Shown here: positions 1 through 64,000 of the stretch, piece after piece | Layout of the letters: each line of letters opens with the position of its first letter | How positions within the stretch are numbered: position 1 is the stretch's first letter | DNA from: a virus | Lineage: Duplodnaviria; Heunggongvirae; Uroviricota; Caudoviricetes | DNA length: 64,000 nt | Reading direction: 5' to 3' (one strand) | Virus record (IMG/VR): IMGVR_UViG_2875703104_000004 | Notes under the pieces: generated by a model | Databases searched by the model: none | What the model was told of the DNA's origin: nothing | Seen by the model: only the letters and a program-made list of their open reading frames with translations | Program-made: the position numbers and the translations under genes

Positions 1-1244
1 ACGGAAACCACGCAGTTATTCCGTACGCGTTTTAAAGCCGTGAGTCCGAAACGGGTGGACACGCCTGGACACGGTATGGGGAACCGTTTTCTGCGGGCCG
101 GTGTGGAGGTCGATCGATATGGCCGTGCCGTCGCGTACCATATCTGTGAGGATGATTTTCCGTTCTCTGGTAGTGGACGATGGGAACGGATCCCGCGTGA
201 ACTTCCCACCGGGCGTCCGGCCATGCTGCATATTTTCGAGCCGGTGGAGGACGGGCAGACCCGTGGGGCTAATCAGTTTTACAGCGTCATGGAACGGCTG
301 AAGATGCTCGATTCCCTGCAGGCAACACAGCTTCAGTCGGCCATAGTGAAGGCGATGTATGCAGCGACGATTGAAAGTGAACTTGATACCGAAAAGGCCT
401 TTGAATATATCGCCGGCGCGCCACAGGAGCAGAAGGATAATCCGCTTATTAATATTCTGGAGAAGTTCTCCAGCTGGTATGACACGAATAACGTGACACT
501 GGGCGGTGTCAAAATTCCGCACCTTTTCCCTGGTGATGATCTGAAACTACAGACTGCGCAGGATTCAGACAATGGATTTTCTGCGCTTGAACAGGCGCTG
601 CTGCGGTATATCGCCGCCGGTCTTGGCGTTTCCTACGAACAGTTGTCCCGTGATTACTCGAAGGTCAGTTACTCAAGTGCCCGCGCCTCCGCCAATGAGT
701 CGTGGAACAGGCGCTGCTGCGGTATATCGCCGCCGGTCTTGGCGTTTCCTACGAACAGTTGTCCCGTGATTACTCGAAGGTCAGTTACTCAAGTGCCCGC
801 GCCTCCGCCAATGAGTCGTGGCGCTATTTTATGGGGCGGCGAAAATTTATTGCGGCCCGGCTGGCCACGCAGATGTTTTCCTGCTGGCTGGAAGAGGCAC
901 TTCTTCGGGGGATTATTCGTCCGCCACGGGCACGTTTTGATTTTTATCAGGCGCGATCAGCCTGGTCACGGGCAGAGTGGATTGGTGCCGGAAGAATGGC
1001 CATTGACGGGCTCAAGGAAGTCCAGGAATCAGTGATGCGCATTGAGGCCGGACTGAGCACGTATGAGAAAGAGCTGGCGCTGATGGGCGAGGATTATCAG
1101 GACATTTTCCGCCAGCAGGTCAGGGAATCTGCTGAGCGGCAAAAAGCCGGACTCTCACGTCCGGTGTGGATAGAGCAGGCGTATCAGCAGCAGATAGCGG
1201 AGAGTCGTAGGCCGGAAGAGGAGACAACACCACGTGAGACGTAA
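1..1244 (+). pseudogene. B: portal protein (lambda gpB-like), 5' end outside window, frame broken by a 116-bp tandem duplication
   Basis: Translation matches lambda-type portal (..RFLRAGVEVDRYGRAVAYHICEDDF.., C-terminal ..RMAIDGLKEVQESVMRIEAGLSTYEKELA..); N- and C-terminal parts lie in different frames (ORFs 40..1035 and 702..1244). Confidence 0.8.
589..820. repeat. perfect tandem direct duplication, 2 x 116 bp, inside portal gene
   Basis: Unit starting gaacaggcgctgctgcggtatatcgcc occurs at 589-704 and again at 705-820; 116 is not a multiple of 3. Confidence 0.9.
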
Positions 1245-2739
1245 TCTTTCACACATTATTGCCGCAGCATTCAATGAACCGCTGCTTCTGGAGCCCGCCT
1301 ATGCGCGGGTTTTCTTTTGCGCGCTCGGGCGCGAGATGGGGGCAGCAAGTCTTTCGGTACCACAACAGCAGGTACAGTTTGATGCTCCCGGAATGCTGGC
1401 TGAAACGGACGAGTACATGGCCGGAGGTAAACGACCGGCCCGTGTTTACCGGGTGGTGAACGGTATTGCTGTACTGCCGGTGACCGGCACGCTGGTGCAC
1501 CGGCTGGGTGGTATGCGGCCATTTTCCGGAATGACAGGCTATGACGGCATTGTCGCCTGTCTTCAGCAGGCAATGGCGGATAGCCAGGTGCGGGGCGTAC
1601 TGCTGGACATTGACAGTCCGGGCGGGCAGGCCGCCGGCGCGTTTGACTGCGCTGACATGATTTACCGCCTCCGTCAGCAGAAGCCGGTCTGGGCACTGTG
1701 CAATGACACGGCCTGTTCTGCAGCCATGCTGCTGGCGTCGGCCTGCTCCCGACGGCTGGTTACCCAGACATCCCGTATCGGCTCCATTGGCGTGATGATG
1801 AGCCATGTCAGCTATGCCGGTCATCTGGCGCAGGCCGGTGTGGATATCACGCTGATTTACTCAGGGGCGCACAAGGTGGATGGCAATCAGTTTGAAGCGT
1901 TGCCGGCAGAGGTTCGCCAGGACATGCAGCAGCGGATTGATGCGGCGCGCCGGATGTTTGCCGAAAAAGTGGCGATGTATACCGGTCTGTCTGTTGATGC
2001 CGTCACGGGAACAGAGGCTGCCGTTTTTGAAGGTCAGTCCGGCATTGAGGCCGGGCTGGCGGATGAATTAATCAATGCGTCGGATGCCATCAGTGTGATG
2101 GCCACGGCGCTGAACAGTAATGTCAGAGGAGGCACTATGCCGCAATTAACTGCAACGGAAGCCGCCGCGCAGGAGAACCAGCGAGTGATGGGGATCCTGA
2201 CATGCCAGGAAGCGAAAGGACGTGAACAGCTTGCCACGATGCTGGCAGGACAACAGGGCATGAGCGTTGAACAGGCCCGGGCGATTCTGGCCGCGGCGGC
2301 ACCGCAGCAGCCGGTGGCATCCACGCAGAGTGAAGCCGATCGCATTATGGCGTGTGAAGAAGCGAACGGTCGTGAACAACTGGCGGCAACGCTGGCGGCG
2401 ATGCCGGAGATGACGGTGGAAAAAGCCCGCCCGATCCTGGCTGCTTCACCGCAGGCGGATGCCGGACCATCACTCCGTGATCAGATCATGGCACTGGATG
2501 AGGCAAAAGGGGCTGAGGCGCAGGCTGAACAGCTGGCTGCCTGCCCGGGAATGACAGTGGAGAGCGCCCGGGCTGTGCTGGCTGCGGGATCAGGTAAGGC
2601 AGAACCGGTCTCTGCATCCACAACCGCCATGTTTGAACATTTCATGGCGAACCATTCACCGGCAGCGGTACAGGGTGGCGTGGCACAGACGTCAGCAGAC
2701 GGTGATGCGGACGTGAAAATGCTCATGGCCATGCCATGA
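1234..2739 (+). CDS. C: prohead protease / scaffold protein (lambda gpC-Nu3-like, S49 peptidase family)
   Basis: 501-aa ORF from GTG overlapping the B stop; motifs FNEPLLLEPAYARVFFCAL and SRIGSIGVMM fit lambda C; C-terminal part has three ~40-aa repeats. Confidence 0.85.
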   Translation: MRRNLSHIIAAAFNEPLLLEPAYARVFFCALGREMGAASLSVPQQQVQFDAPGMLAETDEYMAGGKRPARVYRVVNGIAVLPVTGTLVHRLGGMRPFSGMTGYDGIVACLQQAMADSQVRGVLLDIDSPGGQAAGAFDCADMIYRLRQQKPVWALCNDTACSAAMLLASACSRRLVTQTSRIGSIGVMMSHVSYAGHLAQAGVDITLIYSGAHKVDGNQFEALPAEVRQDMQQRIDAARRMFAEKVAMYTGLSVDAVTGTEAAVFEGQSGIEAGLADELINASDAISVMATALNSNVRGGTMPQLTATEAAAQENQRVMGILTCQEAKGREQLATMLAGQQGMSVEQARAILAAAAPQQPVASTQSEADRIMACEEANGREQLAATLAAMPEMTVEKARPILAASPQADAGPSLRDQIMALDEAKGAEAQAEQLAACPGMTVESARAVLAAGSGKAEPVSASTTAMFEHFMANHSPAAVQGGVAQTSADGDADVKMLMAMP

Positions 2740-2775
2740 AGTCAGTGCTGACCATCAATAGGAGGTTTTTACAAT

Positions 2776-3123
2776 ATGGTGACGAAAACCATCACTGAAC
2801 AGCGTGCGGAAGTACGTATTTTTGCCGGTAATGATCCGGCTCATACCGCCACAGGCAGCAGCGGGATTTCCTCGCCAACACCGGCACTGACGCCCCTGAT
2901 GCTGGATGAAGCCACCGGGAAACTGGTGGTCTGGGACGGACAGAAAGCCGGTAGTGCGGTTGGCATACTGGTACTGCCGCTTGAAGGCACAGAGACGGCG
3001 CTGACGTATTACAAGTCGGGAACCTTTGCGACGGAGGCAATCCACTGGCCTGAAAGTGTGGATGAACACAAAAAGGCCAACGCCTTTGCTGGCAGTGCCC
3101 TGAGTCACGCGGCGCTGCCGTAA
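2776..3123 (+). CDS. D: head decoration protein (lambda gpD-like)
   Basis: 115-aa ORF with GGAGG RBS, at the position and size expected for D between C and E; Gly/Ser-rich N-terminal region. Confidence 0.8.
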   Translation: MVTKTITEQRAEVRIFAGNDPAHTATGSSGISSPTPALTPLMLDEATGKLVVWDGQKAGSAVGILVLPLEGTETALTYYKSGTFATEAIHWPESVDEHKKANAFAGSALSHAALP

Positions 3124-3130
3124 CACGTTA

Positions 3131-3152
3131 TCAGGCCACCGCGGTGGCCTGA
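3131..3152. promoter_or_regulatory. 22-bp perfect palindrome in the D-E intergenic region
   Basis: tcaggccaccgcggtggcctga is its own reverse complement; no T-run follows, so not a classical terminator. The second module has a one-mismatch copy at about 25083-25102. Confidence 0.4.
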
Positions 3153-3180
3153 CTGATTTCTGAATGAAAGGAACTGATTT

Positions 3181-4209
3181 ATGGGATTGTTTACGACCCG
3201 CCAGTTACTCGGTTATACCGAACAAAAAGTTAAATTTCGTGCGCTGTTTCTGGAGCTGTTTTTCCGCCGTACGGTGAATTTCCATACCGAAGAGGTGATG
3301 CTGGACAAAATTACCGGAAAAACGCCGGTGGCGGCCTATGTCTCCCCGGTTGTTGAAGGAAAAGTGCTGCGTCATCGTGGTGGTGAAACCCGCGTGTTGC
3401 GTCCGGGCTACGTCAAGCCGAAACACGAATTTAATTACCAGCAGGCGGTTGAGCGCCTTCCTGGTGAAGATCCATCTCAACTGAATGATCCGGCTTACCG
3501 CCGTCTGCGTATCATTACCGATAACCTCAAACAGGAAGAGCACGCGATTGTCCAGGTGGAAGAAATGCAGGCGGTAAATGCTGTGTTGTATGGCAAATAC
3601 ACCATGGAAGGAGACCAGTTCGAGAAAATTGAGGTCGATTTTGGCAGGTCGACGAAGAATAACATCACTCAGGGTAGTGGTAAGGAGTGGTCAAAACAGG
3701 ATCGTGACACGTTCGATCCTACACATGATATTGACCTCTACTGCGACCTGGCCAGCGGTCTTGTGAATATTGCCATTATGGACGGTACCGTCTGGCGTCT
3801 TCTGAATGGTTTTAAGCTGTTCCGCGAAAAACTGGATACCCGTCGCGGTTCAAATTCTCAACTCGAAACGGCAGTGAAAGATCTGGGCGCAGTGGTGTCC
3901 TTCAAGGGGTATTACGGCGATCTGGCCATTGTGGTGGCGAAAACGTCTTATATAGCAGAAGACGGTATCGAAAAACGTTATCTTCCAGATGGCATGCTGG
4001 TTCTGGGGAATACTGCTGCAGATGGGATCCGTTGTTACGGTGCCATTCAGGATGCTCAGGCGTTGTCCGAAGGTGTGGTGGCCTCTTCCCGTTATCCGAA
4101 ACACTGGCTGACGGTAGGGGATCCCGCCCGTGAATTTACCATGACGCAGTCCGCGCCGCTGATGGTGTTGCCGGACCCGGATGAGTTTGTGGTGGTACAG
4201 GTGAAATAA
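3181..4209 (+). CDS. E: major capsid protein (lambda gpE-like)
   Basis: 342-aa ORF; motifs PGYVKPKHE, QVEEMQAV, KLDTRRGSNS.LETAVKDLG and GDPAREFTM.QSAPLM fit lambda E. Confidence 0.9.
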   Translation: MGLFTTRQLLGYTEQKVKFRALFLELFFRRTVNFHTEEVMLDKITGKTPVAAYVSPVVEGKVLRHRGGETRVLRPGYVKPKHEFNYQQAVERLPGEDPSQLNDPAYRRLRIITDNLKQEEHAIVQVEEMQAVNAVLYGKYTMEGDQFEKIEVDFGRSTKNNITQGSGKEWSKQDRDTFDPTHDIDLYCDLASGLVNIAIMDGTVWRLLNGFKLFREKLDTRRGSNSQLETAVKDLGAVVSFKGYYGDLAIVVAKTSYIAEDGIEKRYLPDGMLVLGNTAADGIRCYGAIQDAQALSEGVVASSRYPKHWLTVGDPAREFTMTQSAPLMVLPDPDEFVVVQVK

Positions 4210-4215
4210 TCCGTG

Positions 4216-4246
4216 AGCGGGGGCGAAATGCCCCCGTGTCTTTTTT
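4216..4246 (+). terminator. rho-independent terminator-like hairpin downstream of E
   Basis: GC stem cggggg/cccccg with loop cgaaatg followed by TTTTTT, directly after the E stop. Confidence 0.55.
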
Positions 4247-4260
4247 CACAGGGGGCTGAT

Positions 4261-4635
4261 ATGGCAACGAAAGAGCAAAATCTGAAACGGCTTGATGAAC
4301 TGGCCCTGATTCTGGGGCGTGAGCCGGATATATCCGGGAGTGCCGCAGAGATAGCGCAGCGGGTGGCAGAATGGGAAGAGGAAATGCAGTCATCCGGCGA
4401 TGATGTACAGGTTATGAATATGGATATCCGGGAGCGGGAAACCGCGGCTCATGATGTTCGTGAGGAAACATCCGGCGCGTTAACGCGCATCAGAGTTCTG
4501 ACCTGCCTCCATCTCTGTGGCGTTGATGGTGAAACGGGGGAATCCGTTGAGCTTGCGGATGTTGGTCGGGTGATTCTGATTATGTCCTCAGATGCAAAAA
4601 CACACGTTGATGGTGGAATGGCTGTTTATGCGTGA
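4261..4635 (+). CDS. FI: DNA packaging / head assembly protein (lambda FI-like)
   Basis: Acidic ~124-aa ORF starting MATKEQNLKRL, between E and FII as in lambda. Confidence 0.7.
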   Translation: MATKEQNLKRLDELALILGREPDISGSAAEIAQRVAEWEEEMQSSGDDVQVMNMDIRERETAAHDVREETSGALTRIRVLTCLHLCGVDGETGESVELADVGRVILIMSSDAKTHVDGGMAVYA

Positions 4636-4981
4636 TTTTCAGAATGCCTTTGATGCCGCCCTTGCCGGGGTGGACAGTACGATTGTTGAAGTGATGGGCA
4701 TCAGTGCGCAGTTCACCTCCGGTGCACAGCGTGGCGGCGAGGTTCATGGCGTTTTTGACGATCCGGAGTCGCTGGGTTTTGCCAGTAGTGGGATCCGTAT
4801 TGAAGGAAGTAACCCGTCATTATTTGTGCTTACGGATACGGTTTGTGCTGTACGGCGTGGTGACACGCTGACCATTAACGGCGAGATGTTCTGGGTGGAC
4901 CGTGTTTCTCCGGATGACGGAGGGAGTTGTTATCTCTGGCTCAACCGGGGGCAACCACCTGCCGCCAGCCGTCGCCGCTGA
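4628..4981 (+). CDS. FII: head-tail joining protein (lambda FII-like)
   Basis: 117-aa ORF overlapping the FI stop; motifs GVFDDPE, GDTLTI and C-terminal FWVDRVSPDDGGSCYLWLNRGQPPA. Confidence 0.85.
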   Translation: MRDFQNAFDAALAGVDSTIVEVMGISAQFTSGAQRGGEVHGVFDDPESLGFASSGIRIEGSNPSLFVLTDTVCAVRRGDTLTINGEMFWVDRVSPDDGGSCYLWLNRGQPPAASRRR

Positions 4982-4992
4982 AAGGGGGATGT

Positions 4993-5571
4993 ATGGCCAT
5001 AAAAGGTCTTGAGCAGGCCGTTGAAAACCTCAGCCGTATCAGCAAAACGGCAGTGCCTGGTGCCGCCGCAATGGCCATTAACCGCGTTGCTTCATCCGCG
5101 ATATCGCAGTCGGCGTCACTGGTTGCCCGTGAGACAAAGGTACGCCGGAAACTGGTAAAGGAAAGGGCCAGGCTGAAAAGGGCCACGGTCAAAAATCCGC
5201 AGGCCAGAATCAAAGTTAACCGGGGGGATTTGCCCGTAATCAGGCTGGGTAATGCGCGGGTTGTCCTTTCGCGCCGCAGGCGTCGTAAAAAGGGGCAGCG
5301 TTCATCCCTGAAAGGTGGCGGCAGCGTGCTTGTGGTGGGTAACCGTCGTATTCCCGGCGCGTTTATTCAGCAACTGAAAAATGGCCGCTGGCATGTCATG
5401 CAGCGTGTGGCCGGGAAAAACCGTTACCCCATTGATGTGGTGAAAATTCCGATGGCGGTGCCGCTGACCACGGCGTTTAAACAGAATATTGAGCGGATAC
5501 GGCGTGAGCGTCTTCCGAAAGAGCTGGGCTATGCGCTGCAGCATCAACTGAGGATGGTAATAAAGCGATGA
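4993..5571 (+). CDS. Z: minor tail protein Z
   Basis: 192-aa ORF starting MAIKGLEQAVENLSR with conserved NGRWHVMQRVAGKNRYPIDVVKIPMA; position after FII. Confidence 0.85.
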   Translation: MAIKGLEQAVENLSRISKTAVPGAAAMAINRVASSAISQSASLVARETKVRRKLVKERARLKRATVKNPQARIKVNRGDLPVIRLGNARVVLSRRRRRKKGQRSSLKGGGSVLVVGNRRIPGAFIQQLKNGRWHVMQRVAGKNRYPIDVVKIPMAVPLTTAFKQNIERIRRERLPKELGYALQHQLRMVIKR

Positions 5572-5963
5572 AACATACTGAATTCCGTGCAGCCGTACTG
5601 GATGCACTGGAAAAACATGACACCGGGGCGACGCTTTTTGATGGTCGCCCCGCTGTTTTTGATGAGGCGGATTTTCCGGCAATTGCCGTTTATCTCACCG
5701 GCGCTGAATACACGGGCGAAGAGCTGGACAGCGATACCTGGCAGGCGGAGCTGCATATTGAAGTTTTCCTGCCTGCTCAGGTGCCGGATTCAGAGCTGGA
5801 TTCGTGGATGGAAAGCCGGATTTATCCGGCGATGAGCGATATCCCGGCACTGTCAGATTTGATCACCAGTATGGTGGCCAGTGGCTATGACTACCGGCGC
5901 GACGATGATGCGGGCCTGTGGAGTTCAGCCGATCTGACTTATGTCATTACCTATGAAATGTGA
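5568..5963 (+). CDS. U: minor tail protein U (tail terminator)
   Basis: 131-aa ORF overlapping the Z stop (ATGA); size and position of lambda U. Confidence 0.85.
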
Positions 5964-5970
5964 GGACGAT

Positions 5971-6711
5971 ATGCCAACACCAAATCCTCTGGCACCGGTG
6001 AAAGGGGCCGGAACCACACTGTGGGTTTATAACGGGAGCGGCGACCCTTATGCAAACCCGCTTTCAGACAATGACTGGTCGCGTCTGGCAAAAATTAAAG
6101 ACCTGACGCCCGGCGAACTGACCGCTGAGTCCTATGACGACAGTTATCTCGATGATGAAGATGCGGACTGGACCGCGACCGGGCAGGGGCAGAAATCCGC
6201 CGGAGATACCAGCTTCACGCTGGCGTGGATGCCCGGAGAGCAGGGGCAGCAGGCGCTGCTGGCGTGGTTTAATGAAGGTGATACCCGTGCCTATAAAATC
6301 CGCTTCCCGAACGGCACGGTCGATGTGTTCCGTGGCTGGGTCAGCAGTATCGGTAAGGCGGTGACGGCGAAGGAAGTGATCACCCGTACGGTGAAGGTCA
6401 CCAATGTGGGCCGTCCGTCAATGGCAGAAGATCGCAGTACGGTGACGGCGGCAACCGGTATGACCGTGACGCCTGCCAGCTCCTCGGTGGTGAAAGGGCA
6501 GAGCACCACGCTGACCGTGGCCTTCCAGCCGGAGGGCGCAACTGACAAGAGCTTCCGTGCGGTGTCAGCGGATAAAACAAAAGCCACCGTGTCGGTCAGT
6601 GGTATGACCATCACCGTGAACGGCGTTGCTGCAGGCAAGGTCAACATTCCGGTTGTATCCGGTAATGGTGAACTTGCTGCGGTTGCAGAAATCACTGTCA
6701 CCGACAGTTAA
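5971..6711 (+). CDS. V: major tail protein V with C-terminal Ig-like domain
   Basis: 246-aa ORF; N-terminal tube domain (..[40 protein letters not shown]..) and C-terminal Ig-like segment. Confidence 0.85.
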
Positions 6712-6726
6712 TCCGGAGAGTCAGCG

Positions 6727-7149
6727 ATGTTCCTGAAAACCGAATCATTTGAACATAACGGCGTGACCGTCACGCTTTCTGAACTGTCAGCCCTGCAGCG
6801 TATTGAGCATCTCGCCCTGATGAAACAGCAGGCAGAACAGGCGGAGTCAGACAGCAACCGGCAGGTTACTGTGGAAGACGCCATCAGAACCGGTGCTTTT
6901 GTGGTGGCGATGTCCCTGTGGCATAACCATCCGCAGAAGACAAAGCAGCCTTCCATGAATGAAGCCGTTAAACAGATTGAGCAGGAAGTGCTTACCACCT
7001 GGCCCGCGGAGGCAATTTCTCATGCTGAAAACGTGGTGTACCGGCTGTCCGGTATGTATGGGTTTGTGGTGAATGATGCCCCTGACCAGGCAGAGGACTC
7101 CGGGCCTGCAGAGCCTGTTTCTGCGGGAAAGTGTTCGACGGTGAGCTGA
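6727..7149 (+). CDS. G: tail assembly chaperone G
   Basis: 140-aa ORF after V; ends just past the GGGAAAG slippery heptamer. Confidence 0.8.
   Translation: MFLKTESFEHNGVTVTLSELSALQRIEHLALMKQQAEQAESDSNRQVTVEDAIRTGAFVVAMSLWHNHPQKTKQPSMNEAVKQIEQEVLTTWPAEAISHAENVVYRLSGMYGFVVNDAPDQAEDSGPAEPVSAGKCSTVS
7125..7131 (+). promoter_or_regulatory. programmed -1 ribosomal frameshift slippery site G_GGA_AAG (G to G-T)
   Basis: Heptamer GGGAAAG in the zero frame of G; the -1 frame continues into ORF 7131..7565. Confidence 0.75.
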
Positions 7150-7565
7150 GTTTTGCCCTGAAACTGGCGCGAGAGATGGGGCGACCTGACTGGCGCGCCA
7201 TGCTTGCCGGGATGTCATCCACGGAGTATGCCGACTGGCACCGCTTTTACAGTACCCATTATTTTCATGATGTTCTGCTGGATATGCACTTTTCCGGGCT
7301 GACGTACACTGTGCTCAGCCTGTTTTTCAGCGATCCGGATATGCATCCGCTGGATTTCAGTTTGCTGAACCGGCGTGAGGATGACGAAGAGCCTGAAGAT
7401 GATGTGCTGATGCAGAAAGCGGCAGGGCTTACCGGAGGCGTCCGCTTTGACCCGGACGGAAATGAAGTTATCCCCGCTTCCCCGGATATGGCGGGCATGA
7501 CGGAGGATGACGTAATGCTGATGACAGTATCAGAAGGGATCGCAGGAGGAGTCCGGTATGGCTGA
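7131..7565 (+). CDS. T: T segment of the tail assembly chaperone G-T fusion (made by -1 frameshift from G)
   Basis: ORF in the -1 frame relative to G with no independent start context; lies between G and H. Confidence 0.75.
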   Translation: MFDGELSFALKLAREMGRPDWRAMLAGMSSTEYADWHRFYSTHYFHDVLLDMHFSGLTYTVLSLFFSDPDMHPLDFSLLNRREDDEEPEDDVLMQKAAGLTGGVRFDPDGNEVIPASPDMAGMTEDDVMLMTVSEGIAGGVRYG

Positions 7566-10054
7566 ACCGGTAGGCGATCTGGTCGTTGATTTAAGTCTGG
7601 ATGCGGCCAGATTTGACGAGCAGATGGCCAGAGTCAGGCGTCATTTTTCCGGTACGGAAAGTGATGCGAAAAAAACAGCGGCAGTCGTTGAACAGTCGCT
7701 GAGCCGACAGGCGCTGGCTGCACAGAAAGCGGGGATTTCCGTCGGGCAGTATAAAGCCGCCATGCGTATGCTGCCTGCACAGTTCACCGACGTGGCCACG
7801 CAGCTTGCAGGCGGGCAAAGCCCGTGGCTGATCCTGCTGCAACAGGGTGGTCAGGTTAAGGACTCCTTCGGCGGGATGATCCCCATGTTCCGGGGGCTTG
7901 CCGGTGCGATCACCCTGCCGATGGTCGGGGCCACCTCGCTGGCGGTGGCGACCGGTGCGCTGGCGTATGCCTGGTATCAGGGTAACTCAACCCTGTCCGA
8001 TTTCAACAAAACGCTGGTCCTTTCCGGCAATCAGTCGGGTCTGACGGCAGATCGTATGCTGGTCCTGTCCAGAGCCGGGCAGGCGGCAGGGCTGACGTTT
8101 AACCAGACCAGCGAGTCACTCAGCGCACTGGTTAAGGCGGGAGTAAGCGGTGAGGCTCAGATTGCATCCATCAGCCAGAGTGTGGCGCGTTTCTCCTCTG
8201 CATCCGGCGTGGAGGTGGACAAGGTCGCTGAAGCCTTCGGGAAGCTGACCACTGACCCGACGTCGGGGCTGACGGCGATGGCGCGCCAGTTCCATAACGT
8301 AACGGCGGAGCAGATTGCGTATGTTGCTCAGTTGCAGCGTTCCGGCGATGAATCCGGGGCATTGCAGGCGGCGAACGAGGCCGCAACGAAAGGGTTTGAT
8401 GACCAGACCCGACGCCTGAAAGAGAACATGGGCACGCTGGAAACCTGGGCAGACAGGACAGCACGGGCATTCAAATCCATGTGGGATGCGGTGCTGGATA
8501 TTGGTCGTCCTGATACCGCTCAGGAGATGCTGATTAAGGCAGAGGCTGCGTTTAAGAAAGCGGACGACATCTGGAATCTGCGCAAGGATGATTATTTTGT
8601 TAACGATGAAGCGCGGGCGCGTTACTGGGATGATCGTGAAAAGGCCCGTCTTGCGCTTGAAGCCGCCCGAAAGAAGGCTGAACAGCAGAGTCAACAGGAC
8701 AAAAATGCGCAGCAGCAGAGCGATACCGAAGCATCACGGCTGAAATATACCGAAGAGGCGCAGAAGGCTTACGAACGGCTGCAGACACCGCTGGAGAAAT
8801 ATACCGCCCGTCAGGAAGAACTGAACAAGGCACTGAAAGACGGGAAAATCCTGCAGGCAGATTACAACACGCTGATGGCGGCGGCGAAAAAGGATTATGA
8901 AGCGACGCTGAAAAAGCCGAAACAGTCCGGCGTGAAGGTGTCTGCGGGCGATCGTCAGGAAGACAGTGCTCATGCTGCCCTGCTGACGCTTCAGGCTGAA
9001 CTCCGGACGCTGGAGAAGCATGCCGGAGCAAATGAGAAAATCAGCCAGCAGCGCCGGGATTTGTGGAAAATCCCTGCTGGCGCATAAAGATGAGACGCTG
9101 GAGTACAAACGCCAGCTGGCTGCACTTGGCGACAAGGTTACGTATCAGGAGCGCCTGAACGCGCTGGCGCAGCAGGCGGATAAATTCGCACAGCAGCAAC
9201 GGGCAAAACGGGCCGCTATTGATGCGAAAAGCCGGGGGCTGACTGACCGGCAGGCAGAACGGGAAGCCACGGAACAGCGCCTGAAGGAACAGTATGGCGA
9301 TAATCCTCTGGCGCTGAATAACGTCATGTCAGAGCAGAAAAAGACCTGGGCGGCTGAAGACCTGCTTCGCGGGAACTGGATGGCAGGCCTGAAGTCCGGC
9401 TGGAGTGAGTGGGAAGAGAGTGCCACGGACAGTATGTCGCAGGTTAAAAGTGCTGCCACGCAGACCTTTGATGGTATTGCGCAGAATATGGCGGCGATGC
9501 TGACCGGCAGTGAACAGAACTGGCGCAGCTTCACCCGTTCCGTGCTGTCCATGATGACAGAAATTCTGCTTAAGCAGGCAATGGTGGGGATTGTCGGGAG
9601 TATCGGCAGCGCTATTGGCGGGGCTGTTGGTGGCGGCGCATCCGCGTCAGGCGGTACAGCCATTCAGGCCGCTGCGGCGAAACTCCATTTTGCAACCGGA
9701 GGATTTACGGGAACCGGCGGCAAATATGAGCCAGCGGGGATTGTTCACCGTGGTGAATTTGTCTTCACGAAGGAGGCAACCAGCCGGATTGGCGTGGGAA
9801 ATCTCTACCGGCTGATGCGCGGCTATGCCACCGGCGGTTATGTCGGTGGCACCGGAAGTCCGGCGCAAATGCGGCGTTCAGAGGGTATCAGGTTTGAGCA
9901 GAACAACAACGTGGTGATTCAGAACGACGGTACGAATGGTCTGCCAGGTCCACAGATGATGAAGGCGGTGTATGACATGGCCCGCAAGGGTGCCCGTGAT
10001 GAAATCCAGGCACAGATGCGCGATGGTGGTCTGTTCTCCGGAGGTGGACGATGA
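7558..10054 (+). pseudogene. H: tail tape measure protein H, frame broken at about 9068
   Basis: N-terminal ORF 7558..9087 and C-terminal ORF 9020..10054 are both H-like; this copy lacks 64 bp that the second copy has at about 31017-31080. Confidence 0.8.
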
Positions 10055-10380
10055 AAACCTTCCGCTGGAAAGTGAAACCCGGGATGGATGTGACATCGGC
10101 TCCTTCCGTCAGGGAGGTGCGCTTTGGTGATGGCTATTCCCAGCGTGCGCCTGCCGGGCTGAACGCTGACCTGAAAACGTACAGCGTGACGCTGTCTGTC
10201 TCCCGTGAGGAGGCCACGGCGCTGGAGTCGTTTCTGGCTGAGCACGGGGGCTGGAAGGCCTTTCTGTGGACGCCGCCTTATGGTTACAGGCAGATAAAGG
10301 TGACCTGCGCAAAATGGTCGTCGCGGGTCAGTATGCTGCGTGTTGAGTTCAGCGCAGAGTTTGAACAGGTGGTGAACTGA
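10051..10380 (+). CDS. M: minor tail protein M
   Basis: 109-aa ORF starting MKTFRWKVKP; overlaps the H stop. Confidence 0.85.
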   Translation: MKTFRWKVKPGMDVTSAPSVREVRFGDGYSQRAPAGLNADLKTYSVTLSVSREEATALESFLAEHGGWKAFLWTPPYGYRQIKVTCAKWSSRVSMLRVEFSAEFEQVVN

Positions 10381-11078
10381 TGCAGGATATCCGGCAGGAA
10401 ACATTGAATGAATGCACCCGTGCGGAGCAGTCGGCCAGCGTGGTGCTCTGGGAAATCGATCTGACAGAGGTCGGTGGAGAACGTTATTTTTTCTGTAATG
10501 AGCAGAACGAAAAAGGTGAGCCGGTCACCTGGCAGGGGCGACAGTATCAGCCGTATCCCATTCAGGGGAGTAGTTTTGAACTGAATGGCAAAGGCACCAG
10601 TACGCGCCCCACGCTGACGGTTTCTAACCTGTACGGTATGGTCACCGGGATGGTGGAAGATCTGCAGAGTCTGGTCGGCGGAACGGTGGTCAGGCGTAAG
10701 GTTTACGCCCGTTTTCTGGATGCGGTGAACTTCGTCAACGGAAACAGCGACGCCGATCCGGAGCAGGAGGTGATCAGCCGCTGGCGCATCGAGCAGTGCA
10801 GCGAACTGAGTGCGGTCAGTGCCTCCTTTGTACTGTCCACACCGACGGAAACGGATGGTGCCGTTTTTCCGGGGCGCATCATGCTGGCTAATACCTGCAC
10901 CTGGACCTATCGCGGTGATGAGTGCGGTTATCACGGTCCGGCGGTCGCGGATGAATATGATCAGCCGACTTCCGATATCACGAAGGATAAATGCAGCAAA
11001 TGCCTGAGCGGCTGTAAGTTTCGCAATAACGTCGGCAACTTTGGCGGCTTCCTTTCCATTAACAAACTTTCGCAGTAA
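10380..11078 (+). CDS. L: minor tail protein L
   Basis: 232-aa ORF with Cys-rich C-terminus CSKCLSGC and GNFGGFLSINKLSQ. Confidence 0.85.
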   Translation: MQDIRQETLNECTRAEQSASVVLWEIDLTEVGGERYFFCNEQNEKGEPVTWQGRQYQPYPIQGSSFELNGKGTSTRPTLTVSNLYGMVTGMVEDLQSLVGGTVVRRKVYARFLDAVNFVNGNSDADPEQEVISRWRIEQCSELSAVSASFVLSTPTETDGAVFPGRIMLANTCTWTYRGDECGYHGPAVADEYDQPTSDITKDKCSKCLSGCKFRNNVGNFGGFLSINKLSQ

Positions 11079-11083
11079 ATCCC

Positions 11084-11827
11084 ATGACAGAGACAGAATC
11101 AGCGATTCTGGCGCATGCCCGGCGATGTGCGCCAGCGGAGTCGTGCGGCTTCGTGGTGAGAGCGCCGGAGGGGGAAAGATATTTTCCCTGCGTGAATATC
11201 TCCGGTGAGCCGGAGGCGTATTTCCGGATGGCTCCGGAGGACTGGCTGCAGGCAGAGATGCAGGGTGAGATTGTGGCGCTGGTCCACAGTCATCCCGGTG
11301 GTCTGCCCTGGCTGAGTGAGGCCGACCGGCGGCTGCAGGTGCAGAGTGATTTGCCGTGGTGGCTGGTCTGCCGGGGGGCGATTCATAAGTTCCGCTGTGT
11401 GCCGCATCTCACCGGGCGGCGCTTTGAGCACGGGGTGACGGACTGTTACACGCTGTTCCGGGACGCTTACCATCTGGCGGGGATTGAGATGCCGGACTTT
11501 CATCGTGAGGATGACTGGTGGCGTAACGGCCAGAATCTCTATCTTGATAATCTGGAGGCCACAGGGCTGTATCAGGTGCCGTTGTCAGCGGCGCAGCCGG
11601 GCGATGTGCTGCTGTGCTGCTTTGGTTCATCGGTGCCGAATCATGCCGCTATTTACTGTGGTGACGGCGAGCTGCTGCACCATATTCCTGAACAACTGAG
11701 TAAACGAGAGAGGTATACCGACAAATGGCAGCGACGCACACACTCCCTCTGGCGTCACCGGGCATGGCGCGCATCTGCCTTTACGGGGATTTACAACGAT
11801 TTGGCCGCCGCATCGACCTTCGTGTGA
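11084..11827 (+). CDS. K: tail assembly protein K (JAB/MPN plus NlpC/P60-like domains)
   Basis: 247-aa ORF with HSHPGG motif (JAB metalloprotease-like) and Cys/His residues. Confidence 0.85.
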   Translation: MTETESAILAHARRCAPAESCGFVVRAPEGERYFPCVNISGEPEAYFRMAPEDWLQAEMQGEIVALVHSHPGGLPWLSEADRRLQVQSDLPWWLVCRGAIHKFRCVPHLTGRRFEHGVTDCYTLFRDAYHLAGIEMPDFHREDDWWRNGQNLYLDNLEATGLYQVPLSAAQPGDVLLCCFGSSVPNHAAIYCGDGELLHHIPEQLSKRERYTDKWQRRTHSLWRHRAWRASAFTGIYNDLAAASTFV

Positions 11828-12396
11828 AAACGGGGGCTGAAGCCATCCGCGCACTGGCCACACAGCTCCCGGTGTTTCGTCAGAAACTGAGCGACGGCTG
11901 GTATCAGGTACGGATTGCCGGGCGGGACGTCAGCACGTCCGGGTTAACGGCGCAGTTACATGAGACTCTGCCTGATGGCGCTGTGATTCATATTGTTCCC
12001 AGAGTCGCCGGGGCCAAGTCAGGTGGCGTATTCCAGATTGTCCTGGGGGCTGCCGCCATTGCCGGATCATTCTTTACCGCCGGAGCCACCCTTGCAGCAT
12101 GGGGGGCAGCCATTGGGGCCGGTGGTATGACCGGCATCCTGTTTTCTCTCGGTGCCAGTATGGTGCTCGGTGGTGTGGCGCAGATGCTGGCACCGAAAGC
12201 CAGAACTCCCCGTACACAGACAACGGATAACGGCAAACAGAACACCTATTTCTCCTCACTGGATAACATGGTTGCCCAGGGCAATGTTCTGCCGGTTCTG
12301 TACGGTGAAATGCGCGTGGGGTCACGCGTGGTTTCTCAGGAGATCAGCACGGCAGACGAAGGGGATGGTGGTCAGGTTGTGGTGATTGGTCGCTGA
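11725..12396 (+). CDS. I: tail assembly protein I
   Basis: ORF overlapping the 3' end of K; hydrophobic Gly/Ala-rich central segment and C-terminal ..GEMRVGSRVVSQEIS..; the start may instead be the internal ATG near 11764. Confidence 0.75.
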   Translation: MAATHTLPLASPGMARICLYGDLQRFGRRIDLRVKTGAEAIRALATQLPVFRQKLSDGWYQVRIAGRDVSTSGLTAQLHETLPDGAVIHIVPRVAGAKSGGVFQIVLGAAAIAGSFFTAGATLAAWGAAIGAGGMTGILFSLGASMVLGGVAQMLAPKARTPRTQTTDNGKQNTYFSSLDNMVAQGNVLPVLYGEMRVGSRVVSQEISTADEGDGGQVVVIGR

Positions 12397-12456
12397 TGCA
12401 AAATGTTTTATGTGAAACCGCCTCCGGGCGGTTTTATCGTTTATGGAGCATGAGGA

Positions 12457-15400
12457 ATGGGTAAAGGCAGCAGTAAGGGGCATACCCCGCGCGAAGCGAA
12501 GGACAACCTGAAATCATCCCAGATGCTGAGCGTGATAGACGCCATCAGCGAAGGGCCGGTTGAAGGTCCGGTGGATGGATTAAAAAGCGTGCTGCTGAAC
12601 AGTACGCCGGTGCTGGACAGTGAGGGGAATACCAATATATTCGGCGTCACGGTGGTGTTCCGGGCCGGTGAGCAGGAGCAGACACCGCCGGAGGGATTTG
12701 AATCCTCCGGCTCCGAGACGGTGCTCGGTACAGAAGTGAAATATGACACGCCGATCACCCGGACCATCACGTCGGCAAACATTGACCGTCTGCGTTTTAC
12801 TTTCGGCGTGCAGGCACTGGTGGAAACCACCTCAAAGGGGGACAGGAATCCATCGGAAGTCCGCCTGCTGGTTCAGATTCAACGTAACGGTGGCTGGGTG
12901 ACGGAAAAAGACATCACCATTAAGGGCAAAACCACGTCGCAGTATCTGGCCTCGGTGGTGGTGGATAACCTGCCGCCGCGCCCGTTTAATATCCGGATGC
13001 GCAGGATGACGCCGGACAGCACCACAGACCAGTTGCAGAACAAAACGCTCTGGTCGTCATACACCGAAATCATCGATGTGAAACAGTGCTACCCGAACAC
13101 GGCACTGGTCGGCGTACAGGTGGACTCGGAGCAGTTCGGCAGCCAGCAGGTGAGCCGTAATTATCATCTTCGCGGGCGCATTCTGCAGGTGCCGTCGAAC
13201 TATAACCCGCAGACGCGGCAATACAGCGGTATCTGGGACGGAACGTTTAAGCCAGCATACAGCAACAACATGGCCTGGTGTCTGTGGGATATGCTGACCC
13301 ATCCGCGCTACGGCATGGGGAAACGTCTTGGTGCGGCAGATGTGGATAAATGGGCGCTGTATGTCATCGGCCAGAATTGCGACCAGTCAGTGCCGGACGG
13401 CTTTGGCGGCACGGAGCCGCGCATCACCTGTAATGCGTACCTGACCACACAGCGCAAGGCGTGGGATGTGCTCAGTGATTTTTGCTCGGCGATGCGCTGT
13501 ATGCCGGTATGGAACGGGCAGACGCTGACATTCGTGCAGGACCGACCGTCGGATAAGGTGTGGACCTATAACCGCAGTAATGTGGTGATGCCGGATGATG
13601 GCGCGCCGTTCCGCTACAGCTTCAGCGCCCTGAAAGACCGCCATAATGCCGTTGAGGTGAACTGGATTGACCCGGATAACGGCTGGGAGACGGCGACAGA
13701 GCTTGTGGAGGACACGCAGGCCATTGCCCGTTACGGTCGTAACGTCACGAAGATGGATGCCTTTGGCTGTACCAGCCGGGGGCAGGCACACCGCGCCGGG
13801 CTGTGGCTGATTAAAACGGAGCTGCTGGAAACGCAGACCGTGGACTTCAGCGTGGGTGCAGAAGGGCTTCGCCATGTACCGGGCGATGTCATTGAAATCT
13901 GTGATGATGACTATGCGGGGATCAGCATCGGCGGGCGCGTGCTGGCGGTGAACAACCAGACGCGGACACTGACGCTCGACCGTGAAATCACGCTGCCATC
14001 CTCCGGCACCACGCTGATAAGCCTGGCTGACGGACAGGGGAATCCGGTCAGCGTGGAGGTCCAGTCCGTCACCGACGGCGTGAAGGTAAAAGTGAGCCGT
14101 GTTCCTGACGGCGTTGCAGAATACAGCGTGTGGGGGCTGAAGTTGCCAACGTTGCGCCAGCGCCTGTTCCGCTGTGTGAGTATCCGTGAGAACGATGACG
14201 GCACGTATGCCATCACTGCCGTGCAGCATGTACCGGAAAAAGAGGCCATCGTGGATAACGGGGCGCACTTTGACGGCGACCAGAGCGGCACGGTGAATGG
14301 TGTCACGCCGCCAGCGGTGCAGCACCAGCGGGGAATATCAGGTGCTGGCGCGCTGGGACACGCCGAAGGTGGTGAAGGGGGTGAGCTTTATGCTTCGCCT
14401 GACCGTGGCAGCGGATGACGGCAGTGAGCGGCTGGTCAGCACGGCCCGGACGACGGAAACCACATACCGCTTCAGGCAACTGGCGCTGGGGAACTACAGG
14501 CTGACAGTCCGGGCGGTAAATGCGTGGGGGCAGCAGGGCGATCCGGCATCGGTATCGTTCCGGATTGCCGCACCGGCAGCGCCGTCGCAGATTGAGCTGA
14601 CACCGGGGTATTTTCAGATAACCGCCACGCCGCATCTTGCGGTTTATGATCCGACGGTACAGTTTGAGTTCTGGTTCTCGGAAAAGCGGATTGCGGATAT
14701 CAGGCAGGTTGAAACCACAGCACGCTATCTTGGCACGGCGCTGTACTGGATAGCCGCCAGTATCAATATCAAACCGGGCCATGATTATTATTTTTACATC
14801 CGCAGTGTGAACACCGTTGGCAAATCGGCATTTGTGGAGGCTGTTGGCCAGCCGAGTGATGATGCATCCGGCTATCTGAATTTTTTCAAAGGAGAGATAG
14901 GGAAAACCCATCTGGCTCAGGAGTTGTGGACGCAGATTGATAACGGTCAGCTTGCGCCTGACCTGGCTGAAATCAGGACGTCCATTACGGGTGTCAGCAA
15001 TGAAATCACGCAGACCGTCAATAAGAAACTGGAAGACCAGAGTGCAGCGATCCAGCAGATACAGAAGGTTCAGGTTGATACAAATAATAACCTGAACAGC
15101 ATGTGGGCTGTGAAGCTGCAGCAGATGCAGGACGGACGCCTTTATATCGCGGGTATTGGTGCCGGTGTTGAGAATACTCCTGACGGTATGCAGAGTCAGG
15201 TGCTGCTGGCGGCGGACAGGATTGCGATGATTAATCCTGCGAATGGCAACACAAAGCCGATGTTTGTTGGGCAGGGCGATCAGATATTCATGAACGAAGT
15301 GTTCCTGAAATATCTGACGGCTCCCACCATTACCAGCGGTGGCAATCCCCCAACGTTTTCACTGACACCTGATGGTCGACTTTCTGCGAAAAATGCGGAT

Positions 15401-15916
15401 ATCAGCGGTAACGTGAACGCGAACTCCGGGACGCTCAACAACGTCACGATTAATCAGAACTGTCGGATTCTGGGAAAACTGTCAGCTAACCAGATTGAAG
15501 GTGATATTGTCAAAACGGTGGGAAAAGCCTTTCCGAGAAATGGCAGTTATGCCAGCGGTACAATAACGGTCACTGTGTACGATGACCAGGCTTTTGACCG
15601 TCAGATAGTAGTCCCCCCCGTTCTGTTTCGTGGGGGTAAGCATGAAAACTTCAACAGCAACAACCAACAGTCATACTGGTATTCAACCTGTAAGCTGCAG
15701 GTACTGAAGAACGGACAGGAAATCTTTCAGCAACCCGCGACGGATGTCAGCAGGGTATTTTCATCAGTCATTGATATGCCTGCCGGACACGGCCATGTCA
15801 CCCTGACTTTCAATGTTTCTTCATATGGTGCTAATAACTGGACGCCAACGACCAGTATCAGCGACCTTCTTGTTGTTGTGATGAAGAAATCTACAGCCGG
15901 TATCAGTATCAGTTGA
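12457..15916 (+). pseudogene. J: tail tip / host specificity protein J, frame broken at about 14326-14333
   Basis: ORFs 12457..14418 and 14297..15916 both fit J; this copy has 7 nt where the intact third-module J has 30 nt. Confidence 0.8.
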
Positions 15917-15934
15917 ATTTTATAACCCAGATAC

Positions 15935-15960
15935 GGGCGCCAGAAATGGCGCCTTTTTTA
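15935..15960 (+). terminator. rho-independent terminator downstream of J
   Basis: gggcgcc-agaaat-ggcgcc hairpin followed by TTTTTT; identical element at 57963-57988. Confidence 0.6.
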
Positions 15961-15974
15961 TTTGTGGAGTGAAT

Positions 15975-16799
15975 ATGGCAGTACAGATTTCAGGCGTGCT
16001 GAAAGACGGTGCAGGAAAACCGATACAGAACTGCACCATTCAGCTCAAAGCAAAACGTAACAGCACCACGGTTGTGGTGAACACGGTGGCCTCAGAAAAT
16101 CCGGATGAAGCCGGACGTTACAGCATGGATGTCGAGTATGGCCAGTACAGCGTTATCCTGCTGGTTGAAGGTTTTCCGCCTTCACATGCCGGGGCCATCA
16201 CCGTGTATGAGGATTCTAAGCCGGGGACATTGAATGATTTTCTGGGCGCTGCAACAGAAGATGATGTTCGTCCGGAGGCACTGTATCGTTTTGAAAAGAT
16301 GGTGGAAGAGGTGGCACGCAACGCTGAAGCCGCCTCTCAGAGCGCAGCGGCAGCAAAGAAATCAGAAACAGCAGCGGCATCGTCCAGGAATGCGGCGAAA
16401 ACATCAGAGACGAATGCAGGTAACAGCGCGAAAGCGGCAGCTTCTTCAAAAACAGCCGCACAAAACGCAGCAACAGCGGCAGAACGTTCAGAGACAAATG
16501 CCCGTGCGTCAGAAGAAGCCTCCGCAGACAGTGAAGAGGCTTCCCGCCGTAATGCAGAGTCAGCCGCTGAAAATGCCGGAGTCGCCACCACAAAAGCGCG
16601 GGAGGCCGCAGCAGACGCAACAAAGGCCGGGCAGAAAAAGGATGAGGCTCTGTCGGCAGCGATAATTAAAAACGATGCACACCGGGTTTTTACCGCGTTA
16701 ATGATTCGCGGGTTTATCCCGGTGCGATGGTGGAAGAAACAGGAAGCTGTATTACAGAAAGTGCTACTACTGTATCCCGATGCGATGTATGTAATGTGA
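15975..16799 (+). pseudogene. stf: side tail fibre protein, N-terminal fragment only
   Basis: Starts MAVQISGVLKDGAGKPIQNCTIQLKAKRNSTTVVVNTVASENPDEAGRYSMDVEYGQYSV with Ala/Ser-rich repeats; ORF ends after ~275 codons in unrelated sequence. Confidence 0.7.
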
Positions 16800-16881
16800 G
16801 TCAGATAATGGCACAGGATGTGGTGATGTGGCAGTCTGGAACACAGGATATATTGTCAGAATAAGACCCGTAGGAATAAAA

Positions 16882-17208
16882 ATGAAAAGACGCCTTTTAC
16901 TACTTTTTCTGTTATCTGTCCTGGCAGTGGGATGCTCGCAGCAAAAAGCTGATGAGCCCCGGCAATTAGTGACGGTGTATCCACGATATCCGGAATATGC
17001 TGCAGCAAATTATATCAAGGGGCTGGTTGAGGTTAAGTTCGATATTGGTGCTGATGGGACTGTGACACGGATCGTTTTTCTCCGCTCAGAGCCTCATAAT
17101 TTGTTTCGTGATGAAGTGGTGAAGGCCATGGCGAAATGGCGATTTGAAAAGAATCGCCCCTGTCAGGGAGTGAAGAGACAATTTATCTTTACGCCGTCAC
17201 GTCCTTGA
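16882..17208 (+). CDS. small lipoprotein with TonB C-terminal-like domain
   Basis: MKRRLLLLFLLSVLAVGCSQ is a signal peptide with lipobox; the rest (YP.YP..A....G.VEVKF.I.ADG.V..I....S.......EV..A...WRF) fits the TonB_C pattern. Confidence 0.6.
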   Translation: MKRRLLLLFLLSVLAVGCSQQKADEPRQLVTVYPRYPEYAAANYIKGLVEVKFDIGADGTVTRIVFLRSEPHNLFRDEVVKAMAKWRFEKNRPCQGVKRQFIFTPSRP

Positions 17209-17300
17209 TGCTTCCAGGTAGAGAGGGGCTGGANGCAGGAGAAAAATGAAAGAGCCAGCGGTTATATTTTTGTCATGGCTGACGAGGAATGATGGAAGAA

Positions 17301-17323
17301 GGCGTTGTATGCCACACAACGCC
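17301..17323. terminator. hairpin between convergent genes (possible bidirectional terminator)
   Basis: ggcgttgt-atgccac-acaacgcc, a perfect 8-bp stem flanked by T-rich sequence on both strands. Confidence 0.45.
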
Positions 17324-17330
17324 TCACTGT

Positions 17331-17823
17331 TCATTTCTTCTTTTTCTCTGGTGGAACCCGATGAATAAGAGTTGCACTGGTTTCCGATGAGATGGCGATA
17401 TACTCGGGCAAAGTATGCTGGCAGTTTTCCAACTGGTCAAAAATACCTGCTCTCGTCTGTTGCAATGCCTGCAGCATGCGGCGGCAATGCGCCTTGCTTT
17501 TACTAACCATCTTTCCTTCCTCTATCAGTCGCTGCGTGAACTCATCATGNAATACCAGGTAAATGCGGATGTTATCGGTTTTGGCTACGCAGCATAGTAC
17601 AAAACGGACAGGTGCATCCCGGGACGGGGGAGGCGTCACATGTCCCTGTGATGGTTGTTCCGGGTAATGNACTGTGTGGGGCATAAAAATGTCCGATAAT
17701 TTTACTTTCTACCGCAGTTAGTTGATTCGTTGGTCCTGGTAGCACATTGGGCGAGGATTTAAATGCCAGGCAACTGAAGGATGATGTNGCAAGGGAGATA
17801 GCGAGAATATTTCTGATTTTCAT
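17331..17823 (-). CDS. candidate secreted protein gene(s); frame uncertain because of ambiguous bases
   Basis: Minus-strand ORF from ATG 17823 begins MKIRNILAISL.TSSFSCLA (signal-peptide-like) with several Cys; an overlapping ORF 17331..17684 continues in another frame; n bases at 17550, 17670 and 17788. Confidence 0.3.
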
Positions 17824-17838
17824 TTGATGATGCCTCTG

Positions 17839-18138
17839 TGTGAAATGACGGTAAACGACGCACTTGTGCCGGCACATAATAGCAAGCACCATAATAGATC
17901 AGATTCGATTCTTGCTGTAAGTGATAATTATTCTCGTTTTCGGGTCCTTTCCGTCGATCCAACAGGTTACGGGGCGGCGACCTCGCGGTGTGAAATGACG
18001 GTAAACGACGCACTTGTGCCGGCACATAATAGCAAGCACCATAATAGATCAGATTCGATTCTTGCTGTAAGTGATAATTATTCTCGTTTTCGGGTCCTTT
18101 CCGTCGATCCAACAGGTTACGGGGCGGCGACCTCGCGG
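17839..18138. repeat. tandem duplication (2 x 150 bp) of the phage right-end / cosQ-cosN segment
   Basis: tgtgaaatgacggtaaacgacgcac...ggttacggggcggcgacctcgcgg occurs at 17839-17988 and 17989-18138; each copy ends in a cosN-like GGGCGGCGACCT. Confidence 0.85.
18122..18133 (+). other. cosN-like cohesive-end sequence GGGCGGCGACCT (second copy at 17972-17983)
   Basis: Followed by CGCGGGTTTTCGCTATTTATGAAAATTTT and the Nu1 gene, the arrangement remembered for the lambda left end. Confidence 0.75.
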
Positions 18139-18302
18139 GTTTTCGCTATTTATGAAAATTTTTAGGGAAAAATCAGATCCGTTTTTCTTCTTTTTAACTG
18201 ATTGATTATCAATAGAATTTTAAAAATATAAAAGGATCTAACAAAGGCTGTTTTTGTTAGAAAACGCCATTTTCAGATCCTTTCTGGTTCCCGGGGGAGT
18301 GT

Positions 18303-18851
18303 ATGAACGTCAATAAGAAAAAACTGGCCGATATTTTTGGCGTTGATGTCAGGACCATCACCGCCTGGCAGAGTCAGGGGTTACCACTAGTTTCTGGTGG
18401 AGGGAAAGGGACTGAATCAGTTTTTGATACAACTGCTGCCATTCAGTGGTATGCGCAGAGGGAAGCTGATATTAAAAACGAAAAACTCCGTAAAGAGATC
18501 GAGGATTTGAGGGCTGCCAGCGAATCAGACCTTCAGCCCGGCACCATTGATTACGAACGTTACCGACTGACGAAGGCACAGGCCGATGCACAGGAGCTGA
18601 AAAATGCTCGTGAGGAAGGCCTTGTCCTCGAGACGGAGTTATTTACCTACATCTTTCAGCGAGTGGCACAGAATATATCAGGGATCCTTGTCCGTGTCCC
18701 TCAGACACTGCAGCGTAAATACCCTGATATATCACCCGTACATCTTGATGCTGTGAAAACTGAAATCGCGAAAGCATCCGATGTGGCTTCTGAAGCCGGT
18801 GAGAATGTGCGCAGGTGGATTGATGATTTCAGACGAACTGAGGGCGGCTAA
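18303..18851 (+). CDS. Nu1: terminase small subunit (lambda Nu1-like)
   Basis: 182-aa ORF with N-terminal winged-[27 protein letters not shown] and conserved [25 protein letters not shown]. Confidence 0.9.
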
Positions 18852-20751
18852 TTCTGCAGGAGCGATAGCAACCGGCCTCCTTGCGCTAAAAATTCCTGTC
18901 CCTCTGACGACAGTTCAGTGGGCAGATCGACATTATTACCTTCCGAAAGAGTCATCTTACACCCCGGGGCGGTGGGAAACACTGCCGTTTCAGGTTGCCA
19001 TCATGAACAGCATGGGGAATGACCGGATCCGCACTGTTAATCTGATTAAATCTGCCCGTGTTGGTTATACAAAGATGTTGCTGGGAGTGGAGGCTTATTT
19101 TATTGAGCATAAATCACGCAACAGCCTTCTTTTCCAGCCCACGGATTCTGCTGCTGAAGATTTTATGAAATCTCATGTGGAACCCACGATCAGGGATGTG
19201 CCGGTTTTACTCGATCTTGCACCGTGGTTTGGGCGTAAACATCGTGATAATACCCTCACGCTGAAACGTTTTTCATCGGGCGTGGGCTTCTGGTGCCTGG
19301 GCGGGGCTGCCGCTAAAAACTACCGTGAAAAATCCGTGGACGTGGTCTGCTATGACGAACTTTCCTCGTTCGAACCGGATGTCGAAAAAGAGGGTTCGCC
19401 AACCCTGCTTGGGGATAAACGTATTGAGGGCTCGGTATGGCCAAAATCCATTCGCGGCTCGACGCCTAAAATAAAAGGCTCCTGCCAGATCGAAAAAGCG
19501 GCCAACGAGTCGGCGCATTTCATGCGTTTTTATGTGCCCTGCCCACACTGTGGGGAGGAGCAGTATCTGAAATTTGGCGATGAATCCACGCCTTTTGGCC
19601 TTAAATGGGAGAAAGACAGCCCCGAAAGCGTTTTCTACCTCTGTGAACATCATGGCTGCGTGATCCATCAGTCTGAGCTTGACCAGAGCAACGGGCGGTG
19701 GATCTGTGAAAACACGGGGATGTGGACCCGTGACGGTCTGACGTTTTTCAGCGCCGCGGATAATGAAATTCCGCCGCCGCGCTCCATCACGTTCCATATC
19801 TGGACGGCGTACAGTCCGTTCACCACCTGGGTACAGATAGTCTATGACTGGCTGGATGCACTGAAAGATCCCAACGGCCTGAAAACCTTTGTGAACACCA
19901 CGCTGGGCGAGACCTGGGAAGAGGCCGTGGGCGAAAAACTCGATCACCAGGTACTGATGGATAAGGTCGTGCATTACACGGCGGCGGTGCCAGCCCGGGT
20001 GGTTTATCTGACGGCGGGCATTGACTCGCAGCGAAACCGTTTTGAGATGTATGTCTGGGGATGGGCACCGGGAGAGGAAGCTTTTCTGGTGGATAAAATC
20101 ATCATTATGGGCCGTCCCGATGAGGAAGAGACGCTGTTACGTGTGGATGCGGCGATCAACAAAAAATACTGCCATGCAGACGGAACCGAAATGACCATTT
20201 CCCGTGTCTGCTGGGACACCGGGGGGATCGATGGTGAAATTGTCTATCAGAGGTCAAAAAAACACGGTGTTTTCCGGGTGCTGCCGGTAAAAGGTGCATC
20301 TGTTTATGGCAAGCCGGTGATCACCATGCCAAAAACCCGCAATCAGCGGGGCGTGTATCTGTGCGAAGTGGGGACGGACACCGCAAAAGAAATTCTCTAT
20401 GCCCGTATGAAAGCCGATCCCACGCCTGCGGATGAAGCCACGTCGTATGCCATCCGTTTTCCTGATGATCCGGAGATTTTTTCGCAGACAGAGGCGCAGC
20501 AACTGGTGGCGGAAGAGCTTGTGGAGAAGTGGGAAAAAGGAAAGATGCGTCTGCTGTGGGATAACAAAAAGCGGCGTAACGAAGCGCTGGACTGCCTGGT
20601 GTATGCCTATGCGGCATTACGTGTGTCCGTGCAACGCTGGCAGCTTGATCTGGCTGTACTGGCAAAATCCCGGGAAGAAGAGACGACCCGGCCAACCCTT
20701 AAAGAACTGGCAGCGAAGCTGTCCGGAGGAGTGAATGGTTACAGTCGCTGA
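18823..20751 (+). CDS. A: terminase large subunit (lambda gpA-like)
   Basis: ORF overlapping the Nu1 stop; motifs [37 protein letters not shown] and WDTGGID fit lambda A. Confidence 0.9.
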
Positions 20752-20941
20752 ACTACAGGCGCTGCGTCAGGCGCGCCTTGATTTATTAACCGGTAAACGG
20801 GTGGTGTCTGTCCAGAAAGATGGTCGCAGAATTGAATATACGGCGGCCTCTCTGGATGAGCTTAACCGTGCGATCAATGATGCTGAGTTGGTACTGGGGA
20901 CAACCCGCCGTCGCCGTCGTCCGCTGGGAGTGAGGTTATGA
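20735..20941 (+). CDS. W: head-tail joining protein W
   Basis: 68-aa ORF with LTGKRVVSVQKDGRRIEYTAASL; overlaps the A stop and the B start. Confidence 0.8.
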   Translation: MVTVAELQALRQARLDLLTGKRVVSVQKDGRRIEYTAASLDELNRAINDAELVLGTTRRRRRPLGVRL

Positions 20942-22646
20942 AACGAACGCCTGTCCTGATTGATGTGAACGGCGTTCCGCTTCGGGAGAGCCTCAGCTAC
21001 AACGGGGGCGGCGCAGGATTTGGCGGGCAAATGGCGGAGTGGTTGCCACCGGCGCAGAGTGCCGATGCGGCCCTGCTGCCCGCGTTGCGTCTGGGGAATG
21101 CCCGGGCAGATGATCTGGTGCGCAATAACGGGATAGCGGCCAATGCGGTGGCCCTGCATAAGGATCACATTGTCGGGCATATGTTTCTTATCAGCTACCG
21201 CCCGAACTGGCGCTGGCTGGGGATGCGGGAGACCGCGACAAAAAGTTTTGTCGATGAGGTGGAGGCGGCCTGGTCAGAATACGCAGAAGGGATGTTTGGT
21301 GAGATCGACGTGGAAGGGAAACGCACGTTTACGGAATTTATCCGTGAAGGTGTGGGCGTTCATGCGTTTAACGGCGAAATCTTTGTGCAGCCGGTCTGGG
21401 ATACGGAGAGCACGCAACTGTTTCGTACGCGTTTTAAAGCCGTGAGTCCGAAACGGGTGGACACGCCAGGACACGGTATCGGGAACCGTTTTCTGCGGGC
21501 CGGTGTGGAGGTTGATCGATATGGCCGTGCCGTTGCGTACCATATCTGTGAGGATGATTTTCCTCGCTCCGGGAGTGGACGATGGGAACGGATCCCGCGT
21601 GAACTTCCCACCGGGCGTCCGGCCATGCTGCATATTTTCGAGCCGGTGGAGGACGGGCAGACCCGTGGGGCCAACCAGTTTTACAGCGTCATGGAACGGC
21701 TGAAGATGCTCGATTCCCTGCAGGCAACACAGCTTCAGTCGGCCATTGTCAAGGCGATGTATGCAGCGACAATTGAAAGTGAACTGGATACCGAAAAGGC
21801 CTTTGAATATATCGCCGGTGCGCCGCAGGGGCAGAAGGATAATCCGCTTATTAATATTCTGGAGAAGTTCTCCAGCTGGTATGACACGAATAACGTGACG
21901 CTGGGCGGTGTCAAAATTCCGCACCTTTTCCCTGGTGATGATCTGAAACTACAGACAGCGCAGGATTCAGACAATGGATTTTCTGCGCTTGAACAGGCGC
22001 TGCTGCGGTATATCGCCGCCGGTCTTGGCGTTTCCTACGAACAGTTGTCCCGTGATTACTCGAAGGTCAGTTACTCAAGTGCCCGCGCCTCCGCCAATGA
22101 GTCGTGGAACAGGCGCTGCTGCGGTATATCGCCGCCGGTCTTGGCGTTTCCTACGAACAGTTGTCCCGTGATTACTCGAAGGTCAGTTACTCAAGTGCCC
22201 GCGCCTCCGCCAATGAGTCGTGGCGCTATTTTATGGGGCGGCGAAAATTTATTGCGTCCCGGCTGGCCACGCAGATGTTTTCCTGCTGGCTGGAAGAGGC
22301 ACTTCTGCGGGGGATTATCCGTCCGCCACGGGCACGTTTTGATTTTTATCAGGCGCGTTCAGCCTGGTCACGGGCTGAGTGGATTGGTGCCGGAAGAATG
22401 GCCATTGACGGGCTCAAGGAGGTTCAGGAATCGGTGATGCGTATTGATTCCGGACTGAGCACGTATGAGAAAGAGCTGGCGCTGATGGGCGAGGATTATC
22501 AGGACATTTTCCGCCAGCAGGTCAGGGAATCTGCAGAGCGGGAAAAAGCCGGACTCTCACGTCCGGTGTGGATAGCGCAGGCGTATCAGCAGCAGATAGC
22601 GGAGAGTCGCAGGCCGGAAGAGGAGACAACACCACGTGAGACGTAA
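20938..22646 (+). pseudogene. B: portal protein (lambda gpB-like), frame broken by the same 116-bp tandem duplication
   Basis: ORF 20938..22437 plus C-terminal ORF 22104..22646 in another frame; paralogue of 1..1244. Confidence 0.8.
21991..22222. repeat. tandem direct duplication, 2 x 116 bp, same sequence as 589-820
   Basis: gaacaggcgctgctgcgg...gagtcgtg at 21991-22106 and 22107-22222. Confidence 0.9.
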
Positions 22647-24689
22647 TCTTTCACACATTATTGCAGCAGCATTCAATGAACCGCTGCTTCTGGAGCCCGC
22701 CTATGCGCGGGTTTTCTTTTGCGCGCTCGGGCGCGAGATGGGGGCAGCAAGTCTTTCGGTACCGCAACAGCAGGTACAGCTTGATGCTCCCGGGATGCTG
22801 GCTGAAACGGACGAGTACATGGCCGGAGGTAAACGACCGGCCCGTGTTTACCGGGTGGTGAACGGTATTGCGGTACTGCCGGTGACCGGCACGCTGGTGC
22901 ACCGGCTGGGGGGGATGCGGCCATTTTCCGGAATGACTGGCTATGACGGCATTGTCGCCTGTCTTCAGCAGGCAATGGCAGATAGCCAGGTGCGGGGCAT
23001 ACTGCTGGACATTGACAGTCCGGGCGGGCAGGCCGCCGGCGCGTTTGACTGCGTTGACATGATTTACCGCCTCCGGCAGCAGAAGCCGGTCTGGGCACTG
23101 TGCAATGACACGGCCTGTTCTGCAGCCATGCTGCTGGCGTCGGCCTGCTCCCGACGGCTGGTTACCCAGACATCCCGTATCGGCTCCATTGGCGTGATGA
23201 TGAGCCATGTCAGCTATGCCGGTCATCTGGCGCAGGCCGGTGTGGATATCACGCTGATTTACTCAGGGGCGCACAAGGTGGATGGCAATCAGNGGTGCAC
23301 CGGCTGGGTGGTATGCGGCCATTTTCCGGAATGACAGGCTATGACGGCATTGTCGCCTGTCTTCAGCAGGCAATGGCGGATAGCCAGGTGCGGGGCGTAC
23401 TGCTGGACATTGACAGTCCGGGCGGGCAGGCCGCCGGCGCGTTTGACTGCGCTGACATGATTTACCGCCTCCGTCAGCAGAAGCCGGTCTGGGCACTGTG
23501 CAATGACACGGCCTGTTCTGCAGCCATGCTGCTGGCGTCGGCCTGCTCCCGACGGCTGGTTACCCAGACATCCCGTATCGGCTCCATTGGCGTGATGATG
23601 AGCCATGTCAGCTATGCCGGTCATCTGGCGCAGGCCGGTGTGGATATCACGCTGATTTANNCNGGGGCGCACAAGGTGGATGGCAATCAGTTTGAAGCGT
23701 TGCCGGCAGAGGTTCGCCAGGACATGCAGCAGCGGATTGATGCGGCGCGCCGGATGTTTGCCGAAAAAGTGGCGATGTATACCGGTCTGTCTGTTGATGC
23801 CGTCACGGGAACAGAGGCTGCCGTTTTTGAAGGTCAGTCCGGCATTGAGGCCGGGCTGGCGGATGAATTAATCAATGCGTCGGATGCCATCAGTGTGATG
23901 GCCACGGCGCTGAACAGTAATGTCAGAGGAGGCACTATGCCGCAATTAACTGCAACGGAAGCCGCCGCTGCCGTTTTTGAAGGTCAGTCCGGCATTGAGG
24001 CCGGGCTGGCGGATGAATTAATCAATGCGTCGGATGCCATCAGTGTGATGGCCACGGCGCTGAACAGTAATGTCAGAGGAGGCACTATGCCGCAATTAAC
24101 TGCAACGGAAGCCGCCGTGCAGGAGAACCAGCGAGTGATGGGGATCCTGACATGCCAGGAAGCGAAAGGACGTGAACAGCTTGCCACGATGCTGGCAGGG
24201 CAACAGGGCATGAGCGTTGAACAGGCCCGGGCGATTCTGGCCGCGGCGGCACCGCAGCAGCCGGTGGCATCCGCACAGAGTGAAGCCGATCGCATTATGG
24301 CGTGTGAAGAAGCGAACGGTCGTGAACAACTGGCAGCAACGCTGGCGGCGATGCCGGAGAGGACGGTGGAAAAAGCCCGCCCGATCCTGGCTGCTTCACC
24401 GCAGGCGAATGCCGGGCCCTCACTTCGTGATCAGATCATGGCACTGGATGAGGCAAAAGGGGCTGAGGCGCAGGCTGAACAGCTGGCTGCCTGCCCGGGA
24501 ATGACTGTGGAGAGCGCCCGGGCTGTGCTGGCTGCGGGATCAGGTAAGGCAGAACCGGTCTCTGCATCCACAACCGCCCTGTTTGAACATTTCATGGCGA
24601 ACCATTCACCGGCTGCGGTCCAGGGGGGCGTGTCACAGGCGTCAGAAGACGGTGATGCGGACGTGAAAATGCTCATGGCCATGCCATGA
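22636..24689 (+). CDS. C: prohead protease / scaffold (gpC-like), second copy, with internal duplications
   Basis: Same motifs as 1234..2739; frame interrupted at n 23293 where 22896-23292 is repeated at 23294-23690; additional in-frame 150-bp tandem duplication at 23821-24120. Confidence 0.7.
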
Positions 24690-24725
24690 AGTCAGTGCTG
24701 AACATCAATACGAGGTTTTAACAAT

Positions 24726-25073
24726 ATGGTGACGAAAACCATCACTGAACAGCGTGCGGAAGTACGTATTTTTGCCGGTAATGATCCGGCTCACACCGCC
24801 ACAGGCAGCAGCGGGATTTCCTCGGCAACACCGGCACTGACACCCCTGATGCTGGATGGGGCCACCGGGAAACTGGTGGTCTGGGACGGACAGAAAGCCG
24901 GTAGTGCGGTTGGCATACTGGTACTGCCGCTTGAAGGCACAGAGGCGGTGCTGACGTATTACAAGTCGGGGACCTTTGCGACGGAGGCAATCCGCTGGCC
25001 TGAAAGTGTGGATGAACACAAAAAGGCCAACGCCTTTACCGGCAGTGCCCTGAGTCACGCGGCGCTGCCGTAA
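24726..25073 (+). CDS. D: head decoration protein (gpD-like)
   Basis: Paralogue of 2776..3123 with a few substitutions. Confidence 0.8.
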   Translation: MVTKTITEQRAEVRIFAGNDPAHTATGSSGISSATPALTPLMLDGATGKLVVWDGQKAGSAVGILVLPLEGTEAVLTYYKSGTFATEAIRWPESVDEHKKANAFTGSALSHAALP

Positions 25074-25130
25074 CACGTTATCAGGCCACCGCGTTGGCCT
25101 GACTGATTTCTTAATGAAAGGAACTGATTT

Positions 25131-26159
25131 ATGGGATTGTTTACGACCCGCCAGTTACTCGGTTATACCGAACAAAAAGTGAAATTCCGTGCGCTGTTTC
25201 TGGAGCTGTTTTTCCGCCGTACGGTGAATTTCCACACCGAAGAGGTGATGCTGGACAAAATTACCGGAAAAACGCCGGTGGCGGCCTATGTCTCCCCGAT
25301 CGTTGAAGGAAAAGTGCTTCGCCATCGCGGTGGTGAAACCCGCGTGTTACGTCCGGGCTACGTCAAGCCCAAACACGAATTTAATTACCAGCAGGCGGTT
25401 GAGCGCCTTCCTGGTGAAGATCCGGCTCAGCTGAACGACCCGGCCTACCGTCGTCTGCGTATCATTACCGATAACCTCAAACAGGAAGAGCACGCCATTG
25501 TCCAGGTGGAAGAAATGCAGGCGGTGAATGCCGTGCTGTATGGCAAATACACCATGGAAGGGGATCAGTTTGATACTGTCGAGGTGGATTTCGGGCGCTC
25601 TGAAGGAAATAACATTGAGCAGGCTGACGGTAAAAAATGGTCTGAGCAGGACCGTGATACGTTTGATCCGACGCATGATATTGACCTCTACTGCGATCAG
25701 GCCAGCGGCCTTGTGAATATCGCCATTATGGACGGTACGGTCTGGCGTCTGCTGAATGGCTTTAAGCTGTTCCGCGAAAAACTGGATACCCGTCGCGGCT
25801 CAAATTCACAACTCGAAACGGCAGTGAAAGACCTGGGGGCGGTGGTGTCCTTCAAGGGGTATTACGGCGATCTGGCCATTGTGGTGGCGAAAACGTCTTA
25901 TGTGGCAGAGGACGGTACCGAAAAACGTTATCTGCCGGAGGGCACACTGGTCCTGGGGAATACGGCAGCAGAGGGCATTCGTTGCTATGGTGCCATTCAG
26001 GATGCGCAGGCGTTGTCCGAAGGTGTGGTGGCCTCTTCCCGTTATCCGAAACACTGGCTGACCGTGGGCGATCCGGCCCGTGAATTCACCATGACGCAGT
26101 CCGCACCGCTGATGGTGCTGCCGGATCCGGATGAGTTTGTGGTGGTACAGGTGAAATAA
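25131..26159 (+). CDS. E: major capsid protein (gpE-like)
   Basis: 342-aa paralogue of 3181..4209. Confidence 0.9.
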   Translation: MGLFTTRQLLGYTEQKVKFRALFLELFFRRTVNFHTEEVMLDKITGKTPVAAYVSPIVEGKVLRHRGGETRVLRPGYVKPKHEFNYQQAVERLPGEDPAQLNDPAYRRLRIITDNLKQEEHAIVQVEEMQAVNAVLYGKYTMEGDQFDTVEVDFGRSEGNNIEQADGKKWSEQDRDTFDPTHDIDLYCDQASGLVNIAIMDGTVWRLLNGFKLFREKLDTRRGSNSQLETAVKDLGAVVSFKGYYGDLAIVVAKTSYVAEDGTEKRYLPEGTLVLGNTAAEGIRCYGAIQDAQALSEGVVASSRYPKHWLTVGDPAREFTMTQSAPLMVLPDPDEFVVVQVK

Positions 26160-26165
26160 TCCGTG

Positions 26166-26196
26166 AGCGGGGGCGAAATGCCCCCGTGTCTTTTTT
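26166..26196 (+). terminator. terminator-like hairpin downstream of E (second copy)
   Basis: Same gcggggg-cgaaatg-cccccg hairpin plus TTTTTT as at 4216-4246. Confidence 0.55.
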
Positions 26197-26210
26197 CACA
26201 GGAGGCTGAG

Positions 26211-26594
26211 ATGGCAACAAAAGAAGAAAATCTGAATCGTCTTCGTCAACTGGCTGGCCTGCTGGGGCGCGAGGCGGATATGTCGGGGAGTGCTGCGGAT
26301 ATTGCTCAACGTGTGTCTGAGTGGGAAGAGGAGCTTGCTGTTTCCCCGGAGGGCATTATGCACTCTGATGAGAGCGGGGCTGATCAAAATCACACAGACG
26401 ATGGTGAGCAGTTGCACAACACTGATGCTACGGATGATGTTAAAGCGGTCCGTGTGCGGAAATGCCTGCATGTGATGGGGTATTGCCCGGAGACAGGCCG
26501 TCCCGTTGAACTGACGTACCGGGGCATGCGTGTTATGGTGCCATCACCACTGGCGACAGCCATGATACAGCACGGAACGGCTGAGCATGCGTGA
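26211..26594 (+). CDS. FI: FI-like DNA packaging protein, diverged C-terminus
   Basis: Starts MATKEENLNRL; acidic; position between E and FII. Confidence 0.65.
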   Translation: MATKEENLNRLRQLAGLLGREADMSGSAADIAQRVSEWEEELAVSPEGIMHSDESGADQNHTDDGEQLHNTDATDDVKAVRVRKCLHVMGYCPETGRPVELTYRGMRVMVPSPLATAMIQHGTAEHA

Positions 26595-26940
26595 TTTTCA
26601 GAATGCCTTTGATGCTGCCCTTGCCGGGGTGGACAGCACGATTGTTGAAGTGATGGGGATCCGTGCGCAGTTCACCTCCGGAGCACAACGTGGCGGCGAA
26701 GTTCAGGGGGTTTTTGACGATCCGGAGTCGCTGGGTTTTGCCGGTGGCGGGGTCCGTATTGAAGGAAGCAGCCCGTCATTATTTGTGCGGACGGATACGG
26801 TGCGTGCCGTGCGGCGTGGTGACACGCTGACCATTAACGGCGAGATGTTCTGGGTGGATCGTGTTTCTCCGGATGACGGGGGAAGCTGTTATCTCTGGCT
26901 CAACCGTGGGCAACCACCCGCTGTTAACCGGCGACGATAA
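26587..26940 (+). CDS. FII: head-tail joining protein FII
   Basis: Paralogue of 4628..4981. Confidence 0.85.
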   Translation: MRDFQNAFDAALAGVDSTIVEVMGIRAQFTSGAQRGGEVQGVFDDPESLGFAGGGVRIEGSSPSLFVRTDTVRAVRRGDTLTINGEMFWVDRVSPDDGGSCYLWLNRGQPPAVNRRR

Positions 26941-26955
26941 ACGCAGGGTGAAATT

Positions 26956-27489
26956 ATGGCGATAAAAGGGCTTGATCAGGCGATTGATAATCTGAGCCGG
27001 GTTCGTAAAAACGCCATTCCGGCGGCTTCAGCAATGGCCATTAACCGCGTGGCCACAACGGCGATTAATCAGTCTTCATCACAGGTTGCCCGGGAGACAA
27101 AGGTACGCCGGAAACTGGTAAAGGAACGGTCCAGACTGAAACGGGCGACGGTCAGAAATCCGAACGCAAAAATTATCGTTAACCGCGGTGATCTTCCAGT
27201 GATTAAGCTGGGGATCAGGATGCTGGGCCGTCGTCCGAACAGCATACTTAAAGCCGGTCAGCATCGGTATCAGCGGGCATTCATTCAGCGATTAAAAAAC
27301 GGTCGCTGGCATGTCATGCAGCGTGTGGCCGGGAAAAACCGTTACCCTATTGATGTGGTGAAAATCCCGATGGCGGCCCCACTGAAACAGGCGTTTGATG
27401 AGAATGTTGACCGTATCCGGCGTGAACGCCTGCCCGGAGAACTGGCATCCGCGCTGAAACAACAACTGAGGATTGCGATAAAACGATGA
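26956..27489 (+). CDS. Z: minor tail protein Z
   Basis: Paralogue of 4993..5571. Confidence 0.85.
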   Translation: MAIKGLDQAIDNLSRVRKNAIPAASAMAINRVATTAINQSSSQVARETKVRRKLVKERSRLKRATVRNPNAKIIVNRGDLPVIKLGIRMLGRRPNSILKAGQHRYQRAFIQRLKNGRWHVMQRVAGKNRYPIDVVKIPMAAPLKQAFDENVDRIRRERLPGELASALKQQLRIAIKR

Positions 27490-27881
27490 AACACACTGAC
27501 ATTCGTGCCGCAGTGCTGGATGCACTCGAGCAGCATGAACACGGGGCGACGCTGTTTGATGGTCGCCCCGTTGTTTTTGACGAAGAGGATTTTCCTGCGA
27601 TCGCGGTTTATCTGACGGATGCAGAGTATACCGGTGAAGAGCTGGATGCAGATACCTGGCGGGCCACGCTGCATATTGAGGTGTTTTTACCGGCACAGGT
27701 ACCGGATTCAGAGCTTGATCAGTGGATGGAAAGCCGGATTTACCCGGCGATGACCGCGATCCCGGCACTGGCAGGACTGATTACCACGATGGTTACGCAG
27801 GGCTATGAGTATCGTCGTGATGACGATATGGCGTTATGGAGTTCTGCAGATCTGACTTATTCCATTACATACGAGATGTGA
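27486..27881 (+). CDS. U: minor tail protein U
   Basis: Paralogue of 5568..5963. Confidence 0.85.
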
Positions 27882-27888
27882 GGACGAT

Positions 27889-28635
27889 ATGGCAACACCA
27901 AATCCCCTTGAGCCGGTAAAAGGTGCCGGTACCACTCTGTGGGTTTACAACGGCAAGGCTGATGCTTATGCAAACCCGTTGTCAGACGATGGCTGGCAGC
28001 GACTGGCTAAGGTGAAGGATCTGACGCCGGGCGAGATGACGGCTGAACCCTACGATGATAACTACCTGGATGATGAAGACGCGGACTGGACCGCGACCGG
28101 GCAGGGACAGAAATCTGCAGGTGATACCAGTTTTACGCTGGCCTGGAAACCGGGAGAGGAAGGCCAGAAAGGGCTTATAGGCTGGTTTGAAAGCGGCGAT
28201 GTCCGGGCCTATAAAATCCGTTTTCCGAATGGCACGGTGGATGTGTTTCGTGGCTGGGTCAGCAGTATCGGTAAGGCCGTGACGGCGAAAGAAGTGATCA
28301 CCCGCACGGTGAAAGTCACTAACGTGGGTAAACCTTCTGTAGCGGAAGAACGCAGCAAAATTACGCCGGTCACTGCGATTAAGGTGACGCCGACAGGTAC
28401 GGTTGAAAAAGGGAAAACAACCACCCTGACCGTTACTGTGGAACCGGAAAATGCAACGGATAAGACATTCAGGGCGATTTCCGCCGATCCATCAAAAGCC
28501 ACCATTAGCGTGAAAGATATGACGATTACTGTGGCGGGGGTTAAGGATGGAAAAGTCAGCATCCCTGTGATTTCCGGTAATGGTCAGTTTGCTGCGGTGG
28601 CTGAAATTACCGTTAATAATGTGCCGGGTGGCTAA
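27889..28635 (+). CDS. V: major tail protein V with Ig-like C-terminal domain
   Basis: Paralogue of 5971..6711; the C-terminal Ig-like part is more diverged than the tube domain. Confidence 0.85.
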
Positions 28636-28653
28636 AGAGCTGAGAGATAAGCG

Positions 28654-29085
28654 ATGTTCCTGAAAACAGAACAATTTGAATATAACGGTGTATCCGTCAC
28701 GCTTTCTGAGCTGTCTGCGCTGCAGCGTATTGAGCATCTTGCCCTCCTGAAACGGCGGGCAGAAGAGGCTGAAGCCAGCGGCAACCTGCAGGTGAGTGTG
28801 GAAGATCTTGTCAGAACCGGCGCGTTTCTGGTGGCGATGTCCCTGTGGCATAACCATCCACAGAAAACGCAGTCACCGTCAATGAATGAGGCCGTGATGA
28901 AGATAGAGCAGGAAGTGCTCACCACCTGGCCTGCCGATGCCATTGCCCGGGCGGAAGACGTGGTGTTGTGCCTGTCCGGGATGATCGAAGCTGTTCGTCC
29001 GGATACTGATATTACTGAAGTGGCGAAAAATAACACGCTGACTGATGATGATTTTTCTGCGGGAAAGTCTTCGACGGCGAGCTGA
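28654..29085 (+). CDS. G: tail assembly chaperone G
   Basis: Paralogue of 6727..7149; GGGAAAG slippery heptamer at 29061-29067. Confidence 0.8.
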   Translation: MFLKTEQFEYNGVSVTLSELSALQRIEHLALLKRRAEEAEASGNLQVSVEDLVRTGAFLVAMSLWHNHPQKTQSPSMNEAVMKIEQEVLTTWPADAIARAEDVVLCLSGMIEAVRPDTDITEVAKNNTLTDDDFSAGKSSTAS

Positions 29086-29111
29086 ACTTTGCCCTCAGAC
29101 TGGCGCGTGAG

Positions 29112-29525
29112 ATGGGGAGACCCGACTGGCGCGCCATGCTTGCCGGGATGACATCCACCGAATATGCCGACTGGCACCGTTTTTACCGCACGCATTATTT
29201 TCAGGATACCCAGCTGGATATGCATTTTTCCGGGCTGACGTACGCTGTACTCAGCCTGTTTTTTTGCGATCCGGATATGCATCCCTCTGATTTCAGTCTG
29301 CTTGTCCCCCGGCATGAGGAAGAGCAGGTGGAGAGGCCGGATGAGGACAAAATGCTGATGCAGAAAGCGGCAGGACTTGCCGGAGGCGTCCGGTTCGGTG
29401 GGGACGGAGGGCGCGATATTTTATCGTCTGTGGATGTGGCGGATGTCATGGTGGATGATGCCGCATTAATGATGGCTTCAGCGGGGATTCCGGGAGGTGT
29501 GAGATATGTCCCAGCCGGTTGGTGA
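29112..29525 (+). CDS. T: T segment of the G-T frameshift fusion
   Basis: -1 frame relative to G, entered at the GGGAAAG at 29061-29067. Confidence 0.75.
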   Translation: MGRPDWRAMLAGMTSTEYADWHRFYRTHYFQDTQLDMHFSGLTYAVLSLFFCDPDMHPSDFSLLVPRHEEEQVERPDEDKMLMQKAAGLAGGVRFGGDGGRDILSSVDVADVMVDDAALMMASAGIPGGVRYVPAGW

Positions 29526-32217
29526 TCTTGTTATTGACCTGAGTCTGGATGCTGTCCGTTTCGATGAGCAGATGAGCCGGGTAAGGCGTCATTTTTCAGG
29601 TCTGGATACCGACGCCAGAAAAACCGCCAGTGCTGTTGAACAGGGCCTGAGCCGCCAGGCGCTGGCTGCACAAAAAGCCGGGATTTCCGTCGGGCAGTAT
29701 AAAGCGGCCATGCGAACCCTGCCCGCACAGTTTACGGATATCGCCACGCAGCTTGCCGGTGGTCAGAATCCCTGGCTGATCCTGCTGCAACAGGGCGGTC
29801 AGGTGAAGGACTCCTTCGGCGGGATGATCCCCATGTTCAGGGGGCTTGCCGGTGCGATCACCCTGCCGATGGTCGGGGTCACCTCGCTGGCGGTGGCGAC
29901 AGGTGCGCTGGTGTACGCCTGGTACCAGGGAGATTCCACGCTTTCAGCGTTTAATAAAACCCTGGTTCTTTCCGGTAATCAGTCCGGACTGACTGCCGAT
30001 CGCATGCTGACGCTCTCCAGAGCCGGACAGGCCGCAGGGCTGACGTTTAACCAGGCGAGTGAGTCACTGGCAGCCCTGGTGAATGCCGGTGTGCGTGGTG
30101 GTGAACAGTTTGATGCCATCAACCAGAGTGTCGCGCGTTTTGCTTCTGCATCCGGTGTGGAGGTGGACAAGGTTGCAGAGGCTTTCGGAAAACTGACCAC
30201 TGACCCGACGTCGGGGCTGATTGCGATGGCGAAGCAGTTCCATAACGTGACGGCGGAGCAGATTGCGTATGTTGCTCAGTTGCAGCGTTCCGGCGATGAA
30301 GCCGGGGCATTGCAGGCGGCGAACGAGGCCGCAACGAAAGGGTTTGATGACCAGACCCGACGCTTGAAAGAGAACATGGGCACGCTGGAAACCTGGGCAG
30401 ACAGGACAGCACGGGCATTCAAATCCATGTGGGATGCGGTGCTGGATATTGGTCGTCCTGATACCGCGCAGGAGATGCTGATTAAGGCAGAGGCCGCGTT
30501 TAAGAAAGCGGACGATATCTGGAATCTGCGCAAGGATGATTATTTTGTTAACGATGAAGCGCGGGCGCGTTACTGGGATGATCGTGAAAAGGCCCGTCTT
30601 GCGCTTGAAGCCGCCCGAAAGAAGGCTGAGCAGCAGAGTCAACAGGACAAAAATGCGCAGCAGCAGAGCGATACCGAAGCGTCACGGCTGAAATATACCG
30701 AAGAGGCGCAGAAGGCTTACGAACGGCTGCAGACGCCGCTGGAGAAATATACCGCCCGTCAGGAAGAACTGAACAAGGCACTGAAAGACGGGAAAATCCT
30801 GCAGGCGGATTACAACACGCTGATGGCGGCGGCGAAAAAGGATTATGAAGCGACGCTGAAAAAGCCGAAACAGTCCGGCGTGAAGGTGTCTGCGGGCGAT
30901 CGTCAGGAAGACAGTGCTCATGCTGCCCTGCTGACGCTTCAGGCNGAACTCCGGACGCTGGAGAAGCATGCCGGAGCAAATGAGAAAATCAGCCAGCAGC
31001 GCCGGGATTTGTGGAAGGCGGAGAGTCAGTTCGCGGTACTGGAGGAGGCGGCGCAACGTCGCCAGCTGTCTGCACAGGAGAAATCCCTGCTGGCGCATAA
31101 AGATGAGACGCTGGAGTACAAACGCCAGCTGGCTGCACTTGGCGACAAGGTTACGTATCAGGAGCGCCTGAACGCGCTGGCGCAGCAGGCGGATAAATTC
31201 GCACAGCAGCAACGGGCAANNNNNNNNNNNNNNNNNNNNNTGGCGCATAAAGATGAGACGCTGGAGTACAAACGCCAGCTGGCTGCACTTGGCGACAAGG
31301 TTACGTATCAGGAGCGCCTGAACGCGCTGGCGCAGCAGGCGGATAAATTCGCACAGCAGCAACGGGCAAAACGGGCCGCCATTGATGCGAAAAGCCGGGG
31401 GCTGACTGACCGGCAGGCAGAACGGGAAGCCACGGAACAGCGCCTGAAGGAACAGTATGGCGATAATCCGCTGGCGCTGAATAACGTCATGTCAGAGCAG
31501 AAAAAGACCTGGGCGGCTGAAGACCTGCTTCGCGGGAACTGGATGGCAGGCCTCAGGTCCGGCTGGAGTGAGTGGGAAGAGAGTGCCACGGACAGTATGT
31601 CGCAGGTAAAAAGTGCAGCCACGCAGACCTTTGACGGTATTGCACAGAATATGGCAGCGATGCTGACCGGCAGCGAACAGAACTGGCGTGGTTTCACCCG
31701 TTCTGTGCTGTCCATGCTGACAGAGATTTTTCTGAAGCAGGCGATGGTGGGGATTGTCGGGAGTATCGGCAGCGCTATTGGCGGGGCTGTTGGTGGCGGC
31801 GCATCCGCGTCAGGCGGTACAGCCATTCAGGCCGCTGCGGCGAAATTCCATTTTGCAACCGGAGGATTTACGGGAACCGGCGGCAAATATGAGCCAGCGG
31901 GGATTGTTCACCGTGGTGAATTTGTCTTCACGAAGGAGGCAACCAGCCGGATTGGTGTCGGCAACCTGTATCGTCTGATGCGCGGGTATGCGGAAGGTGG
32001 TTATGTCGGCGGTGCCGGAAGTCCGGCGCAGATGCGGCGGGCCGAAGGTATTAATTTTAATCAGAACAATCACGTGGTGATTCAGAACGACGGTATCAAC
32101 GGACAGGCGGGGTCGCAGCTGATGAAGGCGGTGTATGACATGGCCCGCAAGGGGGCACAGGATGAACTCCGGCTGCAGTTGCGTGATGGCGGTCTGTTAT
32201 CAGGGAGCGGTCGATGA
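29506..32217 (+). CDS. H: tail tape measure protein H (contains an N-run and a redundant block)
   Basis: 903-aa ORF paralogous to 7558..10054; N-run at 31220-31240 flanked by duplicated ~132-bp blocks. Confidence 0.8.
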   Translation: MSQPVGDLVIDLSLDAVRFDEQMSRVRRHFSGLDTDARKTASAVEQGLSRQALAAQKAGISVGQYKAAMRTLPAQFTDIATQLAGGQNPWLILLQQGGQVKDSFGGMIPMFRGLAGAITLPMVGVTSLAVATGALVYAWYQGDSTLSAFNKTLVLSGNQSGLTADRMLTLSRAGQAAGLTFNQASESLAALVNAGVRGGEQFDAINQSVARFASASGVEVDKVAEAFGKLTTDPTSGLIAMAKQFHNVTAEQIAYVAQLQRSGDEAGALQAANEAATKGFDDQTRRLKENMGTLETWADRTARAFKSMWDAVLDIGRPDTAQEMLIKAEAAFKKADDIWNLRKDDYFVNDEARARYWDDREKARLALEAARKKAEQQSQQDKNAQQQSDTEASRLKYTEEAQKAYERLQTPLEKYTARQEELNKALKDGKILQADYNTLMAAAKKDYEATLKKPKQSGVKVSAGDRQEDSAHAALLTLQXELRTLEKHAGANEKISQQRRDLWKAESQFAVLEEAAQRRQLSAQEKSLLAHKDETLEYKRQLAALGDKVTYQERLNALAQQADKFAQQQRAXXXXXXXXAHKDETLEYKRQLAALGDKVTYQERLNALAQQADKFAQQQRAKRAAIDAKSRGLTDRQAEREATEQRLKEQYGDNPLALNNVMSEQKKTWAAEDLLRGNWMAGLRSGWSEWEESATDSMSQVKSAATQTFDGIAQNMAAMLTGSEQNWRGFTRSVLSMLTEIFLKQAMVGIVGSIGSAIGGAVGGGASASGGTAIQAAAAKFHFATGGFTGTGGKYEPAGIVHRGEFVFTKEATSRIGVGNLYRLMRGYAEGGYVGGAGSPAQMRRAEGINFNQNNHVVIQNDGINGQAGSQLMKAVYDMARKGAQDELRLQLRDGGLLSGSGR

Positions 32218-32543
32218 AAACCTTTCGCTGGAAAGTGAAGCCGGATATGGAGGTGAACTCGCAGCCATCGGTGCGTGAAGTGCGTTTTGGTGACGGGTAC
32301 TCACAGCGTATGGCGGCAGGGCTGAATGCTGACCTGAAAACATACAGGGTGACGCTTTCCGTGACCCGGGAGGAGGCCCGGCATCTGGAAGCGTTCCTGG
32401 CAGAGCACGGTGGCTGGAAGGCATTTTTGTGGAAGCCACCCTATGCATACCGGCAGATAAAGGTGACCTGTGCCGGGTGGTCTGCGCGGGTCGGGATGTT
32501 GCGCGTTGAGTTCAGCGCGGAGTTTAAGCAGGTGGTGAACTGA
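32214..32543 (+). CDS. M: minor tail protein M
   Basis: Paralogue of 10051..10380. Confidence 0.85.
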   Translation: MKTFRWKVKPDMEVNSQPSVREVRFGDGYSQRMAAGLNADLKTYRVTLSVTREEARHLEAFLAEHGGWKAFLWKPPYAYRQIKVTCAGWSARVGMLRVEFSAEFKQVVN

Positions 32544-33178
32544 TGCAGGATATTCGCGAAGAAAGTCTGAACGAGTCGGTTAAGTCAGAGCAGTCACCGC
32601 GGGTGGTACTCTGGGAAATCGACCTGACGGTACAGGGTGGTGAGCGGTATTTTTTCTGTAATGAGCTGAATGAAAAAGGGGAGCCGGTCACCTGGCAGGG
32701 GCGTAAGTATGAGGCATACCCGATTGACGGCAGCGGCTTTGAGATGAACGGCCGGGGCAGCAGTGCCAGACCGTCGCTGACGGTGTCGGTCCGCCGCCGG
32801 GTGTATGCCCGTTTTCTGGATGCGGTGAATTTCGTTGCGGGCAATCCGGAGGCGGACCCGGAGCAGGAGCTGAGTGACCGCTGGGTGGTGGAGCAGATGT
32901 CGCAGCTGACAGCCATGACGGCCTCGTTTGTGCTGGCTACACCGACCGAGACGGACGGGGCGCTGTTTCCCGGTCGCATCATGCTGGCGAACACCTGTAT
33001 GTGGGATTACCGGGGAGATGAATGCGGGTATAACGGTCCTGCGGTGGCGGATGAGTTCGATAAACCCACCACGGATATCCGTAAGGACAGATGCAGCAAG
33101 TGCATGCGCGGGTGTGAACTGCGCAGGAATGTCGGCAATTTTGGCGGTTTCCTTTCCATTAATAAACTTTCGCAGTAA
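32543..33178 (+). CDS. L: minor tail protein L (21 codons shorter than the other copies)
   Basis: 211-aa ORF; lacks the segment NLFGLVTGMAEDLQSLVGATV present in the other L copies. Confidence 0.75.
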   Translation: MQDIREESLNESVKSEQSPRVVLWEIDLTVQGGERYFFCNELNEKGEPVTWQGRKYEAYPIDGSGFEMNGRGSSARPSLTVSVRRRVYARFLDAVNFVAGNPEADPEQELSDRWVVEQMSQLTAMTASFVLATPTETDGALFPGRIMLANTCMWDYRGDECGYNGPAVADEFDKPTTDIRKDRCSKCMRGCELRRNVGNFGGFLSINKLSQ

Positions 33179-33374
33179 ATCCCGGTTTATGAGGCAGTCT
33201 GTGTTATGTATCTTCTTTCGGGTGGGTACAGGGCAGTGCGCGATTTCTGGCGCAGGCAGATTGATAAAAGGGCCGCTGAGAGAATCAGCGCCAGTCAGTC
33301 AGCCGGAAGCAAACCCGAAGATCCGCTCATTCCGTAGTCACTTTCTTGACAACACCTTTCAACGAGAAAATCCC

Positions 33375-33620
33375 ATGTCAGAAATCACATCCCTGGTCAC
33401 TGCTGAGGCAGTGAAGGAAGTCCTGCGCTCTGAAGAAGTCCNGAGNGCACTGAAACAGAAACTCCGCCAGAACCTTGAGNCGCGTCTTGATGCAGAAGTG
33501 GATGCCATTCTGGATGAGCTGCTGGGCGTACCAGCGGTTCCGGAGCCGGAAGGTATCGCGGGTGACGGGAGTGCTTCAGATGGCGGTGAACCCACACCTG
33601 ACAGCGACATGATGATGTAA
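33375..33620 (+). CDS. hypothetical small acidic protein
   Basis: 82-codon ORF starting [17 protein letters not shown] with a strongly acidic C-terminus; contains ambiguous bases; no match recognised. Confidence 0.3.
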
Positions 33621-33696
33621 GCCTGCGCAAGGGACCATCGGTGTGTGCCGGTGGTCTTTATATTGTTGTGAGCTTCCGGATAACGGGAGACGGGGT

Positions 33697-34062
33697 ATGT
33701 ACCAGATGGAAAAAATCACAACAGGTGTGTCATACACCACGTCAGCGGTGGGAACGGGCTACTGGTTCCTGCAGTTGCTGGACAGGGTTTCCCCGTCTCA
33801 GTGGGCGGCAATAGGCGTGCTGGGGAGTCTGCTGTTTGNNNNNNNNNNNNNNNNNNNNNAAAAAATCACAACAGGTGTGTCATACACCACGTCAGCGGTG
33901 GGAACGGGCTACTGGTTCCTGCAGTTGCTGGACAGGGTTTCCCCGTCTCAGTGGGCGGCAATAGGCGTGCTGGGGAGTCTGCTGTTTGGGCTGCTGACAT
34001 ATCTGACTAACCTGTATTTCAAAATCAGAGAGGACCGGCGTAAGGCGGCGCGGGGAGAGTAA
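33697..34062 (+). CDS. S: class II holin / pinholin (phage 21 S-like); ORF inflated by a redundant block around an N-run
   Basis: [26 protein letters not shown]...[40 protein letters not shown]: two TM segments, charged C-terminus, dual-start M..M; 33711-33838 repeated after the N-run 33839-33859. Confidence 0.75.
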
Positions 34063-34066
34063 AGCG

Positions 34067-34417
34067 ATGAAGAAAAAATACGAACTGGTTGTTAAAGGGA
34101 TAAATAATTACCCGGATAAGATTACTGTTACTGTGGCACTGGAAGTTGGTGGGTATCCGTCACTGTTGTTGCCAGATGTGGCGATTAGTCTTGACCGTAC
34201 TGAAGGTGCCACGCTGGAGTTTTACGAAGCTGAGGCGAAAAAGCAGGCGAAGCAGTTTTTCATGGATGTTGCTGCCGGGTTATGTGAAGGGAACGAACCG
34301 TTGCCGGAAAAGCGCCCCGTGATTTTAGAGGCGCAGAATGTATGGATAACCTACAAAGGAAATCTACCGGGAAGAATTACTGGTTCTCTGAAGACTCCAC
34401 CGGAATCACAACCTTAA
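34067..34417 (+). CDS. hypothetical protein between holin and endolysin
   Basis: 116-aa ORF starting 5 bp after the holin stop; no signal peptide or TM segment; no family recognised. Confidence 0.5.
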   Translation: MKKKYELVVKGINNYPDKITVTVALEVGGYPSLLLPDVAISLDRTEGATLEFYEAEAKKQAKQFFMDVAAGLCEGNEPLPEKRPVILEAQNVWITYKGNLPGRITGSLKTPPESQP

Positions 34418-34480
34418 TTCACTGACCGGAACAGATAAACCTGTCCGTGGGCAGAAACCGATAAATCCTGATAAATATCC

Positions 34481-35014
34481 ATGAACGCAAAAATCAGATA
34501 CGGCCTGTCGGCTGCCGTTCTGGCGCTGATTGCCGCTGGTGCGCCTGCGCCTGACATTCTCGACCAGTTTCTGGATGAAAAGGAAGGTAACCACACCACG
34601 GCATACCGTGATGGTGCGGGGATCTGGACCATCTGCCGTGGTGCCATCATGGTGGATGGTAAACCTGTTGTTCCAGGCATGAAGTTGTCGAAGGCAAAAT
34701 GCGACCGGGTTAACGCCATTGAGCGTGATAAGGCGCTGGCATGGGTGGAGAAAAACATCAGAGTGCCACTGACCGAACCCCAGAAAGCGGGGATCGCGTC
34801 ATTCTGTCCGTACAACATTGGTCCCGGTAAGTGTTTCCCGTCGACGTTTTACAGACGAATTAATGCAGGTGATCGAAAAGGTGCCTGCGAAGCGATTCGC
34901 TGGTGGATTAAGGACGGTGGCAGAGACTGCCGTATTCGTTCAAACAACTGTTACGGTCAGGTATCCCGTCGCGACCAGGAGAGTGCGCTGGCGTGCTGGG
35001 GAATTGACAGATAA
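34481..35014 (+). CDS. R: SAR endolysin (T4-lysozyme-like, GH24)
   Basis: N-terminal weakly hydrophobic Ala/Gly-rich segment YGLSAAVLALIAAGAPAP; catalytic E-x8-D-x5-T in EGNHTTAYRDGAGIWT. Confidence 0.8.
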   Translation: MNAKIRYGLSAAVLALIAAGAPAPDILDQFLDEKEGNHTTAYRDGAGIWTICRGAIMVDGKPVVPGMKLSKAKCDRVNAIERDKALAWVEKNIRVPLTEPQKAGIASFCPYNIGPGKCFPSTFYRRINAGDRKGACEAIRWWIKDGGRDCRIRSNNCYGQVSRRDQESALACWGIDR

Positions 35015-35105
35015 GCAGAATATTTTGCTGAAAAATGCGGTTTGCTCACACGGACGGATAACACGAAATCCTGCGAACTGACAAAAACTAAGTGAATAAA
35101 AGTAA

Positions 35106-35140
35106 AAACCCCGTTTGTTGGCTGCAAGCGGGGTTTTGTG
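35106..35140 (+). terminator. terminator-like hairpin downstream of the endolysin
   Basis: aaccccg...cggggtt stem followed by TTTTGTGTTT. Confidence 0.4.
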
Positions 35141-35173
35141 TTTCCTGACTCTGGAAAAGTCAAAGGAGAAAGT

Positions 35174-35311
35174 GTGTTTGATTTTAGCAAACTGATTCGG
35201 GAGATTCGAGTGATGGCTGAAAAATTATCCACCTGGAAGTTCATTCTTATCTGGCTGGTGTTTGTGATTATGGCCTCCGGTTATTTCATCGGTCAGATAC
35301 GCTGGTGGTGA
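35174..35311 (+). CDS. hypothetical 45-aa single-pass membrane peptide
   Basis: GTG start 5 nt after [50 protein letters not shown]; stop 1 nt before the Rz ATG. Confidence 0.4.
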
Positions 35312-35312
35312 A

Positions 35313-35807
35313 ATGAACCGCGTACTGTGCGTGGTCATCATTGCCCTGCTGGTGGCCTGTGGTGCGCTTAGTCTGGGGCTGAATCATTACCGTGATAACG
35401 CCATAACCTACAAAGCCCAGCGCGACAAAAATGTCAGAGAACTGAAGCTGGCGAACGCGGCAATTACTGACATGCAGATGCGTCAGCGTGATGTTGCTGC
35501 GCTCGATGCAAAATACTCGAGGGAATTAGCCGATGCGAGAGCTGAAAATGAAACTCTTCGCGCTGACGTTGCCGCTGGTCGTAAGCGCCTGCGTATCAAC
35601 GCCACCTGTCCAGGTCCCGTGCGTGAAGCCACCGGTACCGCCCGCGTGGATAATGCAACCGGCCCCCAACTGGCAGACACCGCTGAACGGGATTATTTCA
35701 TCCTCAGAGAACGGCTGATGACAATGCAGAAGCAGCTGGAAGGGGCGCAGGAATATATCCGCACTCAGTGCACTAAGCTGGCTTTTTATTATCCGGAGGA
35801 TACATGA
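35313..35807 (+). CDS. Rz: i-spanin Rz
   Basis: N-terminal TM segment then [42 protein letters not shown], coiled-coil rich, as in lambda Rz. Confidence 0.85.
35533..35718 (+). CDS. Rz1: o-spanin Rz1, embedded in the +1 frame of Rz
   Basis: [15 protein letters not shown] lipobox, then Pro-rich [27 protein letters not shown]. Confidence 0.8.
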
Positions 35808-36028
35808 AGAAATTACGGGTAACCGTAGAACCTTTTCAGGGAACAATTCCGTTCCGTATTTTGCAGCGTGGTCGTGTTCTTGTTGAAGGTTCGTTCAGTG
35901 GTAAATGTACGCAATTACACTCCCGGACCTTTCAGGTGAATGCCACGAATGAAGAGCTAACCGTGGAGTGTACGATGAATGCCGCTAAATGCCGCATGGT
36001 ATCCGCTGCATTACAGCCAGTGTGTTGA
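35804..36028 (+). CDS. hypothetical protein overlapping the Rz stop
   Basis: 74-aa ORF whose ATG overlaps the Rz stop (ATGA); no signal peptide; no family recognised. Confidence 0.35.
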
Positions 36029-36226
36029 GCGACCTTATTATCCATGCGCGGTATTGTCGCCGTATTCCTGCATTAACAGAGACCGCAGCCCGACAGGGAG
36101 ACTCCTCTGCGCGAGTGTGCGGGGATAATCAAAAACGATACACACCGGGGTTTACCGCGTTAACGGAGCGCGGCGTTGTCCCCTCATAGTCGCCTGTCCG
36201 GTGCGATGGTGGAAGAAACCGAACGT

Positions 36227-36427
36227 TCATTTCTCGTTATTTGTCATGCTGGTCGGGCGCAGATGCGTTGCATCTGTTGCCAGCCTTCTCCTGCAGGCTT
36301 CAATAACCCACGCTGAAAAGTTACCGGACCCTTTATGCTCAAGGGCTATGTTGATTTGTTCAATTATGTGATTGGGGAAACGGATATTGCGGGTTGTGGT
36401 TCTGCGGGTCCGGTTTTTCGATGACAT
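36227..36427 (-). CDS. small basic protein, possible ribbon-helix-helix DNA-binding protein
   Basis: 66-aa ORF MSSKNRTRRTTTRNIRFPNHIIEQINIALEHKGSGNFSAWVIEACRRRL with AGGA RBS 7 nt upstream; divergent from the HNH gene. Confidence 0.35.
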   Translation of the reverse strand: MSSKNRTRRTTTRNIRFPNHIIEQINIALEHKGSGNFSAWVIEACRRRLATDATHLRPTSMTNNEK

Positions 36428-36468
36428 ATTTATTTCCTTTACTGATTGCCATATGACGGGGATTTTAC

Positions 36469-36834
36469 ATGGCTGAGCTTCGTACACTCCAGAGCAGAAT
36501 CAAAACACTGAATACCCGACGGGTGAATATTCTGAAGGGGGAACAGCGTCGTGTCAGTGGCAGTGCACGTGTTTCCCTCAAGCGTCATATCTGGCTGAGG
36601 GACGCCGGGCAGTGCTGTATCTGTGGTCGTGTGGTTGACCTCTGTGACAGTGAACTCGATCACCGAATTGCACTTCAGTTCGGTGGTGGTAATGAGGAGA
36701 CGAATCTCTGGACGCTCTGTACCGAATGCCATCGACAAAAGTCTGCTCGTGAAGCGGCGGGTGGTATGCCGGACCCGACGCTGCCGGAGGTGTCCGGAGG
36801 TAGTGACAGAGCGGACGACATCATCGGACTGTAA
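36469..36834 (+). CDS. HNH endonuclease, packaging-associated type
   Basis: CCICG..(n)..DHRIALQFGG..NLWTLCTECHRQK is an HNH zinc-finger nuclease motif; located immediately upstream of the terminase genes. Confidence 0.8.
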   Translation: MAELRTLQSRIKTLNTRRVNILKGEQRRVSGSARVSLKRHIWLRDAGQCCICGRVVDLCDSELDHRIALQFGGGNEETNLWTLCTECHRQKSAREAAGGMPDPTLPEVSGGSDRADDIIGL

Positions 36835-36926
36835 CCCGACCCGGGGGGGGTATCATCCGGCGTAAAAAACGATCGCTTTGGACACCGCGCCCCCTCTCAC
36901 GCAGAGAAAAAATTCCCGTTTCAGGG

Positions 36927-37052
36927 CAGTTAACATGTTAACTGGCTGCCCGGGCATTTTTGCGGTTTTTATCTTTATTATTCAGTTTGTTGTGCGGAAA
37001 AAATGTTAACAGGCTTTTTCAGCAAATGTTAACCAGGCAGCAGTTAACATTT
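36927..37052. promoter_or_regulatory. cluster of GTTAAC-containing repeats (candidate cos / terminase recognition region)
   Basis: 18-bp palindrome cagttaacatgttaactg at 36927-36944, aaatgttaac at about 37001 and 37024, inverted copy gttaacattt at about 37043. Confidence 0.45.
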
Positions 37053-37125
37053 GCGGCATGAGACGCCGGGGAAAAATGGGCTGAACCATACCCGGCTGAG
37101 TGCGTTCTGGACCCGGGAGGAGGCT

Positions 37126-37689
37126 GTGCTGACAACGCAAAAACGAAAATTTGCGCTGGCGCTCATGTCCGGGAAAAACAAAACAGCGTCAGCCATTGCC
37201 GCCGGTTATTCGGCGAAGACCGCCAGGGTTAAAGGCTCGCAGCTGGCAAAAGATCCGGAGGTGCTTGCGTTTATAGCCCGTAAACAATGCGAGACGGTGG
37301 AGGTGGATGAGGTTCCTGTTTACCGGCAGAAAAAATCAGAGCAGGAGGATAAACCCCGTCGCCGTGAGGCGGCTGCAATACCTCAGCCGGACGAAAATAA
37401 TCCGGAGATGCCACCGTCCGCGGTGATGTCTCCTGGTATTGAATATATGGAGGATGGTCTTCCCGATCCGGTGAAAGCCATGGGGCGGATCCTGGTGGAA
37501 AACCTCTGCATTGATCCGAAACTGGCACTGGATGCGGCCTGGCGTCTGGCGCAGTTCACGCACCATAAAAAAGGGGATACCGGGAAAAAATCGGCAAAAG
37601 GTGATGCCGCGAAAAAAGCGGCTAACCGTTTTGCGGTGCCACCGCCACCCCGACTGGTGGTGAATAACGATAATGAGGGCAACGGATGA
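37126..37689 (+). CDS. terminase small subunit
   Basis: GTG start after GGGAGGAGG; TTQKRKFALALMSGKNKTASAIAAGYSAKTARVKGSQLAKDPEV is the typical TerS HTH. Confidence 0.75.
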   Translation: MLTTQKRKFALALMSGKNKTASAIAAGYSAKTARVKGSQLAKDPEVLAFIARKQCETVEVDEVPVYRQKKSEQEDKPRRREAAAIPQPDENNPEMPPSAVMSPGIEYMEDGLPDPVKAMGRILVENLCIDPKLALDAAWRLAQFTHHKKGDTGKKSAKGDAAKKAANRFAVPPPPRLVVNNDNEGNG

Positions 37690-39347
37690 TACCTGTATGG
37701 AGCACAGCCTGCCCGGACTGGGCAGAGCGCCTGAAAAAGGGGCTGTCGATTATTCCGGATCCGATTTATCCGGACGAGGCCGCACATGCCCTGGCGATTT
37801 TTAAACAACTGCGGATTGTGGATGCACCTGGTAGCCCGACGTTCGGGGAGTCCTGTGCACCGTGGGTGTTTGACCTGGTGGCGGCCCTGTTTGGCTCCTA
37901 CGATGCGCAGACCGGTGTACGCCATATCAAGGAAGTTTTTATCCTTATCCCCAAGAAAAACTCGAAGTCCACGCTGGCCGCGGGGATCATGATGACTGCA
38001 CTGTTACTGAACTGGCGGCAGGCGGCGGGTTACACGATTCTGGCCCCGACTGTGGAGGTGGCGGCCAACGCCTTCAACCCTGCCCGGGATATGGTACGAC
38101 GTGACGATGATCTGGATGACCTCTGCCAGGTACAGACCCATATCCGGACCATCACCCACAGGGTGACAGACACCACCCTGAAGGTGGTGGCTGCCGATCC
38201 GAATACGGTGTCCGGTATCAAGTCCGTGGGTACGCTGATTGATGAGTTGTGGCTGTTTGGCAAGCAGTGCAAGGCGGAGGACATGTTACGTGAAGCCATA
38301 GGCGGCCTTGCCTCCCGCCCGGAAGGGTTTGTGGTGTATACGACCACCCAGTCGAATGAACCGCCTGCCGGGGTGTTCAGACAGAAACTGCAGTACGCCC
38401 GGGATGTGCGCGACGGCAAAATTCATGATCCGCACTTTCTGCCGGTGATATTTGAACACCCTCCTGAAATGGTGGAAAGCGGGGCTCACCTGCTGATGGA
38501 AAACCTCGCCATGGTCAATCCGAATCTCGGCTATTCAGTGGATGAGGCCTTTCTGTACCGGGAGTACCGTAAAGCCCGGGAAGCCGGTGAAGAGACATTC
38601 CGGGGGTTCATGTCAAAACACGCCAATGTGGAAATTGGTCTTGCCCTGCGCTCTGACCGCTGGGCGGGGGCTGATTTCTGGGAAGAGCAGGGCCGTTGTA
38701 TCAGCCTGGACGATATCCTGCGTCGTGCTGATGTGGTGACGGTGGGGATTGACGGCGGAGGGCTGGATGATCTGCTGGGGATGTATGTGATTGGGCGTGA
38801 CCGGGAGACCCGCGAATGGCTGGGCTGGGGCCATGCCTGGGCGCATGAAACCGCGGTGGTCCGACGGAAGAGCGAGGCGTCCCGGTTTCAGGATCTTGTT
38901 GCCTGTGGAGATATGACCATTGTCCGGCGTGTCGGGGATGACACGGCGGAAGTGGCGGAATATGTGCGTCGCATTCATGAGGCTGAGTTACTGGACCATA
39001 TCGGTATTGACCCGTCAGGGGTGGGGCAGATTCTGGATTCACTGGCGGAAGCCGGGATCCCCGACGGAATTGTGGTGGGGATAAGCCAGGGCTGGAAGCT
39101 GGGCGGGGCCATCAAAACCACCGAGCGCAAACTGGCTGAAGGGGTACTGGTGCATGGTGGCCAGCCCCTGATGGCCTGGTGTGTCGGCAATGCCCGGGTG
39201 GAGCCTAAAGGTAACGCCATCCTTATTACCAAACAGGCCAGCGGACGGGGAAAAATTGACCCGCTGATGGCGCTCTTCAATGCGGTGTCCCTGATGTCCC
39301 TGAATCCGGAACCGAAAAAGAAAGCGTATGAGGTTTTTTTCATATAA
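37686..39347 (+). CDS. terminase large subunit (HK97-type)
   Basis: 553-aa ORF with Walker-A-like LIPKKNSKSTLAAGIMMTALL and a C-terminal nuclease-like region; overlaps the TerS stop. Confidence 0.8.
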   Translation: MIPVWSTACPDWAERLKKGLSIIPDPIYPDEAAHALAIFKQLRIVDAPGSPTFGESCAPWVFDLVAALFGSYDAQTGVRHIKEVFILIPKKNSKSTLAAGIMMTALLLNWRQAAGYTILAPTVEVAANAFNPARDMVRRDDDLDDLCQVQTHIRTITHRVTDTTLKVVAADPNTVSGIKSVGTLIDELWLFGKQCKAEDMLREAIGGLASRPEGFVVYTTTQSNEPPAGVFRQKLQYARDVRDGKIHDPHFLPVIFEHPPEMVESGAHLLMENLAMVNPNLGYSVDEAFLYREYRKAREAGEETFRGFMSKHANVEIGLALRSDRWAGADFWEEQGRCISLDDILRRADVVTVGIDGGGLDDLLGMYVIGRDRETREWLGWGHAWAHETAVVRRKSEASRFQDLVACGDMTIVRRVGDDTAEVAEYVRRIHEAELLDHIGIDPSGVGQILDSLAEAGIPDGIVVGISQGWKLGGAIKTTERKLAEGVLVHGGQPLMAWCVGNARVEPKGNAILITKQASGRGKIDPLMALFNAVSLMSLNPEPKKKAYEVFFI

Positions 39348-39372
39348 CCCTGCTCACCCTGTAACCATCATG

Positions 39373-39396
39373 AACCGCTGCGGCGGTTTTTTTTAT
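39373..39396 (+). terminator. rho-independent terminator after TerL
   Basis: aaccgc-tgcg-gcggtt hairpin followed by a T8 run. Confidence 0.55.
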
Positions 39397-39411
39397 TTTC
39401 AGGAGGCTGAT

Positions 39412-46976: not shown

Positions 46977-49900
46977 ATGGCGACGTTACGTGAACTGATT
47001 ATCAAAATTTCGGCAAATTCGCAGTCATTCCAGTCGGAGATCCAGCGGGCTTCCCGCATGGGCAGTGAATATTATCGGACCCTGCAGAATGGCGGGCGTC
47101 AGGCTGCCGCAGTCGCCCGGGAGCAGCGACGCGCCCTGGCTGAGCTGAACAGCCAGTTGACGGAAATCCGCGCTTCAGCTGCCGGAACGGCGGGGGCATT
47201 TGCCGGTGCCTTTGCCACCGGGCACCTGATTTCTCTGGCCGATGAATGGAGTTCCGTGAATGCCCGACTGAAACAGGCGTCGCAGTCATCCGATGAATTT
47301 TCGTCATCACAGAAAGTGCTGATGGATATCAGCCAGCGGACGGGCACGGCATTTTCAGATAATGCGGCCCTGTTTGCCCGCTCGGCAGCCTCAATGCGTG
47401 AATATGGTTACAGTGCTGATGATGTGCTGAAGGTGACGGAGGCCATTTCGACAGGACTGAAACTGTCAGGGGCTGGAGTTGCGGAATCCGGTTCGGTGAT
47501 CACCCAGTTCAGCCAGGCACTGGCACAGGGTGTACTGCGTGGCGAAGAATTTAATGCTGTTAACGAAAATGGCGACCGGGTGATCCGCGCGCTTGCTGCG
47601 GGGATGGGTGTGGCCCGTAAAGATCTGAAGGCAATGGCGGATGACGGAAAACTGACAGCGGATAAAGTGGTCCCTGCGTTAATCAGCCAGCTGGGGATAT
47701 TACGTGATGAATATGCGGCCATGCCGGAAACGGTTTCCGGTAGTATCACGAAGGTGGAAAACGCCTTTATGGCCTGGGTGGGCGGTGTGAATGAAGCCAG
47801 CGGCTCGACGAAAACGCTCTCCGGCGTGCTGAATGGTGTGGCCGGACATATTGATGCAGTGGCAACAGCAGCGGGGGCGCTGGTTGCCGTCGGGGTTGCC
47901 CGGTACTTTGGCAATATGGCCTCCGGAGCGGTGTCTGCCACGGCAGGACTTGTGACGGCAGCACGTAATGAAGTGGCACTGGCGGAAGCACAGCTCAGGG
48001 GGACGCAGATTGCCACGGCGCGGGCAAGGGCAGCCGTGTACCGTGCACAGCAGGCTGTGGCGGCAGCCCGCGGGACGGAGATGCAGATTGCTGCAGAAGC
48101 CCGTCTGGCGGCCACACAGGAACGCCTGAACAGAAATATTGCTGCCAGAACCGCAGCCCAGAATGCGCTGAACAGTACAACGGCGGTGGGTTCACGTCTG
48201 ATGACTGGTGCGTTGGGACTGGTTGGTGGCGTACCCGGACTGGTGATGCTGGGGGCAGCAGCATGGTATACGCTGTACCAGAATCAGGAGCAGGCCAGGG
48301 AGTCAGCGCGCCAGTATGCACTGACGATAGATGAAATCGCGCATAAAACGCCGTCAATGTCTTTGCCTGAAGCCTCAGATAATGAAGGACGAACACGGGC
48401 GGCGCTGACAGAGCAGAACCGGCTGATTGATGAACAGGCCAGCCGGGTGAAATCCCTGCAGGAAAAAATCGCTGGATATCAGTATGTTCTGGCTAACCCT
48501 GGCTGGACAACCGGTGACGGATTCATGATAAACCATCTGACATCGGTGAAGACCGTAACGGAAGGGCTTTCTCAGGCAACAGAGCAGCTTGCCGTTGAGC
48601 AGTCCCGTCTGGCACAGATGCAGGAAAAAGCGCAGTCCATTCAGGATGTGCTTGCCGGGCTGGAAGACCGTCGTGTGGCGTTAATTCGTCAGCAGGCGGC
48701 AGAGCAGAATAAGGTGTACCAGTCCATGCTGGTTATGAACGGTCAGCATACGGAATTCAACCGTCTGCTGGGGCTGGGGAATGAACTGCTTCAGCAGCGG
48801 CAGGGACTGGTGAATGTGCCGTTACGGCTGCCACAGACCACTCTGGATAATAAACAGCAGAGCGCCCTGACAAAAACAGAGCGTGAGCTGGCCCTGTCCA
48901 GACTGAAAGGGGAAGAAAAAGAGCGTGCCCGGCTGGGGTATGCGGCCGATGACCTCGGTTTTGTGGGGGATTCGTATCAGGAGGCGAGACAGCGTTATAT
49001 CAGTAATGCTCTGGAAGCCTGGCGTAATAACGAGGCGAACAAACCTAAATCCCGGGGTGGAAAATCAGAGACGGAAAAAGCGGAAGACAGTTTTTCCCGG
49101 CTACTGAAACAGCAGAAAGAGCAACTGGCACTGGCGGGTCAGAATACAGAACTGGCGAAGCTGAAGTACCAGACTGCGCAGGGAGAACTGAAAACCCTGA
49201 CGGAGATGCAGAAGCAGGAACTGCTGCGTAACGCGGCCCTGATTGACCAGCAAAAAATCCGGGAACAGTTGCGATCCCGGGAAGAGACCCTGAAGAATGA
49301 TAATGTGGCTGCGCGTGCATCAAATGAAGCCGAACTGCTGGGGTACGGGCAGGGAGAACGAGCCAGGGAACGCATGCGGGAGTTGCAGCAGATCCGCGAC
49401 AGCTTCCGCCAGAAGGATGCGGACCTTCAGTCTCAGTATCAGACCGGGGATATCAGTGAGGATTTTTACAGACAGGCACGGGCACAGAACGCGCAGTATC
49501 TGAGCGAACGCCTTAAGGACCAGGCAGCCTTTTATGCCGAATCGGATGCGCAGCGTGCGGACTGGCAGAAAGGCTTGCAGGAGGGGCTCAGTAACTGGGT
49601 GGACAATGCATCCGATTACGCCTCTCAGGCAGCACAGCTGGCAACGGAGGGGATTTCAGGACTGGTGAATAACATCACGGAGATGCTGAACGGAAACAAA
49701 GTGGAATGGCGCAACTGGGCCTCATCCGTACTGCAGGAAATCTCAAAAGTTCTTATGAATGCCGCGATTGTCAACGGAATTAAGACGGCGGCAAACGGTA
49801 TGTCCGGTGCGGGAGGATTTATTGGCAGCATTGGTGACTGGCTGGGCGGTGCGGTGGCCAATGCAAAAGGCGGCGTGTATACCTCGGCAAACCTGAGTGC

Positions 49901-50219
49901 GTACAGCAACAGCATTGTGGACACGCCCACGTACTTTGCGTTTGCAAAAGGGGCCGGGCTGATGGGGGAAGCCGGACCTGAAGCCATTATGCCCCTGACC
50001 CGGGCGGCGGATGGCTCGCTGGGCGTACGCGCGGTGGGCAGTATGAACGGCAGTGCCGGTCTGGTGTATTCCCCGGTCTACCACATCGCCATTCAGAATG
50101 ACGGGGCTAACGGACAGATAGGGCCGGAGGCGGCAGGCAGTCTTGTGCAGCTGATTGACCAGCGGGTGCAGGCGGTGATGCTGTCCATGCGACGTGACGG
50201 AGGAATGCTGAGTGGCTGA
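46977..50219 (+). CDS. tail tape measure protein
   Basis: 1080-aa ORF, Ala/Gln-rich and coiled-coil-like; located between chaperone genes and M. Confidence 0.85.
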   Translation: MATLRELIIKISANSQSFQSEIQRASRMGSEYYRTLQNGGRQAAAVAREQRRALAELNSQLTEIRASAAGTAGAFAGAFATGHLISLADEWSSVNARLKQASQSSDEFSSSQKVLMDISQRTGTAFSDNAALFARSAASMREYGYSADDVLKVTEAISTGLKLSGAGVAESGSVITQFSQALAQGVLRGEEFNAVNENGDRVIRALAAGMGVARKDLKAMADDGKLTADKVVPALISQLGILRDEYAAMPETVSGSITKVENAFMAWVGGVNEASGSTKTLSGVLNGVAGHIDAVATAAGALVAVGVARYFGNMASGAVSATAGLVTAARNEVALAEAQLRGTQIATARARAAVYRAQQAVAAARGTEMQIAAEARLAATQERLNRNIAARTAAQNALNSTTAVGSRLMTGALGLVGGVPGLVMLGAAAWYTLYQNQEQARESARQYALTIDEIAHKTPSMSLPEASDNEGRTRAALTEQNRLIDEQASRVKSLQEKIAGYQYVLANPGWTTGDGFMINHLTSVKTVTEGLSQATEQLAVEQSRLAQMQEKAQSIQDVLAGLEDRRVALIRQQAAEQNKVYQSMLVMNGQHTEFNRLLGLGNELLQQRQGLVNVPLRLPQTTLDNKQQSALTKTERELALSRLKGEEKERARLGYAADDLGFVGDSYQEARQRYISNALEAWRNNEANKPKSRGGKSETEKAEDSFSRLLKQQKEQLALAGQNTELAKLKYQTAQGELKTLTEMQKQELLRNAALIDQQKIREQLRSREETLKNDNVAARASNEAELLGYGQGERARERMRELQQIRDSFRQKDADLQSQYQTGDISEDFYRQARAQNAQYLSERLKDQAAFYAESDAQRADWQKGLQEGLSNWVDNASDYASQAAQLATEGISGLVNNITEMLNGNKVEWRNWASSVLQEISKVLMNAAIVNGIKTAANGMSGAGGFIGSIGDWLGGAVANAKGGVYTSANLSAYSNSIVDTPTYFAFAKGAGLMGEAGPEAIMPLTRAADGSLGVRAVGSMNGSAGLVYSPVYHIAIQNDGANGQIGPEAAGSLVQLIDQRVQAVMLSMRRDGGMLSG

Positions 50220-50553
50220 GATAAAAACGCTGCATCTGGTCCCGCGTGAAGGGATGCAGGTGAGTGAGAAACCGTCGGTGGTGAGGGTTCGGTTTGGTGA
50301 CGGTTATGAACAGCGCCGACCGACGGGACTTAATGCCAGACTGAAGACGTTTCAGGCGGTGTTCCGGGTGACGGATGAACCAACCCGGCGCTGGCTGGAT
50401 GAATTTTTATCCTGGCATGGTGGTTACCGTGCCTTTTTGTGGCGACCGCCGAAACATAACCGGACGGTGAGGGTGGTATGCCGGGAGTGGAGCGTCACAG
50501 ATAACGCCAGGTACAGTGATTTCAGTTGTACGATTGAGCAGGTGGTGAACTGA
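50212..50553 (+). CDS. M: minor tail protein M
   Basis: 113-aa ORF with FGDGYEQR, LNA.LKT and GGY.AFLW as in the other M copies. Confidence 0.8.
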   Translation: MAEIKTLHLVPREGMQVSEKPSVVRVRFGDGYEQRRPTGLNARLKTFQAVFRVTDEPTRRWLDEFLSWHGGYRAFLWRPPKHNRTVRVVCREWSVTDNARYSDFSCTIEQVVN

Positions 50554-51408
50554 TGCAGGATATTCACGAAGAAAGTCTGAACGAGTCGGTTAAATCAGAG
50601 CAGTCACCGCGGGTGGTACTCTGGGAAATCGACCTGACGGTACAGGGCGGTGAGCGGTATTTTTTCTGTAATGAGCTGAATGAAAAAGGGGAGCCGGTCA
50701 CCTGGCAGGGGCGTAAGTATGAGGCATACCCGATTGACGGCAGCGGCTTTGAGATGAACGGCCGGGGCAGCAGTGCCAGACCGTCGCTGACGGTGTCCAA
50801 TCNGTGGTGAGCGGTATTTTTTCTGTAATGAGCTGAATGAAAAAGGGGAGCCGGTCACCTGGCAGGGGCGTAAGTATGAGGCATACCCGATTGACGGCAG
50901 CGGCTTTGAGATGAACGGCCGGGGCAGCAGTGCCAGACCGTCGCTGACGGTGTCCAATCTGTTCGGTCTGGTCACCGGGATGGCGGAAGACCTGCAGAGT
51001 CTGGTGGGGGCCACGGTGGTCCGCCGCCGGGTGTATGCCCGTTTTCTGGATGCGGTGAATTTCGTTGCGGGCAATCCGGAGGCGGACCCGGAGCAGGAGC
51101 TGAGTGACCGCTGGGTGGTGGAGCAGATGTCGCAGCTGACAGCCATGACGGCCTCGTTTGTGCTGGCTACACCGACCGAGACGGACGGGGCGCTGTTTCC
51201 CGGTCGCATCATGCTGGCGAACACCTGTATGTGGGATTACCGGGGAGATGAATGCGGGTATAACGGTCCTGCGGTGGCGGATGAGTTCGATAAACCCACC
51301 ACGGATATCCGTAAGGACAGATGCAGCAAGTGCATGCGCGGGTGTGAACTGCGCAGGAATGTCGGCAATTTTGGCGGTTTCCTTTCCATTAATAAACTTT
51401 CGCAGTAA
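50553..51408 (+). CDS. L: minor tail protein L (contains a redundant block around n 50803)
   Basis: L N-terminus to about codon 84, n at 50803, then L restarts from about codon 33 and runs to the LSINKLSQ stop at 51408. Confidence 0.7.
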
Positions 51409-52576
51409 ATCCCGGTTTATGACACAGACTGAATCAGCGATTCTGGCGCATGCCCGGCGGTGTGTGCCTGCGGAGTCGTGCGGCTTAGTGGTGAGAACGC
51501 CGGAGGGGGAGCGGTATATCCCTTGTGTGAATATCTNCCAATCTGTTCGGTCTGGTCACCGGGATGGCGGAAGACCTGCAGAGTCTGGTGGGGGCCACGG
51601 TGGTCCGCCGCCGGGTGTATGCCCGTTTTCTGGATGCGGTGAATTTCGTTGCGGGCAATCCGGAGGCGGACCCGGAGCAGGAGCTGAGTGACCGCTGGGT
51701 GGTGGAGCAGATGTCGCAGCTGACAGCCATGACGGCCTCGTTTGTGCTGGCCACACCGACCGAGACGGACGGGGCGCTGTTTCCCGGTCGTATCATGCTG
51801 GCGAACACCTGTATGTGGACCTACCGCTCTGATGAGTGTGGTTACACGGGCGGGGCAGTGGCGGATGAGTTCGATAAACCCACCACGGATATCCGTAAGG
51901 ACAGATGCAGCAAGTGCATGCGCGGGTGTGAACTGCGCAGGAATGTCGGCAATTTTGGCGGTTTCCTTTCCATTAATAAACTTTCGCAGTAAATCCCGGT
52001 TTATGACACAGACTGAATCAGCGATTCTGGCGCATGCCCGGCGGTGTGTGCCTGCGGAGTCGTGCGGCTTNCTTTGAGATGAACGGCCGGGGCAGCAGTG
52101 CCAGACCGTCGCTGACGGTGTCCAATCTGTTCGGTCTGGTCACCGGGATGGCGGAAGACCTGCAGAGTCTGGTGGGGGCCACGGTGGTCCGCCGCCGGGT
52201 GTATGCCCGTTTTCTGGATGCGGTGAATTTCGTTGCGGGCAATCCGGAGGCGGACCCGGAGCAGGAGCTGAGTGACCGCTGGGTGGTGGAGCAGATGTCG
52301 CAGCTGACAGCCATGACGGCCTCGTTTGTGCTGGCTACACCGACCGAGACGGACGGGGCGCTGTTTCCCGGTCGCATCATGCTGGCGAACACCTGTATGT
52401 GGGATTACCGGGGAGATGAATGCGGGTATAACGGTCCTGCGGTGGCGGATGAGTTCGATAAACCCACCACGGATATCCGTAAGGACAGATGCAGCAAGTG
52501 CATGCGCGGGTGTGAACTGCGCAGGAATGTCGGCAATTTTGGCGGTTTCCTTTCCATTAATAAACTTTCGCAGTAA
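51409..52576. repeat. two redundant 584-bp blocks, each K 5' end + n + L 3' part
   Basis: L stop codons at 51408, 51992 and 52576 (period 584 bp); n at 51539 and 52071 marks the jump from K sequence back into L. Confidence 0.8.
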
Positions 52577-52586
52577 ATCCCGGTTT

Positions 52587-53330
52587 ATGACACAGACTGA
52601 ATCAGCGATTCTGGCGCATGCCCGGCGGTGTGTGCCTGCGGAGTCGTGCGGCTTAGTGGTGAGAACGCCGGAGGGGGAGCGGTATATCCCTTGTGTGAAT
52701 ATCTCTGCAGAGCCGGAGGCGTATTTTCGTATTGCACCGGAAGACTGGCTGCGGGCAGAGATGCAGGGGGAGATTGTGGCACTGGTCCACAGTCATCCCG
52801 GTGGGCTGCCCTGGCTGAGCGAGGCTGACCGGCGGCTGCAGATAAAAAGCGCACTGCCCTGGTGGCTGGTCTGCCGGGGTGACATTCACAAATTCCGCTG
52901 CGTGCCGCACCTGACGGGACGGCGCTTTGAGCACGGGGTGACGGACTGTTACACCCTGTTCCGGGATGCATACCATCTGGCGGGGACTGAAATGCCGGAT
53001 TTTCATCGCGAGGATGACTGGTGGCGCAACGGTCAGAACCTTTACCTGGACAATATGGCGGTCACCGGCTTTTACCGGGTGCCCCTGTCCTCTGCACAGG
53101 CGGGCGATATTCTGCTGTGCTGCTTTGGTGCTTCGGTACCGAACCATGCCGCCATTTACTGCGGCAACGGTGAGCTGCTTCACCATCTGCCTGAACAACT
53201 GAGTAAACGGGAGAGGTATTCCGAAAAATGGCAACGACGAACGCATTCTGTCTGGCGTCACCGCCACTGGCACGCATCTGCCTTCACGGGGATTTGCAAC
53301 GATTTGGCCGCCGCCTCAGCCTGTATGTGA
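52587..53330 (+). CDS. K: tail assembly protein K
   Basis: Starts MTQTESAILAHARRC..; HSHPGG motif; paralogue of 11084..11827. Confidence 0.85.
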   Translation: MTQTESAILAHARRCVPAESCGLVVRTPEGERYIPCVNISAEPEAYFRIAPEDWLRAEMQGEIVALVHSHPGGLPWLSEADRRLQIKSALPWWLVCRGDIHKFRCVPHLTGRRFEHGVTDCYTLFRDAYHLAGTEMPDFHREDDWWRNGQNLYLDNMAVTGFYRVPLSSAQAGDILLCCFGASVPNHAAIYCGNGELLHHLPEQLSKRERYSEKWQRRTHSVWRHRHWHASAFTGICNDLAAASACM

Positions 53331-53908
53331 ACACGGCAGCGGAAGCCATTCGCGCCCTGTCGATGCAGATGCCGGGCTTTCGCCGTCAGATGAACGAAGG
53401 CTGGTACCAGATACGTATTGCCGGTGATGACACGGCACCGGAGGCGGTGTATGCCCGTCTTCACGAACAGCTGGGTGAGGGAACGGTCATCCACATTGTG
53501 CCGCGACTGGCCGGGGCCGGAAAGGGTGGACTGCAGATTGTGCTGGGGGCGGCAGCCATCGTGGGCTCTTTCTTCACGGCCGGAGGCTCGATGGCGTTAT
53601 GGGGTACAGCCCTGAGTGCCGGTGGTTTTTCTGCCACCACGATGCTGTTTTCACTGGGTGCCAGCATGATACTGGGCGGAGTGGCCCAGATGCTGGCCCC
53701 GAAGGCAAAAACACCGGATTACCGCGCAACGGATAACGGCAGACAGAACACGTACTTTTCCTCGCTGGATAACATGATTGCCCAGGGGAACCCGATGCCG
53801 GTGCCTTACGGGGAAATGCTGGTTGGCTCCCGCCGTATATCCCAGGACATCAGTACCCGTGATGAAGGCGGGGGCGGAAAGGTCGTGGTTATCGGGCGGC
53901 AGGGGTAA
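53228..53908 (+). CDS. I: tail assembly protein I
   Basis: 226-aa ORF overlapping the 3' end of K; paralogue of 11725..12396. Confidence 0.75.
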   Translation: MATTNAFCLASPPLARICLHGDLQRFGRRLSLYVNTAAEAIRALSMQMPGFRRQMNEGWYQIRIAGDDTAPEAVYARLHEQLGEGTVIHIVPRLAGAGKGGLQIVLGAAAIVGSFFTAGGSMALWGTALSAGGFSATTMLFSLGASMILGGVAQMLAPKAKTPDYRATDNGRQNTYFSSLDNMIAQGNPMPVPYGEMLVGSRRISQDISTRDEGGGGKVVVIGRQG

Positions 53909-54251
53909 AAAGAATAAAAAAATCCCGCAGTGATCGCGGACAGGAACTGCGGGAGAGTTACGAAGATTAAGTGTAAGGAATTATTCTTATATCACGACAA
54001 AAAAATTAACGCAGAGAAATTATACGCGCCACAGTCAGTTTGTGAAAATGTGAAGATATTCAGAATTTTTATGCCATTACCGGTTTTAACCAACAGGATT
54101 ATCGGTGGGCATGAAAGAAAACCCCGGTATCTGCTGATACCGGGGTTTCTCTTTAGCATGGCAGAAATGTGTTTCATGCTTTTCGGGCGAAGGATATCCG
54201 ACTTCTGTACGGAATGGCAAGTGGCGGTTAATTTATTCAGGGGAAGGCTGT

Positions 54252-57200
54252 ATGGGAAAAGGTGGCGGTAAGGCACACACGCCTCGTGAGGCGAAGGATA
54301 ATCTCAAATCCACGCAGATGATGAGTGTGATTGATGCGATTGGTGAGGGACCGATAGAAGGTCCGGTGAAGGGACTGCAGAGTATTCTGGTGAACAAAAC
54401 CCCACTGACGGACACGGACGGCAATCCCGTGATACACGGTGTGACGGCGGTCTGGCGTGCCGGGGAGCAGGAGCAGACACCACCGGAAGGCTTTGAGTCC
54501 TCCGGAGCTGAAACCGGACTGGGTGTGGAAGTGACGAAGGCAAAGCCGGTGACGCGCACCATTACGTCCGCGAACATTGACCGCCTGCGGGTTACCTTCG
54601 GGGTGCAGTCACTGGTGCAGACCACGTCAAAGGGCGACCGTAACCCGGCATCCGTCCGCCTGCTGATTCAGTTACAGCGTAATGGCCGCTGGGTGACGGA
54701 AAAGGATGTCACCATTAACGGCAAGACCACCTCGCAGTTCCTGGCCTCGGTGATTCTGGATAATCTGCCGCCCCGGCCCTTTAACATCCGGATGGTCCGG
54801 GAGACGGCGGACAGCACCACGGACCAGTTGCAGAACAGAACGCTCTGGTCATCGTACACTGAAATCATCGATGTGAAACAGTGCTACCCGAACACGGCCA
54901 TTGTGGGGCTGCAGGTGGATGCGGAGCAGTTCGGCGGCCAGCAGATGACGGTGAACTACCATATCCGCGGTCGCATCATTCAGGTGCCGTCAAACTATGA
55001 CCCGGAAAAACGCACGTACAGTGGTATCTGGGACGGCAGTCTGAAACCGGCATACAGCAACAATCCGGCCTGGTGTCTGTGGGACATGCTGACTCACCCG
55101 CGCTACGGCATGGGAAAACGTCTGGGGGCGGCGGATGTGGACAAGTGGGCGCTGTATGCCATCGGGCAGTACTGCGACCAGACGGTCCCGGATGGTTTCG
55201 GGGGGACCGAGCCGCGGATGACCTTTAATGCGTACCTGGCACAACAGCGTAAGGCGTGGGACGTTCTCAGTGATTTCTGCTCTGCGATGCGCTGTATGCC
55301 GGTATGGAACGGTCAGACGCTGACGTTCGTTCAGGACCGCCCGTCGGATGTGGTGTGGCCGTACACCAACAGCGATGTGGTGGTGGATGATAACGGCGTG
55401 GGATTCCGCTACAGCTTCAGTGCCCTGAAGGACCGGCACACGGCGGTGGAGGTGAATTACACCGACCCGCAGAACGGCTGGCAGACATCCACGGAACTGG
55501 TGGAAGACCCGGAAGCCATACTGCGCTACGGACGCAACCTGCTGAAGATGGACGCGTTCGGCTGTACCAGCCGCGGTCAGGCCCACCGTGCCGGGCTGTG
55601 GGTGATAAAGACCGAACTGCTGGAAACGCAGACGGTGGATTTCACGCTCGGGTCTCAGGGGCTGCGGCACACACCCGGTGACATCATTGAAATCTGTGAT
55701 AACGACTATGCCGGGACCCTGACCGGCGGACGTGTCCTGTCCATTGATGCTGCCACCCGCACCCTGACGCTGGACCGTGAAGTGACACTGCCGGAGACCG
55801 GTGCCGCCACGGTGAACCTGATTAACGGCAGTGGTAAGCCGGTGAGTGTGGACATCACCGAACACCCCGCGCCGGACCGGATACAGGTCAGTACCCTGCC
55901 TGATGGTGTGGAGACATACGGGGTGTGGGGACTCTCCCTGCCGTCACTGCGCCGTCGCCTGTTCCGCTGTGTCTCCGTCCGGGAAAACACGGACGGCACC
56001 TTTGCCATCACGGCGGTGCAGCACGTACCGGAAAAAGAAGCCATCGTGGATAACGGTGCCCGCTTTGAGCCGCAGTCAGGTTCCCTGAACAGCGTCATCC
56101 CACCGGCAGTGCAGCACCTGACGGTGGAGGTGAGCGCAGCTGACGGCCAGTATCTGGCGCAGGCGAAATGGGACACGCCGCGGGTGGTGAAGGGTGTGCG
56201 CTTCAGTCTGCGCCTGACCAGTGGTAAGGGAGCGGATGCCAGACTGGTGACCACCGCCATCACTGCCGATACGGAGCACCGTTTCAGTGGCCTGCCACTG
56301 GGGGAATACACCCTGACGGTCAGGGCGATTAACAGTTATGGCCAGCAGGGCGAACCGGCCACCACCACCTTCCGGATTAACGCGCCAGCAAAACCCGCCA
56401 CCATTGAACTGACGCCGGGGTATTTTCAGATAACGGCGGTCCCGCGTCTTGCGGTGTATGACCCGACGGTACAGTTTGAATTCTGGTTCTCAGAAAAACG
56501 CATCACGAACACAGCACAGGTGGNAAAATCTGCCCGTTATCTGGGGACCGGCAGTCAGTGGACTGTCCAGGGGAGCCGGATTAAGCCGGGGACGGATTTC
56601 TGGTTTTACGTGCGAAGCGTCAACCTGGTGGGAAAATCTGCTTTTGTGGAAGCCAGCGGGCAGCCCAGCAATGATGGTGAAGGGTATCTGGAAATTTTCC
56701 GGGGGCTGATAGATGAGACGCTTCTGGGCCAGGCACTGAAAGAGCGCATTGATGCTTCAGCGCTGCGTACGGAGGTCACGCAACTGGAAGAAGATATCCG
56801 TCAGCGGATGGACACGGATATCGCAGAAGTGACCCGGAAAATCGGGAAGGCGGAAAACAGCCTCACGCAGCTGGTTGCGAAAAAGAATGAGGACCAGACA
56901 CTGGCCATCGCGCAGGTGAGCCAGAAAGTGGACCGGGTGAGCAGTGAAATCTCACAGACTGTCAGCCAGGGGCAGTCAGAAAACGCCCGACAGATAGCAC
57001 AGGTCCGCCAGTACGTGGATAAAAAAGGGAGTGAAATTACCTCGACCACGGATAAAAAGCTGGGTGACCAGGCCGTGACCATACAGCAAATCCAGCGGGT
57101 TCAGTCAGACACGCGCAATGAGCTGAATGCCATGTATATGCTGAAGGTGCAGAAAACAAAAAACGGTATTCCCTATGTGGCCGGGATTGGCGCGGGGATT

Positions 57201-57944
57201 GAGGATGTTGATGGTCAGACCCTGAGTAACATTCTGCTGCAGGCCGATCGCATTGCGATGATTACCCCGGAGAACGGCAACACCACGCCGCTGTTTGTGG
57301 CGCAGGGGAATCAGCTGTTCATGAACGACGTGTTCCTGAAGCGACTGTTTGCGGTGAGCATCACGTCATCCGGCAATCCTCCGACGTTTTCCCTGACGCC
57401 GGATGGCAGGCTGACAGCCCGCAATGCGGATATCAGTGGAGCCATCACGGCGAATACCGGCACGCTCAATAATGTCACCATTAACGAGAACTGTGTCATC
57501 AGAGGGAAACTGTCTGCAAACCAGATTGAAGGCGATCTCGTTAAAACAGTGGGTAAGGCTTTCCCCCGTGACTCCCGTGCACCGAAGCGTTGGCCATCAG
57601 GAACCATTACCGTCAGGGTTTATGACGATCAGCCGTTTAACCGGCAGATTGTTATTCCGGCGGTGGCTTTCAGCGGTGCCAGACATGAGCGGGAGAACAG
57701 CGATACTTATTCGTCATGCCGCCTGATAGTGAAGAAAAACGGTGCTGAAATTTATAACCGTACCGCGATGGATAATACGCTGGTTTACAGTGGTGTTATT
57801 GATATGCCTGCTGGTCGCGGCCACATGACGCTGGAGTTTTCTGTATCAGCATGGTGGGTAAATGGCTGGTATCCCACAGCAAGTATCAGCGATTTGCTGG
57901 TTGTTGTGATGAAGAAAGCCACTGCAGGCATCACGATTAGCTGA
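54252..57944 (+). CDS. J: tail tip / host specificity protein J (intact)
   Basis: 1230-aa ORF; N-terminal two-thirds collinear with 12457..15916, with a different central/C-terminal region. Confidence 0.9.
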
Positions 57945-57962
57945 ATTTTATAACCCCAATAC

Positions 57963-57988
57963 GGGCGCCAGAAATGGCGCCTTTTTTA
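57963..57988 (+). terminator. rho-independent terminator downstream of J
   Basis: gggcgcc-agaaat-ggcgcc plus TTTTTT, identical to 15935-15960. Confidence 0.6.
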
Positions 57989-58011
57989 TTGCAGAAAAGC
58001 GAGAGGTAATT

Positions 58012-58483
58012 ATGCGTAAAGTTTGTGCAGCCATTTTGTCCGCAGCCATCTGTCTGTCCGTATCCGGTGCGCCTGCATGGGCGTCTGAACATCAGTCCAC
58101 ACTGAGCACAGGGTATCTTCATGCCCGTACGAACGCTCCCGGCAGCGATAATCTGAACGGGATTAACGTGAAATACCGTTATGAGTTTACGGACACGCTG
58201 GGGCTGGTGACGTCATTCAGTTATGCCAATGCCAAAGATGAGCAAAAAACGCATTACAGCGATACCCGCTGGCATGAAGATTCCGTGCGTAACCGCTGGT
58301 TCAGCGTCACGATGTGCTGACCGGAAGTGATGACGGTCGCCACAGCAATACGTCTCTGGCGTGGGGGGCTGGCGTGCAGTTTAACCCGACCGAATCCGTG
58401 GCCATTGATATTGCTTATGAAGGCTCCGGCAGTGGTGACTGGCGCACTGACGGTTTCATCGTGGGGGTCGGTTATAAATTCTG
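58012..58483 (+). pseudogene. lom: Ail/Lom-family outer membrane protein gene with internal deletion and frameshift
   Basis: MRKVCAAILSAAICLSVSGAPAWASEHQSTLSTGYLHARTN..; after ..RNRWFSV the frame jumps to the C-terminal ..LTGSDDGRHSNTSLAWGAGVQFNPTESVAIDIAYEGSGSGDWRTDGFIVGVGYKF. Confidence 0.75.
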
Positions 58484-58510
58484 ATTAGCCAGGTAACACA
58501 GTGTTATGAC

Positions 58511-58538
58511 AGCCCGCCGGTTCAGGCGGGCTTTTTTG
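58511..58538 (+). terminator. rho-independent terminator after lom
   Basis: agcccgcc-ggttca-ggcgggct plus TTTTTT. Confidence 0.6.
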
Positions 58539-58548
58539 TGGAGTGGAT

Positions 58549-58968
58549 ATGGCAGCAGTAAAAATCTCAGGTGTGCTGAAAGATGGTGCGGGAAAACCAA
58601 TACAGAACTGCACTATTCAGCTGAAGGCAAAGCGTAACAGCACCACGGTACTGGTGAACACGGTGGCCTCTGAAAATCCGGATGAAGCCGGGCGTTACAG
58701 CATGGATGTTGAGCATGGCCAGTACAGCGTCACCCTGCTGGTTGAAGGTTTTCCGCCTTCACATGCCGGGACCATTACCGTCTATGAAGGTTCCAGACCA
58801 GGTACGCTGAATGATTTTCTTGGCGCCATGACGGAAGATGATGTCATGCCGGAGGCACTGCGCCGTTTTGAGCTGATGGTGAATGAAGTGGCACGTCATG
58901 CCGGAGCATCATCACAGAGCGCAGCGGCAGCAAAGAAATCCGAAACTGCTGCGGCATCATCGAAGAAC
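58549..58968 (+). pseudogene. stf: side tail fibre N-terminal fragment, joined in frame to a lom fragment
   Basis: MAAVKISGVLKDGAGKPIQNCTIQLKAKRNSTT.. runs to ..AAASSKNA, then lom sequence GINVKYRYEF. Confidence 0.6.

Positions 58969-64000: not shown

What the first reader, a model, noticed from the sequence alone, without database searches (positions are those of the whole stretch)
589..820. Identical frame-breaking 116-bp tandem duplication in both portal gene copies
The same 116-bp unit is tandemly duplicated at 589-820 and at 21991-22222, in two portal copies that otherwise differ by point substitutions. The duplication shifts the frame (116 = 3 x 38 + 2), so both portals are split into two ORFs. 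An independent identical duplication in two diverged paralogues is unlikely; this points to gene conversion between prophages, inheritance of a defective portal, or a systematic assembly artefact.
Basis: seen in the sequence. Interest (0 to 1): 0.5.

Follow-up and report, generated by a model that had tools for sequence, protein, structure and literature searches.

The report
Assembly-join artefact in portal genes
The identical 116-base duplication that seems to break both phage portal genes is almost certainly an assembly error: two overlapping short-read pieces were butted together without removing their overlap, and the genes are most likely intact.

Summary
A perfect 116-bp tandem duplication lies at 589-820 and again at 21991-22222. 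Each one splits a lambda-family portal gene (PF05136) into two ORFs.

The biological readings are not supported. The window is a mosaic of pieces, each about 100% identical to known E. coli prophages. Successive pieces overlap in reference coordinates by 116, 150 (four times), 157, 398 or about 584 nt. Every overlap appears as a perfect tandem duplication, and several have an N at the join.

Joins occur only where the two prophage paralogues are identical for 183 nt or more. None occurs in identical runs of 144 nt or less. The duplication edges lie 149-150 nt from the nearest paralogue-distinguishing SNP. Eight checked single Ns lie exactly on SNPs between the two reference prophages, which marks collapsed repeats.

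The portal duplication is centred in a 183-nt identical run, with 33 nt on each side and flanking SNPs exactly 300 nt apart. This is why it is the same in both copies.

Deleting one unit restores portals 100% identical to intact reference proteins. The junction is absent from 5,426 complete E. coli genomes, from the GTDB species representatives, IMG/VR and JGI metagenomes, and from the phage records.

Verdict: not a real feature. Interest is very low.

The parts
589..704 (+). Copy A, first 116-bp unit. It is the 3' end of the left assembly piece (window 1-704/705 = ABU 83972 prophage locus L002 8001-8705).
705..820 (+). Copy A, second 116-bp unit. It is the 5' end of the right assembly piece (window 705-9068 = L002 8589-16952, 100% identical). 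The false junction lies at 704|705 or 705|706.
1..1244 (+). Portal gene of prophage A, lambda gpB family, cut by the window start. With one unit removed, its 376 aa are 100% identical to the intact ABU 83972 portal.
555..855 (.). The nearest A-versus-B SNPs (555 and 855) bracket the duplication. They are exactly 300 nt apart, with 33 identical nt on each side of the duplicated block. Both carry the native A alleles.
21991..22106 (+). Copy B, first 116-bp unit. It is the end of the piece window 17988-22107 = SCU-204 prophage locus L003 12407-16526 (100% identical).
22107..22222 (+). Copy B, second 116-bp unit. It is the start of the piece window 22107-23292 = L003 16410-17595.
20938..22646 (+). 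Portal gene of prophage B, 1,709 nt = 1,593 + 116. With one unit removed it encodes 530 aa, 100% identical to the intact portal WP_001538596.1.
21957..22257 (.). The same bracketing SNPs in copy B, carrying the native B alleles and again 300 nt apart.
16661..17988 (+). A collapsed piece shared by both paralogues (TonB-family gene region). Its four single Ns lie exactly on SNPs between the two reference prophages. It ends one base before the first A/B difference.
17838..18138 (+). A sister artefact: a perfect 150-nt duplication at a piece join. The first A/B SNP (18139) follows the second copy immediately.
22896..23690 (+). A sister artefact in the S49 protease gene of copy B: a 398-nt duplication at 97% identity. 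The pieces are joined by a single N at 23293. The second unit carries prophage-A alleles and has Ns at the A/B triple SNP.
23817..24117 (+). A sister artefact: a perfect 150-nt duplication. The first A/B SNP (24118) follows the second copy immediately.
31070..31390 (+). A sister artefact in the tape-measure gene of copy B: a 150-nt duplication. The last 21 nt of the first copy are N (31220-31240).
33689..34010 (+). A sister artefact in the lysis region: a 150-nt duplication. The last 21 nt of the first copy are N (33839-33859).
50649..52704 (+). Sister artefacts in the tail L/K genes: a 157-nt duplication and three ~584-nt versions of the same segment in series. The pieces are separated by single Ns at 50803, 51537 and 52071.

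Best explanation
The duplication is a false one created when the sequence was assembled; it is not in the DNA. The source genome carries at least two lambda-like prophages, A and B. Their portal genes differ by about 3% but share one stretch of 183 identical bases. Reads or k-mers of about 150 nt cannot span 183 identical bases, so the assembly broke there in both copies. The allele-specific piece from the left reaches as far as sequence anchored on the last left-hand SNP can reach (SNP+149/150). The piece from the right begins where sequence anchored on the first right-hand SNP begins (SNP-150/149). These two pieces truly overlap by about 116 nt. They were placed end to end without merging the overlap, so it appears twice in tandem. 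The geometry depends only on the shared 183-nt run, so both copies receive the identical duplication. Shown here: the mosaic of overlapping pieces, the locking of edges to SNPs, the 150-nt threshold, the Ns on SNP positions and at joins, the restoration of perfect ORFs, and the absence of the junction elsewhere. Inferred: which program did this, and whether the join involved a one-base placeholder later filled in (k or read length 150) or plain abutment (k=151).
For: 1) Against two reference prophages, the window resolves into pieces of about 99.5-100% identity whose reference coordinates step backwards at each join. The steps are 116 (window 705), 150 (17988), 116 (22107), 398 (23293), 150 (23967), 150 (31240) and 150 (33859), and there are blunt jumps at 16661 and 33182-33193.
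2) For both N-free 150-nt duplications, the first A/B-distinguishing base comes immediately after the second copy (18139 and 24118). The allele-specific piece therefore starts exactly 150 nt before the SNP, and the shared piece ends at SNP-1.
3) The portal duplication has 33 identical nt on each side and flanking SNPs exactly 300 nt apart, which puts the junction 149-150 nt from each SNP. The predicted length, 149+149-183+1 = 116, matches the observed length.
4) Every run of 183 nt or more that is identical between native A and native B (572, 315, 200, 183, 185, 304, 284) coincides with a join, a duplication or a collapsed piece. Runs of 101-144 nt outside the collapsed piece carry no join or duplication.
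5) Eight single Ns (17234, 17550, 17670, 17788, 23660, 23661, 23663, 30945) lie exactly on positions where the two reference prophages differ. This is what a consensus over collapsed repeats looks like. Other single Ns (23293, 50803, 51537, 52071) sit exactly at joins between overlapping pieces.
6) Removing one unit gives portals 100% identical in protein sequence to intact reference portals, with no other decay.
7) 1,852 complete E. coli genomes hold this portal region. The 30 listed all have a single copy: 851 nt of query span 735 nt of record. An intact 81-nt junction matches none of 5,426 genomes and no phage record. The 30-nt junction is absent from the GTDB species representatives, IMG/VR and JGI metagenomes. 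The 499-aa frameshifted product is not on record among 153 billion gene positions.
8) False duplications flanking gaps on one scaffold, and at the boundaries between identical and divergent sequence, are a documented class of assembly error (PMC9516828).
Against: No reads are available, so the artefact is inferred from the sequence pattern and has not been observed directly. The portal joins carry no N, unlike several of the other joins. One simple rule does not reproduce every join to the base. k=151 with plain abutment fits the 150-nt duplications but needs a one-base merge at the portal. k=150 with a one-base filler fits all three N-free joins, but an even k is unusual. The 398-nt and 584-nt cases look like alternative alleles placed in series, not k-1 overlaps. 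Prophage A shows no join at the 185-nt and 304-nt runs where prophage B does.
Confidence: 0.93

Rival explanations
1. A real tandem duplication arose in one prophage's portal gene and was copied into the other prophage by gene conversion. Both portals would then be genuine pseudogenes.
For: The duplicated block and its immediate flanks are identical in both copies. Lambdoid prophages within one genome are known to recombine (general knowledge). One base of microhomology (G) lies at the junction.
Against: The identical tract (556-854) is only the native 183-nt identical run plus the duplication. The same 183-nt run exists between the unrelated reference prophages. The SNPs 33 nt on either side keep their native alleles, so there is no sign of a conversion tract. 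The exact 149/150-nt spacing to both SNPs would have to be a coincidence, roughly 1 in 10^4 of the possible placements within the run. It would also have to coincide with six or more sister duplications that follow the same rule and carry Ns. The junction is found nowhere else.
Confidence: 0.03
2. The duplication is ancestral: a defective portal inherited by both prophage lineages before they diverged by about 3%.
For: It would explain the identical position and unit in both copies.
Against: The two units are 100% identical to each other, while the genes themselves have diverged by about 3%. Each copy is otherwise 100% identical to a different intact single-copy portal present in many genomes. 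No other genome holds the junction. A pseudogene of that age would also show further decay, and none is seen.
Confidence: 0.005
3. The sequence was damaged after assembly. For example, a script or graph-path exporter concatenated overlapping segments or windows of about 150 nt around variants without trimming them, or the window is a deliberately constructed chimera. This is still not biology; only the step that produced it differs.
For: The left side reaches SNP+149 and the right side starts at SNP-150, which looks like half-open coordinate slicing. There are blunt joins without homology at 16661 and 33182-33193. Three phage late regions follow one another with no early regions between them. 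The window's junction is absent from every public collection searched.
Against: The Ns on paralogue SNP positions and the restriction of joins to runs of 183 nt or more are what a genuine short-read consensus would give. Nothing singles out a post-processing step over the assembler or scaffolder itself.
Confidence: 0.035

Closest known systems
False duplications at contig joins in draft assemblies (Ko et al. 2022, Genome Biol, PMC9516828; read)
   Same: Duplicated copies lie adjacent on one scaffold, often with a gap character between them. They arise at the boundary between identical and divergent sequence, produce false gene disruptions or gains, and are absent from better assemblies.
   Different: The paper describes haplotypes of diploid vertebrates and duplications of kilobases to megabases. 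Here the 'haplotypes' are paralogous prophages in a bacterium, the duplications are 116-584 nt, and the portal joins have no gap character left.
Untrimmed k-1 overlaps between de Bruijn unitigs, or single-N joins for undetected negative gaps in scaffolders (my own knowledge of assembler behaviour; not tested against any specific program)
   Same: There are four duplications of exactly 150 nt. Their edges are locked to the first distinguishing SNP. Single Ns sit between overlapping pieces.
   Different: The program is unknown. The lengths of 116, 157, 398 and 584 nt are not a fixed k-1. They need either read-anchored piece ends or alternative alleles placed in series.
Lambda gpB-type portal protein (Pfam PF05136) of E. 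coli lambdoid prophages
   Same: Both genes match PF05136 (E = 6e-98). With one unit removed they equal WP_001538596.1 (copy B) and the ABU 83972 portal (copy A) at 100%.
   Different: None, once the artefact is removed.
Genuine prophage decay and inter-prophage recombination in multi-lysogenic E. coli (general knowledge)
   Same: Several related lambdoid prophages sit in one genome, and there are apparent frameshifts in structural genes.
   Different: Real decay would not be locked to a 150-nt read or k-mer geometry, would not come with Ns on paralogue SNPs, and would normally be shared with related strains.

Membership tests
Assembly false duplication (untrimmed overlap at a piece join) | The duplication boundary coincides with a boundary between independently assembled pieces. 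| tested here: met
   Reference coordinates step back by 116 exactly at window 705 and 22107. Pieces on either side are about 99.75-100% identical to the reference.
Assembly false duplication (untrimmed overlap at a piece join) | The position is governed by repeat structure and read or k-mer length, not by biology. | tested here: met
   Joins occur only in A/B-identical runs of 183 nt or more, and none in runs of 144 nt or less. Duplication edges lie 149-150 nt from the nearest SNP at 705, 17988, 22107 and 23967.
Assembly false duplication (untrimmed overlap at a piece join) | Gap or ambiguity characters lie between or next to the duplicated copies. | tested here: inconclusive
   This is met for the sister duplications: single N at 23293, 50803, 51537 and 52071, and 21 Ns at 31220-31240 and 33839-33859. 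The two portal junctions themselves contain no N.
Assembly false duplication (untrimmed overlap at a piece join) | The duplication is absent from independent assemblies of the same sequence. | tested here: met
   The 30 listed of 1,852 genomes holding this region have a single copy. The junction is absent from all collections searched.
Assembly false duplication (untrimmed overlap at a piece join) | No reads span the junction, and depth over the copies is abnormal. | not testable with these tools
   No read data are available.
Lambda-family portal protein (PF05136) | A significant match to the family profile over its full length. | tested here: met
   The reference and restored protein match profile positions 2-354 of 354 with E = 3e-100. 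The split ORFs match 2-348 and 310-354.
Genuine tandem-duplication pseudogene spread by gene conversion | A conversion tract: identity between the copies extends beyond what the unconverted alleles share. | tested here: not met
   The identical tract equals the native 183-nt run seen between the unrelated reference prophages. The flanking SNPs keep their native alleles.
Genuine tandem-duplication pseudogene spread by gene conversion | The junction is present in the DNA (reads, amplicon or related strains). | tested here: not met
   For related strains and public collections, there is no junction anywhere. Reads and amplicons are not testable here.

The most novel reading that the evidence does not exclude
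The duplication is physically present in at least one of the two prophages. It would be a very recent slippage event that inactivated the portal and was then homogenised into the second prophage by a short gene-conversion tract. The resemblance to the 150-nt join geometry would then be coincidental.
Probability: 0.03. Interest if true: 0.25.

Novelty: not a real feature. Interest (0 to 1): 0.03.

Why it matters
It matters only as quality control. Taken at face value, the window suggests two portal pseudogenes, a broken S49 protease, broken tape-measure genes, triplicated tail genes and three phage late regions fused head to tail. Any claim of defective or cryptic prophages, gene conversion or gene-family expansion drawn from this sequence would be false. 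Three simple flags identify such windows: perfect tandem duplications of about one read length, edges locked to paralogue SNPs, and Ns on paralogue SNP positions. Windows showing them can be filtered out before biological interpretation.

Tried and rejected
1) I searched for the junction elsewhere, to test whether the duplication is inherited or real. The searches covered complete E. coli genomes, phage records, GTDB species representatives, IMG/VR, JGI metagenomes and an exact-product look-up. All were empty. This also means the source record could not be identified.
2) Three of the duplications span 2L+1 bases. I considered this as a sign of a 'k-mer overlap trimmed by one base' and rejected it. 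A one-base extension is expected by chance in about 44% of cases, and the algebra (K + K[1:]) does not produce it.
3) I tried to fit one exact rule to all joins. k=151 with plain abutment fits 17988 and 23967 but needs a one-base merge at the portal. k or read length 150 plus a one-base filler fits all three N-free joins. Neither explains the 398-nt and 584-nt cases, which look like alternative alleles placed in series, or the two joins that skip 63-64 nt (9068 and 32787). I therefore do not name the assembler.
4) I considered recurrent slippage at a hot spot. Only 1 nt of microhomology flanks the unit, so nothing supports it.
5) I considered whether the 21-N runs are inserted gaps or masked bases. 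The 150-nt period holds across them with N as a wildcard in both cases, so they replace real bases and are not added spacers. Why exactly 21 nt is unexplained. One idea is that no uniquely mapped reads cover the end of the first copy.

Full report
**Observation.** Tandem Repeats Finder reports two arrays, 589-821 and 21991-22223. Each has period 116, 2.0 copies, 100% matches, no indels and the same consensus unit. The repeat finder shows four identical copies at 589, 705, 21991 and 22107. The surrounding sequences are two copies of one gene. They differ by 46 substitutions over the first 1,490 aligned bases, with none between 556 and 854. The gene is a lambda-family portal, PF05136. The split ORFs match profile positions 2-348 and 310-354 of 354. 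Because 116 = 3x38+2, the frame shifts. Copy B reads as 20938-22437 (499 aa, ending in 108 out-of-frame residues) plus 22104-22646 (180 aa). Copy A is split in the same way.

**What else is in the window.** The portal duplication is not an isolated event. The same scans found these further repeats:
- perfect 150-nt duplications at 17838-18138 and 23817-24117;
- a 97% identical 398-nt duplication at 22896-23690;
- a 157-nt duplication at 50649-50959;
- three ~584-nt copies at 50954-52704.

A scan that treats N as a wildcard added two more 150-nt duplications, at 31070-31390 and 33689-34010. In each of these, the last 21 nt of the first copy are N. At least seven perfect or near-perfect tandem duplications of about 116-584 nt in 64 kb of phage structural genes, four of them exactly 150 nt, is not a pattern that biology produces.

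**The window is a mosaic of overlapping pieces.** I fetched two reference prophages: ABU 83972 (L002, 'A') and SCU-204 (L003, 'B'). I then aligned the window to them locally. Each piece is about 99.5-100% identical to a reference, but the reference coordinates step backwards at every join:

| Window | Reference | Note |
|---|---|---|
| 1-705 | L002 8001-8705 | |
| 705-9068 | L002 8589-16952 | back 116 |
| 16661-17988 | L003 11230-12557 | |
| 17988-22107 | L003 12407-16526 | back 150 |
| 22107-23292 | L003 16410-17595 | back 116 |
| 23294-23968 | L002 9378-10052 | a prophage-A-like piece inside prophage B; back 398 |
| 23967-31219 | L003 17722-24974 | back 150 |
| 31241-32787 | L003 24846-26392 | back 150, counting the 21 Ns |

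The tail L/K region at 50534-52072 behaves in the same way. Two joins instead skip about 63-64 nt (9068 and 32787). Two more are blunt jumps with no homology: the A tail-fibre gene runs into the region upstream of the B terminase at 16661, and the B tail gene runs into a lysis cassette at 33182-33193. The result is three phage late regions in series with no early regions between them.

**The joins are locked to paralogue SNPs at about 150 nt.**
- For the duplication at 17838-18138, the first base that distinguishes A from B is 18139, immediately after the second copy.
- For 23817-24117, it is 24118.
- In both cases the allele-specific piece therefore begins exactly 150 nt before the first SNP it contains, and the preceding shared piece ends one base before that SNP. 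This is the geometry of adjacent unitigs or read-anchored contigs with a 150-nt overlap left untrimmed.
- For the portal, the nearest A/B SNPs are at 555 and 855. They are exactly 300 nt apart, with 33 identical nt on each side of the duplicated block, and both keep their native alleles in each copy.
- The native identical run is 183 nt. A left piece reaching SNP+149 and a right piece starting at SNP-149, with one base between them, gives a period of 149+149-183+1 = 116, as observed. Equivalently, k=151 pieces merged on one shared G give the same sequence.
- This geometry depends only on the shared 183-nt run, so it is the same for both prophages.

**A predictive test.** I listed every run of 100 nt or more that is identical between the native A and native B references.
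- All runs above about 150 nt coincide with a join, a duplication or a collapsed piece in the window. They are 572, 315 and 200 nt in the TonB-family region, 183 nt in the portal, 185 and 304 nt in the S49 protease, and 284 nt in the tape measure.
- The runs of 101-144 nt outside the collapsed TonB-region piece coincide with no join or duplication.
- The threshold therefore lies between 144 and 183 nt.

**Ns mark collapsed repeats.**
- Eight checked single Ns (17234, 17550, 17670, 17788, 23660, 23661, 23663, 30945) lie exactly on positions where the two reference prophages differ. Reads from two prophages were evidently piled onto one consensus.
- Other single Ns (23293, 50803, 51537, 52071) sit exactly between pieces that overlap each other.
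- Gaps between duplicated copies on one scaffold, and errors at boundaries between identical and divergent sequence, are the published hallmarks of false duplications (PMC9516828).

**The genes are otherwise perfect, and the junction is unique.**
- Deleting one unit restores a 530-aa portal in copy B that is 100% identical to WP_001538596.1. It also restores a 376-aa partial portal in copy A that is 100% identical to the ABU 83972 protein.
- Of 5,426 complete E. coli genomes, 1,852 hold this region. The 30 listed all have a single copy, with 851 nt of query spanning 735 nt of record.
- No genome has an intact junction, and neither does any phage record.
- The 30-nt junction is absent from the GTDB species representatives, IMG/VR and JGI metagenomes.
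- The 499-aa frameshifted product is not on record among 153 billion gene positions.
- The 150-nt duplication at 17838 is likewise absent from the references: 4,840 nt of query span 4,690 nt of record.

**Rival explanations.**
- Gene conversion would need a tract whose ends both fall within the 33-nt flanks. It would leave no trace beyond the natively identical run, and it would have to mimic the 150-nt geometry by coincidence.
- Ancestral inheritance is contradicted by the perfect identity of the two units against about 3% divergence between the genes. It is also contradicted by intact relatives that are 100% identical to each copy.
- Hot-spot slippage has only 1 nt of microhomology in its favour.
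- A post-assembly concatenation error, or a deliberately constructed chimera, cannot be told apart from an assembler or scaffolder error with the evidence here. It leads to the same verdict.

**Limits.** There are no reads, so the artefact is inferred from the sequence pattern. The portal junctions themselves carry no N. I could not fit every join with one rule or identify the program. The exact length of the 21-N runs is unexplained.

**Verdict.** Confidence that it is an artefact of assembly or concatenation is about 0.96 in total. Of this, 0.93 is for untrimmed overlap of pieces limited to about 150 nt. Novelty: not a real feature. Interest: 0.03.

Noticed in passing
window 16655-16670 and 33180-33195: Two blunt joins have no homology. 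The prophage-A tail-fibre gene (L002 24634) runs straight into the region upstream of the prophage-B TonB-family gene and terminase. The prophage-B tail L/K gene (L003 26850) runs straight into a lysis cassette (L003 8001-like). As a result, three phage late regions follow one another with no early regions. These are probably scaffold misjoins.
   Followed up: partly
window 9065-9069 and 32787-32788: At two joins the reference sequence is skipped instead of duplicated. About 64 nt are missing from the prophage-A tape-measure gene, which splits it into ORFs 7558-9087 and 9020-10054. About 63 nt are missing from a prophage-B tail gene, between short direct repeats (ACGGTG). The first lies inside a 284-nt run that is identical in both paralogues, so it is probably the same class of join error.
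   Followed up: partly
window 31220-31240 and 33839-33859: Two runs of exactly 21 Ns each replace the last 21 nt of the first copy of a 150-nt false duplication. The first run is centred on the A/B SNP at L003 24985. Why the length is 21 is unexplained; one possibility is that there was no uniquely mapped read coverage there when the consensus was called.
   Followed up: partly
window 59120-59291: A cluster of 11 single Ns lies within about 170 nt of the tail-fibre region (58970-59383 = L003 32423-32836 at 96.9%). It is probably another stretch collapsed across several paralogues.
   Followed up: no
window 43077-43562: An imperfect 162-nt (54-aa) tandem repeat of about 2.3-3 copies at 65-86% identity lies inside ORF 42922-43983 (353 aa). 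The ORF sits just downstream of the portal of the third phage and has a weak CBM_5_12 hit, below the Pfam cut-off. Unlike the perfect duplications, this looks like a genuine repeat-domain protein.
   Followed up: partly
window 37051-50500: The third late region has a different head module: a large terminase (PF03354/PF20441), a fused prohead protease and major capsid protein of 673 aa (PF04586 + PF05065), then a PF04860 portal after the capsid gene. From about 50534 it joins tail-tip genes nearly identical to prophage B (L003 26129-33364).
   Followed up: partly
window 22896-23690: The second unit of the 398-nt duplication inside the prophage-B S49 protease gene carries prophage-A alleles at seven SNPs and Ns at the A/B triple SNP. 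An A-type or collapsed piece was therefore inserted in series into prophage B. It splits the protease into ORFs 22636-23334 and 23295-24689.
   Followed up: yes

What the first reader, a model, noticed from the sequence alone, without database searches (positions are those of the whole stretch)
16640..16800. stf is truncated at a sequence element that recurs 19.5 kb away between Rz and the HNH gene
The stf ORF stops resembling tail fibre at about 16670 and runs into a segment sharing gataatyaaaaacgatrcacaccggg, accgcgttaa and ccggtgcgatggtggaagaaac with 36118-36220, which lies in the right-arm region of the third module. The shared element may be a recombination linker between lambdoid modules or a conserved non-coding element near phage right ends.
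Basis: seen in the sequence. Interest (0 to 1): 0.4.

Follow-up and report, generated by a model that had tools for sequence, protein, structure and literature searches.

The report
Assembly seam beside a conserved phage element
The "truncated tail-fibre gene" is almost certainly a seam where two pieces of a rough draft genome assembly were butted together, and the repeated sequence next to it is a conserved non-coding stretch that lambda-like phages carry just after their lysis genes and that may fold into an undescribed RNA structure.

Summary
The repeat is real: 16661-16740 and 36124-36219 share three blocks, 71% over 97 columns, E 2.5e-8.

It is not a discrete linker that cut stf. It is the 3' part of a sharply bounded ~185-nt island that lambdoid phages carry downstream of Rz and upstream of cos/terminase. 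Copy 2 (36045-36225) is complete; copy 1 starts in the middle of the island.

The stf/island junction at 16662 is best explained as a contig seam.
- Window 16662-17988 is a collapsed consensus of two prophage right ends (Nissle-type and MCJCHV-1-type). It has N at exactly the four sites where they differ.
- Those two copies become identical at exactly 16662.
- The flanking modules otherwise match complete genomes at 99.7-100%, but carry untrimmed 117-397-nt overlaps, N runs and private small deletions.
- The junction was found in none of 5,426 complete E. coli genomes, 50,697 phage records, IMG/VR, JGI metagenomes or a 5.8-billion-protein set.

By-product: the island, which lambda itself carries at 46,864-47,035, shows strand-specific, covariation-supported secondary structure and has no Rfam match. 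It is a candidate undescribed structured RNA.

The parts
15975..16662 (+). 5' 688 nt of the side-tail-fibre gene stf (229 codons plus 1 nt). It belongs to module 1, an icd/sitABCD-type phage-21-like prophage left arm.
   Evidence: 100% identical to the Nissle 1917 prophage stf; window 9065-16662 vs L130 has 0 mismatches. 100% identical to many lambda-like stf genes over 16560-16662. Pfam phage_tail_N 1.5e-69.
16661..16662 (.). The junction. Natural stf continues ...GCAGCGA|CACGAGC. The prophage right end reads ...GCGGG(A/G)|ATAATTAAAA. Microhomology is only 1-2 nt.
   Evidence: No place covering at least 80% of 16360-16960 in 5,426 complete E. coli genomes. No phage record spans it. No exact 38-mer match in GTDB representatives, JGI metagenomes or IMG/VR. 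The chimeric ORF is not on record.
16662..16740 (+). Copy 1 of the repeated element. Only the 3' ~45% of the conserved post-Rz island is present (middle hairpin and 3' hairpin). The 5' strands of helices 1, 2, 4 and 5 are missing.
   Evidence: Alignment to copy 2. The covariance model scores it 62 bits against 214.6 bits for copy 2.
16662..17988 (+). Collapsed consensus of two near-identical prophage right ends (island 3' half, small ORF, TonB_C gene, cosQ/cosN). There are N at 17234, 17550, 17670 and 17788.
   Evidence: Identical to both Nissle (L219) and MCJCHV-1 (L129) except at exactly the four sites where those two differ (A/C, G/T, T/C, C/T), and there the window has N. The two natural copies diverge leftward starting at 16661.
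16882..17208 (+). TonB C-terminal-domain gene: cargo ('moron') downstream of the island, as in phage 21.
   Evidence: Pfam TonB_C 7.3e-13. Annotated as a TonB C-terminal domain protein in phage 21.
17838..18138 (+). Exact 151-bp tandem duplication that contains cosN: an untrimmed contig overlap.
   Evidence: Self-BLAST 17838-17988 = 17988-18138, 100%. Single copy in MCJCHV-1 and 308 genomes that otherwise span 17300-19300.
35313..35807 (+). Rz spanin gene of the third module, the usual upstream neighbour of the island.
   Evidence: Pfam Phage_lysis 2.3e-49. Rz lies upstream on the same strand in 159 of 161 loci.
36045..36225 (+). Copy 2: the complete conserved island. Predicted helices: 36051-36057/36135-36141; 36063-36072/36118-36127; 36084-36088/36107-36111; 36089-36091/36096-36098; 36156-36159/36169-36172; 36196-36202/36218-36224.
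   Evidence: Conservation profile, alignments A2/A3, RNAalifold, pair counts, covariance model 214.6 bits.
36227..36487 (-). DUF3950 (YlcI/YnfO-like) gene immediately downstream of the island.
   Evidence: Pfam DUF3950 4.4e-19. A YnfO homologue is on the minus strand downstream in 66 of 103 loci.
36469..36834 (+). HNH endonuclease gene that precedes TerS/TerL of the HK97-type packaging module.
   Evidence: Pfam HNH 3.8e-07. Same order as in phage JLK-2012.

Best explanation
The window is a scaffolded short-contig draft of an E. coli strain that carries several lambdoid prophages. Every lambdoid right end carries a conserved ~185-nt non-coding island just downstream of Rz (or of bor/iss) and upstream of cos/terminase. 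The window therefore shows this sequence twice because it contains two right-end regions. Copy 2 (36045-36225) is the intact island of the HNH/HK97-type prophage. Copy 1 (16662-16740) is the start of a collapsed repeat contig (16662-17988). That contig represents the identical right-end segments of two other prophages: the icd/sit phage-21-like prophage (module 1) and a Qin-like prophage (module 2, as in strain MCJCHV-1). This repeat contig was placed directly after a contig that happens to end inside stf, a gene in which draft assemblies commonly break. The 'truncation of stf at the element' is thus a contig-to-contig seam, not a recombination product. Shown: the collapse, its exact left edge, the other assembly scars, and the uniqueness of the junction. 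Inferred: that the stf contig end and the repeat contig were abutted by the scaffolding software.
For: 1. Window 16662-17971 differs from phage 21 and from Nissle 1917 only at four positions, and from MCJCHV-1 only at the same four. At each of these the two natural types differ (A/C, G/T, T/C, C/T) and the window has N. This is a two-copy consensus.
2. Going leftward, the two natural copies first differ at 16661 (A vs G) and then at many positions. The identical two-copy repeat therefore starts at exactly 16662, the junction.
3. Window 16661-33182 is colinear with one MCJCHV-1 prophage at 99.7-100%. The joins are untrimmed overlaps of 151, 117, 397, 151 and 129 nt, together with N runs. That prophage's remaining tail genes reappear at 52072-59993, after an inserted block from another prophage.
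4. Window 1-16662 is 99.99-100% identical to the Nissle prophage, yet carries a private 117-bp tandem duplication, a ~65-nt loss in H at 9068 and a 23-nt loss in J at 14326. No complete genome matches the J segment at 99% identity or better.
5. The junction is absent from 5,426 complete E. coli genomes, 50,697 phage records, GTDB representatives, JGI metagenomes and IMG/VR. No protein among 5.8 billion covers more than the first 84% of the chimeric ORF, and there is no exact product on record.
6. The neighbouring cos join (17300-19300) is natural, found in 308 genomes. The module 2 to module 3 join (32300-35300) is found in none.
7. Contigs of other draft assemblies end at many points in stf (product lengths 117-256 aa), and one ends at the very same nucleotide.
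Against: The seam itself has neither N nor an overlap duplication, unlike most other joins in the window. Two other 'silent' joins, at 9068 and 14326, show that the pipeline can produce seams of this kind. I could not inspect reads or the assembly graph. I did not show that the left side (the stf end) is itself a repeat boundary in this strain; the SKESA contig that ends at the same nucleotide could equally mean that another genome carries a real alternative continuation there. A 1-2-nt microhomology junction is also what a genuine illegitimate recombination would look like.
Confidence: 0.85

Rival explanations
1. The junction is real. An illegitimate (microhomology) rearrangement, such as a deletion, a tandem-duplication joint or an inter-prophage fusion, joined stf codon 229/230 of the icd prophage to the interior of the island of another prophage. 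The result is a defective prophage.
For: There is 1-2 nt of microhomology and no N at the joint. An independent SKESA contig ends at the same stf nucleotide, which could reflect a fork caused by such a junction.
Against: The joint coincides to the base with the left edge of a collapsed two-copy repeat; a random breakpoint would do so with a probability of about 1 in 1000. The same record holds several other private structural anomalies inside otherwise 100%-identical sequence. The joint is seen in no other genome, phage, metagenome or protein set. Contig ends at many stf positions are common.
Confidence: 0.1
2. One reading: the shared element is a recombination 'linker', and homologous or site-specific exchange at the element joined stf to a right-arm module.
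For: The island really is flanked by many alternative sequences (22 upstream x 23 downstream clusters, 57 combinations). Natural recombinants with a crossover inside it exist: L008 and MCJCHV-1 carry the 5' half of one island type and the 3' half of another.
Against: Natural stf contains no copy of the element or any similarity to it at the breakpoint, so there is nothing for homologous or site-specific exchange to act on. The break lies inside the island, not at a mosaic edge. The artefact evidence above applies as well.
Confidence: 0.03
3. The element is a crossover site for a tail-fibre DNA invertase (hix/gix/cix/pix type), because ATAATCAAAAACG resembles the hix half-site TTATCAAAAACC (recalled from memory).
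For: 10 of 12 bases match one half-site by eye, and tail-fibre genes are classic invertase targets (established knowledge, not tested here).
Against: There is no inverted second half-site: the sequence continues ATRCACACCGGG. The two copies are direct, not inverted. The element's normal home is after Rz rather than in a tail-fibre gene (159 of 161 loci). Natural stf has no such site at the breakpoint.
Confidence: 0.01

Closest known systems
Collapsed-repeat contigs and scaffold seams in short-read drafts of poly-lysogenic E. coli
   Same: Ambiguity codes sit exactly at the sites where two repeat copies differ. The contig edge lies at the first base where the copies become identical. There are untrimmed overlaps, N runs and breaks inside stf.
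   Different: This particular seam carries no N and no overlap, so in the bare sequence it looks like a clean fusion ORF.
Phage lambda right-end intergenic region between bor and lambdap78 (NC_001416 46,864-47,035), and the E. coli K-12 DLP12 borD-ybcV spacer (NC_000913.3 579,005-579,177)
   Same: These are homologous copies of the same island, at the same position and orientation relative to Rz and bor.
   Different: They are a lambda-type sequence variant, about 80% identical to copy 2 over the 100-nt 5' block that BLAST aligns, with the middle part replaced. Nothing is annotated there in either record.
Moron insertion sites / mosaic module boundaries of lambdoid phages (Juhala et al. 2000, as cited in PMC4104026)
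   Same: Cargo genes differ between phages immediately downstream of the island: the TonB_C gene in phage 21 and JLK-2012, lambdap78/79 in lambda, ybcV/ybcW in DLP12, and none in window copy 2. Relative to copy 2, JLK-2012 has a 595-bp insert right at the 3' hairpin.
   Different: The best-described moron hotspot is downstream of pR'. This one is downstream of Rz. The conserved island itself is not cargo.
Prophage-encoded anti-sRNAs AgvB/AsxR of EHEC (Tree et al. 2014, PMC4104026)
   Same: These are non-coding RNAs at conserved positions in lambdoid late regions.
   Different: They are 51-60-nt sRNAs that lie between pR'/moron and the lysis genes, convergent with the late operon. The island is ~185 nt, lies after Rz, has no terminator or promoter consensus, and has no Rfam match.

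Membership tests
Assembly artefact: collapsed two-copy repeat contig abutted to another contig | Ambiguous bases exactly at the positions where the two genomic copies differ | tested here: met
   N at 17234, 17550, 17670 and 17788 are the only four Nissle-vs-MCJCHV-1 differences in 16662-17971.
Assembly artefact: collapsed two-copy repeat contig abutted to another contig | The contig edge coincides with the edge of the inter-copy identity | tested here: met
   The copies differ at 16661 and further left and are identical from 16662 on. The junction is at 16661/16662.
Assembly artefact: collapsed two-copy repeat contig abutted to another contig | The adjacency is not found in closed genomes of close relatives | tested here: met
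   0 of 5,426 complete genomes span the junction. Relatives at 99.7-100% identity (Nissle, MCJCHV-1) have stf-sitDCBA and Rz-island-TonB instead.
Assembly artefact: collapsed two-copy repeat contig abutted to another contig | No read or read-pair support across the seam | not testable with these tools
   No reads or assembly graph are available.
Conserved post-Rz island of lambdoid phages (sequence family defined here) | Homology to the ~185-nt island over its full length | tested here: met
   Met for copy 2: 214.6 bits, model positions 1-186. Copy 1 has only the 3' part: 62 bits, with homology starting at 16662.
Conserved post-Rz island of lambdoid phages (sequence family defined here) | Synteny: downstream of Rz on the same strand and upstream of the packaging genes | tested here: met
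   Met for copy 2 (Rz 35313-35807, HNH/TerS/TerL from 36469). Rz is upstream in 159 of 161 loci. Copy 1 has the packaging side (cos, Nu1), but its upstream neighbour is stf, which is anomalous.
Structured non-coding RNA | Base pairs maintained by compensatory changes, and strand specificity | tested here: met
   A3: 96.4% of cells paired, 9 pairs with double changes vs 3.6+-1.2 in shuffles (0 of 500). A5: 24 such pairs vs 6.7+-1.9 (this alignment is fitted to the model, so the counts lean towards the structure). RNAalifold gives -35.6 kcal/mol on the plus strand (tool run; -32.5 in the local run) against -11.9 on the minus strand.
Structured non-coding RNA | Evidence that the region is transcribed or processed as a discrete RNA | not testable with these tools
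   No expression data. The single-sequence fold z-score is unremarkable (-1.1).
Any Rfam 15 family | Covariance-model match | tested here: not met
   No match at E <= 10 in 35900-36400. The only gathering-score hit in the whole window is ALIL at 60478-60594.
Protein-coding sequence | Third-codon-position excess of variation and an open frame in all members | tested here: not met
   Variable columns by codon position are 14/9/11 in the only widely open frame (minus strand). Several members are frameshifted or stopped.
Hin-family invertase crossover site (hix/gix/cix/pix) | A 26-bp site with two inverted 12-bp half-sites, located at a tail-fibre constant/variable boundary | tested here: not met
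   Only one half-site-like stretch, no dyad. The normal location is after Rz.
Intrinsic terminator / sigma-70 promoter | GC-rich hairpin plus T-run; -35/-10 hexamers | tested here: not met
   No promoter-like or terminator-like site inside 36045-36225, or in the phage 21 copy.
Dispersed repeat (MITE/REP/ERIC-like) | Many copies at non-syntenic sites | tested here: not met
   One copy per right end, always syntenic. The window has exactly two model hits.

The most novel reading that the evidence does not exclude
The shared element is part of an undescribed, ~185-nt structured RNA motif. It is carried on the late-transcript strand immediately after the lysis cassette (Rz, or Rz plus bor/iss) of lambda and its relatives: lambda 46,864-47,035, DLP12, phage 21, Stx phages, and prophages of Intestinirhabdus and Enterobacter. 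It has a multi-helix 5' domain, a variable middle hairpin and a 3' hairpin with a conserved purine-rich loop (GGUGGAAGAA). The 3' hairpin marks the exact point at which downstream cargo genes are exchanged. It would act in cis on the late mRNA, for example in processing or stability at the lysis/packaging boundary or in control of the downstream cargo. Its strong conservation would also make it the homology anchor for module shuffling.
Probability: 0.5. Interest if true: 0.5.

Novelty: not a real feature. Interest (0 to 1): 0.2.

Why it matters
As stated, the finding should not be pursued as biology. The fusion of stf to a right-arm element is a seam in a low-quality scaffold, and the 274-aa 'Stf' ORF with a 44-aa foreign tail is a prediction artefact. 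This matters in practice because such seams create false truncated genes and false evidence for module exchange in prophage-rich genomes. The N-at-paralogue-SNP signature gives a read-free way to recognise them.

The by-product could matter more. If the conserved island is a functional RNA, it would be a new cis element in the late operon of lambda. It would also give a concrete explanation for why cargo genes are swapped at one precise point downstream of the lysis genes.

Tried and rejected
1. Hix-like invertase site: rejected. There is no second half-site, the repeats are direct, and the element is not native to stf.

2. Coding sequence: a minus-strand frame (MCIVFDY...) is open in most members, but variation shows no codon periodicity (14/9/11) and several members are frameshifted.

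3. Promoter or intrinsic terminator: none found by consensus scan.

4. Known RNA family: no Rfam hit, even at E <= 10. The AgvB/AsxR/StxS sRNAs lie elsewhere in the late region.

5. Chi site: the 3' hairpin loop holds GATGGTGG, one mismatch from GCTGGTGG (the Chi sequence is from memory). That octamer varies among island types (GGGGGTGG, GGTGGTGG, CTGACACG in lambda), so it is not conserved as Chi.

6. The idea that the stf contig ended at a fork between the two stf alleles of an MCJCHV-1-like genome: not supported. Those alleles are only ~83% identical.

7. The idea that the right side was a fork between the window's own two islands: the fork would be at 16667, not 16662. The correct pair turned out to be the Nissle-type and MCJCHV-1-type right ends.

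8. Looking for the source record or other carriers through the chimeric protein and the junction 38-mer: nothing found.

9. Literature search for a described element after Rz/bor: nothing relevant found (one search failed on term length).

10. Single-sequence thermodynamic stability of the island: not exceptional (z = -1.1). The structural case therefore rests on comparative evidence only.

Full report
**Observation.**
The two segments are present as described. They align as three near-exact blocks:
- 16661-16686 with 36124-36149 (26 nt, 2 mismatches);
- 16692-16701 with 36154-36163;
- 16719-16740 with 36198-36219.

Copy 2 has 17 extra nt between the second and third blocks. A self-BLAST of the window reports the pair at 71% over 97 columns, E 2.5e-8. 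The 18-nt core occurs exactly twice even with 3 mismatches allowed, against 0.10 expected from shuffles. The stf ORF (15975-16799) matches Pfam phage_tail_N at its N-terminus and changes source at 16662.

**What normally flanks each side.**
Upstream of 16662 the sequence is 100% identical to stf of lambda-like phages. Downstream (16662-17971) it is 99.7% identical to the last 1,310 bp of phage 21. That stretch is the region between bor and cos, with a small ORF and a TonB C-terminal-domain gene. Natural stf continues ...GCAGCGA|CACGAGC, and phage 21 reads ...GCGGGA|ATAATT, so the two share only 1-2 nt at the joint.

In phage 21, PhiR47_2, Nissle 1917 and MCJCHV-1 the right-hand sequence always follows Rz (with or without bor/iss) and precedes cos-Nu1. 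Copy 2 lies in the equivalent place of a different prophage: R, Rz, a small ORF, the element, a DUF3950 gene on the minus strand, then HNH, TerS and TerL. This is the same order as in phage JLK-2012 and many Stx phages.

**The element is part of a larger, sharply bounded island.**
An 18-mer scan of IMG/VR plus reference loci gave 127 occurrences in 126 loci. Conservation rises from about 0.2-0.5 to 0.8-0.96 over roughly 185 nt and drops again on both sides. There are 22 upstream and 23 downstream flank clusters in 57 combinations. Lambda itself has the island at 46,864-47,035, between bor and lambdap78. K-12 DLP12 has it at 579,005-579,177, between borD and ybcV. Nothing is annotated at either place.

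Synteny is strict. An Rz homologue lies upstream on the same strand in 159 of 161 loci. Nu1/A (74 of 103) or HNH-TerS-TerL (8 of 103) lie downstream.

Window copy 2 (36045-36225) is complete. Copy 1 begins at the equivalent of 36125, in the interior of the island. In phage 21 and MCJCHV-1, homology to copy 2 runs about 80 nt further left than the junction. The left edge of the window's repeat is therefore set by the truncation, not by the element.

**The junction is an assembly seam.**
1. It is unique to this record. No place in 5,426 complete E. coli genomes covers at least 80% of 16360-16960, although 2,214 genomes hold one half or the other. No phage record spans it. The 38-mer across it is absent from GTDB representatives, JGI metagenomes and IMG/VR. 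The chimeric product is not on record, and no protein among 5.8 billion aligns beyond its first 84%.
2. The window is a rough scaffold. It contains N runs at 31220-31240 and 33839-33859, scattered single N, and exact tandem duplicates of 117, 129 and 151 nt, plus a 397-nt duplicate at 97.5% identity.
3. Window 16661-33182 is colinear with one prophage of strain MCJCHV-1 at 99.7-100%. Each join is an untrimmed overlap or an N run. That prophage's remaining tail genes reappear at 52072-59993, after a block from a different prophage that lies about 190 kb away in MCJCHV-1. The module 2 to module 3 join is found in no complete genome, whereas the cos join is found in 308.
4. Window 1-16662 is 99.99-100% identical to the icd/sitABCD prophage of Nissle 1917. 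It nevertheless has a 117-bp duplication, a ~65-nt loss in H and a 23-nt loss in J. No complete genome matches the J segment at 99% identity or better. Structural scars without a single SNP are assembly scars, not decay.
5. The decisive point: across 16662-17971 the window differs from Nissle and phage 21, and from MCJCHV-1, only at 17234, 17550, 17670 and 17788. At these sites the two natural types differ from each other (A/C, G/T, T/C, C/T) and the window has N. Leftward, the two natural types first differ at 16661. Hence 16662-17988 is a collapsed consensus of two prophage right ends, and its left edge is the junction to the nucleotide.
6. Draft assemblies commonly break inside stf. Partial products of 117-256 aa are on record, and one SKESA contig ends at the very same base. 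I treat that coincidence as weak support only.

I conclude, with about 0.85 confidence, that a contig ending in stf was abutted to the collapsed right-end contig. In the real genome stf most likely continues into sitDCBA as in Nissle, and both islands are most likely intact behind their own Rz genes.

**Rivals.**
- A real microhomology-mediated rearrangement cannot be excluded without reads. It would have to hit the repeat edge by chance (about 0.1).
- A hix-like invertase site fails for lack of dyad symmetry and because of the synteny (about 0.01).

**What the island is.**
It is not coding. The only widely open frame (minus strand) shows no codon-position bias (14/9/11 variable columns), and some members are frameshifted. 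It has no sigma-70 promoter or intrinsic-terminator consensus and no Rfam match at E <= 10.

On the strand of the late transcript, RNAalifold predicts a 36-pair structure at -35.6 kcal/mol. A local run gave -32.5 on that strand against -11.9 on the other. Most high-frequency variation is U-A/U-G or C-G/U-G. Such changes keep pairs on this strand only.

The comparative evidence comes from two alignments:
- On a 51-sequence alignment that includes lambda-type members, 96.4% of cells pair. Nine pairs show double-sided changes against 3.6+-1.2 in shuffles (0 of 500). Slid controls reach at most 58% paired.
- A covariance model built from that alignment found the island in independent loci fetched through the Rz protein. 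All hits are on the Rz strand and downstream of Rz. They include divergent copies in Intestinirhabdus alba (124 bits) and Enterobacter intestinihominis (93 bits). In these, helix 1 (GUCCUGU/ACAGGGC against GcAUCGU/ACGAUgC) and the 3' hairpin (UCUGC/GCAGA and CUCGA/UCGAG against CCGGU/ACCGG) are rebuilt by compensatory changes.
- On that model-fitted alignment 24 pairs carry double-sided changes against 6.7+-1.9. The fitted alignment leans towards the structure.

No hit was found in the Citrobacter, Superficieibacter, Mangrovibacter, Kluyvera, Erwinia, Yokenella, Lelliottia or Shimwellia loci. Single-sequence stability is unremarkable (z = -1.1), and nothing here shows transcription or function.

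**How the island probably works (inferred, not shown).**
It is most likely a cis-acting structured segment of the late mRNA at the boundary between the lysis cassette and the cargo/packaging region. Because it is so conserved, it also serves as the homology anchor at which flanking cargo is exchanged. Three observations fit this:
- Homology ends exactly at the 3' hairpin.
- JLK-2012 has a 595-bp TonB-like insert there, flanked by an imperfect 7-nt direct repeat (GCCGGAC ... ACCGAAC).
- Lambda and DLP12 carry other genes at the same point.

Crossovers inside the island also occur: L008 and MCJCHV-1 carry the 5' half of one type and the 3' half of another.

**Verdict.**
The repeat is real, and it is ordinary homology between two prophage right ends. 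The stf truncation 'at' it is an assembly seam, so the headline feature is not real. The conserved island is worth a separate look as a candidate undescribed RNA motif that lambda itself carries.

Noticed in passing
window 36045-36225 (also lambda NC_001416 46,864-47,035; NC_000913.3 579,005-579,177): A sharply bounded ~185-nt conserved island downstream of Rz has strand-specific, covariation-supported secondary structure, no Rfam match and no annotation. It is a candidate undescribed structured RNA of lambdoid late transcripts.
   Followed up: yes
window 17838-18138; 589-821; 22896-23690; 23817-24117; 31091-31369; 33710-33988: Tandem duplicates of 151, 117, 151, 129 and 129 nt at 100% identity, plus one of 397 nt at 97.5%. 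Some flank N or N runs, and one contains cosN. All are single-copy in MCJCHV-1 or Nissle, so they are untrimmed contig overlaps.
   Followed up: yes
window 9068 and 14326: A ~65-nt loss in the tape-measure gene H and a 23-nt loss in J, both causing frameshifts, inside sequence otherwise 100% identical to the Nissle 1917 prophage. No complete genome among 5,426 matches the J segment at 99% identity or better. These are probably silent contig joins.
   Followed up: partly
window 50534-52704: Tail genes (the L/K region) appear as about three staggered copies. The period is ~584 nt at 94-100% identity, and single N sit at 50803, 51537 and 52071. This looks like unresolved repeat contigs from two prophages with homologous tail genes.
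   Followed up: no
window 33193-33838 and 52072-59993: The MCJCHV-1-type prophage (module 2) is split. Its tail genes L-K-I-J-lom-stf continue at 52072-59993, after an inserted 19-kb block (lysis genes plus HK97-type head genes) from another prophage. That other prophage lies ~190 kb away in MCJCHV-1.
   Followed up: partly
window 16742-17400; L006 2183-2777: The TonB C-terminal-domain gene is cargo inserted exactly at the island's 3' hairpin. Relative to window copy 2, JLK-2012 carries a 595-bp insert there, flanked by an imperfect 7-nt direct repeat (GCCGGAC ... ACCGAAC). Copy 2 looks like the empty or deleted site.
   Followed up: partly
L128 (GCA_048093755.1 contig DBFUDW010000049.1) 5174-5864: An independent SKESA contig (J-lom-stf) ends at exactly the stf nucleotide where the window's junction lies. 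Contig ends at many other stf positions are also on record. It is unclear whether this marks a recurrent fork at that base.
   Followed up: partly
L008, L020, L089, L129 (MCJCHV-1 prophage) vs L001/L007 types: Natural recombinant islands exist. The 5' half is identical to the Stx/HK97-type island and the 3' half to the phage-21 type, with the crossover inside GGGRATAATY, a few nt from the window's seam.
   Followed up: partly
window 60478-60594: ALIL pseudoknot (Rfam RF01497, 120 bits), the frameshift signal of an IS3-family insertion sequence. It lies just after another truncated stf N-terminus (about 58.5-60.0 kb).
   Followed up: no
L221-L244 and others: Dozens of species-representative genomes of unrelated bacteria hold a lambda-type Rz, all at the same 73% identity to the query. 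They include Pseudomonas, Shewanella, Kitasatospora, Oceanobacillus, Pedobacter and various MAGs. Several carry it on ~48.4-48.5-kb contigs at low coverage. This is most likely lambda control-DNA contamination in public assemblies.
   Followed up: no
window 35804-36028: A 74-aa ORF between Rz and the island has no Pfam match. This position holds bor/iss on the opposite strand in lambda, phage 21 and Nissle, so the slot upstream of the island is also variable.
   Followed up: no

What the first reader, a model, noticed from the sequence alone, without database searches (positions are those of the whole stretch)
16882..17208. Phage right-end cargo: lipoprotein with a TonB C-terminal-like domain
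A 108-aa ORF has a signal peptide with lipobox (LAVGC) followed by a segment fitting the TonB_C pattern. It lies in the accessory region just upstream of cos, where lambdoid phages carry lysogenic-conversion genes. A lipoprotein displaying a TonB_C-like domain could interfere with TonB-dependent receptors, for example superinfection exclusion of TonB-dependent phages or colicins, or altered iron uptake. I do not recognise this as a described phage function.
Basis: inference. Interest (0 to 1): 0.6.

Follow-up and report, generated by a model that had tools for sequence, protein, structure and literature searches.

The report
Phage lipoprotein made of TonB's tip
A small gene carried by phage 21-type prophages in about a quarter of E. 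coli genomes encodes an outer-membrane lipoprotein that is essentially just the receptor-binding end of the TonB protein; it is real, conserved and expressed in lysogens, its function has never been tested, and the best guess is that it acts as a decoy that uncouples TonB-dependent receptors.

Summary
ORF 16882-17208 (+) encodes a 108-aa protein with a signal peptide, a lipobox (L-A-V-G-C18) and a complete TonB C-terminal domain. Pfam TonB_C scores 49.2 bits against a cut-off of 24.6. It is 41% identical to E. coli TonB 150-230. The AlphaFold model superposes on TonB from the BtuB and FhuA complexes at about 1 Å.

The DNA is 99.9% identical to phage 21. There the gene lies between the lysis genes/bor and cos. 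It occurs in 1225 of 5426 complete E. coli genomes.

It is not a tonB fragment. It belongs to a family of stand-alone TonB_C lipoproteins found after the lysis cassette of many enterobacterial prophages, and at a syntenic chromosomal locus in Klebsiella/Raoultella. dN/dS between two alleles is about 0.12. In strain LF82 it is transcribed 8-fold above prophage background.

Databases already call it "TonB family protein". I found no functional study.

The best explanation is an inference: an outer-membrane-tethered decoy that captures TonB boxes (or TonB itself). This would blunt TonB-dependent uptake of phages, colicins and microcins. It cannot be self-exclusion, because phage 21 uses LamB.

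In this window the upstream junction (truncated tail fibre | gene region, 16661|16662) looks like an assembly chimera.

The parts
16882..17208 (+). CDS of the 108-aa TonB_C lipoprotein, stop codon included. It is identical to phage 21 CPT_21_73 / WP_000830178.1.
   Evidence: 100% protein identity to phage 21, ev017, Perceval, PhiR47_2, PhiR57_1 and PhiR63_2
16872..16875 (+). Shine-Dalgarno AGGA, 6 nt upstream of the ATG
   Evidence: Sequence. It corresponds to the RBS annotated in phage 21 at L001 8173-8176 (offset).
16882..16935 (+). Signal peptide, residues 1-17, plus the lipidated Cys18. The lipobox L14-A15-V16-G17-C18 is at 16921-16935. Ser at +2 predicts outer-membrane sorting.
   Evidence: Sequence. 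Cys18 is invariant in alignments A1 and A3. The sorting rule is established knowledge and was not tested.
16957..17190 (+). TonB C-terminal domain, residues 26-103. The model gives a short strand at 28-30, then helix 38-42, strands 47-55 and 61-70, helix 76-83 and the final strand 94-103. The YP motif is Y36-P37.
16662..16881 (+). The only 220 bp of native upstream DNA retained in this window (phage 21-like). It has no consensus sigma-70 promoter and no Fur box.
15969..16661 (+). Truncated side-tail-fibre (stf) N-terminal part. It abuts the phage 21-like right-end DNA at 16661|16662, which is a non-native junction.
   Evidence: Pfam phage_tail_N. 100% identity to the Nissle stf up to 16662. 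Breakpoint.
17942..17948 (+). cosQ, placed by alignment to the annotated phage 21 record. The right cohesive end is at about 17971.
18303..18851 (+). Terminase small subunit Nu1, the first gene after cos
   Evidence: Pfam Phage_Nu1, 286 bits

Best explanation
**What it is.** The gene is a genuine, selected cargo gene (a moron) of lambdoid prophages that is expressed in the lysogen. [quoted passage not shown] About eight residues after the lipid anchor, the rest of the protein is a complete TonB C-terminal domain. It lacks TonB's membrane anchor and proline-rich spacer, so it cannot transmit energy.

**Proposed mechanism (inference).** The domain sits at the periplasmic face of the outer membrane. 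There it captures the TonB boxes of TonB-dependent transporters by strand pairing on its last beta-strand, residues about 94-103, as TonB does. Alternatively it pairs with the C-terminal domain of the scarce host TonB. Either way, receptors are uncoupled from the ExbB-ExbD-TonB motor.

**Proposed benefit.** The benefit is not self-exclusion, because phage 21 uses LamB. The lysogen would instead become less sensitive to agents that need TonB:
- T1/phi80-type phages;
- group B colicins;
- siderophore-receptor microcins;
- albomycin.

The cost would be reduced siderophore and B12 uptake.
For: **Shown here**
- The protein has a TonB_C profile match, 41% gapless identity to TonB 150-230, and a confident model matching TonB from the BtuB and FhuA complexes at about 1 Å.
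- It has a signal peptide and lipobox with an invariant Cys, Ser at +2, and only about 8 residues between the Cys and the domain.
- The TonB hallmark core residues are kept: Y36-P37 (YP motif), F53, F75, W86 and F103, aligned with TonB Y163-P164, F180, F202, W213 and F230.
- Selection is purifying. dN/dS is 0.12-0.13 between alleles that are 72% identical, at dS about 1.4.
- The gene is in 1225 of 5426 complete E. coli genomes, mostly at 99% identity or more.
- It holds the same post-lysis, pre-terminase slot in prophages with different lysis and packaging modules in E. coli-, Salmonella-, Klebsiella- and Serratia-type elements.

**From papers**
- The gene is transcribed 8-fold above prophage background in an LF82 lysogen (PMC9928086 Table 1).
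- Phage 21's native receptor is LamB.
- A periplasmically expressed TonB C-terminal fragment inhibits FhuA/FecA transport (Howard et al. 2001, J Bacteriol 183:5885; reference and title seen).
- Irreversible T1 adsorption needs TonB and energy (PMC11658791).
- Phage lipoproteins Llp/Cor already act on the periplasmic face of FhuA.
Against: - No binding or phenotype was tested. The mechanism rests on homology and topology only.
- Three TonB residues implicated in receptor contact, as I recall the literature, differ here: R158 to T31, Q160 to Y33 and R166 to Y39 (alignment).
- TonB-dependent transporters can far outnumber a weakly expressed lipoprotein, so a receptor-titration decoy might have little effect.
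- Syntenic chromosomal orthologues in Klebsiella/Raoultella argue for a housekeeping envelope role that need not be inhibitory or anti-phage.
- There is no hit in the PADLOC defence models.
- No recognisable promoter or Fur box lies upstream.
Confidence: 0.45

Rival explanations
1. It is an envelope-structure lipoprotein. The outer-membrane-anchored TonB_C domain binds peptidoglycan or another envelope protein. It would contribute to envelope integrity or stress and serum resistance, like its neighbour Bor/Iss, with no effect on TonB-dependent transport.
For: - Vertically inherited chromosomal orthologues lie at a conserved Klebsiella/Raoultella locus, next to a glycine-zipper lipoprotein and a DUF1440 membrane protein.
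- The Klebsiella phage copy also has a DUF1440 gene nearby.
- In E. coli it sits beside bor/iss and in prophages that also carry a porin gene.
- TonB_C domains occur in many non-TonB proteins, including multi-repeat ones.
Against: - The closest structural and sequence relatives are genuine TonB domains taken from receptor complexes, not TolA or other TonB_C-like proteins.
- Peptidoglycan binding by the TonB C-terminal domain is, as far as I know, weakly established.
- No peptidoglycan-binding motif was identified here.
Confidence: 0.2
2. It is a late-gene accessory of lysis or progeny release. The gene is co-transcribed with S-R-Rz from the late promoter and acts during the lytic cycle. It might help outer-membrane disruption, or stop progeny or foreign phages from engaging receptors on dying cells. 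The PHROG label 'Rz-like spanin' points this way.
For: - The protein matches phrog_1267 'Rz-like spanin' over its full length, E 5e-43.
- The gene has the same orientation as the late operon and lies directly downstream of endolysin/Rz in many phages.
- No independent consensus promoter was found.
Against: - Phage 21 already has a complete Rz/Rz1 spanin pair upstream.
- The protein is a folded TonB domain, not a short proline-rich o-spanin.
- It is expressed in the uninduced lysogen.
- Chromosomal orthologues exist with no lysis genes nearby.
Confidence: 0.1
3. It is a non-functional relic: a captured 3' fragment of a host tonB gene, as the annotations 'TonB fragment' and 'partial tonB-like' imply.
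For: - Database names (35-row).
- Many truncated copies are present in draft assemblies.
Against: - It has its own start codon, RBS, signal peptide and lipobox.
- dN/dS is about 0.12.
- The full length is conserved across genera at 36-50% identity.
- It is only 41% identical to E. coli TonB, so it is not a recent capture.
- It is transcribed in the lysogen.
Confidence: 0.03

Closest known systems
TonB C-terminal domain of E. coli TonB (PDB 1U07, 2GSK chain B, 2GRX chain C)
   Same: The fold and hallmark residues are the same. There is 41% identity over 81 ungapped residues, rmsd about 1 Å, and the last strand (TonB's beta3) is conserved. As I recall from the published complexes, that strand is the one that pairs with the TonB box.
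   Different: - It has no N-terminal transmembrane anchor and no proline-rich spacer, so there is no link to ExbB/ExbD.
- It is anchored to the outer membrane by a lipid instead.
- It ends 5 residues after the last core strand, lacking TonB's C-terminal KINGTTEIQ tail.
- Residues equivalent to R158, Q160 and R166 are T, Y and Y.
Llp (phage T5) and Cor (phi80, HK022, N15, mEp167) superinfection-exclusion lipoproteins
   Same: These are small phage-encoded lipoproteins of the outer membrane's inner leaflet. They act on the periplasmic face of a TonB-dependent transporter, FhuA.
   Different: - The fold is unrelated. The PDB fold search returned TonB/TolA domains, and no entry described as Llp is in the 50 rows listed.
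- Llp/Cor block the carrier phage's own receptor. Phage 21 uses LamB, so any exclusion here would be directed at other phages or toxins and could be generic for all TonB-box proteins.
Periplasmically expressed TonB fragments (Howard, Herrmann, Stratilo and Braun 2001)
   Same: A free TonB C-terminal region in the periplasm acts as a dominant-negative inhibitor of FhuA/FecA transport. Only the title and reference were seen.
   Different: Those are laboratory constructs that are soluble in the periplasm. This is a natural gene with a lipid anchor and a diverged sequence.
Bor/Iss and Lom, lambdoid lysogenic-conversion envelope proteins
   Same: Same genomic neighbourhood: bor/iss is the adjacent gene in phage 21 and Nissle. 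Like bor, which is also a lipoprotein, it is an envelope-protein cargo gene expressed in lysogens.
   Different: The domain is different, and no serum-resistance or adhesion evidence exists for this protein.

Membership tests
Pfam TonB_C (PF03544) / TIGR01352 tonB_Cterm domain family | Profile score above the curated cut-off | tested here: met
   49.2 bits against 24.6. 47.4 bits against 27.1.
Pfam TonB_C (PF03544) / TIGR01352 tonB_Cterm domain family | TonB C-terminal-domain fold (helix, two strands, helix, final strand) with the YP motif | tested here: met
   The AF2 model has pLDDT above 96 over residues 30-100. Foldseek top hits are 1u07, 2gsk_B and 2grx_C at rmsd 0.7-1.2 Å. Y36-P37 is invariant or nearly invariant.
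Energy transducer TonB (NCBIfam equivalogs NF008080-NF008084) | Whole-protein score above the equivalog cut-off | tested here: not met
   Best score is 69.2 bits against a cut-off of 315. Only the C-terminal 85 positions of the profile match.
Energy transducer TonB (NCBIfam equivalogs NF008080-NF008084) | N-terminal uncleaved transmembrane anchor that couples to ExbB/ExbD, and a proline-rich periplasmic spacer | tested here: not met
   The N-terminus is an 18-residue lipoprotein signal peptide. Only about 8 residues separate Cys18 from the domain, and there is no Pro-rich segment.
Energy transducer TonB (NCBIfam equivalogs NF008080-NF008084) | Binding to TonB boxes of outer-membrane transporters | not testable with these tools
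   This needs a co-fold or an experiment.
Bacterial lipoproteins (lipobox, signal peptidase II substrates) | Basic n-region, hydrophobic h-region and a [LVI..][ASTVI..][GAS]-C lipobox within the first 15-35 residues | tested here: met
   K2-R3-R4, then L5-V16, then A-V-G-C18. The Cys is invariant in relatives. The pattern rule was applied from memory, with no LipoP or SignalP run.
Bacterial lipoproteins (lipobox, signal peptidase II substrates) | Actual lipidation and outer-membrane localisation | not testable with these tools
   Ser at +2 (no Asp) predicts Lol-dependent sorting to the outer membrane. This is an inference only.
Llp/Cor superinfection-exclusion lipoproteins | Llp-like fold or sequence family | tested here: not met
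   PDB fold hits are TonB and TolA domains only among the listed matches. No Pfam family other than TonB_C was found.
Llp/Cor superinfection-exclusion lipoproteins | Blocks the receptor used by the carrier phage | tested here: not met
   Phage 21's native receptor is LamB, which is not TonB-dependent (10.1101/2024.04.15.589635).
Spanins (PHROG phrog_1267 is labelled 'Rz-like spanin') | Small outer-membrane lipoprotein encoded within or next to its inner-membrane partner Rz, or a single-chain spanin with a C-terminal transmembrane segment | tested here: not met
   A genuine Rz/Rz1 pair lies upstream in phage 21 and bor lies in between. The protein is a globular TonB domain with no C-terminal transmembrane segment. 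The PHROG label is probably a misnomer.
Morons (autonomously expressed prophage cargo) | Transcribed in the repressed prophage | not tested
   Literature only: LF82_160 'TonB fragment' is 8-fold above the local prophage background (PMC9928086 Table 1). Perceval carries the identical protein.
Morons (autonomously expressed prophage cargo) | Own promoter and terminator flanking the gene | tested here: inconclusive
   No + strand consensus promoter or terminator was found near the gene. Simple consensus scans are weak evidence.
Known anti-phage defence systems (PADLOC-DB v2) | Match to any defence-protein model | tested here: not met
   0 families at E up to 1.

The most novel reading that the evidence does not exclude
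Lambdoid prophages of Enterobacterales carry a previously uncharacterised class of lysogenic-conversion protein. It is an outer-membrane-tethered copy of the TonB C-terminal domain that acts as a generic decoy for TonB boxes, or for TonB itself. It would partly shut down the whole TonB-dependent import pathway. One small gene would then give broad protection against heterologous TonB-dependent phages, group B colicins and siderophore-receptor microcins. In the phage 21 lineage the iron cost could be offset by the co-carried TonB-independent SitABCD transporter.
Probability: 0.3. Interest if true: 0.7.

Novelty: new variant of a known kind. Interest (0 to 1): 0.48.

Why it matters
If the decoy model is right, a gene present in roughly a quarter of sequenced E. 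coli would modulate sensitivity to TonB-dependent phages, colicins, microcins and sideromycin antibiotics. Carriers include Nissle 1917, AIEC LF82, Stx1a phages and the classic laboratory phage 21. The gene would also affect iron and B12 acquisition.

That bears on phage-therapy host range, on microcin-based competition in the gut, and on siderophore-antibiotic conjugates. It would add a pathway-level mechanism to the receptor-specific exclusion lipoproteins Llp and Cor.

If the model is wrong, the chromosomal orthologues in Klebsiella/Raoultella still mark an uncharacterised envelope lipoprotein family.

The experiments are simple, because phage 21 and K-12 are standard tools.

Tried and rejected
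1. **Fragment of host tonB: rejected.** The gene has its own signal peptide and lipobox, is only 41% identical to TonB, shows dN/dS of 0.12, and has full-length homologues in other genera.
2. **Self-exclusion like Cor/Llp: rejected.** Phage 21 uses LamB.
3. **Iron regulation.** The best Fur-box match upstream is 11/19, which is background level in the window.
4. **Own promoter or terminator.** The consensus scans found none on the + strand. This is inconclusive.
5. **Functional linkage with sitABCD.** All six distinct phages with this allele carry sit. However, 20 sit-carrying phage records lack the gene, and phages with the 72% allele are absent from the sitA hit list. This is linkage within one lineage, not a rule.
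6. **Known RNA in the region.** Rfam gave nothing.
7. **Viral structure library (BFVD).** No significant TonB-fold match.
8. **PADLOC.** No match.
9. **First AF2 run.** With a 10-sequence alignment it gave a poor model, pLDDT 61. It was superseded by the 28-sequence run.
10. **Calls that failed.** PMC99666 (Howard 2001) is not held, so only its title and reference are cited.
11. **Literature.** Nine searches found no functional study of a phage-encoded TonB_C protein.

Full report
**1. The observation**

The ORF is present exactly as described. ATG 16882 to the stop at 17206-17208 on the + strand gives 108 aa: MKRRLLLLFLLSVLAVGCSQQKADEPRQLVTVYPRYPEYAAANYIKGLVEVKFDIGADGTVTRIVFLRSEPHNLFRDEVVKAMAKWRFEKNRPCQGVKRQFIFTPSRP. 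An AGGA ribosome-binding site precedes it at 16872-16875.

The N-terminus has a K-R-R n-region, a leucine-rich core and the lipobox L-A-V-G-C18. Ser follows at +2. By the established +2 rule this predicts Lol-dependent sorting to the outer membrane. That prediction is my inference, because no LipoP or SignalP tool was available.

The TonB_C assignment is well above chance:
- Pfam PF03544 scores 49.2 bits against a gathering score of 24.6.
- TIGR01352 scores 47.4 bits against 27.1, and the match aligns to the last ~85 positions of the enterobacterial TonB equivalog models.
- The best solved-structure sequence hits are E. coli TonB C-terminal domains at E about 1e-14.
- BLASTP gives 41% identity over 81 residues without a gap, against TonB 150-230.

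**2. Structure**

A first AlphaFold run on ten close relatives was poor, with pLDDT 61. With a 28-sequence alignment that included distant relatives, mean pLDDT rose to 87 and was above 96 for residues 30-100.

Foldseek against the PDB ranks these chains first, at rmsd 0.7-1.2 Å and target TM about 0.9:
- 1U07;
- the TonB chain of the BtuB:TonB complex (2GSK_B);
- the TonB chain of the FhuA:TonB complex (2GRX_C).

TolA domains follow far behind.

The hallmark residues of TonB are kept: the YP motif (Y36-P37) and aromatic residues F53, F75, W86 and F103, aligned with TonB F180, F202, W213 and F230.

Only about eight residues separate the lipidated Cys from the start of the fold. There is no transmembrane anchor and no proline-rich spacer. 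The scores against the full-length TonB equivalogs are far below cut-off (69 against 315). The protein is therefore a TonB C-terminal domain hung from the outer membrane. It is not a TonB.

Three residues differ from TonB positions that, as I recall the literature, contact receptors: T31 for R158, Y33 for Q160 and Y39 for R166 (alignment). The protein also ends five residues after the last core strand, without TonB's C-terminal tail.

**3. Where it lives**

Window 16662-17971 is 99.7% identical to the right end of phage 21 (OL657228.1). There the gene is annotated CPT_21_73, 'TonB C-terminal domain protein'. The gene order is S21, R21, Rz/Rz1, bor (opposite strand), this gene, two small ORFs, then cosQ and the genome end.

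The same arrangement is in the Nissle 1917 prophage: iss, then 'TonB family protein', then terminase. The identical protein is in phages ev017, Perceval (LF82), PhiR47_2, PhiR57_1 and PhiR63_2.

The DNA is in 1225 of 5426 complete E. coli genomes. The exact protein is on at least 1000 contigs of the large protein collection, always named 'TonB family protein'.

By alignment, cosQ in the window is at about 17942-17948 and the cohesive end is at about 17971. Nu1 starts at 18303.

**4. It is a family, not a fragment**

*A second allele.* An allele 72% identical at the protein level occurs in Stx1a-converting phages, JLK-2012 and Lys8385Vzw, and in prophage contigs. It occupies the same slot after Rz/Rz1 and before the terminase. 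The lysis and packaging modules there are different: Nu1 is 55-86% identical.

*Selection.* Between the two alleles dS is about 1.4 and dN is 0.18, giving dN/dS of 0.12-0.13. The lipobox Cys is preserved.

*Wider relatives.*
- An exhaustive phmmer over 1.84 billion representatives found 2795 TonB_C proteins.
- Among them is a set of short (107-133 aa) full-length relatives at about 31-46% identity. Most have lipoboxes.
- These come from Salmonella enterica, the Klebsiella pneumoniae complex and Gibbsiella.
- Others come from Raoultella, Klebsiella, Serratia, Erwinia and Pantoea.

*Prophage context in other genera.*
- In IMG/VR contigs holding the Salmonella-type protein (94-97% identical to P0037), terminase genes lie downstream in several. 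In one contig an Rz homologue follows the gene rather than preceding it.
- In more distant contigs (39-43% identical to P0037), and in the Klebsiella and Serratia loci, the gene lies a few hundred bases downstream of endolysin/Rz and, where they are visible, upstream of the terminase genes.

*Chromosomal members.* Several Klebsiella and Raoultella species carry an orthologue at a conserved chromosomal locus with no phage genes nearby. The order is lacZ, lacI, an ORF, a glycine-zipper lipoprotein, this gene, DUF1440, DUF1722 and mlrA.

*Distance from TonB.* Over the domain, the window protein is 45-50% identical to the Salmonella, Klebsiella/Raoultella and Gibbsiella lipoproteins, and 41-42% identical to TonB-like domains. 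This is an old, separate lineage. It is not a recent capture of tonB.

The database labels 'TonB fragment' and 'partial tonB-like' are therefore misleading. So is the PHROG label 'Rz-like spanin' for phrog_1267, which the protein matches full-length at E 5e-43.

**5. Expression**

Simple scans find no consensus sigma-70 promoter, terminator or Fur box for the gene. The gene has the orientation of the late operon, so late read-through transcription is expected. That is an inference.

A published LF82 transcriptome lists Perceval LF82_160 'TonB fragment' among prophage genes expressed in the uninduced lysogen. It is 8-fold above the local prophage background. The cI repressor, the nmpC porin and sitABCD appear in the same list (PMC9928086 Table 1). 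The gene therefore behaves as a moron.

**6. What is known**

Nine full-text searches found no functional study of a phage-encoded TonB_C protein.
- The phage 21 genome announcement does not discuss the gene (PMC9119081).
- The only paper naming it is the LF82 study.
- It has no match in PADLOC.
- BFVD has no significant fold neighbour.

**7. Mechanism**

*Shown.*
- The protein has the TonB C-terminal-domain fold.
- It has a lipoprotein signal and a short tether.
- It is under purifying selection.
- It keeps a conserved prophage slot.
- It is expressed in a lysogen (this last point from the literature).

*Inferred.*
- The domain sits against the inner face of the outer membrane. That is where the TonB boxes of FhuA, FepA, BtuB, Cir and others emerge.
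- It binds those TonB boxes by strand addition on its last strand, as TonB does in 2GSK and 2GRX.
- Because it is not connected to ExbB-ExbD it cannot do work. It would therefore act as a competitive, dead-end partner.
- A variant of the same idea is that it pairs with the C-terminal domain of host TonB. TonB is scarce and would be easier to titrate.

*Precedents.*
- Periplasmic TonB fragments are reported to inhibit FhuA- and FecA-mediated transport (Howard et al. 2001; reference seen).
- A TonB-box pentapeptide is reported to inhibit TonB-dependent processes (Tuckman and Osburne 1992; same call).
- T1 adsorption becomes irreversible only with TonB and energy (PMC11658791).
- The Llp/Cor family shows that phages do use inner-leaflet outer-membrane lipoproteins to act on the periplasmic face of a TonB-dependent transporter.

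*Target.* Phage 21 uses LamB. The benefit therefore cannot be self-exclusion. It would be protection from other TonB-dependent phages, group B colicins and siderophore-receptor microcins.

*Confidence.* I put this at about 0.45. The contact residues differ, receptor numbers may swamp a weakly expressed decoy, and the chromosomal orthologues hint at a housekeeping envelope role.

*Rivals.*
- An envelope or peptidoglycan-associated structural lipoprotein: 0.2.
- A lytic-cycle accessory: 0.1.
- A dead relic: 0.03.
- The remainder is something not thought of.

**8. The sit association**

Phage 21 and the related elements examined (Perceval, the Nissle-type prophage remnant in strain CEA601S) also carry sitABCD, a TonB-independent iron/manganese importer. 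All six distinct phages in the phage collection that have this allele also have sitA. However, 20 other sit-carrying records lack the TonB_C gene, and the phages with the 72% allele are absent from the sitA hit list.

The pairing is suggestive of iron compensation. It is explained equally well by lineage linkage.

**9. The window itself**

Upstream of 16662 the window does not continue into bor and the lysis genes. Instead it holds the 5' part of a side-tail-fibre gene that is 100% identical to the stf of the same Nissle-type prophage. In that prophage stf lies 20 kb downstream of the TonB_C gene. The join at 16661|16662 has at most 1 nt of overlap. It is present in none of 5426 complete genomes.

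The window also has the following features:
- 69 N's.
- Several exact 150-151-bp duplications, some adjacent and some distant. One of them, 17838-17988 / 17988-18138, spans cos.
- Three partly homologous sets of phage late genes.

This looks like an assembly chimera of repeated prophage DNA rather than biology. I could not prove that without the reads. It does not affect the gene, which is intact and identical to the reference.

**10. Verdict**

The structural interpretation is right. The functional idea is reasonable, untested and somewhat re-aimed: heterologous, pathway-level interference rather than self-exclusion.

The gene has long been annotated and is already flagged as an expressed moron. 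The novelty therefore lies only in the unexplored function: a natural, lipid-anchored TonB C-terminal-domain decoy would be a new variant of phage-encoded envelope exclusion or conversion proteins. Interest is moderate (0.48). It is easy to test with classical tools.

Noticed in passing
window 16661|16662 (context 15969-16881): There is a non-native junction. The 5' part of a side-tail-fibre gene, 100% identical to the Nissle-type prophage stf, is fused with at most 1 nt of overlap to phage 21-like DNA 220 bp upstream of the TonB_C gene. No complete E. coli genome holds this join. In real prophages the two sequences are about 20 kb apart, in the opposite order.
   Followed up: partly
window 17838-17988 / 17988-18138; also 32637-32787 / 50804-50954 and 58158-58307 / 58970-59119; N's at 17234, 17550, 17670, 17788, 31220-31240, 33839-33859 and elsewhere: There are exact 150-151-bp duplications, some adjacent and some distant. 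One spans cos. The window also has 69 N's and three partly homologous phage late-gene modules (1-16661, 18303 to about 34000, 37051 to about 60000). The repeat length, equal to a short read, suggests assembly artefacts.
   Followed up: partly
window 16882-17208 against PHROG phrog_1267: The protein matches phrog_1267 over its full length (E 5e-43). That family is labelled 'Rz-like spanin' in the lysis category. The protein is a TonB domain, and phage 21 has a separate Rz/Rz1 pair, so the PHROG label is probably wrong.
   Followed up: partly
window 17331-17684 (-) against 17415-17597 (+): GenBank and RefSeq annotate a 60-aa ORF on the + strand here (CPT_21_75 / WP_000881610.1). The opposite strand encodes a peptide whose last 59 residues match phrog_4843 at E 3e-46. 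The coding strand of this small conserved gene between the TonB_C gene and cos is ambiguous.
   Followed up: no
L085-L090 (Klebsiella and Raoultella spp.), about 6400-8300 in each locus: A chromosomal orthologue lies at a syntenic locus: lacZ, lacI, an ORF, a glycine-zipper lipoprotein, TonB_C lipoprotein, DUF1440, DUF1722 and mlrA. The Klebsiella phage ST13-OXA48phi12.4 copy (L130) also has a DUF1440 membrane-protein gene about 3 kb away. This may be a functional link between the two genes.
   Followed up: partly
L129 8968-12417 (phage 21 record 21967-25416); L003 10076-13525: Phage 21 carries the sitABCD iron/manganese transporter. All six distinct phages with the identical TonB_C allele also carry sitA, but 20 other sit-carrying phage records lack the TonB_C gene.
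   Followed up: yes
proteins P0139, P0036, P0043 and P0047: Other unusual TonB_C architectures turned up. P0139 is a 152-aa lipoprotein with a long linker and a domain much closer to genuine TonB (60% to a TonB-like C-terminal domain). This suggests lipid-anchored TonB domains arose more than once. There are also proteins of about 480-510 aa with 4-5 tandem TonB_C repeats.
   Followed up: no
window 12457-14418 and 14297-15916: The tail-tip gene J is split into two overlapping ORFs, which implies a frameshift. The tape-measure and portal genes of the first two modules are similarly broken. This is consistent with sequence errors in the window.
   Followed up: no

What the first reader, a model, noticed from the sequence alone, without database searches (positions are those of the whole stretch)
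17839..18138. Exact 150-bp tandem duplication of the phage right end, giving two cosN sites 150 bp apart
The last ~138 bp of the right arm plus GGGCGGCGACCT occur twice in tandem before the Nu1 gene. Two functional cos sites this close are not expected in a prophage. The 150-bp period equals that of the in-frame duplication in gene C at 23821-24120, which suggests a read-length-related assembly artefact; it could also reflect assembly from packaged linear or concatemeric phage DNA.
Basis: partly seen in the sequence, partly recalled or inferred. Interest (0 to 1): 0.5.

Follow-up and report, generated by a model that had tools for sequence, protein, structure and literature searches.

The report
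Assembly-artefact duplication at prophage cos site
The exact 150-base tandem repeat that seems to give this prophage two DNA-packaging cut sites is not biology: two assembly contigs that overlapped by 150 bases were pasted end to end instead of being merged, so there is almost certainly only one ordinary cos site.

Summary
Window 17838-18138 is an exact period-150 tandem duplication with GGGCGGCGACCT at 17972-17983 and 18122-18133. The unit is 134 nt of right arm + 12 nt cosN + 4 nt (CGCG), not about 138 + 12.

It is an assembly artefact.
- With one copy removed, window 16661-22107 equals the complete EcPF40 prophage, apart from four Ns.
- No junction-spanning match turned up in 5,426 complete E. 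coli genomes or the phage records, and an exact junction 38-mer is absent from three contig collections.
- The piece left of the joint is a collapsed consensus of two co-resident lambdoid prophages. Its four Ns sit on the only four sites where the two types differ.
- That piece ends at the last base the two types share, 5 nt right of cosN, where cosB/Nu1 diverge.
- The prophage-specific piece starts 150 nt upstream of that point.
- A 151-mer shared/unique simulation reproduces this joint, the portal-gene joints and the gene C joint within 1 nt.
- Two 21-N runs flanked by 129-nt repeats also add exactly 150 nt.

Its "packaged DNA ends" alternative is not. Low interest.

The parts
16661..17988 (+). 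Left assembly piece. It is a collapsed consensus of the 1.33-kb pre-cos segment (TonB-like gene region, cosQ, cosN) shared by two co-resident lambdoid prophages. It ends at the last base the two types share.
   Evidence: It matches EcPF40 prophage L001 19262-20589 and Nissle-type prophage L003 3184-4511 equally well. The only differences are Ns at 17234, 17550, 17670 and 17788, which are exactly the only four L001/L003 differences in the segment. The chance of that is about 8e-12.
17838..17987 (+). Copy 1 of the 150-nt unit, the 3' end of the left piece. It is redundant: deleting either copy gives the same sequence.
   Evidence: It corresponds to L001 20439-20588.
17988..18137 (+). Copy 2 of the 150-nt unit, the 5' end of the prophage-specific right piece.
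17988..22107 (+). Right assembly piece, specific to the second prophage (cosB, Nu1-like gene, gpA-like gene, W, 5' part of the portal gene).
   Evidence: It has 0 mismatches to L001 20439-24558. The 151-mer simulation predicts a prophage-specific segment at L001 20440-24558, 4,119 nt.
17942..17948 (+). cosQ heptamer GGGTCCT in copy 1
   Evidence: Position transferred from the cosQ annotation of phage 21 OL657228 (42902-42908). The sequence is identical.
17972..17983 (+). cosN 12-mer in copy 1. It is followed by only 5 native bases and then the repeated right-arm sequence, with no cosB.
18092..18098 (+). cosQ heptamer GGGTCCT in copy 2, in the native context
18122..18133 (+). cosN 12-mer in copy 2, in the native context with cosB and Nu1 downstream
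18171..18287 (+). Presumed cosB of the second prophage. Three AGATCC-core repeats lie at the positions and in the orientations of phage 21 R3 (18171-18186), R2 (18228-18243, inverted) and R1 (18271-18287), with the I1 position at 18195-18207. The sequences differ from phage 21.
   Evidence: Positions transferred from the OL657228 annotation. The repeats can be read directly. Function is inferred, not tested.
18303..18851 (+). Terminase small subunit gene (Nu1 family)
   Evidence: Pfam PF07471 Phage_Nu1, E = 7.9e-86. Annotated as terminase small subunit in EcPF40.
18781..20751 (+). Terminase large subunit gene (gpA family). The ORF is listed from its first possible start codon.
   Evidence: Pfam GpA_ATPase and GpA_nuclease. 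EcPF40 annotation.

Best explanation
The duplication is an assembly artefact. The sequenced strain carries at least two lambdoid prophages with a nearly identical 1.33-kb segment ending in cosQ and cosN. They diverge 5 nt to the right of cosN, where the packaging-specificity module begins. One prophage has phage-21-type cosB and Nu1, and the other has a different cosB and Nu1. A graph-type short-read assembly, behaving like k = 151 or 151-nt reads, collapsed the shared segment into one contig. The four sites that differ between the prophages were written as N. That contig ends at the last shared base. The contig specific to the second prophage begins with the first 151-mer containing a distinguishing base, which is 150 nt upstream. 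The contigs were then chained into one record without trimming this 150-nt overlap, which created an exact tandem repeat and an apparent second cosN. The true prophage has one cos. Shown: single copy in relatives, piece boundaries, Ns on paralogue differences, and the arithmetic and simulation. Inferred: the kind of assembler, the value of k, and that the phage-21-type copy belongs to the first prophage of the window, whose own cos lies off the window.
For: 1) Thirty listed complete genomes match 17400-18700 at 99.8% but span 1151 nt rather than 1301 nt, and 83 genomes cover at least 80% of the query.
2) A 52-nt junction probe whose halves are shorter than the megablast seed has no junction-spanning match in 5,426 complete E. 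coli genomes or 50,697 phage records. An exact junction 38-mer is absent from the viral, genome and metagenome contig collections. The unit itself occurs in 1,225 genomes, with a median of one place per genome.
3) Window 16661-17988 equals L001 19262-20589 except for 4 Ns. Window 17988-22107 equals L001 20439-24558 with 0 mismatches.
4) The 4 Ns coincide with the only 4 differences between the EcPF40-type and Nissle/phage-21-type segments. The next difference, L001 20590, is the base right after the unit.
5) The same rule holds at the portal joints in both prophages and at the gene C joint. A 151-mer shared/unique simulation reproduces these joints within 1 nt, including the 4,119-nt right piece.
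6) The two N-run joints add 129 + 21 = 150 nt.
7) The 116-nt duplication frameshifts the portal gene (499 aa against 530 aa) and is identical in both prophages.
8) The window is demonstrably chimeric. A third prophage that lies about 190 kb away in EcPF40 interrupts the second prophage's tail genes, and a tail-fibre gene is joined bluntly to the pre-cos segment at 16661/16662.
Against: No reads are available, so the artefact is inferred from comparison and arithmetic and is not observed directly. This joint has no N, whereas some other joints do. The portal joint needs a 1-nt ambiguity (116 against the predicted 117). The complete genomes nearest to the second prophage carry the pre-cos segment once. 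The second copy, of phage-21 type, is therefore inferred from the Ns and from the Nissle-like first prophage; I did not see it in this strain. I did not identify the source record.
Confidence: 0.95

Rival explanations
1. The duplication is a genuine 150-bp tandem duplication in this strain's prophage, produced by replication slippage or unequal recombination. That would give cosQ-cosN twice, with only the second copy followed by cosB.
For: The sequence as deposited contains it, with no N at the joint. Tandem duplications do occur in nature, and a duplicated cosQ-cosN would be neutral in a resident prophage.
Against: No junction-spanning match was found in any of the five collections searched. 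The boundaries fall exactly where a 151-mer graph predicts contig ends. The left piece is a two-allele consensus that stops at the paralogue divergence point. At least five other joints in the same 64 kb add the same 150 nt or obey the same rule, including frameshifting duplications that are identical in two prophages.
Confidence: 0.03
2. The duplication reflects sequencing of packaged linear or concatemeric phage DNA. Under this reading, contigs ended at the cohesive ends and the terminal sequences were joined twice.
For: The joint lies within 5 nt of cosN, which looks non-random at first sight.
Against: Contig ends made by virion ends should fall at the cosN nicks. Here the unit starts 134 nt left of cosN and ends 4-5 nt right of it. 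The proximity to cosN is explained by the two prophages diverging there, where the cosB module starts. Identical overlap arithmetic occurs inside the portal and protease genes, where there are no DNA ends. The surroundings are a chain of prophage contigs, not a phage genome.
Confidence: 0.02

Closest known systems
Untrimmed k-1 overlaps between graph contigs at repeat boundaries, in draft assemblies concatenated into a pseudo-complete record
   Same: The overlap length is constant at 150 nt. The joints sit where paralogous repeats diverge. There are ambiguity codes at paralogue SNPs and chimeric ordering of prophage contigs. A published precedent for prophage contigs being artefactually concatenated in a 'complete' E. 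coli genome is NA114 (Forde et al. 2014, PMC4134206).
   Different: The source record and assembler are unidentified. NA114 is not indicated, because prophages 2 and 3 match the EcPF40/MCJCHV-1 lineage and prophage 1 matches the Nissle/CFT073 type. The paper describes misplaced contigs, not 150-nt overlap duplications.
cos site of coliphage 21 and lambda (cosQ, cosN, cosB: R3-I1-R2-R1)
   Same: The right arm, cosQ GGGTCCT and cosN GGGCGGCGACCT are identical to phage 21 over 233 nt, apart from one N. The Nu1 and gpA genes follow downstream.
   Different: The cosB repeats of the window's second prophage differ in sequence from those of phage 21. Copy 1 has no cosB at all.
Engineered tandem-cos lambda constructs used to study packaging termination
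   Same: Two cosN sites lie in direct orientation on one chromosome.
   Different: Those constructs are deliberate and carry complete cos sites. Here the second site is a pasting artefact.

Membership tests
Assembly artefact: unmerged contig overlap at a collapsed-repeat boundary | The duplication is absent from independent, near-identical assemblies | tested here: met
   All 30 listed near-identical complete genomes span 1151 nt for the 1301-nt query. There is no junction-spanning match in 5,426 E. coli genomes or the phage records, and the exact 38-mer is absent from three contig collections.
Assembly artefact: unmerged contig overlap at a collapsed-repeat boundary | The repeat boundaries coincide with predicted contig ends, where paralogous copies begin to differ, offset by k-1 | tested here: met
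   The first L001/L003 difference (20590) is the base after the unit, and the right piece starts 150 nt before it. The 151-mer simulation gives a shared segment ending at 20589 and a unique segment at 20440-24558.
Assembly artefact: unmerged contig overlap at a collapsed-repeat boundary | The same overlap length recurs at other joints of the same record | tested here: met
   Gene C has a 150-nt repeat. Two N-run joints add 129 + 21 = 150 nt. The portal joints follow 2 x 150 - 183 = 117, with 116 observed. A 150-nt repeat also occurs at 58158-58307 / 58970-59119.
Assembly artefact: unmerged contig overlap at a collapsed-repeat boundary | The flanking piece shows signs of repeat collapse, with ambiguity codes at paralogue differences | tested here: met
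   Four Ns fall on the only four variable sites out of 1,327. The chance of that is about 8e-12.
Assembly artefact: unmerged contig overlap at a collapsed-repeat boundary | No reads span the junction, and depth is doubled over the collapsed piece | not testable with these tools
   No reads are available.
Lambda/21-type cos site (applies to copy 2, 18092-18287) | The 12-nt cosN GGGCGGCGACCT | tested here: met
Lambda/21-type cos site (applies to copy 2, 18092-18287) | cosQ about 30 nt upstream of cosN | tested here: met
   GGGTCCT at 18092-18098, identical to the annotated cosQ of phage 21.
Lambda/21-type cos site (applies to copy 2, 18092-18287) | cosB with three small-subunit binding repeats (R3, R2 inverted, R1) and an IHF site between cosN and the Nu1 gene | tested here: inconclusive
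   Three AGATCC-core repeats lie in the expected positions and orientations. They differ from phage 21, and neither terminase binding nor the IHF site was tested.
Lambda/21-type cos site (applies to copy 2, 18092-18287) | Adjacent Nu1-family and gpA-family terminase genes | tested here: met
   PF07471, PF05876 and PF20454.
Lambda/21-type cos site (applies to copy 1, 17942-17987) | cosB to the right of cosN | tested here: not met
   cosN at 17972-17983 is followed by CGCGG and then the repeated right-arm sequence.

The most novel reading that the evidence does not exclude
The 150-bp duplication is really present in this strain. The prophage would then carry a tandem cosQ-cosN pair, with only the downstream copy attached to cosB. 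That would be a natural test case for how terminase chooses a termination site when two cosQ-cosN modules lie 150 bp apart.
Probability: 0.03. Interest if true: 0.3.

Novelty: not a real feature. Interest (0 to 1): 0.07.

Why it matters
It matters only as quality control. This 64-kb window is a chain of short-read contigs pasted together with untrimmed 150-nt overlaps, Ns at collapsed paralogue SNPs, and chimeric contig order. Any unusual feature found in it should be distrusted until checked against a clean assembly. That includes duplications, frameshifted portal or protease genes, two prophages abutting each other, and a prophage nested inside tail genes. The one biological point is minor. 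Co-resident lambdoid prophages share cosQ and cosN exactly and diverge a few bases to the right of cosN, where the cosB/Nu1 specificity module starts. That is why the assembler broke there.

Tried and rejected
1) A 100-nt junction query was uninformative. Its two halves matched the two ends of single-copy units and were reported as one two-piece place. I replaced it with a 52-nt probe whose halves are shorter than the megablast seed.

2) I first expected the second copy of the repeat to be the cos region of the ZH063 (ST131) prophage, whose portal gene matches the window's first prophage. Its cos region is only 93% alike over 99 nt, so it is not that copy. The Nissle/phage-21 type fits instead.

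3) I suspected the source was the misassembled genome NA114. I dropped this because prophages 2 and 3 are 100% identical to the EcPF40/MCJCHV-1 lineage and prophage 1 is Nissle/CFT073-like. The paper is cited only as a precedent.

4) I rejected the virion-end origin because the boundaries do not fall at the nick sites.

5) I did not find a complete genome carrying both prophage types together. Strain FAH (H28) has two places for the query, but I did not examine it.

Full report
**Observation.** Window 17838-18138 is an exact tandem repeat of period 150 (TRF: 2.0 copies, 100% matches, score 602). Copy 1 (17838-17987) is identical to copy 2 (17988-18137), and one further base matches. The lambda-type cohesive-end sequence GGGCGGCGACCT occurs only twice in the window, at 17972-17983 and 18122-18133. 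The unit is 134 nt of right arm, the 12-nt cosN and 4 nt beyond it (CGCG).

**What surrounds it.** The right arm is identical to that of coliphage 21 over 233 nt, apart from one N. This includes the annotated cosQ heptamer GGGTCCT (window 17942-17948 and 18092-18098). Downstream of copy 2 lie three AGATCC-core repeats at the positions and orientations of phage 21 R3, R2 and R1 (18171-18287). These are followed by a Nu1-family gene (18303-18851, PF07471, E = 8e-86) and a gpA-family gene. Copy 1 is followed by 5 native bases and then the repeated right arm, so it has no cosB.

**Comparison with clean assemblies.**
- The thirty listed complete E. coli genomes that match 17400-18700 at 99.8% all span 1151 nt, exactly 150 fewer than the query. 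In total, 83 genomes cover at least 80% of it.
- A 52-nt probe centred on the junction, with each half shorter than the megablast seed, finds no junction-spanning match in 5,426 complete genomes or in 50,697 phage records.
- An exact junction 38-mer is absent from the viral, species-representative genome and metagenome contig collections.
- The unit itself is common. It occurs in 1,225 genomes, with a median of one place per genome.

**Anatomy of the joint.** I compared the window with the complete prophage of strain EcPF40 (L001).
- Window 16661-17988 equals L001 19262-20589 except for four Ns.
- Window 17988-22107 equals L001 20439-24558 without a single mismatch.
- The window is therefore two pieces that overlap by 150 nt in the true sequence and were laid end to end.

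**The left piece is a collapsed repeat.**
- It matches a Nissle-1917-type prophage (L003) equally well. The cosB and Nu1 region of that prophage is identical to phage 21.
- Over these 1,327 nt the EcPF40 type and the Nissle type differ at only four positions.
- Those four positions are exactly the window's four Ns: 17234, 17550, 17670 and 17788. The chance of this is about 8e-12.
- The left piece is thus a collapsed consensus of two paralogous copies.
- The next difference between the two types is L001 20590, the base immediately after the unit. From there the two types diverge strongly, in cosB and the 5' end of Nu1.
- The right piece begins 150 nt before that base.

**The same rule holds elsewhere in the window.**
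- A 116-nt duplication sits in the portal gene and is identical in both prophages of the window (589-821 and 21991-22223). It lies centred in a 183-nt exact match between the two prophages. Each flanking piece runs 150 nt past its last distinguishing SNP.
- The 150-nt duplication in gene C starts 150 nt before the difference at L001 25905.
- The two 21-N runs are flanked by exact 129-nt repeats, and 129 + 21 = 150.
- I labelled the 151-mers of L001 as shared with, or unique against, L003. This yields a shared segment 20390-20589, a unique segment 20440-24558 (4,119 nt, which is the right piece), and next segments starting at 24442 and 25755. All the window's joints are matched within 1 nt.

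**Further signs of artefact.**
- The portal duplication frameshifts an essential gene (499 aa). Removing one copy restores the 530 aa seen in EcPF40.
- A third prophage, which lies about 190 kb from the second in EcPF40, is inserted within the second prophage's tail genes at window 33193-50534.
- The tail-fibre gene of the first prophage is joined bluntly to the pre-cos segment at 16661/16662.

**Why the break lies next to cosN.** It is not because DNA ends were sequenced. The two resident prophages share cosQ and cosN exactly and begin to differ 5 nt to the right of cosN, where the specificity module (cosB and the DNA-binding end of Nu1) starts. A virion-end origin would put the boundaries at the nicks, and it cannot explain identical arithmetic inside the portal and protease genes.

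**Verdict.** The feature is an untrimmed contig overlap and is not a real duplication (confidence about 0.95). The true locus is a single, ordinary lambda/21-type cos. I could not identify the source record. My initial guess of NA114 (Forde et al. 2014, PMC4134206) is not supported by the prophage content and is cited only as a published precedent. Reads or long-read data from the strain would settle the matter directly.

Noticed in passing
window 589-821 and 21991-22223: An identical exact 116-nt tandem duplication occurs in the portal genes of both prophages. It frameshifts the gene (499 aa against 530 aa). It is explained by the same overlap artefact around a 183-nt exact repeat shared by the two prophages.
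   Followed up: yes
window 23817-24120, and piece 23293-23968: The 150-nt in-frame duplication in gene C (S49 protease) is the same artefact. In addition, piece 23293-23968 is 100% of the first-prophage (Nissle) type, embedded in the second prophage and preceded by an N at 23293 and a 397-nt near-repeat (22896-23690, 97%).
   Followed up: yes
window 31220-31240 and 33839-33859: Two runs of 21 N are each flanked by exact 129-nt direct repeats. 129 + 21 = 150 extra nt, the same overlap length with part of one copy masked. Why exactly 21 bases are masked is unexplained.
   Followed up: partly
window 33193-50534: A block from a third prophage (lysis genes, terminase, portal, capsid, tape measure) is 100% identical to EcPF40 2091728-2109085. 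It is inserted within the second prophage's tail genes. In EcPF40 it lies about 190 kb away, so this is chimeric contig ordering at shared tail-gene repeats.
   Followed up: partly
window 16661/16662: There is a blunt joint between the first prophage's tail-fibre gene (L003 24415) and the pre-cos segment (L003 3184 / L001 19262). No attachment site, chromosomal DNA or early region lies between two prophage late regions, so this is another chimeric join.
   Followed up: partly
window 18171-18287: The second prophage shares cosQ and cosN with phage 21 but has different cosB repeats: an AGATCC core in R3, R2 (inverted) and R1 positions, and a different Nu1 N-terminus. It is possibly a packaging specificity distinct from those of lambda and 21. 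I did not check this against the literature.
   Followed up: no
window 9068 and 14326: Relative to the Nissle prophage, the first prophage lacks 64 nt (L003 16734-16797) and 22 nt (L003 22057-22078), in the tape-measure gene and gene J by the L003 annotation. These may be real indels or further joining errors.
   Followed up: no
window 50534-52704 and 58158-59993: There is a dense cluster of repeated pieces with single Ns at joints (50803, 51537, 52071) and eleven scattered Ns at 59120-59291 in the tail and tail-fibre region. A 633-nt segment also appears twice (50904-51536 = 52072-52704). This looks like several paralogous tail-gene contigs stacked one after another.
   Followed up: no
window 17572-17892, minus strand: An unannotated 106-aa ORF starts just left of the repeat (ATG at 17833 on the minus strand, reading MKIRNILAISL...) and looks like a signal-peptide protein. 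No gene is annotated at the corresponding stretch of EcPF40. Its 5' end abuts the duplicated unit.
   Followed up: no

What the first reader, a model, noticed from the sequence alone, without database searches (positions are those of the whole stretch)
22896..23690. Ambiguous bases mark unmerged overlaps: sequence on each side of n or N-runs is redundant
At n 23293 the 397 bp before it are repeated after it. The same pattern occurs at the N-run 31220-31240 (~132-bp blocks), the N-run 33839-33859 (~128-bp blocks), n 50803 (~155-bp overlap), and n 51539 and 52071 (583-bp overlaps). These look like contigs or reads concatenated without collapsing their overlaps, so repeats bounded by n should not be read as biology, and the ORFs crossing them (C, H, holin, L) are artificially lengthened or split.
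Basis: seen in the sequence. Interest (0 to 1): 0.4.

Follow-up and report, generated by a model that had tools for sequence, protein, structure and literature searches.

The report
Unmerged assembly overlaps, not real repeats
The repeats next to the ambiguous bases are assembly artefacts: overlapping pieces from near-identical E. coli prophages were pasted end to end without merging, so the repeats and the broken or lengthened phage genes across them are not biology.

Summary
N 23293 is flanked by a 397-nt direct repeat. The other listed joins also check out, with overlaps of 129, 129, 156, 583 and 583 nt; one N is at 51537, not 51539. Complete E. coli genomes 99-100% identical to the flanks carry one copy of every block. 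Deleting one copy restores portal (530/530 aa), protease C (497/501), tape measure H (853/853), holin (71/71) and L (228/232).

- Five more unmerged overlaps have no N (116 nt twice, 150 nt three times).
- 23 of the 27 single N positions are not joins; 13 demonstrably sit where paralogous prophages differ.
- The two copies are often different alleles: 23294-23968 is 100% the allele of another prophage in the window.
- Piece ends lie about 150 nt from the nearest paralog-distinguishing SNP, as expected for assembly-graph pieces with fixed 150-nt overlaps.

The window is a chain of pieces from three lambdoid prophages plus an IS-rich locus of an ST1193-like E. coli, with blunt chimeric joins. 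Nothing here is a biological feature.

The parts
22896..23292 (.). Left copy of the 397-nt overlap. It is the end of a prophage-B-type piece (22107-23292) inside the S49 protease/scaffold gene C.
   Evidence: 99.75% identical to MCJCHV-1 prophage L002. It differs from the right copy at 7 sites, which are the A/B allelic differences.
23293..23293 (.). Separator N between two pieces. It has no counterpart base in any reference.
23294..23968 (.). A 675-nt piece carrying the prophage-A allele, inserted into the prophage-B path. Its first 397 nt are the right copy of the overlap and its last 150 nt overlap the next piece.
   Evidence: 100% identical to window 1494-2168 except for N at 23660, 23661 and 23663. 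It is 98.4% identical to L002 and 99.6% to L001.
23817..24116 (.). 150-nt unmerged overlap without N (23817-23966 / 23967-24116). It adds 50 codons in frame to gene C.
   Evidence: The first A/B SNP (24118) lies 151 nt after the piece start by script count, or 150 allowing the 1-nt ambiguity in where the join is placed.
21991..22222 (.). 116-nt unmerged overlap without N in the prophage-B portal gene. It frameshifts the portal.
   Evidence: Collapsing it gives a portal 530/530 identical to the reference. The junction is absent from 5,426 complete E. coli genomes.
589..820 (.). The same 116-nt unmerged overlap in the prophage-A portal gene.
   Evidence: The flanking A/B SNPs at 555 and 855 lie 150 nt from the join at 705.
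17838..18137 (.). 150-nt unmerged overlap without N, upstream of the terminase small subunit gene. The left piece (16661-17988) is a collapsed A/B consensus.
   Evidence: The first A/B SNP is at 18139, 150 nt after the right piece starts. The junction is absent from complete genomes.
31091..31369 (.). 129-nt overlap plus 21 N (a 150-nt period) inside tape-measure gene H of prophage B. It lengthens H from 853 to 903 aa.
   Evidence: The N-run corresponds to +-10 nt around the first A/B SNP (31380 in the right copy).
33710..33988 (.). 129-nt overlap plus 21 N (a 150-nt period) inside the class II holin gene. It lengthens the holin reading frame by 50 codons.
   Evidence: The N-run corresponds to +-10 nt around the first L002/L003 SNP (33999).
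50647..50959 (.). 156-nt overlap across N 50803, at the start of minor tail gene L of prophage C.
50804..51536 (.). A 733-nt piece carrying a second allele of gene L. It is identical to the prophage-B copy at 32637-33192 plus the 63 nt missing there. It is an alternative branch laid in series.
51538..52070 (.). A 533-nt piece carrying the prophage-C allele of L. It is bounded by N 51537 and N 52071 and overlaps both neighbours by 583 nt.
   Evidence: 100% identical to L003 20998-21530. Its SNP cluster lies 214 and 213 nt from its two ends.
52072..52654 (.). Third copy of the 583-nt block, and the start of the piece that continues through K, I and J.
58158..59119 (.). A 150-nt block (58158-58307) repeated at 58970-59119. 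Between the two copies lies a 662-nt alternative-allele piece (58308-58969).
   Evidence: The first variable site (N 59120) lies 150 nt after the start of the piece at 58970.
32788..33192 (.). A 405-nt allele-specific piece of gene L. It is preceded by a 63-nt gap in the sequence (32787|32788) and followed by a blunt jump to the lysis region (33192|33193).
   Evidence: The first and last allele differences lie exactly 150 and 149 nt from its two ends.
9067..9068 (.). Join with 64 nt missing, inside tape-measure gene H of prophage A. It frameshifts H.
   Evidence: H is split into ORFs 7558-9087 and 9020-10054.
16661..16662 (.). Blunt chimeric join from the side-tail-fibre gene of prophage A to the region upstream of the terminase genes of prophage B.
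   Evidence: L001 42252 jumps to L001 21016 / L002 19662
59993..59994 (.). Blunt chimeric join from a prophage tail-fibre region to an IS-rich chromosomal locus that lies 1.8 Mb away in the closest complete genome.
17234..17788 (.). Four single N (17234, 17550, 17670, 17788). These are ambiguity calls, not joins.
   Evidence: They are exactly the four positions at which L001 and L002 differ within this 1328-nt piece.
33442..33480 (.). Three single N (33442, 33446, 33480). These are ambiguity calls at the only sites in this piece where the two reference prophages differ.

Best explanation
The window is not a faithful stretch of DNA. It is a chain of assembly pieces from a short-read-type assembly of an E. 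coli closely related to ST1193 strain MCJCHV-1. That strain background carries several lambdoid prophages with near-identical late genes.

The assembler could keep the paralogous prophages apart only near bases that distinguish them. Each allele-specific piece therefore runs about 150 nt into the shared sequence on each side. This is the behaviour of a de Bruijn or overlap graph whose neighbouring nodes overlap by a fixed 150 nt.

The pieces were then ordered and written one after another without merging their overlaps, with nothing, one N or an N-run between them. The outcome depends on the length of shared sequence between two distinguishing sites.
- Shorter than 300 nt: the pieces overlap and a false tandem duplication appears (116 nt).
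- A shared piece meeting a specific piece: the overlap is exactly 150 nt.
- Longer than 300 nt with the shared piece omitted: a small false deletion appears (63 nt at 32787|32788). The 64-nt deletion at 9067|9068 looks like the same kind of gap, but its left piece end does not fit the 150-nt rule.

Both alleles of some bubbles were written in series. These are the A-type piece at 23294-23968, the two L-gene alleles at 50804-52070, and the piece at 58308-58969. That produces the 397-, 156- and 583-nt repeats across single N.

Collapsed pieces carry N at paralog-variable sites.

Shown: the structure, the absence from relatives, ORF restoration, and the link between piece ends and SNP positions. 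Inferred: the kind of assembler and the ordering step.
For: 1. Single copy in relatives. Complete genomes 99.1-99.8% identical overall to the two query stretches lack all the duplications, and the length differences equal the sums of the repeat periods. Phage 21-like phages also lack the 116-, 398- and 150-nt blocks (3998 nt maps to 3334 nt).

2. ORF restoration. After collapse, portal is 530/530 identical to the reference, C 497/501, H 853/853, holin 71/71 and L 228/232. Before collapse these genes are split or carry 50-codon inserts.

3. The copies are alleles of different prophages. 23294-23968 is identical to window 1494-2168 (prophage A) apart from 3 N, while the left copy is prophage-B type. 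50804-51536 is identical to the prophage-B copy at 32637-33192, and 51538-52070 is 100% the prophage-C type.

4. Fixed geometry.
- Five independent overlaps have a period of exactly 150 nt (17838, 23817, 31091 with N, 33710 with N, 58158/58970).
- Piece starts lie 149-151 nt before the first paralog SNP: 705 to 855, 22107 to 22257, 17989 to 18139, 23967 to 24118, 32788 to 32938, 58970 to 59120, 9068 to 9217.
- Piece ends lie 148-150 nt after the last SNP: 555 to 705, 32638 to 32787, 33043 to 33192, 58821 to 58969.
- Both 21-N runs map to +-10 nt around the first distinguishing SNP. This was predicted for the second run and then confirmed.

5. The identical 116-nt duplication occurs at the homologous place in two different prophages. 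The geometry explains this, because both share the same flanking SNPs.

6. Junction sequences are unknown elsewhere.
- The 30-mer across the 116-nt join has 0 hits in IMG/VR and GTDB genomes, against at least 120 IMG/VR contigs for the native 30-mer.
- The 30-mer across the 150-nt join has 0 hits in IMG/VR, metagenomes and genomes.
- Neither 60-mer junction matches contiguously in 5,426 complete E. coli genomes. At least one half matches in 1,852 and 1,655 genomes, and both halves in 1,029 and 1,112 of them; in the listed best hits the pair spans 117 or 152 nt of the record, the spacing expected for one native copy.

7. Single N sit at paralog-variable sites. All 4 L001/L002 differences in piece 16661-17988 are N, and all 3 L002/L003 differences in 33193-33838 are N.

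8. Chimeric blunt joins link loci that lie 0.2-1.8 Mb apart in the closest complete genome.
Against: No reads or assembly graph are available, so the absence of junction-spanning reads is not shown directly.

The pieces joined by a single N do not obey the 150-nt rule. Their margins to the nearest SNP are 213-216 and 263-264 nt, and two of them start 1 and 15 nt from a SNP. One piece end (9067) lies 70 or 208 nt from the nearest SNPs. At least two different steps or parameters must therefore have produced the pieces.

The observed 116-nt overlap is one base shorter than the 117 nt expected from symmetric 150-nt margins.

The source record and the software could not be identified.
Confidence: 0.95

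Rival explanations
1. The blocks are genuine tandem duplications physically present in these prophages, and the N are simple base-calling failures that happen to lie at the junctions.
For: Tandem duplications do occur in phage genomes. Four of the periods (150 nt at 17838 and 23817, and 129+21 N at 31091 and 33710) are multiples of 3 and would be tolerated in frame.
Against: The junctions are absent from 5,426 complete E. coli genomes and from IMG/VR, although the native sequence is common. There are five independent duplications of exactly 150 nt. Breakpoints lie at a fixed distance from paralog SNPs. The second copy of the 397-nt block is 100% the allele of a different prophage. The 116-, 398-, 157- and 584-nt periods frameshift essential portal, protease and tail genes in all three prophages at once. 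The N lie exactly at the copy boundary.
Confidence: 0.02
2. It is an artefact, but of a different kind. The pieces of 533-733 nt joined by single N are separate gap-closing sequences (PCR or Sanger reads, or local re-assemblies) pasted into gaps of a draft, or tiles of a reference-guided consensus, rather than nodes of one assembly graph.
For: The three N-joined pieces are 675, 733 and 533 nt long, which is the size of a Sanger read. Their ends ignore the 150-nt rule, and their start and end coordinates differ from one another by 50, 100 and 150 nt. The pieces follow the descending coordinate order and strand of an MCJCHV-1-like reference, at about 2.85 Mb, 2.65 Mb and 0.83 Mb, all on the minus strand. 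That suggests reference-guided ordering.
Against: The N-free joins show a very regular 150-nt geometry tied to paralog SNPs, which gap-closing reads would not produce. The N-joined pieces are exact copies of alleles present elsewhere in the same window, as expected for alternative graph branches. This rival bears only on the mechanism of four joins and leaves the verdict of artefact unchanged.
Confidence: 0.25
3. The A-type stretch inside prophage B (23294-23968) and the second L allele reflect real gene conversion or recombination between resident prophages. The assembly failed around real mosaic boundaries.
For: Lambdoid prophages in one genome do exchange segments. The L allele at 50804-51536 matches L002 over its first 487 nt and L003 over its last 263 nt, which is a mosaic pattern.
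Against: Recombination would replace sequence, not duplicate it. Here both alleles are present in series with overlapping ends. The A-type piece is identical to the A copy in the same window, so a misplaced piece is the simpler reading.
Confidence: 0.05

Closest known systems
False duplications at contig joins and gaps in draft assemblies
   Same: Two nearly identical copies abut at a gap or join. The copies differ by haplotype- or paralog-type variants. Genes across the join are falsely duplicated, lengthened or frameshifted. Better assemblies of close relatives show one copy.
   Different: By its abstract, that paper quantifies false duplications in vertebrate assemblies. Here the two versions are paralogous prophages within one bacterial genome. 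Many joins carry no gap character at all.
Fixed (k-1) overlaps between neighbouring nodes of a de Bruijn assembly graph (my own knowledge of how such graphs are written)
   Same: There is an exact, constant overlap length (150 nt) at independent joins. Allele-specific pieces extend a constant distance past the outermost distinguishing base. Shared pieces stop immediately before the first distinguishing base.
   Different: An overlap of 150 nt is larger than the maximum k of common short-read assemblers, so the software is unidentified. Four joins with single N, one piece end and the 21-N masks do not follow the simple rule.
Collapsed-repeat consensus with ambiguity codes
   Same: Single N occur exactly at the positions where the paralogous prophages differ, inside pieces otherwise identical to both.
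   Different: 10 of the 23 ambiguity N (56524 and nine between 59120 and 59201) have no visible second allele in the window or in the two reference prophages. They may reflect a paralog outside the window or low base quality.
Genuine in-frame tandem repeat arrays in phage structural genes, such as the 162-nt array at 43147-43517 in this window
   Same: Head-to-tail direct repeats inside a structural gene.
   Different: The genuine array has diverged units (86% matches), a period that is a multiple of 3, no N, and is present in the reference prophage. The artefactual blocks are 97-100% identical, mostly break the reading frame and are absent from references.

Membership tests
Unmerged contig overlap (false tandem duplication from assembly) | The two copies abut directly or across a gap character, with the repeat boundary exactly at the join. 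| tested here: met
   all six N-associated joins, plus four abutting N-free joins. A fifth N-free overlap (58158-58307 / 58970-59119) is separated by an inserted 662-nt alternative-allele piece.
Unmerged contig overlap (false tandem duplication from assembly) | Closely related, independently finished genomes carry a single copy, and the length difference equals the repeat period. | tested here: met
   814 = 150+116+398+150; 1325 = 157+584+584.
Unmerged contig overlap (false tandem duplication from assembly) | Removing one copy restores intact, full-length reading frames. | tested here: met
   portal 530/530, C 497/501, H 853/853, holin 71/71, L 228/232.
Unmerged contig overlap (false tandem duplication from assembly) | The junction sequence is not seen in any independent assembly. 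| tested here: met
   searches gave 0 hits. The control native 30-mer hit at least 120 contigs. Only the two N-free junctions could be tested.
Unmerged contig overlap (false tandem duplication from assembly) | No reads span the junction, and read depth over the copies is half that of the flanks. | not testable with these tools
   No reads or source record are available. The source was not found.
Assembly-graph node overlaps of fixed length | Constant overlap length at independent joins. | tested here: met
   Five joins have a period of exactly 150 nt.
Assembly-graph node overlaps of fixed length | Piece ends lie at a constant distance from the nearest base that distinguishes repeat copies. | tested here: inconclusive
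   Met at 11 piece ends, at 148-151 nt. Not met at the four single-N joins (213-264 nt, or 1-15 nt) or at 9067.
Genuine biological tandem duplication | Both copies are physically contiguous in the DNA molecule (junction-spanning reads or PCR). | not testable with these tools
   No reads are available.
Genuine biological tandem duplication | The copies derive from the same locus, so differences between them are new mutations and not alleles of another locus. | tested here: not met
   The right copy of the 397-nt block is 100% the prophage-A allele. All 7 differences are A/B allelic sites.
Genuine biological tandem duplication | Breakpoints are independent of sequencing and assembly parameters. 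| tested here: not met
   Breakpoints are tied to a 150-nt distance from paralog SNPs, and the identical 116-nt event occurs in two prophages.

The most novel reading that the evidence does not exclude
One of the mixed-allele stretches records a real gene-conversion event between co-resident lambdoid prophages of an ST1193-like E. coli, and the assembler broke at that boundary. Candidates are the A-type tract in the C gene of prophage B and the mosaic L allele that matches one reference prophage in its first 487 nt and the other in its last 263 nt. The duplications themselves would still be artefacts.
Probability: 0.05. Interest if true: 0.15.

Novelty: not a real feature. Interest (0 to 1): 0.04.

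Why it matters
The only consequence is for data quality. Any repeat, frameshift, 'split' or 'extended' gene, or apparent adjacency of three prophage late regions in this window should not be interpreted biologically. This covers portal, C, H, holin and L, and also H of prophage A and L of prophage B, which carry small false deletions.

Two practical rules follow for later readers of this record.
- N is not a reliable flag. Five overlaps have no N, and most single N mark paralog-variable sites.
- The two copies can be alleles of different prophages, so de-duplication must follow one allele and not simply delete either copy.

Tried and rejected
1. Finding the source record. Junction 30-mers were searched in IMG/VR, GTDB genomes and JGI metagenomes. 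The artefact-specific 499-aa portal ORF was looked up by exact sequence. Nothing was found, so the assembler and reads remain unknown.

2. A simple read-length model (margins of 149 nt on both sides) and a symmetric k=151 model. They predict overlaps of 115 and 117 nt for the portal duplication; 116 nt is observed. I did not resolve the one-base discrepancy. A trivial 1-nt G|G merge at the join would explain it, but that is untested.

3. Applying the 150-nt rule to the single-N joins and to the 9067 end. It fails there. These pieces probably come from another step.

4. Regular chunking of the sequence by a storage or windowing pipeline as the cause of the 150-nt overlaps. Rejected, because the join positions are not periodic and are tied to SNP positions.

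5. Reading the 162-nt array at 43147-43517 as another artefact. Rejected as such, because its units are diverged, it is in frame and it is present in the reference. The window has one unit fewer than L003, which may be real variation or repeat collapse.

6. My first alignment of that array used wrong reference coordinates and was discarded.
Full report
**Observation.** The window holds 69 N: two runs of 21 and 27 single positions.

Self-comparison confirms direct repeats whose boundary is exactly at an N.
- 22896-23292 | N 23293 | 23294-23690: 397 nt, 97.5% identical.
- 31091-31219 | 21 N | 31241-31369: 129 nt, 100%.
- 33710-33838 | 21 N | 33860-33988: 129 nt, 100%.
- 50647-50802 | N 50803 | 50804-50959: 156 nt.
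- Two 583-nt overlaps across N 51537 and N 52071.

- 589-704/705-820 and 21991-22106/22107-22222: 116 nt each, the same event in two paralogous regions.
- 17838-17987/17988-18137 and 23817-23966/23967-24116: 150 nt each.
- 58158-58307 repeated at 58970-59119: 150 nt.

**What the window is.** Tiling on public records divides the window into four parts.
- 1-16662 is 99.6-99.96% identical to the late region (portal to side tail fibre) of phage PhiR57_1. I call this prophage A.
- 16661-33192 is 99.7-100% identical to a lambdoid prophage of E. coli MCJCHV-1 at about 2.85 Mb. I call this prophage B. MCJCHV-1 appears in papers on ST1193 and on an O75:H5:K1 neonatal meningitis strain (PMC6256591, PMC11488385, titles and abstracts only).
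- 33193 to about 59993 matches a second prophage of the same genome at about 2.65 Mb. I call this prophage C.
- 59994-64000 is 100% identical to an IS-rich locus at 0.83 Mb.

The joins at 16661|16662, 33192|33193 and 59993|59994 are blunt. They connect a tail gene directly to the region upstream of a terminase or lysis cassette, or to an unrelated locus. The window is therefore a chain of repeat-derived pieces and not one stretch of chromosome. Parts B, C and the IS locus follow the descending order and minus strand of the MCJCHV-1 chromosome, which hints at reference-guided ordering. That last point is inference.

**Are the duplications real?**

First, relatives have one copy. Window 17000-25000 (8001 nt) aligns to 7187 nt of 99.8%-identical complete genomes, and the 814-nt difference equals 150+116+398+150. 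Window 49800-54200 (4401 nt) aligns to 3076 nt, and the 1325-nt difference equals 157+584+584. Phage 21-like phages likewise lack the 116-, 398- and 150-nt blocks. Prophage A inside the window is an internal control: it lacks the 397-, 150- and 129-nt blocks of B.

Second, removing one copy of each overlap restores full-length proteins relative to the MCJCHV-1 annotation: portal 530/530 identical residues, protease/scaffold C 497/501, tape measure H 853/853, holin 71/71 and L 228/232. In the raw sequence portal, C and L are split, and H and holin carry 50-codon inserts.

Third, the junctions are unknown elsewhere.
- The 30-mer across the 116-nt join has no hit in IMG/VR or GTDB genomes, while the native 30-mer hits at least 120 IMG/VR contigs.
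- The 30-mer across the 150-nt join at 17988 has no hit in IMG/VR, JGI metagenomes or GTDB genomes.
- Neither 60-mer junction has a contiguous match in 5,426 complete E. coli genomes.
- At least one half matches in 1,852 and 1,655 of those genomes, and both halves in 1,029 and 1,112. In the listed best hits the two halves together span 117 or 152 nt of the record, the spacing expected for a single native copy.

**Mechanism.** The two copies are often alleles of different prophages. Piece 23294-23968 (675 nt) is identical to window 1494-2168 of prophage A apart from three N. The left copy is B-type, and the seven real mismatches between the copies are the A/B allelic sites.

In the L-gene region four pieces follow one another.
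- A C-type piece ends at 50802.
- A second-allele piece follows at 50804-51536. It is identical to prophage B at 32637-33192 plus 63 nt missing there.
- A C-type piece follows at 51538-52070, 100% identical to the reference.
- The second allele resumes at 52072.

At 58308-58969 an alternative allele is inserted between two pieces that overlap by 150 nt. So both branches of allelic 'bubbles' were written in series.

Piece ends have a fixed geometry relative to the bases that distinguish the paralogs.
- Starts lie 149-151 nt before the first distinguishing base: 705 to 855, 22107 to 22257, 17989 to 18139, 23967 to 24118, 32788 to 32938, 58970 to 59120, 9068 to 9217.
- Ends lie 148-150 nt after the last one: 555 to 705, 32638 to 32787, 33043 to 33192, 58821 to 58969.
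- Shared pieces stop immediately before the first distinguishing base (17988 and 58307).

This geometry explains several features.
- The identical 116-nt duplication occurs in both A and B, because they share 183 nt between SNPs, and 2x150 minus 183 gives about 116-117.
- Five overlaps are exactly 150 nt.
- 63 nt are missing at 32787|32788, because the shared stretch there is longer than 300 nt.

The two 21-N runs correspond to +-10 nt around the first distinguishing SNP. I saw this at 31380, predicted it for the second run, and then confirmed it at 33999.

This is the behaviour of assembly-graph nodes with a fixed 150-nt overlap. It is not the behaviour of biological duplication.

**The single N.** Four are separators at joins (23293, 50803, 51537, 52071). 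The other 23 are not joins.
- In piece 16661-17988, the four N are exactly the four positions at which the A-like and B-like references differ.
- In piece 33193-33838, the three N are exactly the three L002/L003 differences.
- 23660, 23661, 23663 and 30945 are also reference-variable sites.
- 59252 and 59291 are sites where the alternative piece differs.
- Ten N (56524, and nine between 59120 and 59201) have no visible second allele in the data I hold.

These are ambiguity calls in collapsed consensus.

**What does not fit.** The pieces joined by single N do not obey the 150-nt rule. Their margins are 213-216 and 263-264 nt, or 1-15 nt. The piece end at 9067 does not fit either. The 116-nt overlap is one base short of the symmetric expectation. 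A second step, such as gap filling or another parameter, probably produced those pieces. I could not identify the software or the source record.

**Comparison with what is known.** By my own knowledge, false duplications at assembly joins are a well-described class of error; the one paper I located (Ko et al. 2022, PMC9516828) was seen by title and abstract only. Here the diverged versions are paralogous prophages rather than the sources of error in vertebrate assemblies that paper covers. The 162-nt array at 43147-43517 is a useful contrast. Its units are diverged (86% matches), it is in frame, it has no N and it is present in the reference prophage.

**Verdict.** This is not a biological feature, so interest is very low. 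The practical value is a warning. Repeats, frameshifts, lengthened genes, small deletions (64 nt at 9067|9068, 63 nt at 32787|32788) and the apparent adjacency of three prophage late regions in this window are assembly artefacts. N is neither necessary nor sufficient to flag them.

Noticed in passing
window 43147-43517: An in-frame 162-nt tandem array (2.3 units, 86% matches) lies in a head-region gene of prophage C. The window has one unit fewer than the MCJCHV-1 prophage (L003), where the corresponding gene is annotated as a frameshifted portal protein. This could be real copy-number variation or repeat collapse in the assembly.
   Followed up: partly
window 16661|16662, 33192|33193, 59993|59994: Blunt joins connect unrelated places: tail-fibre gene to the pre-terminase region, the L/K boundary to the lysis region, and a tail-fibre region to an IS-rich chromosomal locus. 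Prophage B, prophage C and the IS locus follow the descending order and minus strand of the MCJCHV-1 chromosome (about 2.85, 2.65 and 0.83 Mb), with the unique chromosome between them missing.
   Followed up: partly
window 9067|9068 and 32787|32788: Small false-looking deletions occur at piece joins. 64 nt are missing from tape-measure gene H of prophage A, which frameshifts it and splits H into ORFs 7558-9087 and 9020-10054. 63 nt are missing from gene L of prophage B, leaving it 21 codons short.
   Followed up: yes
window 59120-59291 and 56524: A cluster of eleven single N lies within 172 nt in the lom/tail-fibre region, plus one isolated N at 56524. Only 59252 and 59291 could be tied to a visible second allele. 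The others may reflect a paralog outside the window or low base quality.
   Followed up: partly
window 59994-64000: This stretch is 100% identical to a locus with IS3 and IS30 transposases and an L-lactate permease gene, present in MCJCHV-1 and in seven other listed complete genomes that share it at 100% identity. This supports an ST1193-like E. coli as the source.
   Followed up: no
window 1-16662: Prophage A is 99.6-99.96% identical to the late region of Escherichia phage PhiR57_1 (PV340572.1, host ECOR13). Over window 1-705 it is only 96.3% identical to the MCJCHV-1 prophage, so the source strain probably carries a third lambdoid prophage not seen in MCJCHV-1.
   Followed up: no

What the first reader, a model, noticed from the sequence alone, without database searches (positions are those of the whole stretch)
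33170..33700. Tail module ends exactly at the K start codon and continues into a lysis module; inverted 9-mer at the breakpoint
After the L stop the sequence matches the other copies through ..cccggtttatga and then diverges. The first divergent bases (ggcagtctgtg) contain cagtctgtg, the reverse complement of the cacagactg that starts K in the third module. Module 2 therefore has no K, I or J. This is either a short-homology inversion or recombination breakpoint, or a chimeric join.
Basis: seen in the sequence. Interest (0 to 1): 0.45.

Follow-up and report, generated by a model that had tools for sequence, protein, structure and literature searches.

The report
Assembly stitching join between two prophages
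The abrupt switch from a phage tail gene into a phage lysis module is where two short-read assembly pieces from two E. coli prophages were placed end to end in a poorly stitched genome record; it is not a biological rearrangement.

Summary
Identity to the other L/K copies runs through ...CCCGGTTTATGA (33192). Base 33193 starts 38 nt inside a DUF1378 gene, followed by DUF826, a P21-type holin, DUF1327, lysozyme and Rz. CAGTCTGTG (33195-33203) is the reverse complement of the CACAGACTG that follows the K start.

The join is almost certainly an assembly artefact. The window comes from GenBank CP035330.1. It is a chain of pieces with single Ns, 21-N runs, 116/150-nt tandem duplications and 60-63-nt skips.

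In the complete genome SCU-204 the left side is one prophage (99.7-100% identity). The right side is a second prophage 178 kb away (100% over 7.8 kb), with seven named core genes (pth, prs, ispE, lolB, hemA, prfA, kdsA) between them. Both prophages share near-identical DUF1378-holin and K-I-J blocks.

The last 405 bp before the join is an exact copy of a piece found twice more in the window, where it runs on into an intact K. It spans exactly 150 nt before its first and 149 nt after its last allele-specific variant, as expected for a read- or k-mer-limited assembly piece.

The join is blunt and absent from 5,426 complete E. coli genomes, 50,697 phage records and three contig collections. The inverted 9-mer is unlikely by chance (about 4e-5 to 8e-4), but no simple mechanism turns it into this join. 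It remains an unexplained coincidence.

The parts
31241..32787 (+). Last long piece of module 2 (3' part of tape-measure gene H, M, 5' two-thirds of L). It ends 149 nt after its last copy-specific variant (32638).
   Evidence: 100% identical to SCU-204 prophage A, L002 28846-30392. Variants against the module-3 copy lie at 32526, 32556, 32584 and 32638.
32543..33178 (+). Tail protein L gene, artificially 211 aa because 63 nt are skipped at 32787|32788.
   Evidence: Pfam Phage_tail_L in two stretches. The skip relative to L002 and to window 50955-51017 is shown. Joining the overlapping pieces rebuilds a 232-aa L.
32788..33192 (+). 405-bp piece: L 3' end (allele 'a'), the L-K spacer and K's ATG+A. 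It is a redundant exact copy of 51018-51422 and 52186-52590.
   Evidence: 0 mismatches to both copies, and 20 mismatches (32938-33043) to allele 'b' at 51602-52006. Start = first variant - 150; end = last variant + 149.
33192..33193 (.). The join itself: blunt, 0 nt of shared sequence. It lies between prophage-A-type L/K DNA and the interior of a DUF1378 gene.
   Evidence: BLAST hits to complete genomes and phages stop at query base 293 or start at base 294, with none spanning.
33195..33203 (.). CAGTCTGTG, the reverse complement of CACAGACTG at the start of K (51423-51431, 52007-52015, 52591-52599).
   Evidence: chance 4e-5 to 8e-4. The three other blunt joins in the window have no inverted match longer than 6 nt.
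33193..33337 (+). 3' remnant of a DUF1378 gene, lacking its first 38 nt (start codon and most of the N-terminal hydrophobic stretch).
   Evidence: Pfam DUF1378 profile 15-59/59. Alignment to E. coli S88 and SCU-204, where the CDS starts 38 nt upstream.
33375..33620 (+). DUF826 gene with Ns at 33442, 33446 and 33480, i.e. a collapsed consensus of more than one prophage copy.
   Evidence: Pfam DUF826 1-75/75. 33442 and 33446 are exactly the sites where S88-type and SCU-204-type alleles differ.
33697..34062 (+). P21-type class II holin gene, inflated by an artefactual 150-nt tandem repeat (33710-33859 = 33860-34009, with the last 21 nt of the first copy written as N).
   Evidence: Pfam Phage_holin_2_1 hits in two stretches.
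34067..35807 (+). Rest of the lysis cassette: DUF1327/YdfR (34067-34417), lysozyme (34481-35014) and Rz (35313-35807). It is contiguous with the module-3 terminase and head genes.
   Evidence: Pfam. Window 33193-41000 is 100% identical and collinear with SCU-204 prophage B and at least 7 other complete genomes.
50804..51536 (+). Piece that carries the real continuation of module 2: the last 151 nt of 31241-32787, the 63 nt missing from module 2, L allele 'a', the intact L-K junction and the first 117 nt of the K reading frame (114 nt beyond ATGA).
   Evidence: 50804-50954 = 32637-32787 at 100%, and 51018-51422 = 32788-33192 at 100%. Reconstruction.
52072..58307 (+). L 3' end (allele 'a'), K, I, J and the 5' half of lom. 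This is the single representation of the K-I-J block that prophages A and B share.
   Evidence: 99.7% identical to both SCU-204 A and B. In SCU-204, A, B and the window are identical from the position aligned to window 52599 onwards, apart from the N at 56524. K Pfam domains.

Best explanation
The join at 33192|33193 is a stitching artefact in a short-read-derived 'chromosome' record (GenBank CP035330.1).

The source strain carries at least two lambdoid prophages that share two near-identical blocks: SASA-esterase/DUF1378/DUF826/holin upstream, and L-3'/K/I/J downstream. The assembler could resolve only the copy-specific stretches. It produced pieces that end about 150 nt (one read or k-mer length) beyond the last copy-specific base.

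The pieces were then written out one after another, without merging overlaps or filling gaps. The shared K-I-J block was written only once, after module 3. Module 2's last piece ends 149 nt past its last variant, which happens to fall one base after K's ATG. The next piece in the list was placed directly after it. That piece is a collapsed DUF1378-DUF826 consensus which begins right after a polymorphic site.

Shown: the mosaic map, the exact copies, the distances to variants and the absence of the join elsewhere. Inferred: the assembler's behaviour and why the pieces were put in this order.
For: 1. The window is visibly stitched. It has 21-N runs at 31220-31240 and 33839-33859, each closing a 150-nt tandem repeat. 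Single Ns sit between overlapping pieces at 23293, 50803, 51537 and 52071. N-free tandem repeats of period 116 and 150 occur at 589-821, 21991-22223, 17838-18138 and 23817-24117. There are skips of 60 and 63 nt at 9068 and 32787.

2. The two sides are separate prophages in a complete genome. Window 16663-33192 matches SCU-204 prophage A near potB at 99.7-100%, except the last 405 bp (97.5%). Window 33193-41000 matches SCU-204 prophage B near trp at 100%. A and B lie 178 kb apart on the same strand.

3. A and B share the blocks that would confuse an assembler: A 9864-13052 = B 8018-11206 (99.8%) and A 30129-36836 = B 27508-34220 (99.2%). K, I and J proteins are identical.

4. 32788-33192 is 100% identical to 51018-51422 and 52186-52590, and both of those continue into K.

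5. Piece ends sit at a fixed distance from the nearest variant between copies: 32787 = 32638+149, 32788 = 32938-150, 33192 = 33043+149. At the join at 705 the flanking variants are 555 and 855, each exactly 150 nt away. At 9068 the next variant is 9217 (149-150 nt away). Two joins show variant-free spacing of exactly 300 nt in the window, where the true spacing is 184 nt and 363 nt.

6. The base just left of 33193 is polymorphic (C in S88, T in SCU-204). The Ns at 33442 and 33446 mark the same two allele types collapsed into one piece.

7. Joining the overlapping pieces rebuilds a full 232-aa L and a 247-aa K that is 100% identical to SCU-204's K.

8. The join is absent elsewhere. None of 5,426 complete E. 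coli genomes or 50,697 phage records spans it, though about 1,900 E. coli genomes hold one or both halves. The junction 31-mer is absent from GTDB genome contigs, IMG/VR and JGI metagenome contigs. The artefactual 211-aa L is on record in one contig only, CP035330.1.

9. The 178 kb between A and B holds pth, prs, ispE, lolB, hemA, prfA and kdsA. These are essential in E. coli K-12 by my recollection of published gene-knockout work; I did not check that here.
Against: - No raw reads were available, so absence of read support is inferred, not shown.
- There is no N and no duplicated overlap at this particular join, unlike most others in the window.
- I could not identify the assembler or scaffolder, nor explain why these pieces were placed next to each other with host DNA left out.
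- The +/-150 rule does not hold at every boundary. The left side of 9068 is 209 nt from its last variant, the piece ending at 50802 is 154 nt, and piece 51538-52070 is about 213 nt on each side.
- The inverted 9-mer at the join has a chance probability of only about 4e-5 to 8e-4, and this model leaves it unexplained.
Confidence: 0.93

Rival explanations
1. A real illegitimate (non-homologous) recombination event in the source strain joined prophage A at the L/K boundary to prophage B inside DUF1378. It would exist either as a chromosomal deletion or as a minority or extrachromosomal molecule that the assembler picked up.
For: The join is clean, with no N and no duplicated overlap. Both partners lie on the same strand and in chromosomal order in related genomes, so the topology fits a deletion. 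The inverted 9-mer is statistically unusual.
Against: - There are 0 nt of microhomology.
- As a chromosomal deletion it would remove pth, prs, ispE, lolB, hemA, prfA and kdsA, which by my recollection are essential in E. coli K-12.
- The left end lies exactly 149 nt after the last allele-specific variant, and the right end lies immediately after a polymorphic site. That is expected for assembly pieces, not for a DNA break.
- The same L allele continues into K twice in the window.
- The join is absent from all collections searched.
Confidence: 0.04
2. An inversion or template switch between the inverted 9-mers (CACAGACTG at the K start, CAGTCTGTG in DUF1378) produced the junction.
For: The 9-mer pair is real and lies within 2 nt of the join.
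Against: Recombination or strand switching at inverted repeats would give L-ATGA-CACAGACTG followed by the reverse complement of the DNA upstream of the DUF1378 9-mer (CCGTACAG...). What is observed instead is ATGA-GG-CAGTCTGTG followed by forward-strand DUF1378, DUF826 and holin, collinear with the downstream late operon at 100% identity. The segment after the join is therefore not inverted, and K's copy of the repeat is missing. The three other blunt joins in the window carry no such repeat.
Confidence: 0.01
3. A natural lambdoid mosaic boundary: a hybrid phage in which a tail module was exchanged for a lysis module by recombination at a gene boundary.
For: Lambdoid phages are mosaics, and the L/K boundary is where the prophage-specific L sequence meets the conserved K-I-J block in SCU-204.
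Against: - The right side starts inside a gene, 38 nt into DUF1378, not at a gene boundary.
- The resulting genome would carry two complete head and terminase sets, and only one K-I-J.
- No phage or prophage record has this arrangement.
Confidence: 0.01

Closest known systems
Repeat-induced misjoins and collapsed repeats in short-read assemblies of E. coli genomes with several lambdoid prophages (my own general knowledge of assembly behaviour)
   Same: Near-identical prophage blocks are represented once. Pieces end one read or k-mer length into the repeat. Variant sites are written as N. Unrelated unique pieces end up next to each other.
   Different: Here the pieces were also written out without trimming overlaps or filling gaps. 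This gives exact 116/150-nt tandem repeats and 60-63-nt skips, and the result was deposited as one 5.11-Mb chromosome record. I could not identify the program responsible.
Lambdoid phage mosaicism (module exchange at gene boundaries)
   Same: The left breakpoint lies at the L/K gene boundary, where prophage-specific sequence meets a block shared between prophages.
   Different: The right breakpoint lies inside a gene. There is no flanking homology, the resulting gene order is not functional, and the arrangement does not recur in other genomes.
Inverted chimeras formed at short inverted repeats during amplification or library preparation (recalled from memory, for example multiple-displacement-amplification chimeras; not checked here)
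   Same: A short inverted repeat lies at a junction between two unrelated loci.
   Different: Such chimeras keep one copy of the repeat and continue on the opposite strand. Here the downstream DNA is on the same strand and K's copy of the repeat is absent.

Membership tests
Assembly/scaffolding chimeric join | The junction is not reproduced in independent assemblies, although both halves are common. | tested here: met
   0 of 5,426 complete E. coli genomes and 0 of 50,697 phage records span it, while about 1,900 genomes hold a half. The junction 31-mer is absent from three contig collections.
Assembly/scaffolding chimeric join | Piece ends are set by read or k-mer length relative to repeat variants. 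| tested here: met
   32787, 32788, 33192, both sides of 705 and the right side of 9068 lie 149-150 nt from the nearest variant between copies. Three other boundaries do not fit.
Assembly/scaffolding chimeric join | Other stitching artefacts occur in the same record. | tested here: met
   N runs, single-N joins, unmerged 116/150-nt overlaps, 60- and 63-nt skips and a triplicated L region.
Assembly/scaffolding chimeric join | No reads or read pairs span the junction. | not testable with these tools
Illegitimate or short-homology recombination junction | Microhomology, or at least a plausible repair signature, at the join. | tested here: not met
   0 nt are shared between the retained and displaced flanks.
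Illegitimate or short-homology recombination junction | The resulting genome is viable. | tested here: not met
   The 178 kb between the two partners in SCU-204 includes pth, prs, ispE, lolB, hemA, prfA and kdsA. That these are essential in E. coli K-12 is my recollection, not checked here.
Inversion between inverted repeats | DNA beyond the breakpoint is reverse-complemented relative to its native context, and one repeat copy is kept at the junction. | tested here: not met
   33193-41000 is collinear and on the same strand as in complete genomes. The junction reads ATGA-GG-CAGTCTGTG, not ATGA-CACAGACTG-CC....
Lambdoid mosaic module boundary | The boundary lies between genes and recurs in other phages or prophages. 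| tested here: not met
   The right side starts 38 nt inside DUF1378, and no other record has the arrangement.

The most novel reading that the evidence does not exclude
The junction exists in real DNA of the isolate, for example as a minority rearranged or extrachromosomal molecule formed between two resident prophages, with the inverted 9-mer somehow involved in bringing the two sites together.
Probability: 0.04. Interest if true: 0.3.

Novelty: not a real feature. Interest (0 to 1): 0.05.

Why it matters
It matters only as a quality flag. This part of CP035330.1 is a concatenation of unmerged assembly pieces. Its gene order, truncated genes (L, DUF1378, holin, tape-measure H, portal, lom) and apparent 'three tail modules in a row' should not be used for prophage comparisons or as evidence of recombination.

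If the join were real, it would be an ordinary illegitimate recombination between two prophages, of modest interest.

Tried and rejected
- **Inverted 9-mer as mechanism.** I worked through strand switching and recombination between inverted repeats. Both predict L-ATGA-CACAGACTG followed by inverted DUF1378-upstream DNA, which is not what is seen. The three other blunt joins have no inverted match longer than 6 nt.
- **Junction 31-mer searches.** Exact searches in GTDB genome contigs, IMG/VR and JGI metagenome contigs found nothing.
- **Source record in the RefSeq set.** I tried to read it as NZ_CP035330.1 and it is not there.
- **Literature.** Searches for CP035330, GCA_004116855 and neighbouring accessions gave nothing about the assembly method.
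- **DNA beyond the window.** I looked up artefact-specific ORFs: two were not on record, and one returned only unrelated IS/plasmid-type contigs.
- **A single k-mer model.** I tried to explain every duplication and gap with one k (k = 150, 151 or 152, with or without trimming one base). No single model fits both the period-150 repeats and the asymmetric -150/+149 piece ends, so I do not name an assembler.
- **Module-3 'b' allele L.** A quick reconstruction from pieces 50553-50802 and 51538-52070 came out frameshifted. I did not pursue it.

Full report
**1. The observation**

The region reads as described.
- The L-like ORF ends at 33178.
- The spacer and K's ATG+A (…AAATCCCGGTTTATGA) run to 33192 and are identical in the three L/K copies of module 3.
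- From 33193 module 2 reads GGCAGTCTGTGTTATG…, while the others read CACAGACTGAATCAG….
- CAGTCTGTG (33195-33203) is the exact reverse complement of the CACAGACTG that follows K's ATGA.
- Random pairs of window positions give an inverted match of at least 9 nt in 4e-5 (11-nt flanks) to 7.8e-4 (20-nt flanks) of trials.

Pfam identifies the downstream ORFs:
- a DUF1378 remnant (profile positions 15-59 of 59)
- DUF826
- a P21-type holin
- DUF1327/YdfR
- phage lysozyme
- Rz

**2. What the two sides are**

Megablast of 32900-33500 against 5,426 complete E. coli genomes found about 1,900 genomes with one or both halves, and none that spans the join. Hits cover query bases 1-293 or 294-601. The same holds for 50,697 phage records.

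In E. coli S88 and SCU-204 the right half starts 38 nt inside an annotated DUF1378 CDS. That CDS lies downstream of a SASA-family esterase gene and upstream of DUF826, holin, YdfR, lysozyme and Rz. The join is blunt, with no base shared between the retained and displaced flanks.

**3. The window is a stitched chain of pieces**

Signs of stitching:
- Two 21-N runs (31220-31240 and 33839-33859), each closing an exact 150-nt tandem repeat.
- Single Ns between overlapping pieces at 23293, 50803, 51537 and 52071.
- N-free tandem repeats of period 150 (17838-18138, 23817-24117) and period 116 (589-821, 21991-22223).
- An L region present three times in module 3.
- Scattered single Ns inside some pieces.

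Mapping to complete genomes:

| Window | Best match | Identity |
|---|---|---|
| 1-16662 | ABU 83972 / Nissle-type prophage next to sitD | 99.7-100% |
| 16663-33192 | SCU-204 prophage A next to potB | 99.7-100% (last 405 bp 97.5%) |
| 33193 to about 58300 | SCU-204 prophage B next to trp | 100% over 33193-41000 |

- The first segment has one 116-nt duplication and one 60-nt skip.
- The second is laid out as overlapping pieces with one 63-nt skip.

An exact look-up of the artefactual 211-aa L protein found a single contig: GenBank CP035330.1 (GCA_004116855.1), 5,110,451 bp. That record is not in the RefSeq complete-genome set searched here.

**4. Why the join falls exactly there**

In SCU-204, prophages A and B lie 178 kb apart on the same strand. 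They share two near-identical blocks:
- SASA esterase, DUF1378, DUF826 and holin (99.8% over 3.2 kb).
- L-3', K, I, J and lom (99.2% over 6.7 kb). This block is identical from the position aligned to window 52599 onwards, and the K, I and J proteins are identical.

A short-read assembler cannot separate such copies. The window shows the expected consequences.

*The last piece before the join is a redundant copy.*
- 32788-33192 has 0 mismatches to 51018-51422 and 52186-52590, both of which run on into K.
- It differs from the third copy (allele 'b', 51602-52006) at 20 sites between 32938 and 33043.
- The piece therefore spans exactly first variant - 150 to last variant + 149.

*Neighbouring pieces follow the same rule.*
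- The preceding piece ends at 32787, which is its last copy-specific variant (32638) + 149.
- At the join at 705 the flanking module-1/module-2 variants are at 555 and 855, each 150 nt away, with none between.
- At the 9068 skip the next variant is 9217, which is 149-150 nt from the join.
- Two joins thus show a variant-free spacing of exactly 300 nt in the window. The true spacings are 184 nt (inflated by a 116-nt duplication) and 363 nt (shortened by the 63-nt skip).

This is the signature of pieces clipped at one read or k-mer length beyond the last distinguishing base and then abutted. That 33043+149 falls one base after K's ATG is a coincidence.

*The rule is not universal.* The left side of 9068 (209 nt), the piece ending at 50802 (154 nt) and piece 51538-52070 (about 213 nt on each side) do not fit.

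*The right-hand piece also starts at a variant.*
- 33193-33838 is a collapsed consensus. Its Ns at 33442 and 33446 are exactly the sites where S88-type and SCU-204-type alleles differ.
- The next upstream differences between those alleles lie at -1 and -18 from 33193, and the sequences diverge completely from -83.
- The piece therefore begins immediately after a polymorphic base.

**5. K, I and J are not missing**

Piece 50804-51536 begins with 151 nt identical to 32637-32787. It contains the 63 nt that module 2 lacks, then allele 'a', the intact L-K junction and the first 117 nt of the K reading frame. It overlaps 52072-52704 by 633 identical nt, and that piece continues through K, I and J.

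Joining these overlaps gives a 232-aa L and a 247-aa K that is 100% identical to SCU-204's K. Allele 'a' matches SCU-204 prophage A at the variant cluster, and allele 'b' matches prophage B. So module 2's L continues into K within the same data set. The K-I-J block was simply written once, after module 3.

**6. Rival readings**

*A real deletion between the two prophages.* It would remove pth, prs, ispE, lolB, hemA, prfA and kdsA, which lie between A and B in SCU-204. By my recollection these are essential in E. coli K-12; I did not check that here. It would also have to coincide with two assembly-determined positions.

*An inversion or strand switch at the 9-mers.* This predicts L-ATGA-CACAGACTG followed by inverted upstream DNA. 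Instead, the DNA after the join is on the same strand and collinear with its own late operon.

*A natural mosaic boundary.* This is excluded because the right side starts inside a gene and no other record has the arrangement.

The three other blunt joins in the window (16662|16663, 32787|32788 and about 9068) carry no inverted repeat longer than 6 nt. The 9-mer is therefore not a general property of these joins. I regard it as an unexplained coincidence that was noticed after the fact.

**7. Verdict**

This is an assembly-stitching artefact in a low-quality chromosome record, not a biological feature.

What remains unproven is the absence of spanning reads, and which program produced the layout. 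Confidence in the artefact reading is about 0.93. About 0.04 remains for a real, probably minority, illegitimate recombinant.

Noticed in passing
window 589-821, 21991-22223, 17838-18138, 23817-24117, 31091-31390, 33710-34009: Exact tandem repeats of period 116 or 150 nt that are absent from near-identical complete genomes. In two of them the last 21 nt of the first copy are written as N (129 + 21 = 150). They break the portal, tape-measure and holin reading frames.
   Followed up: yes
window 9068 and 32787|32788: Blunt skips of 60 nt (tape-measure gene of module 1) and 63 nt (L of module 2) relative to ABU 83972, SCU-204 and other copies in the window.
   Followed up: yes
window 50534-52704: The L region of module 3 is written three times. 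The pieces are separated by single Ns at 50803, 51537 and 52071 and carry two alleles ('a' twice, 'b' once), as if an assembly-graph bubble had been written out in series.
   Followed up: yes
window 16662|16663: A second chimeric join. Module 1 stops in the middle of a tail-fibre gene (ABU 83972 L003 19634) and is followed by DNA that lies between Rz and the small terminase gene in SCU-204 prophage A. Only 2 nt (GA) are shared at the join.
   Followed up: partly
window 1-16662 versus 16663-58300: Module 1's best matches are ABU 83972, Nissle 1917 and related strains. Modules 2 and 3 best match SCU-204, MCJCHV-1 and EcPF40. I did not check whether one complete genome carries all three prophages.
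   Followed up: no
window 58307|58308 and 58308-59993: lom is cut after 100 of 199 profile positions. Two copies of the tail-fibre N-terminal domain follow (58543, 59575), with overlapping pieces and 11 Ns at 59120-59291. This looks like more collapsed and stacked pieces.
   Followed up: partly
window 60197-64000: An IS3-family element (orfA 60197-60523, orfB 60520-61410) is followed by a truncated transposase and a 140-aa ORF (62246-62668). Elsewhere that ORF lies on small IS-rich contigs, one of them with plasmid-type (Rep3/relaxase) genes. No host chromosomal genes separate the prophage pieces anywhere in the window.
   Followed up: partly
window 12457-15916: J of module 1 appears as two overlapping ORFs (12457-14418 and 14297-15916). 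Segment 9065-16662 is 24 nt shorter than its ABU 83972 counterpart, so J may be frameshifted or carry another small stitching error.
   Followed up: no
window 43077-43517: An internal direct repeat (279 nt, 80% identity, offset 162 nt) lies in a module-3 head-region gene annotated in SCU-204 as a frameshifted portal protein. The window has 162 nt more than SCU-204 prophage B here.
   Followed up: no
window 33179-33337 (L006 3637-3795): The gene calls on record for the source contig list a 52-aa 'DUF1378' product that starts right after the L stop codon. This is a chimeric ORF created by the join.
   Followed up: no
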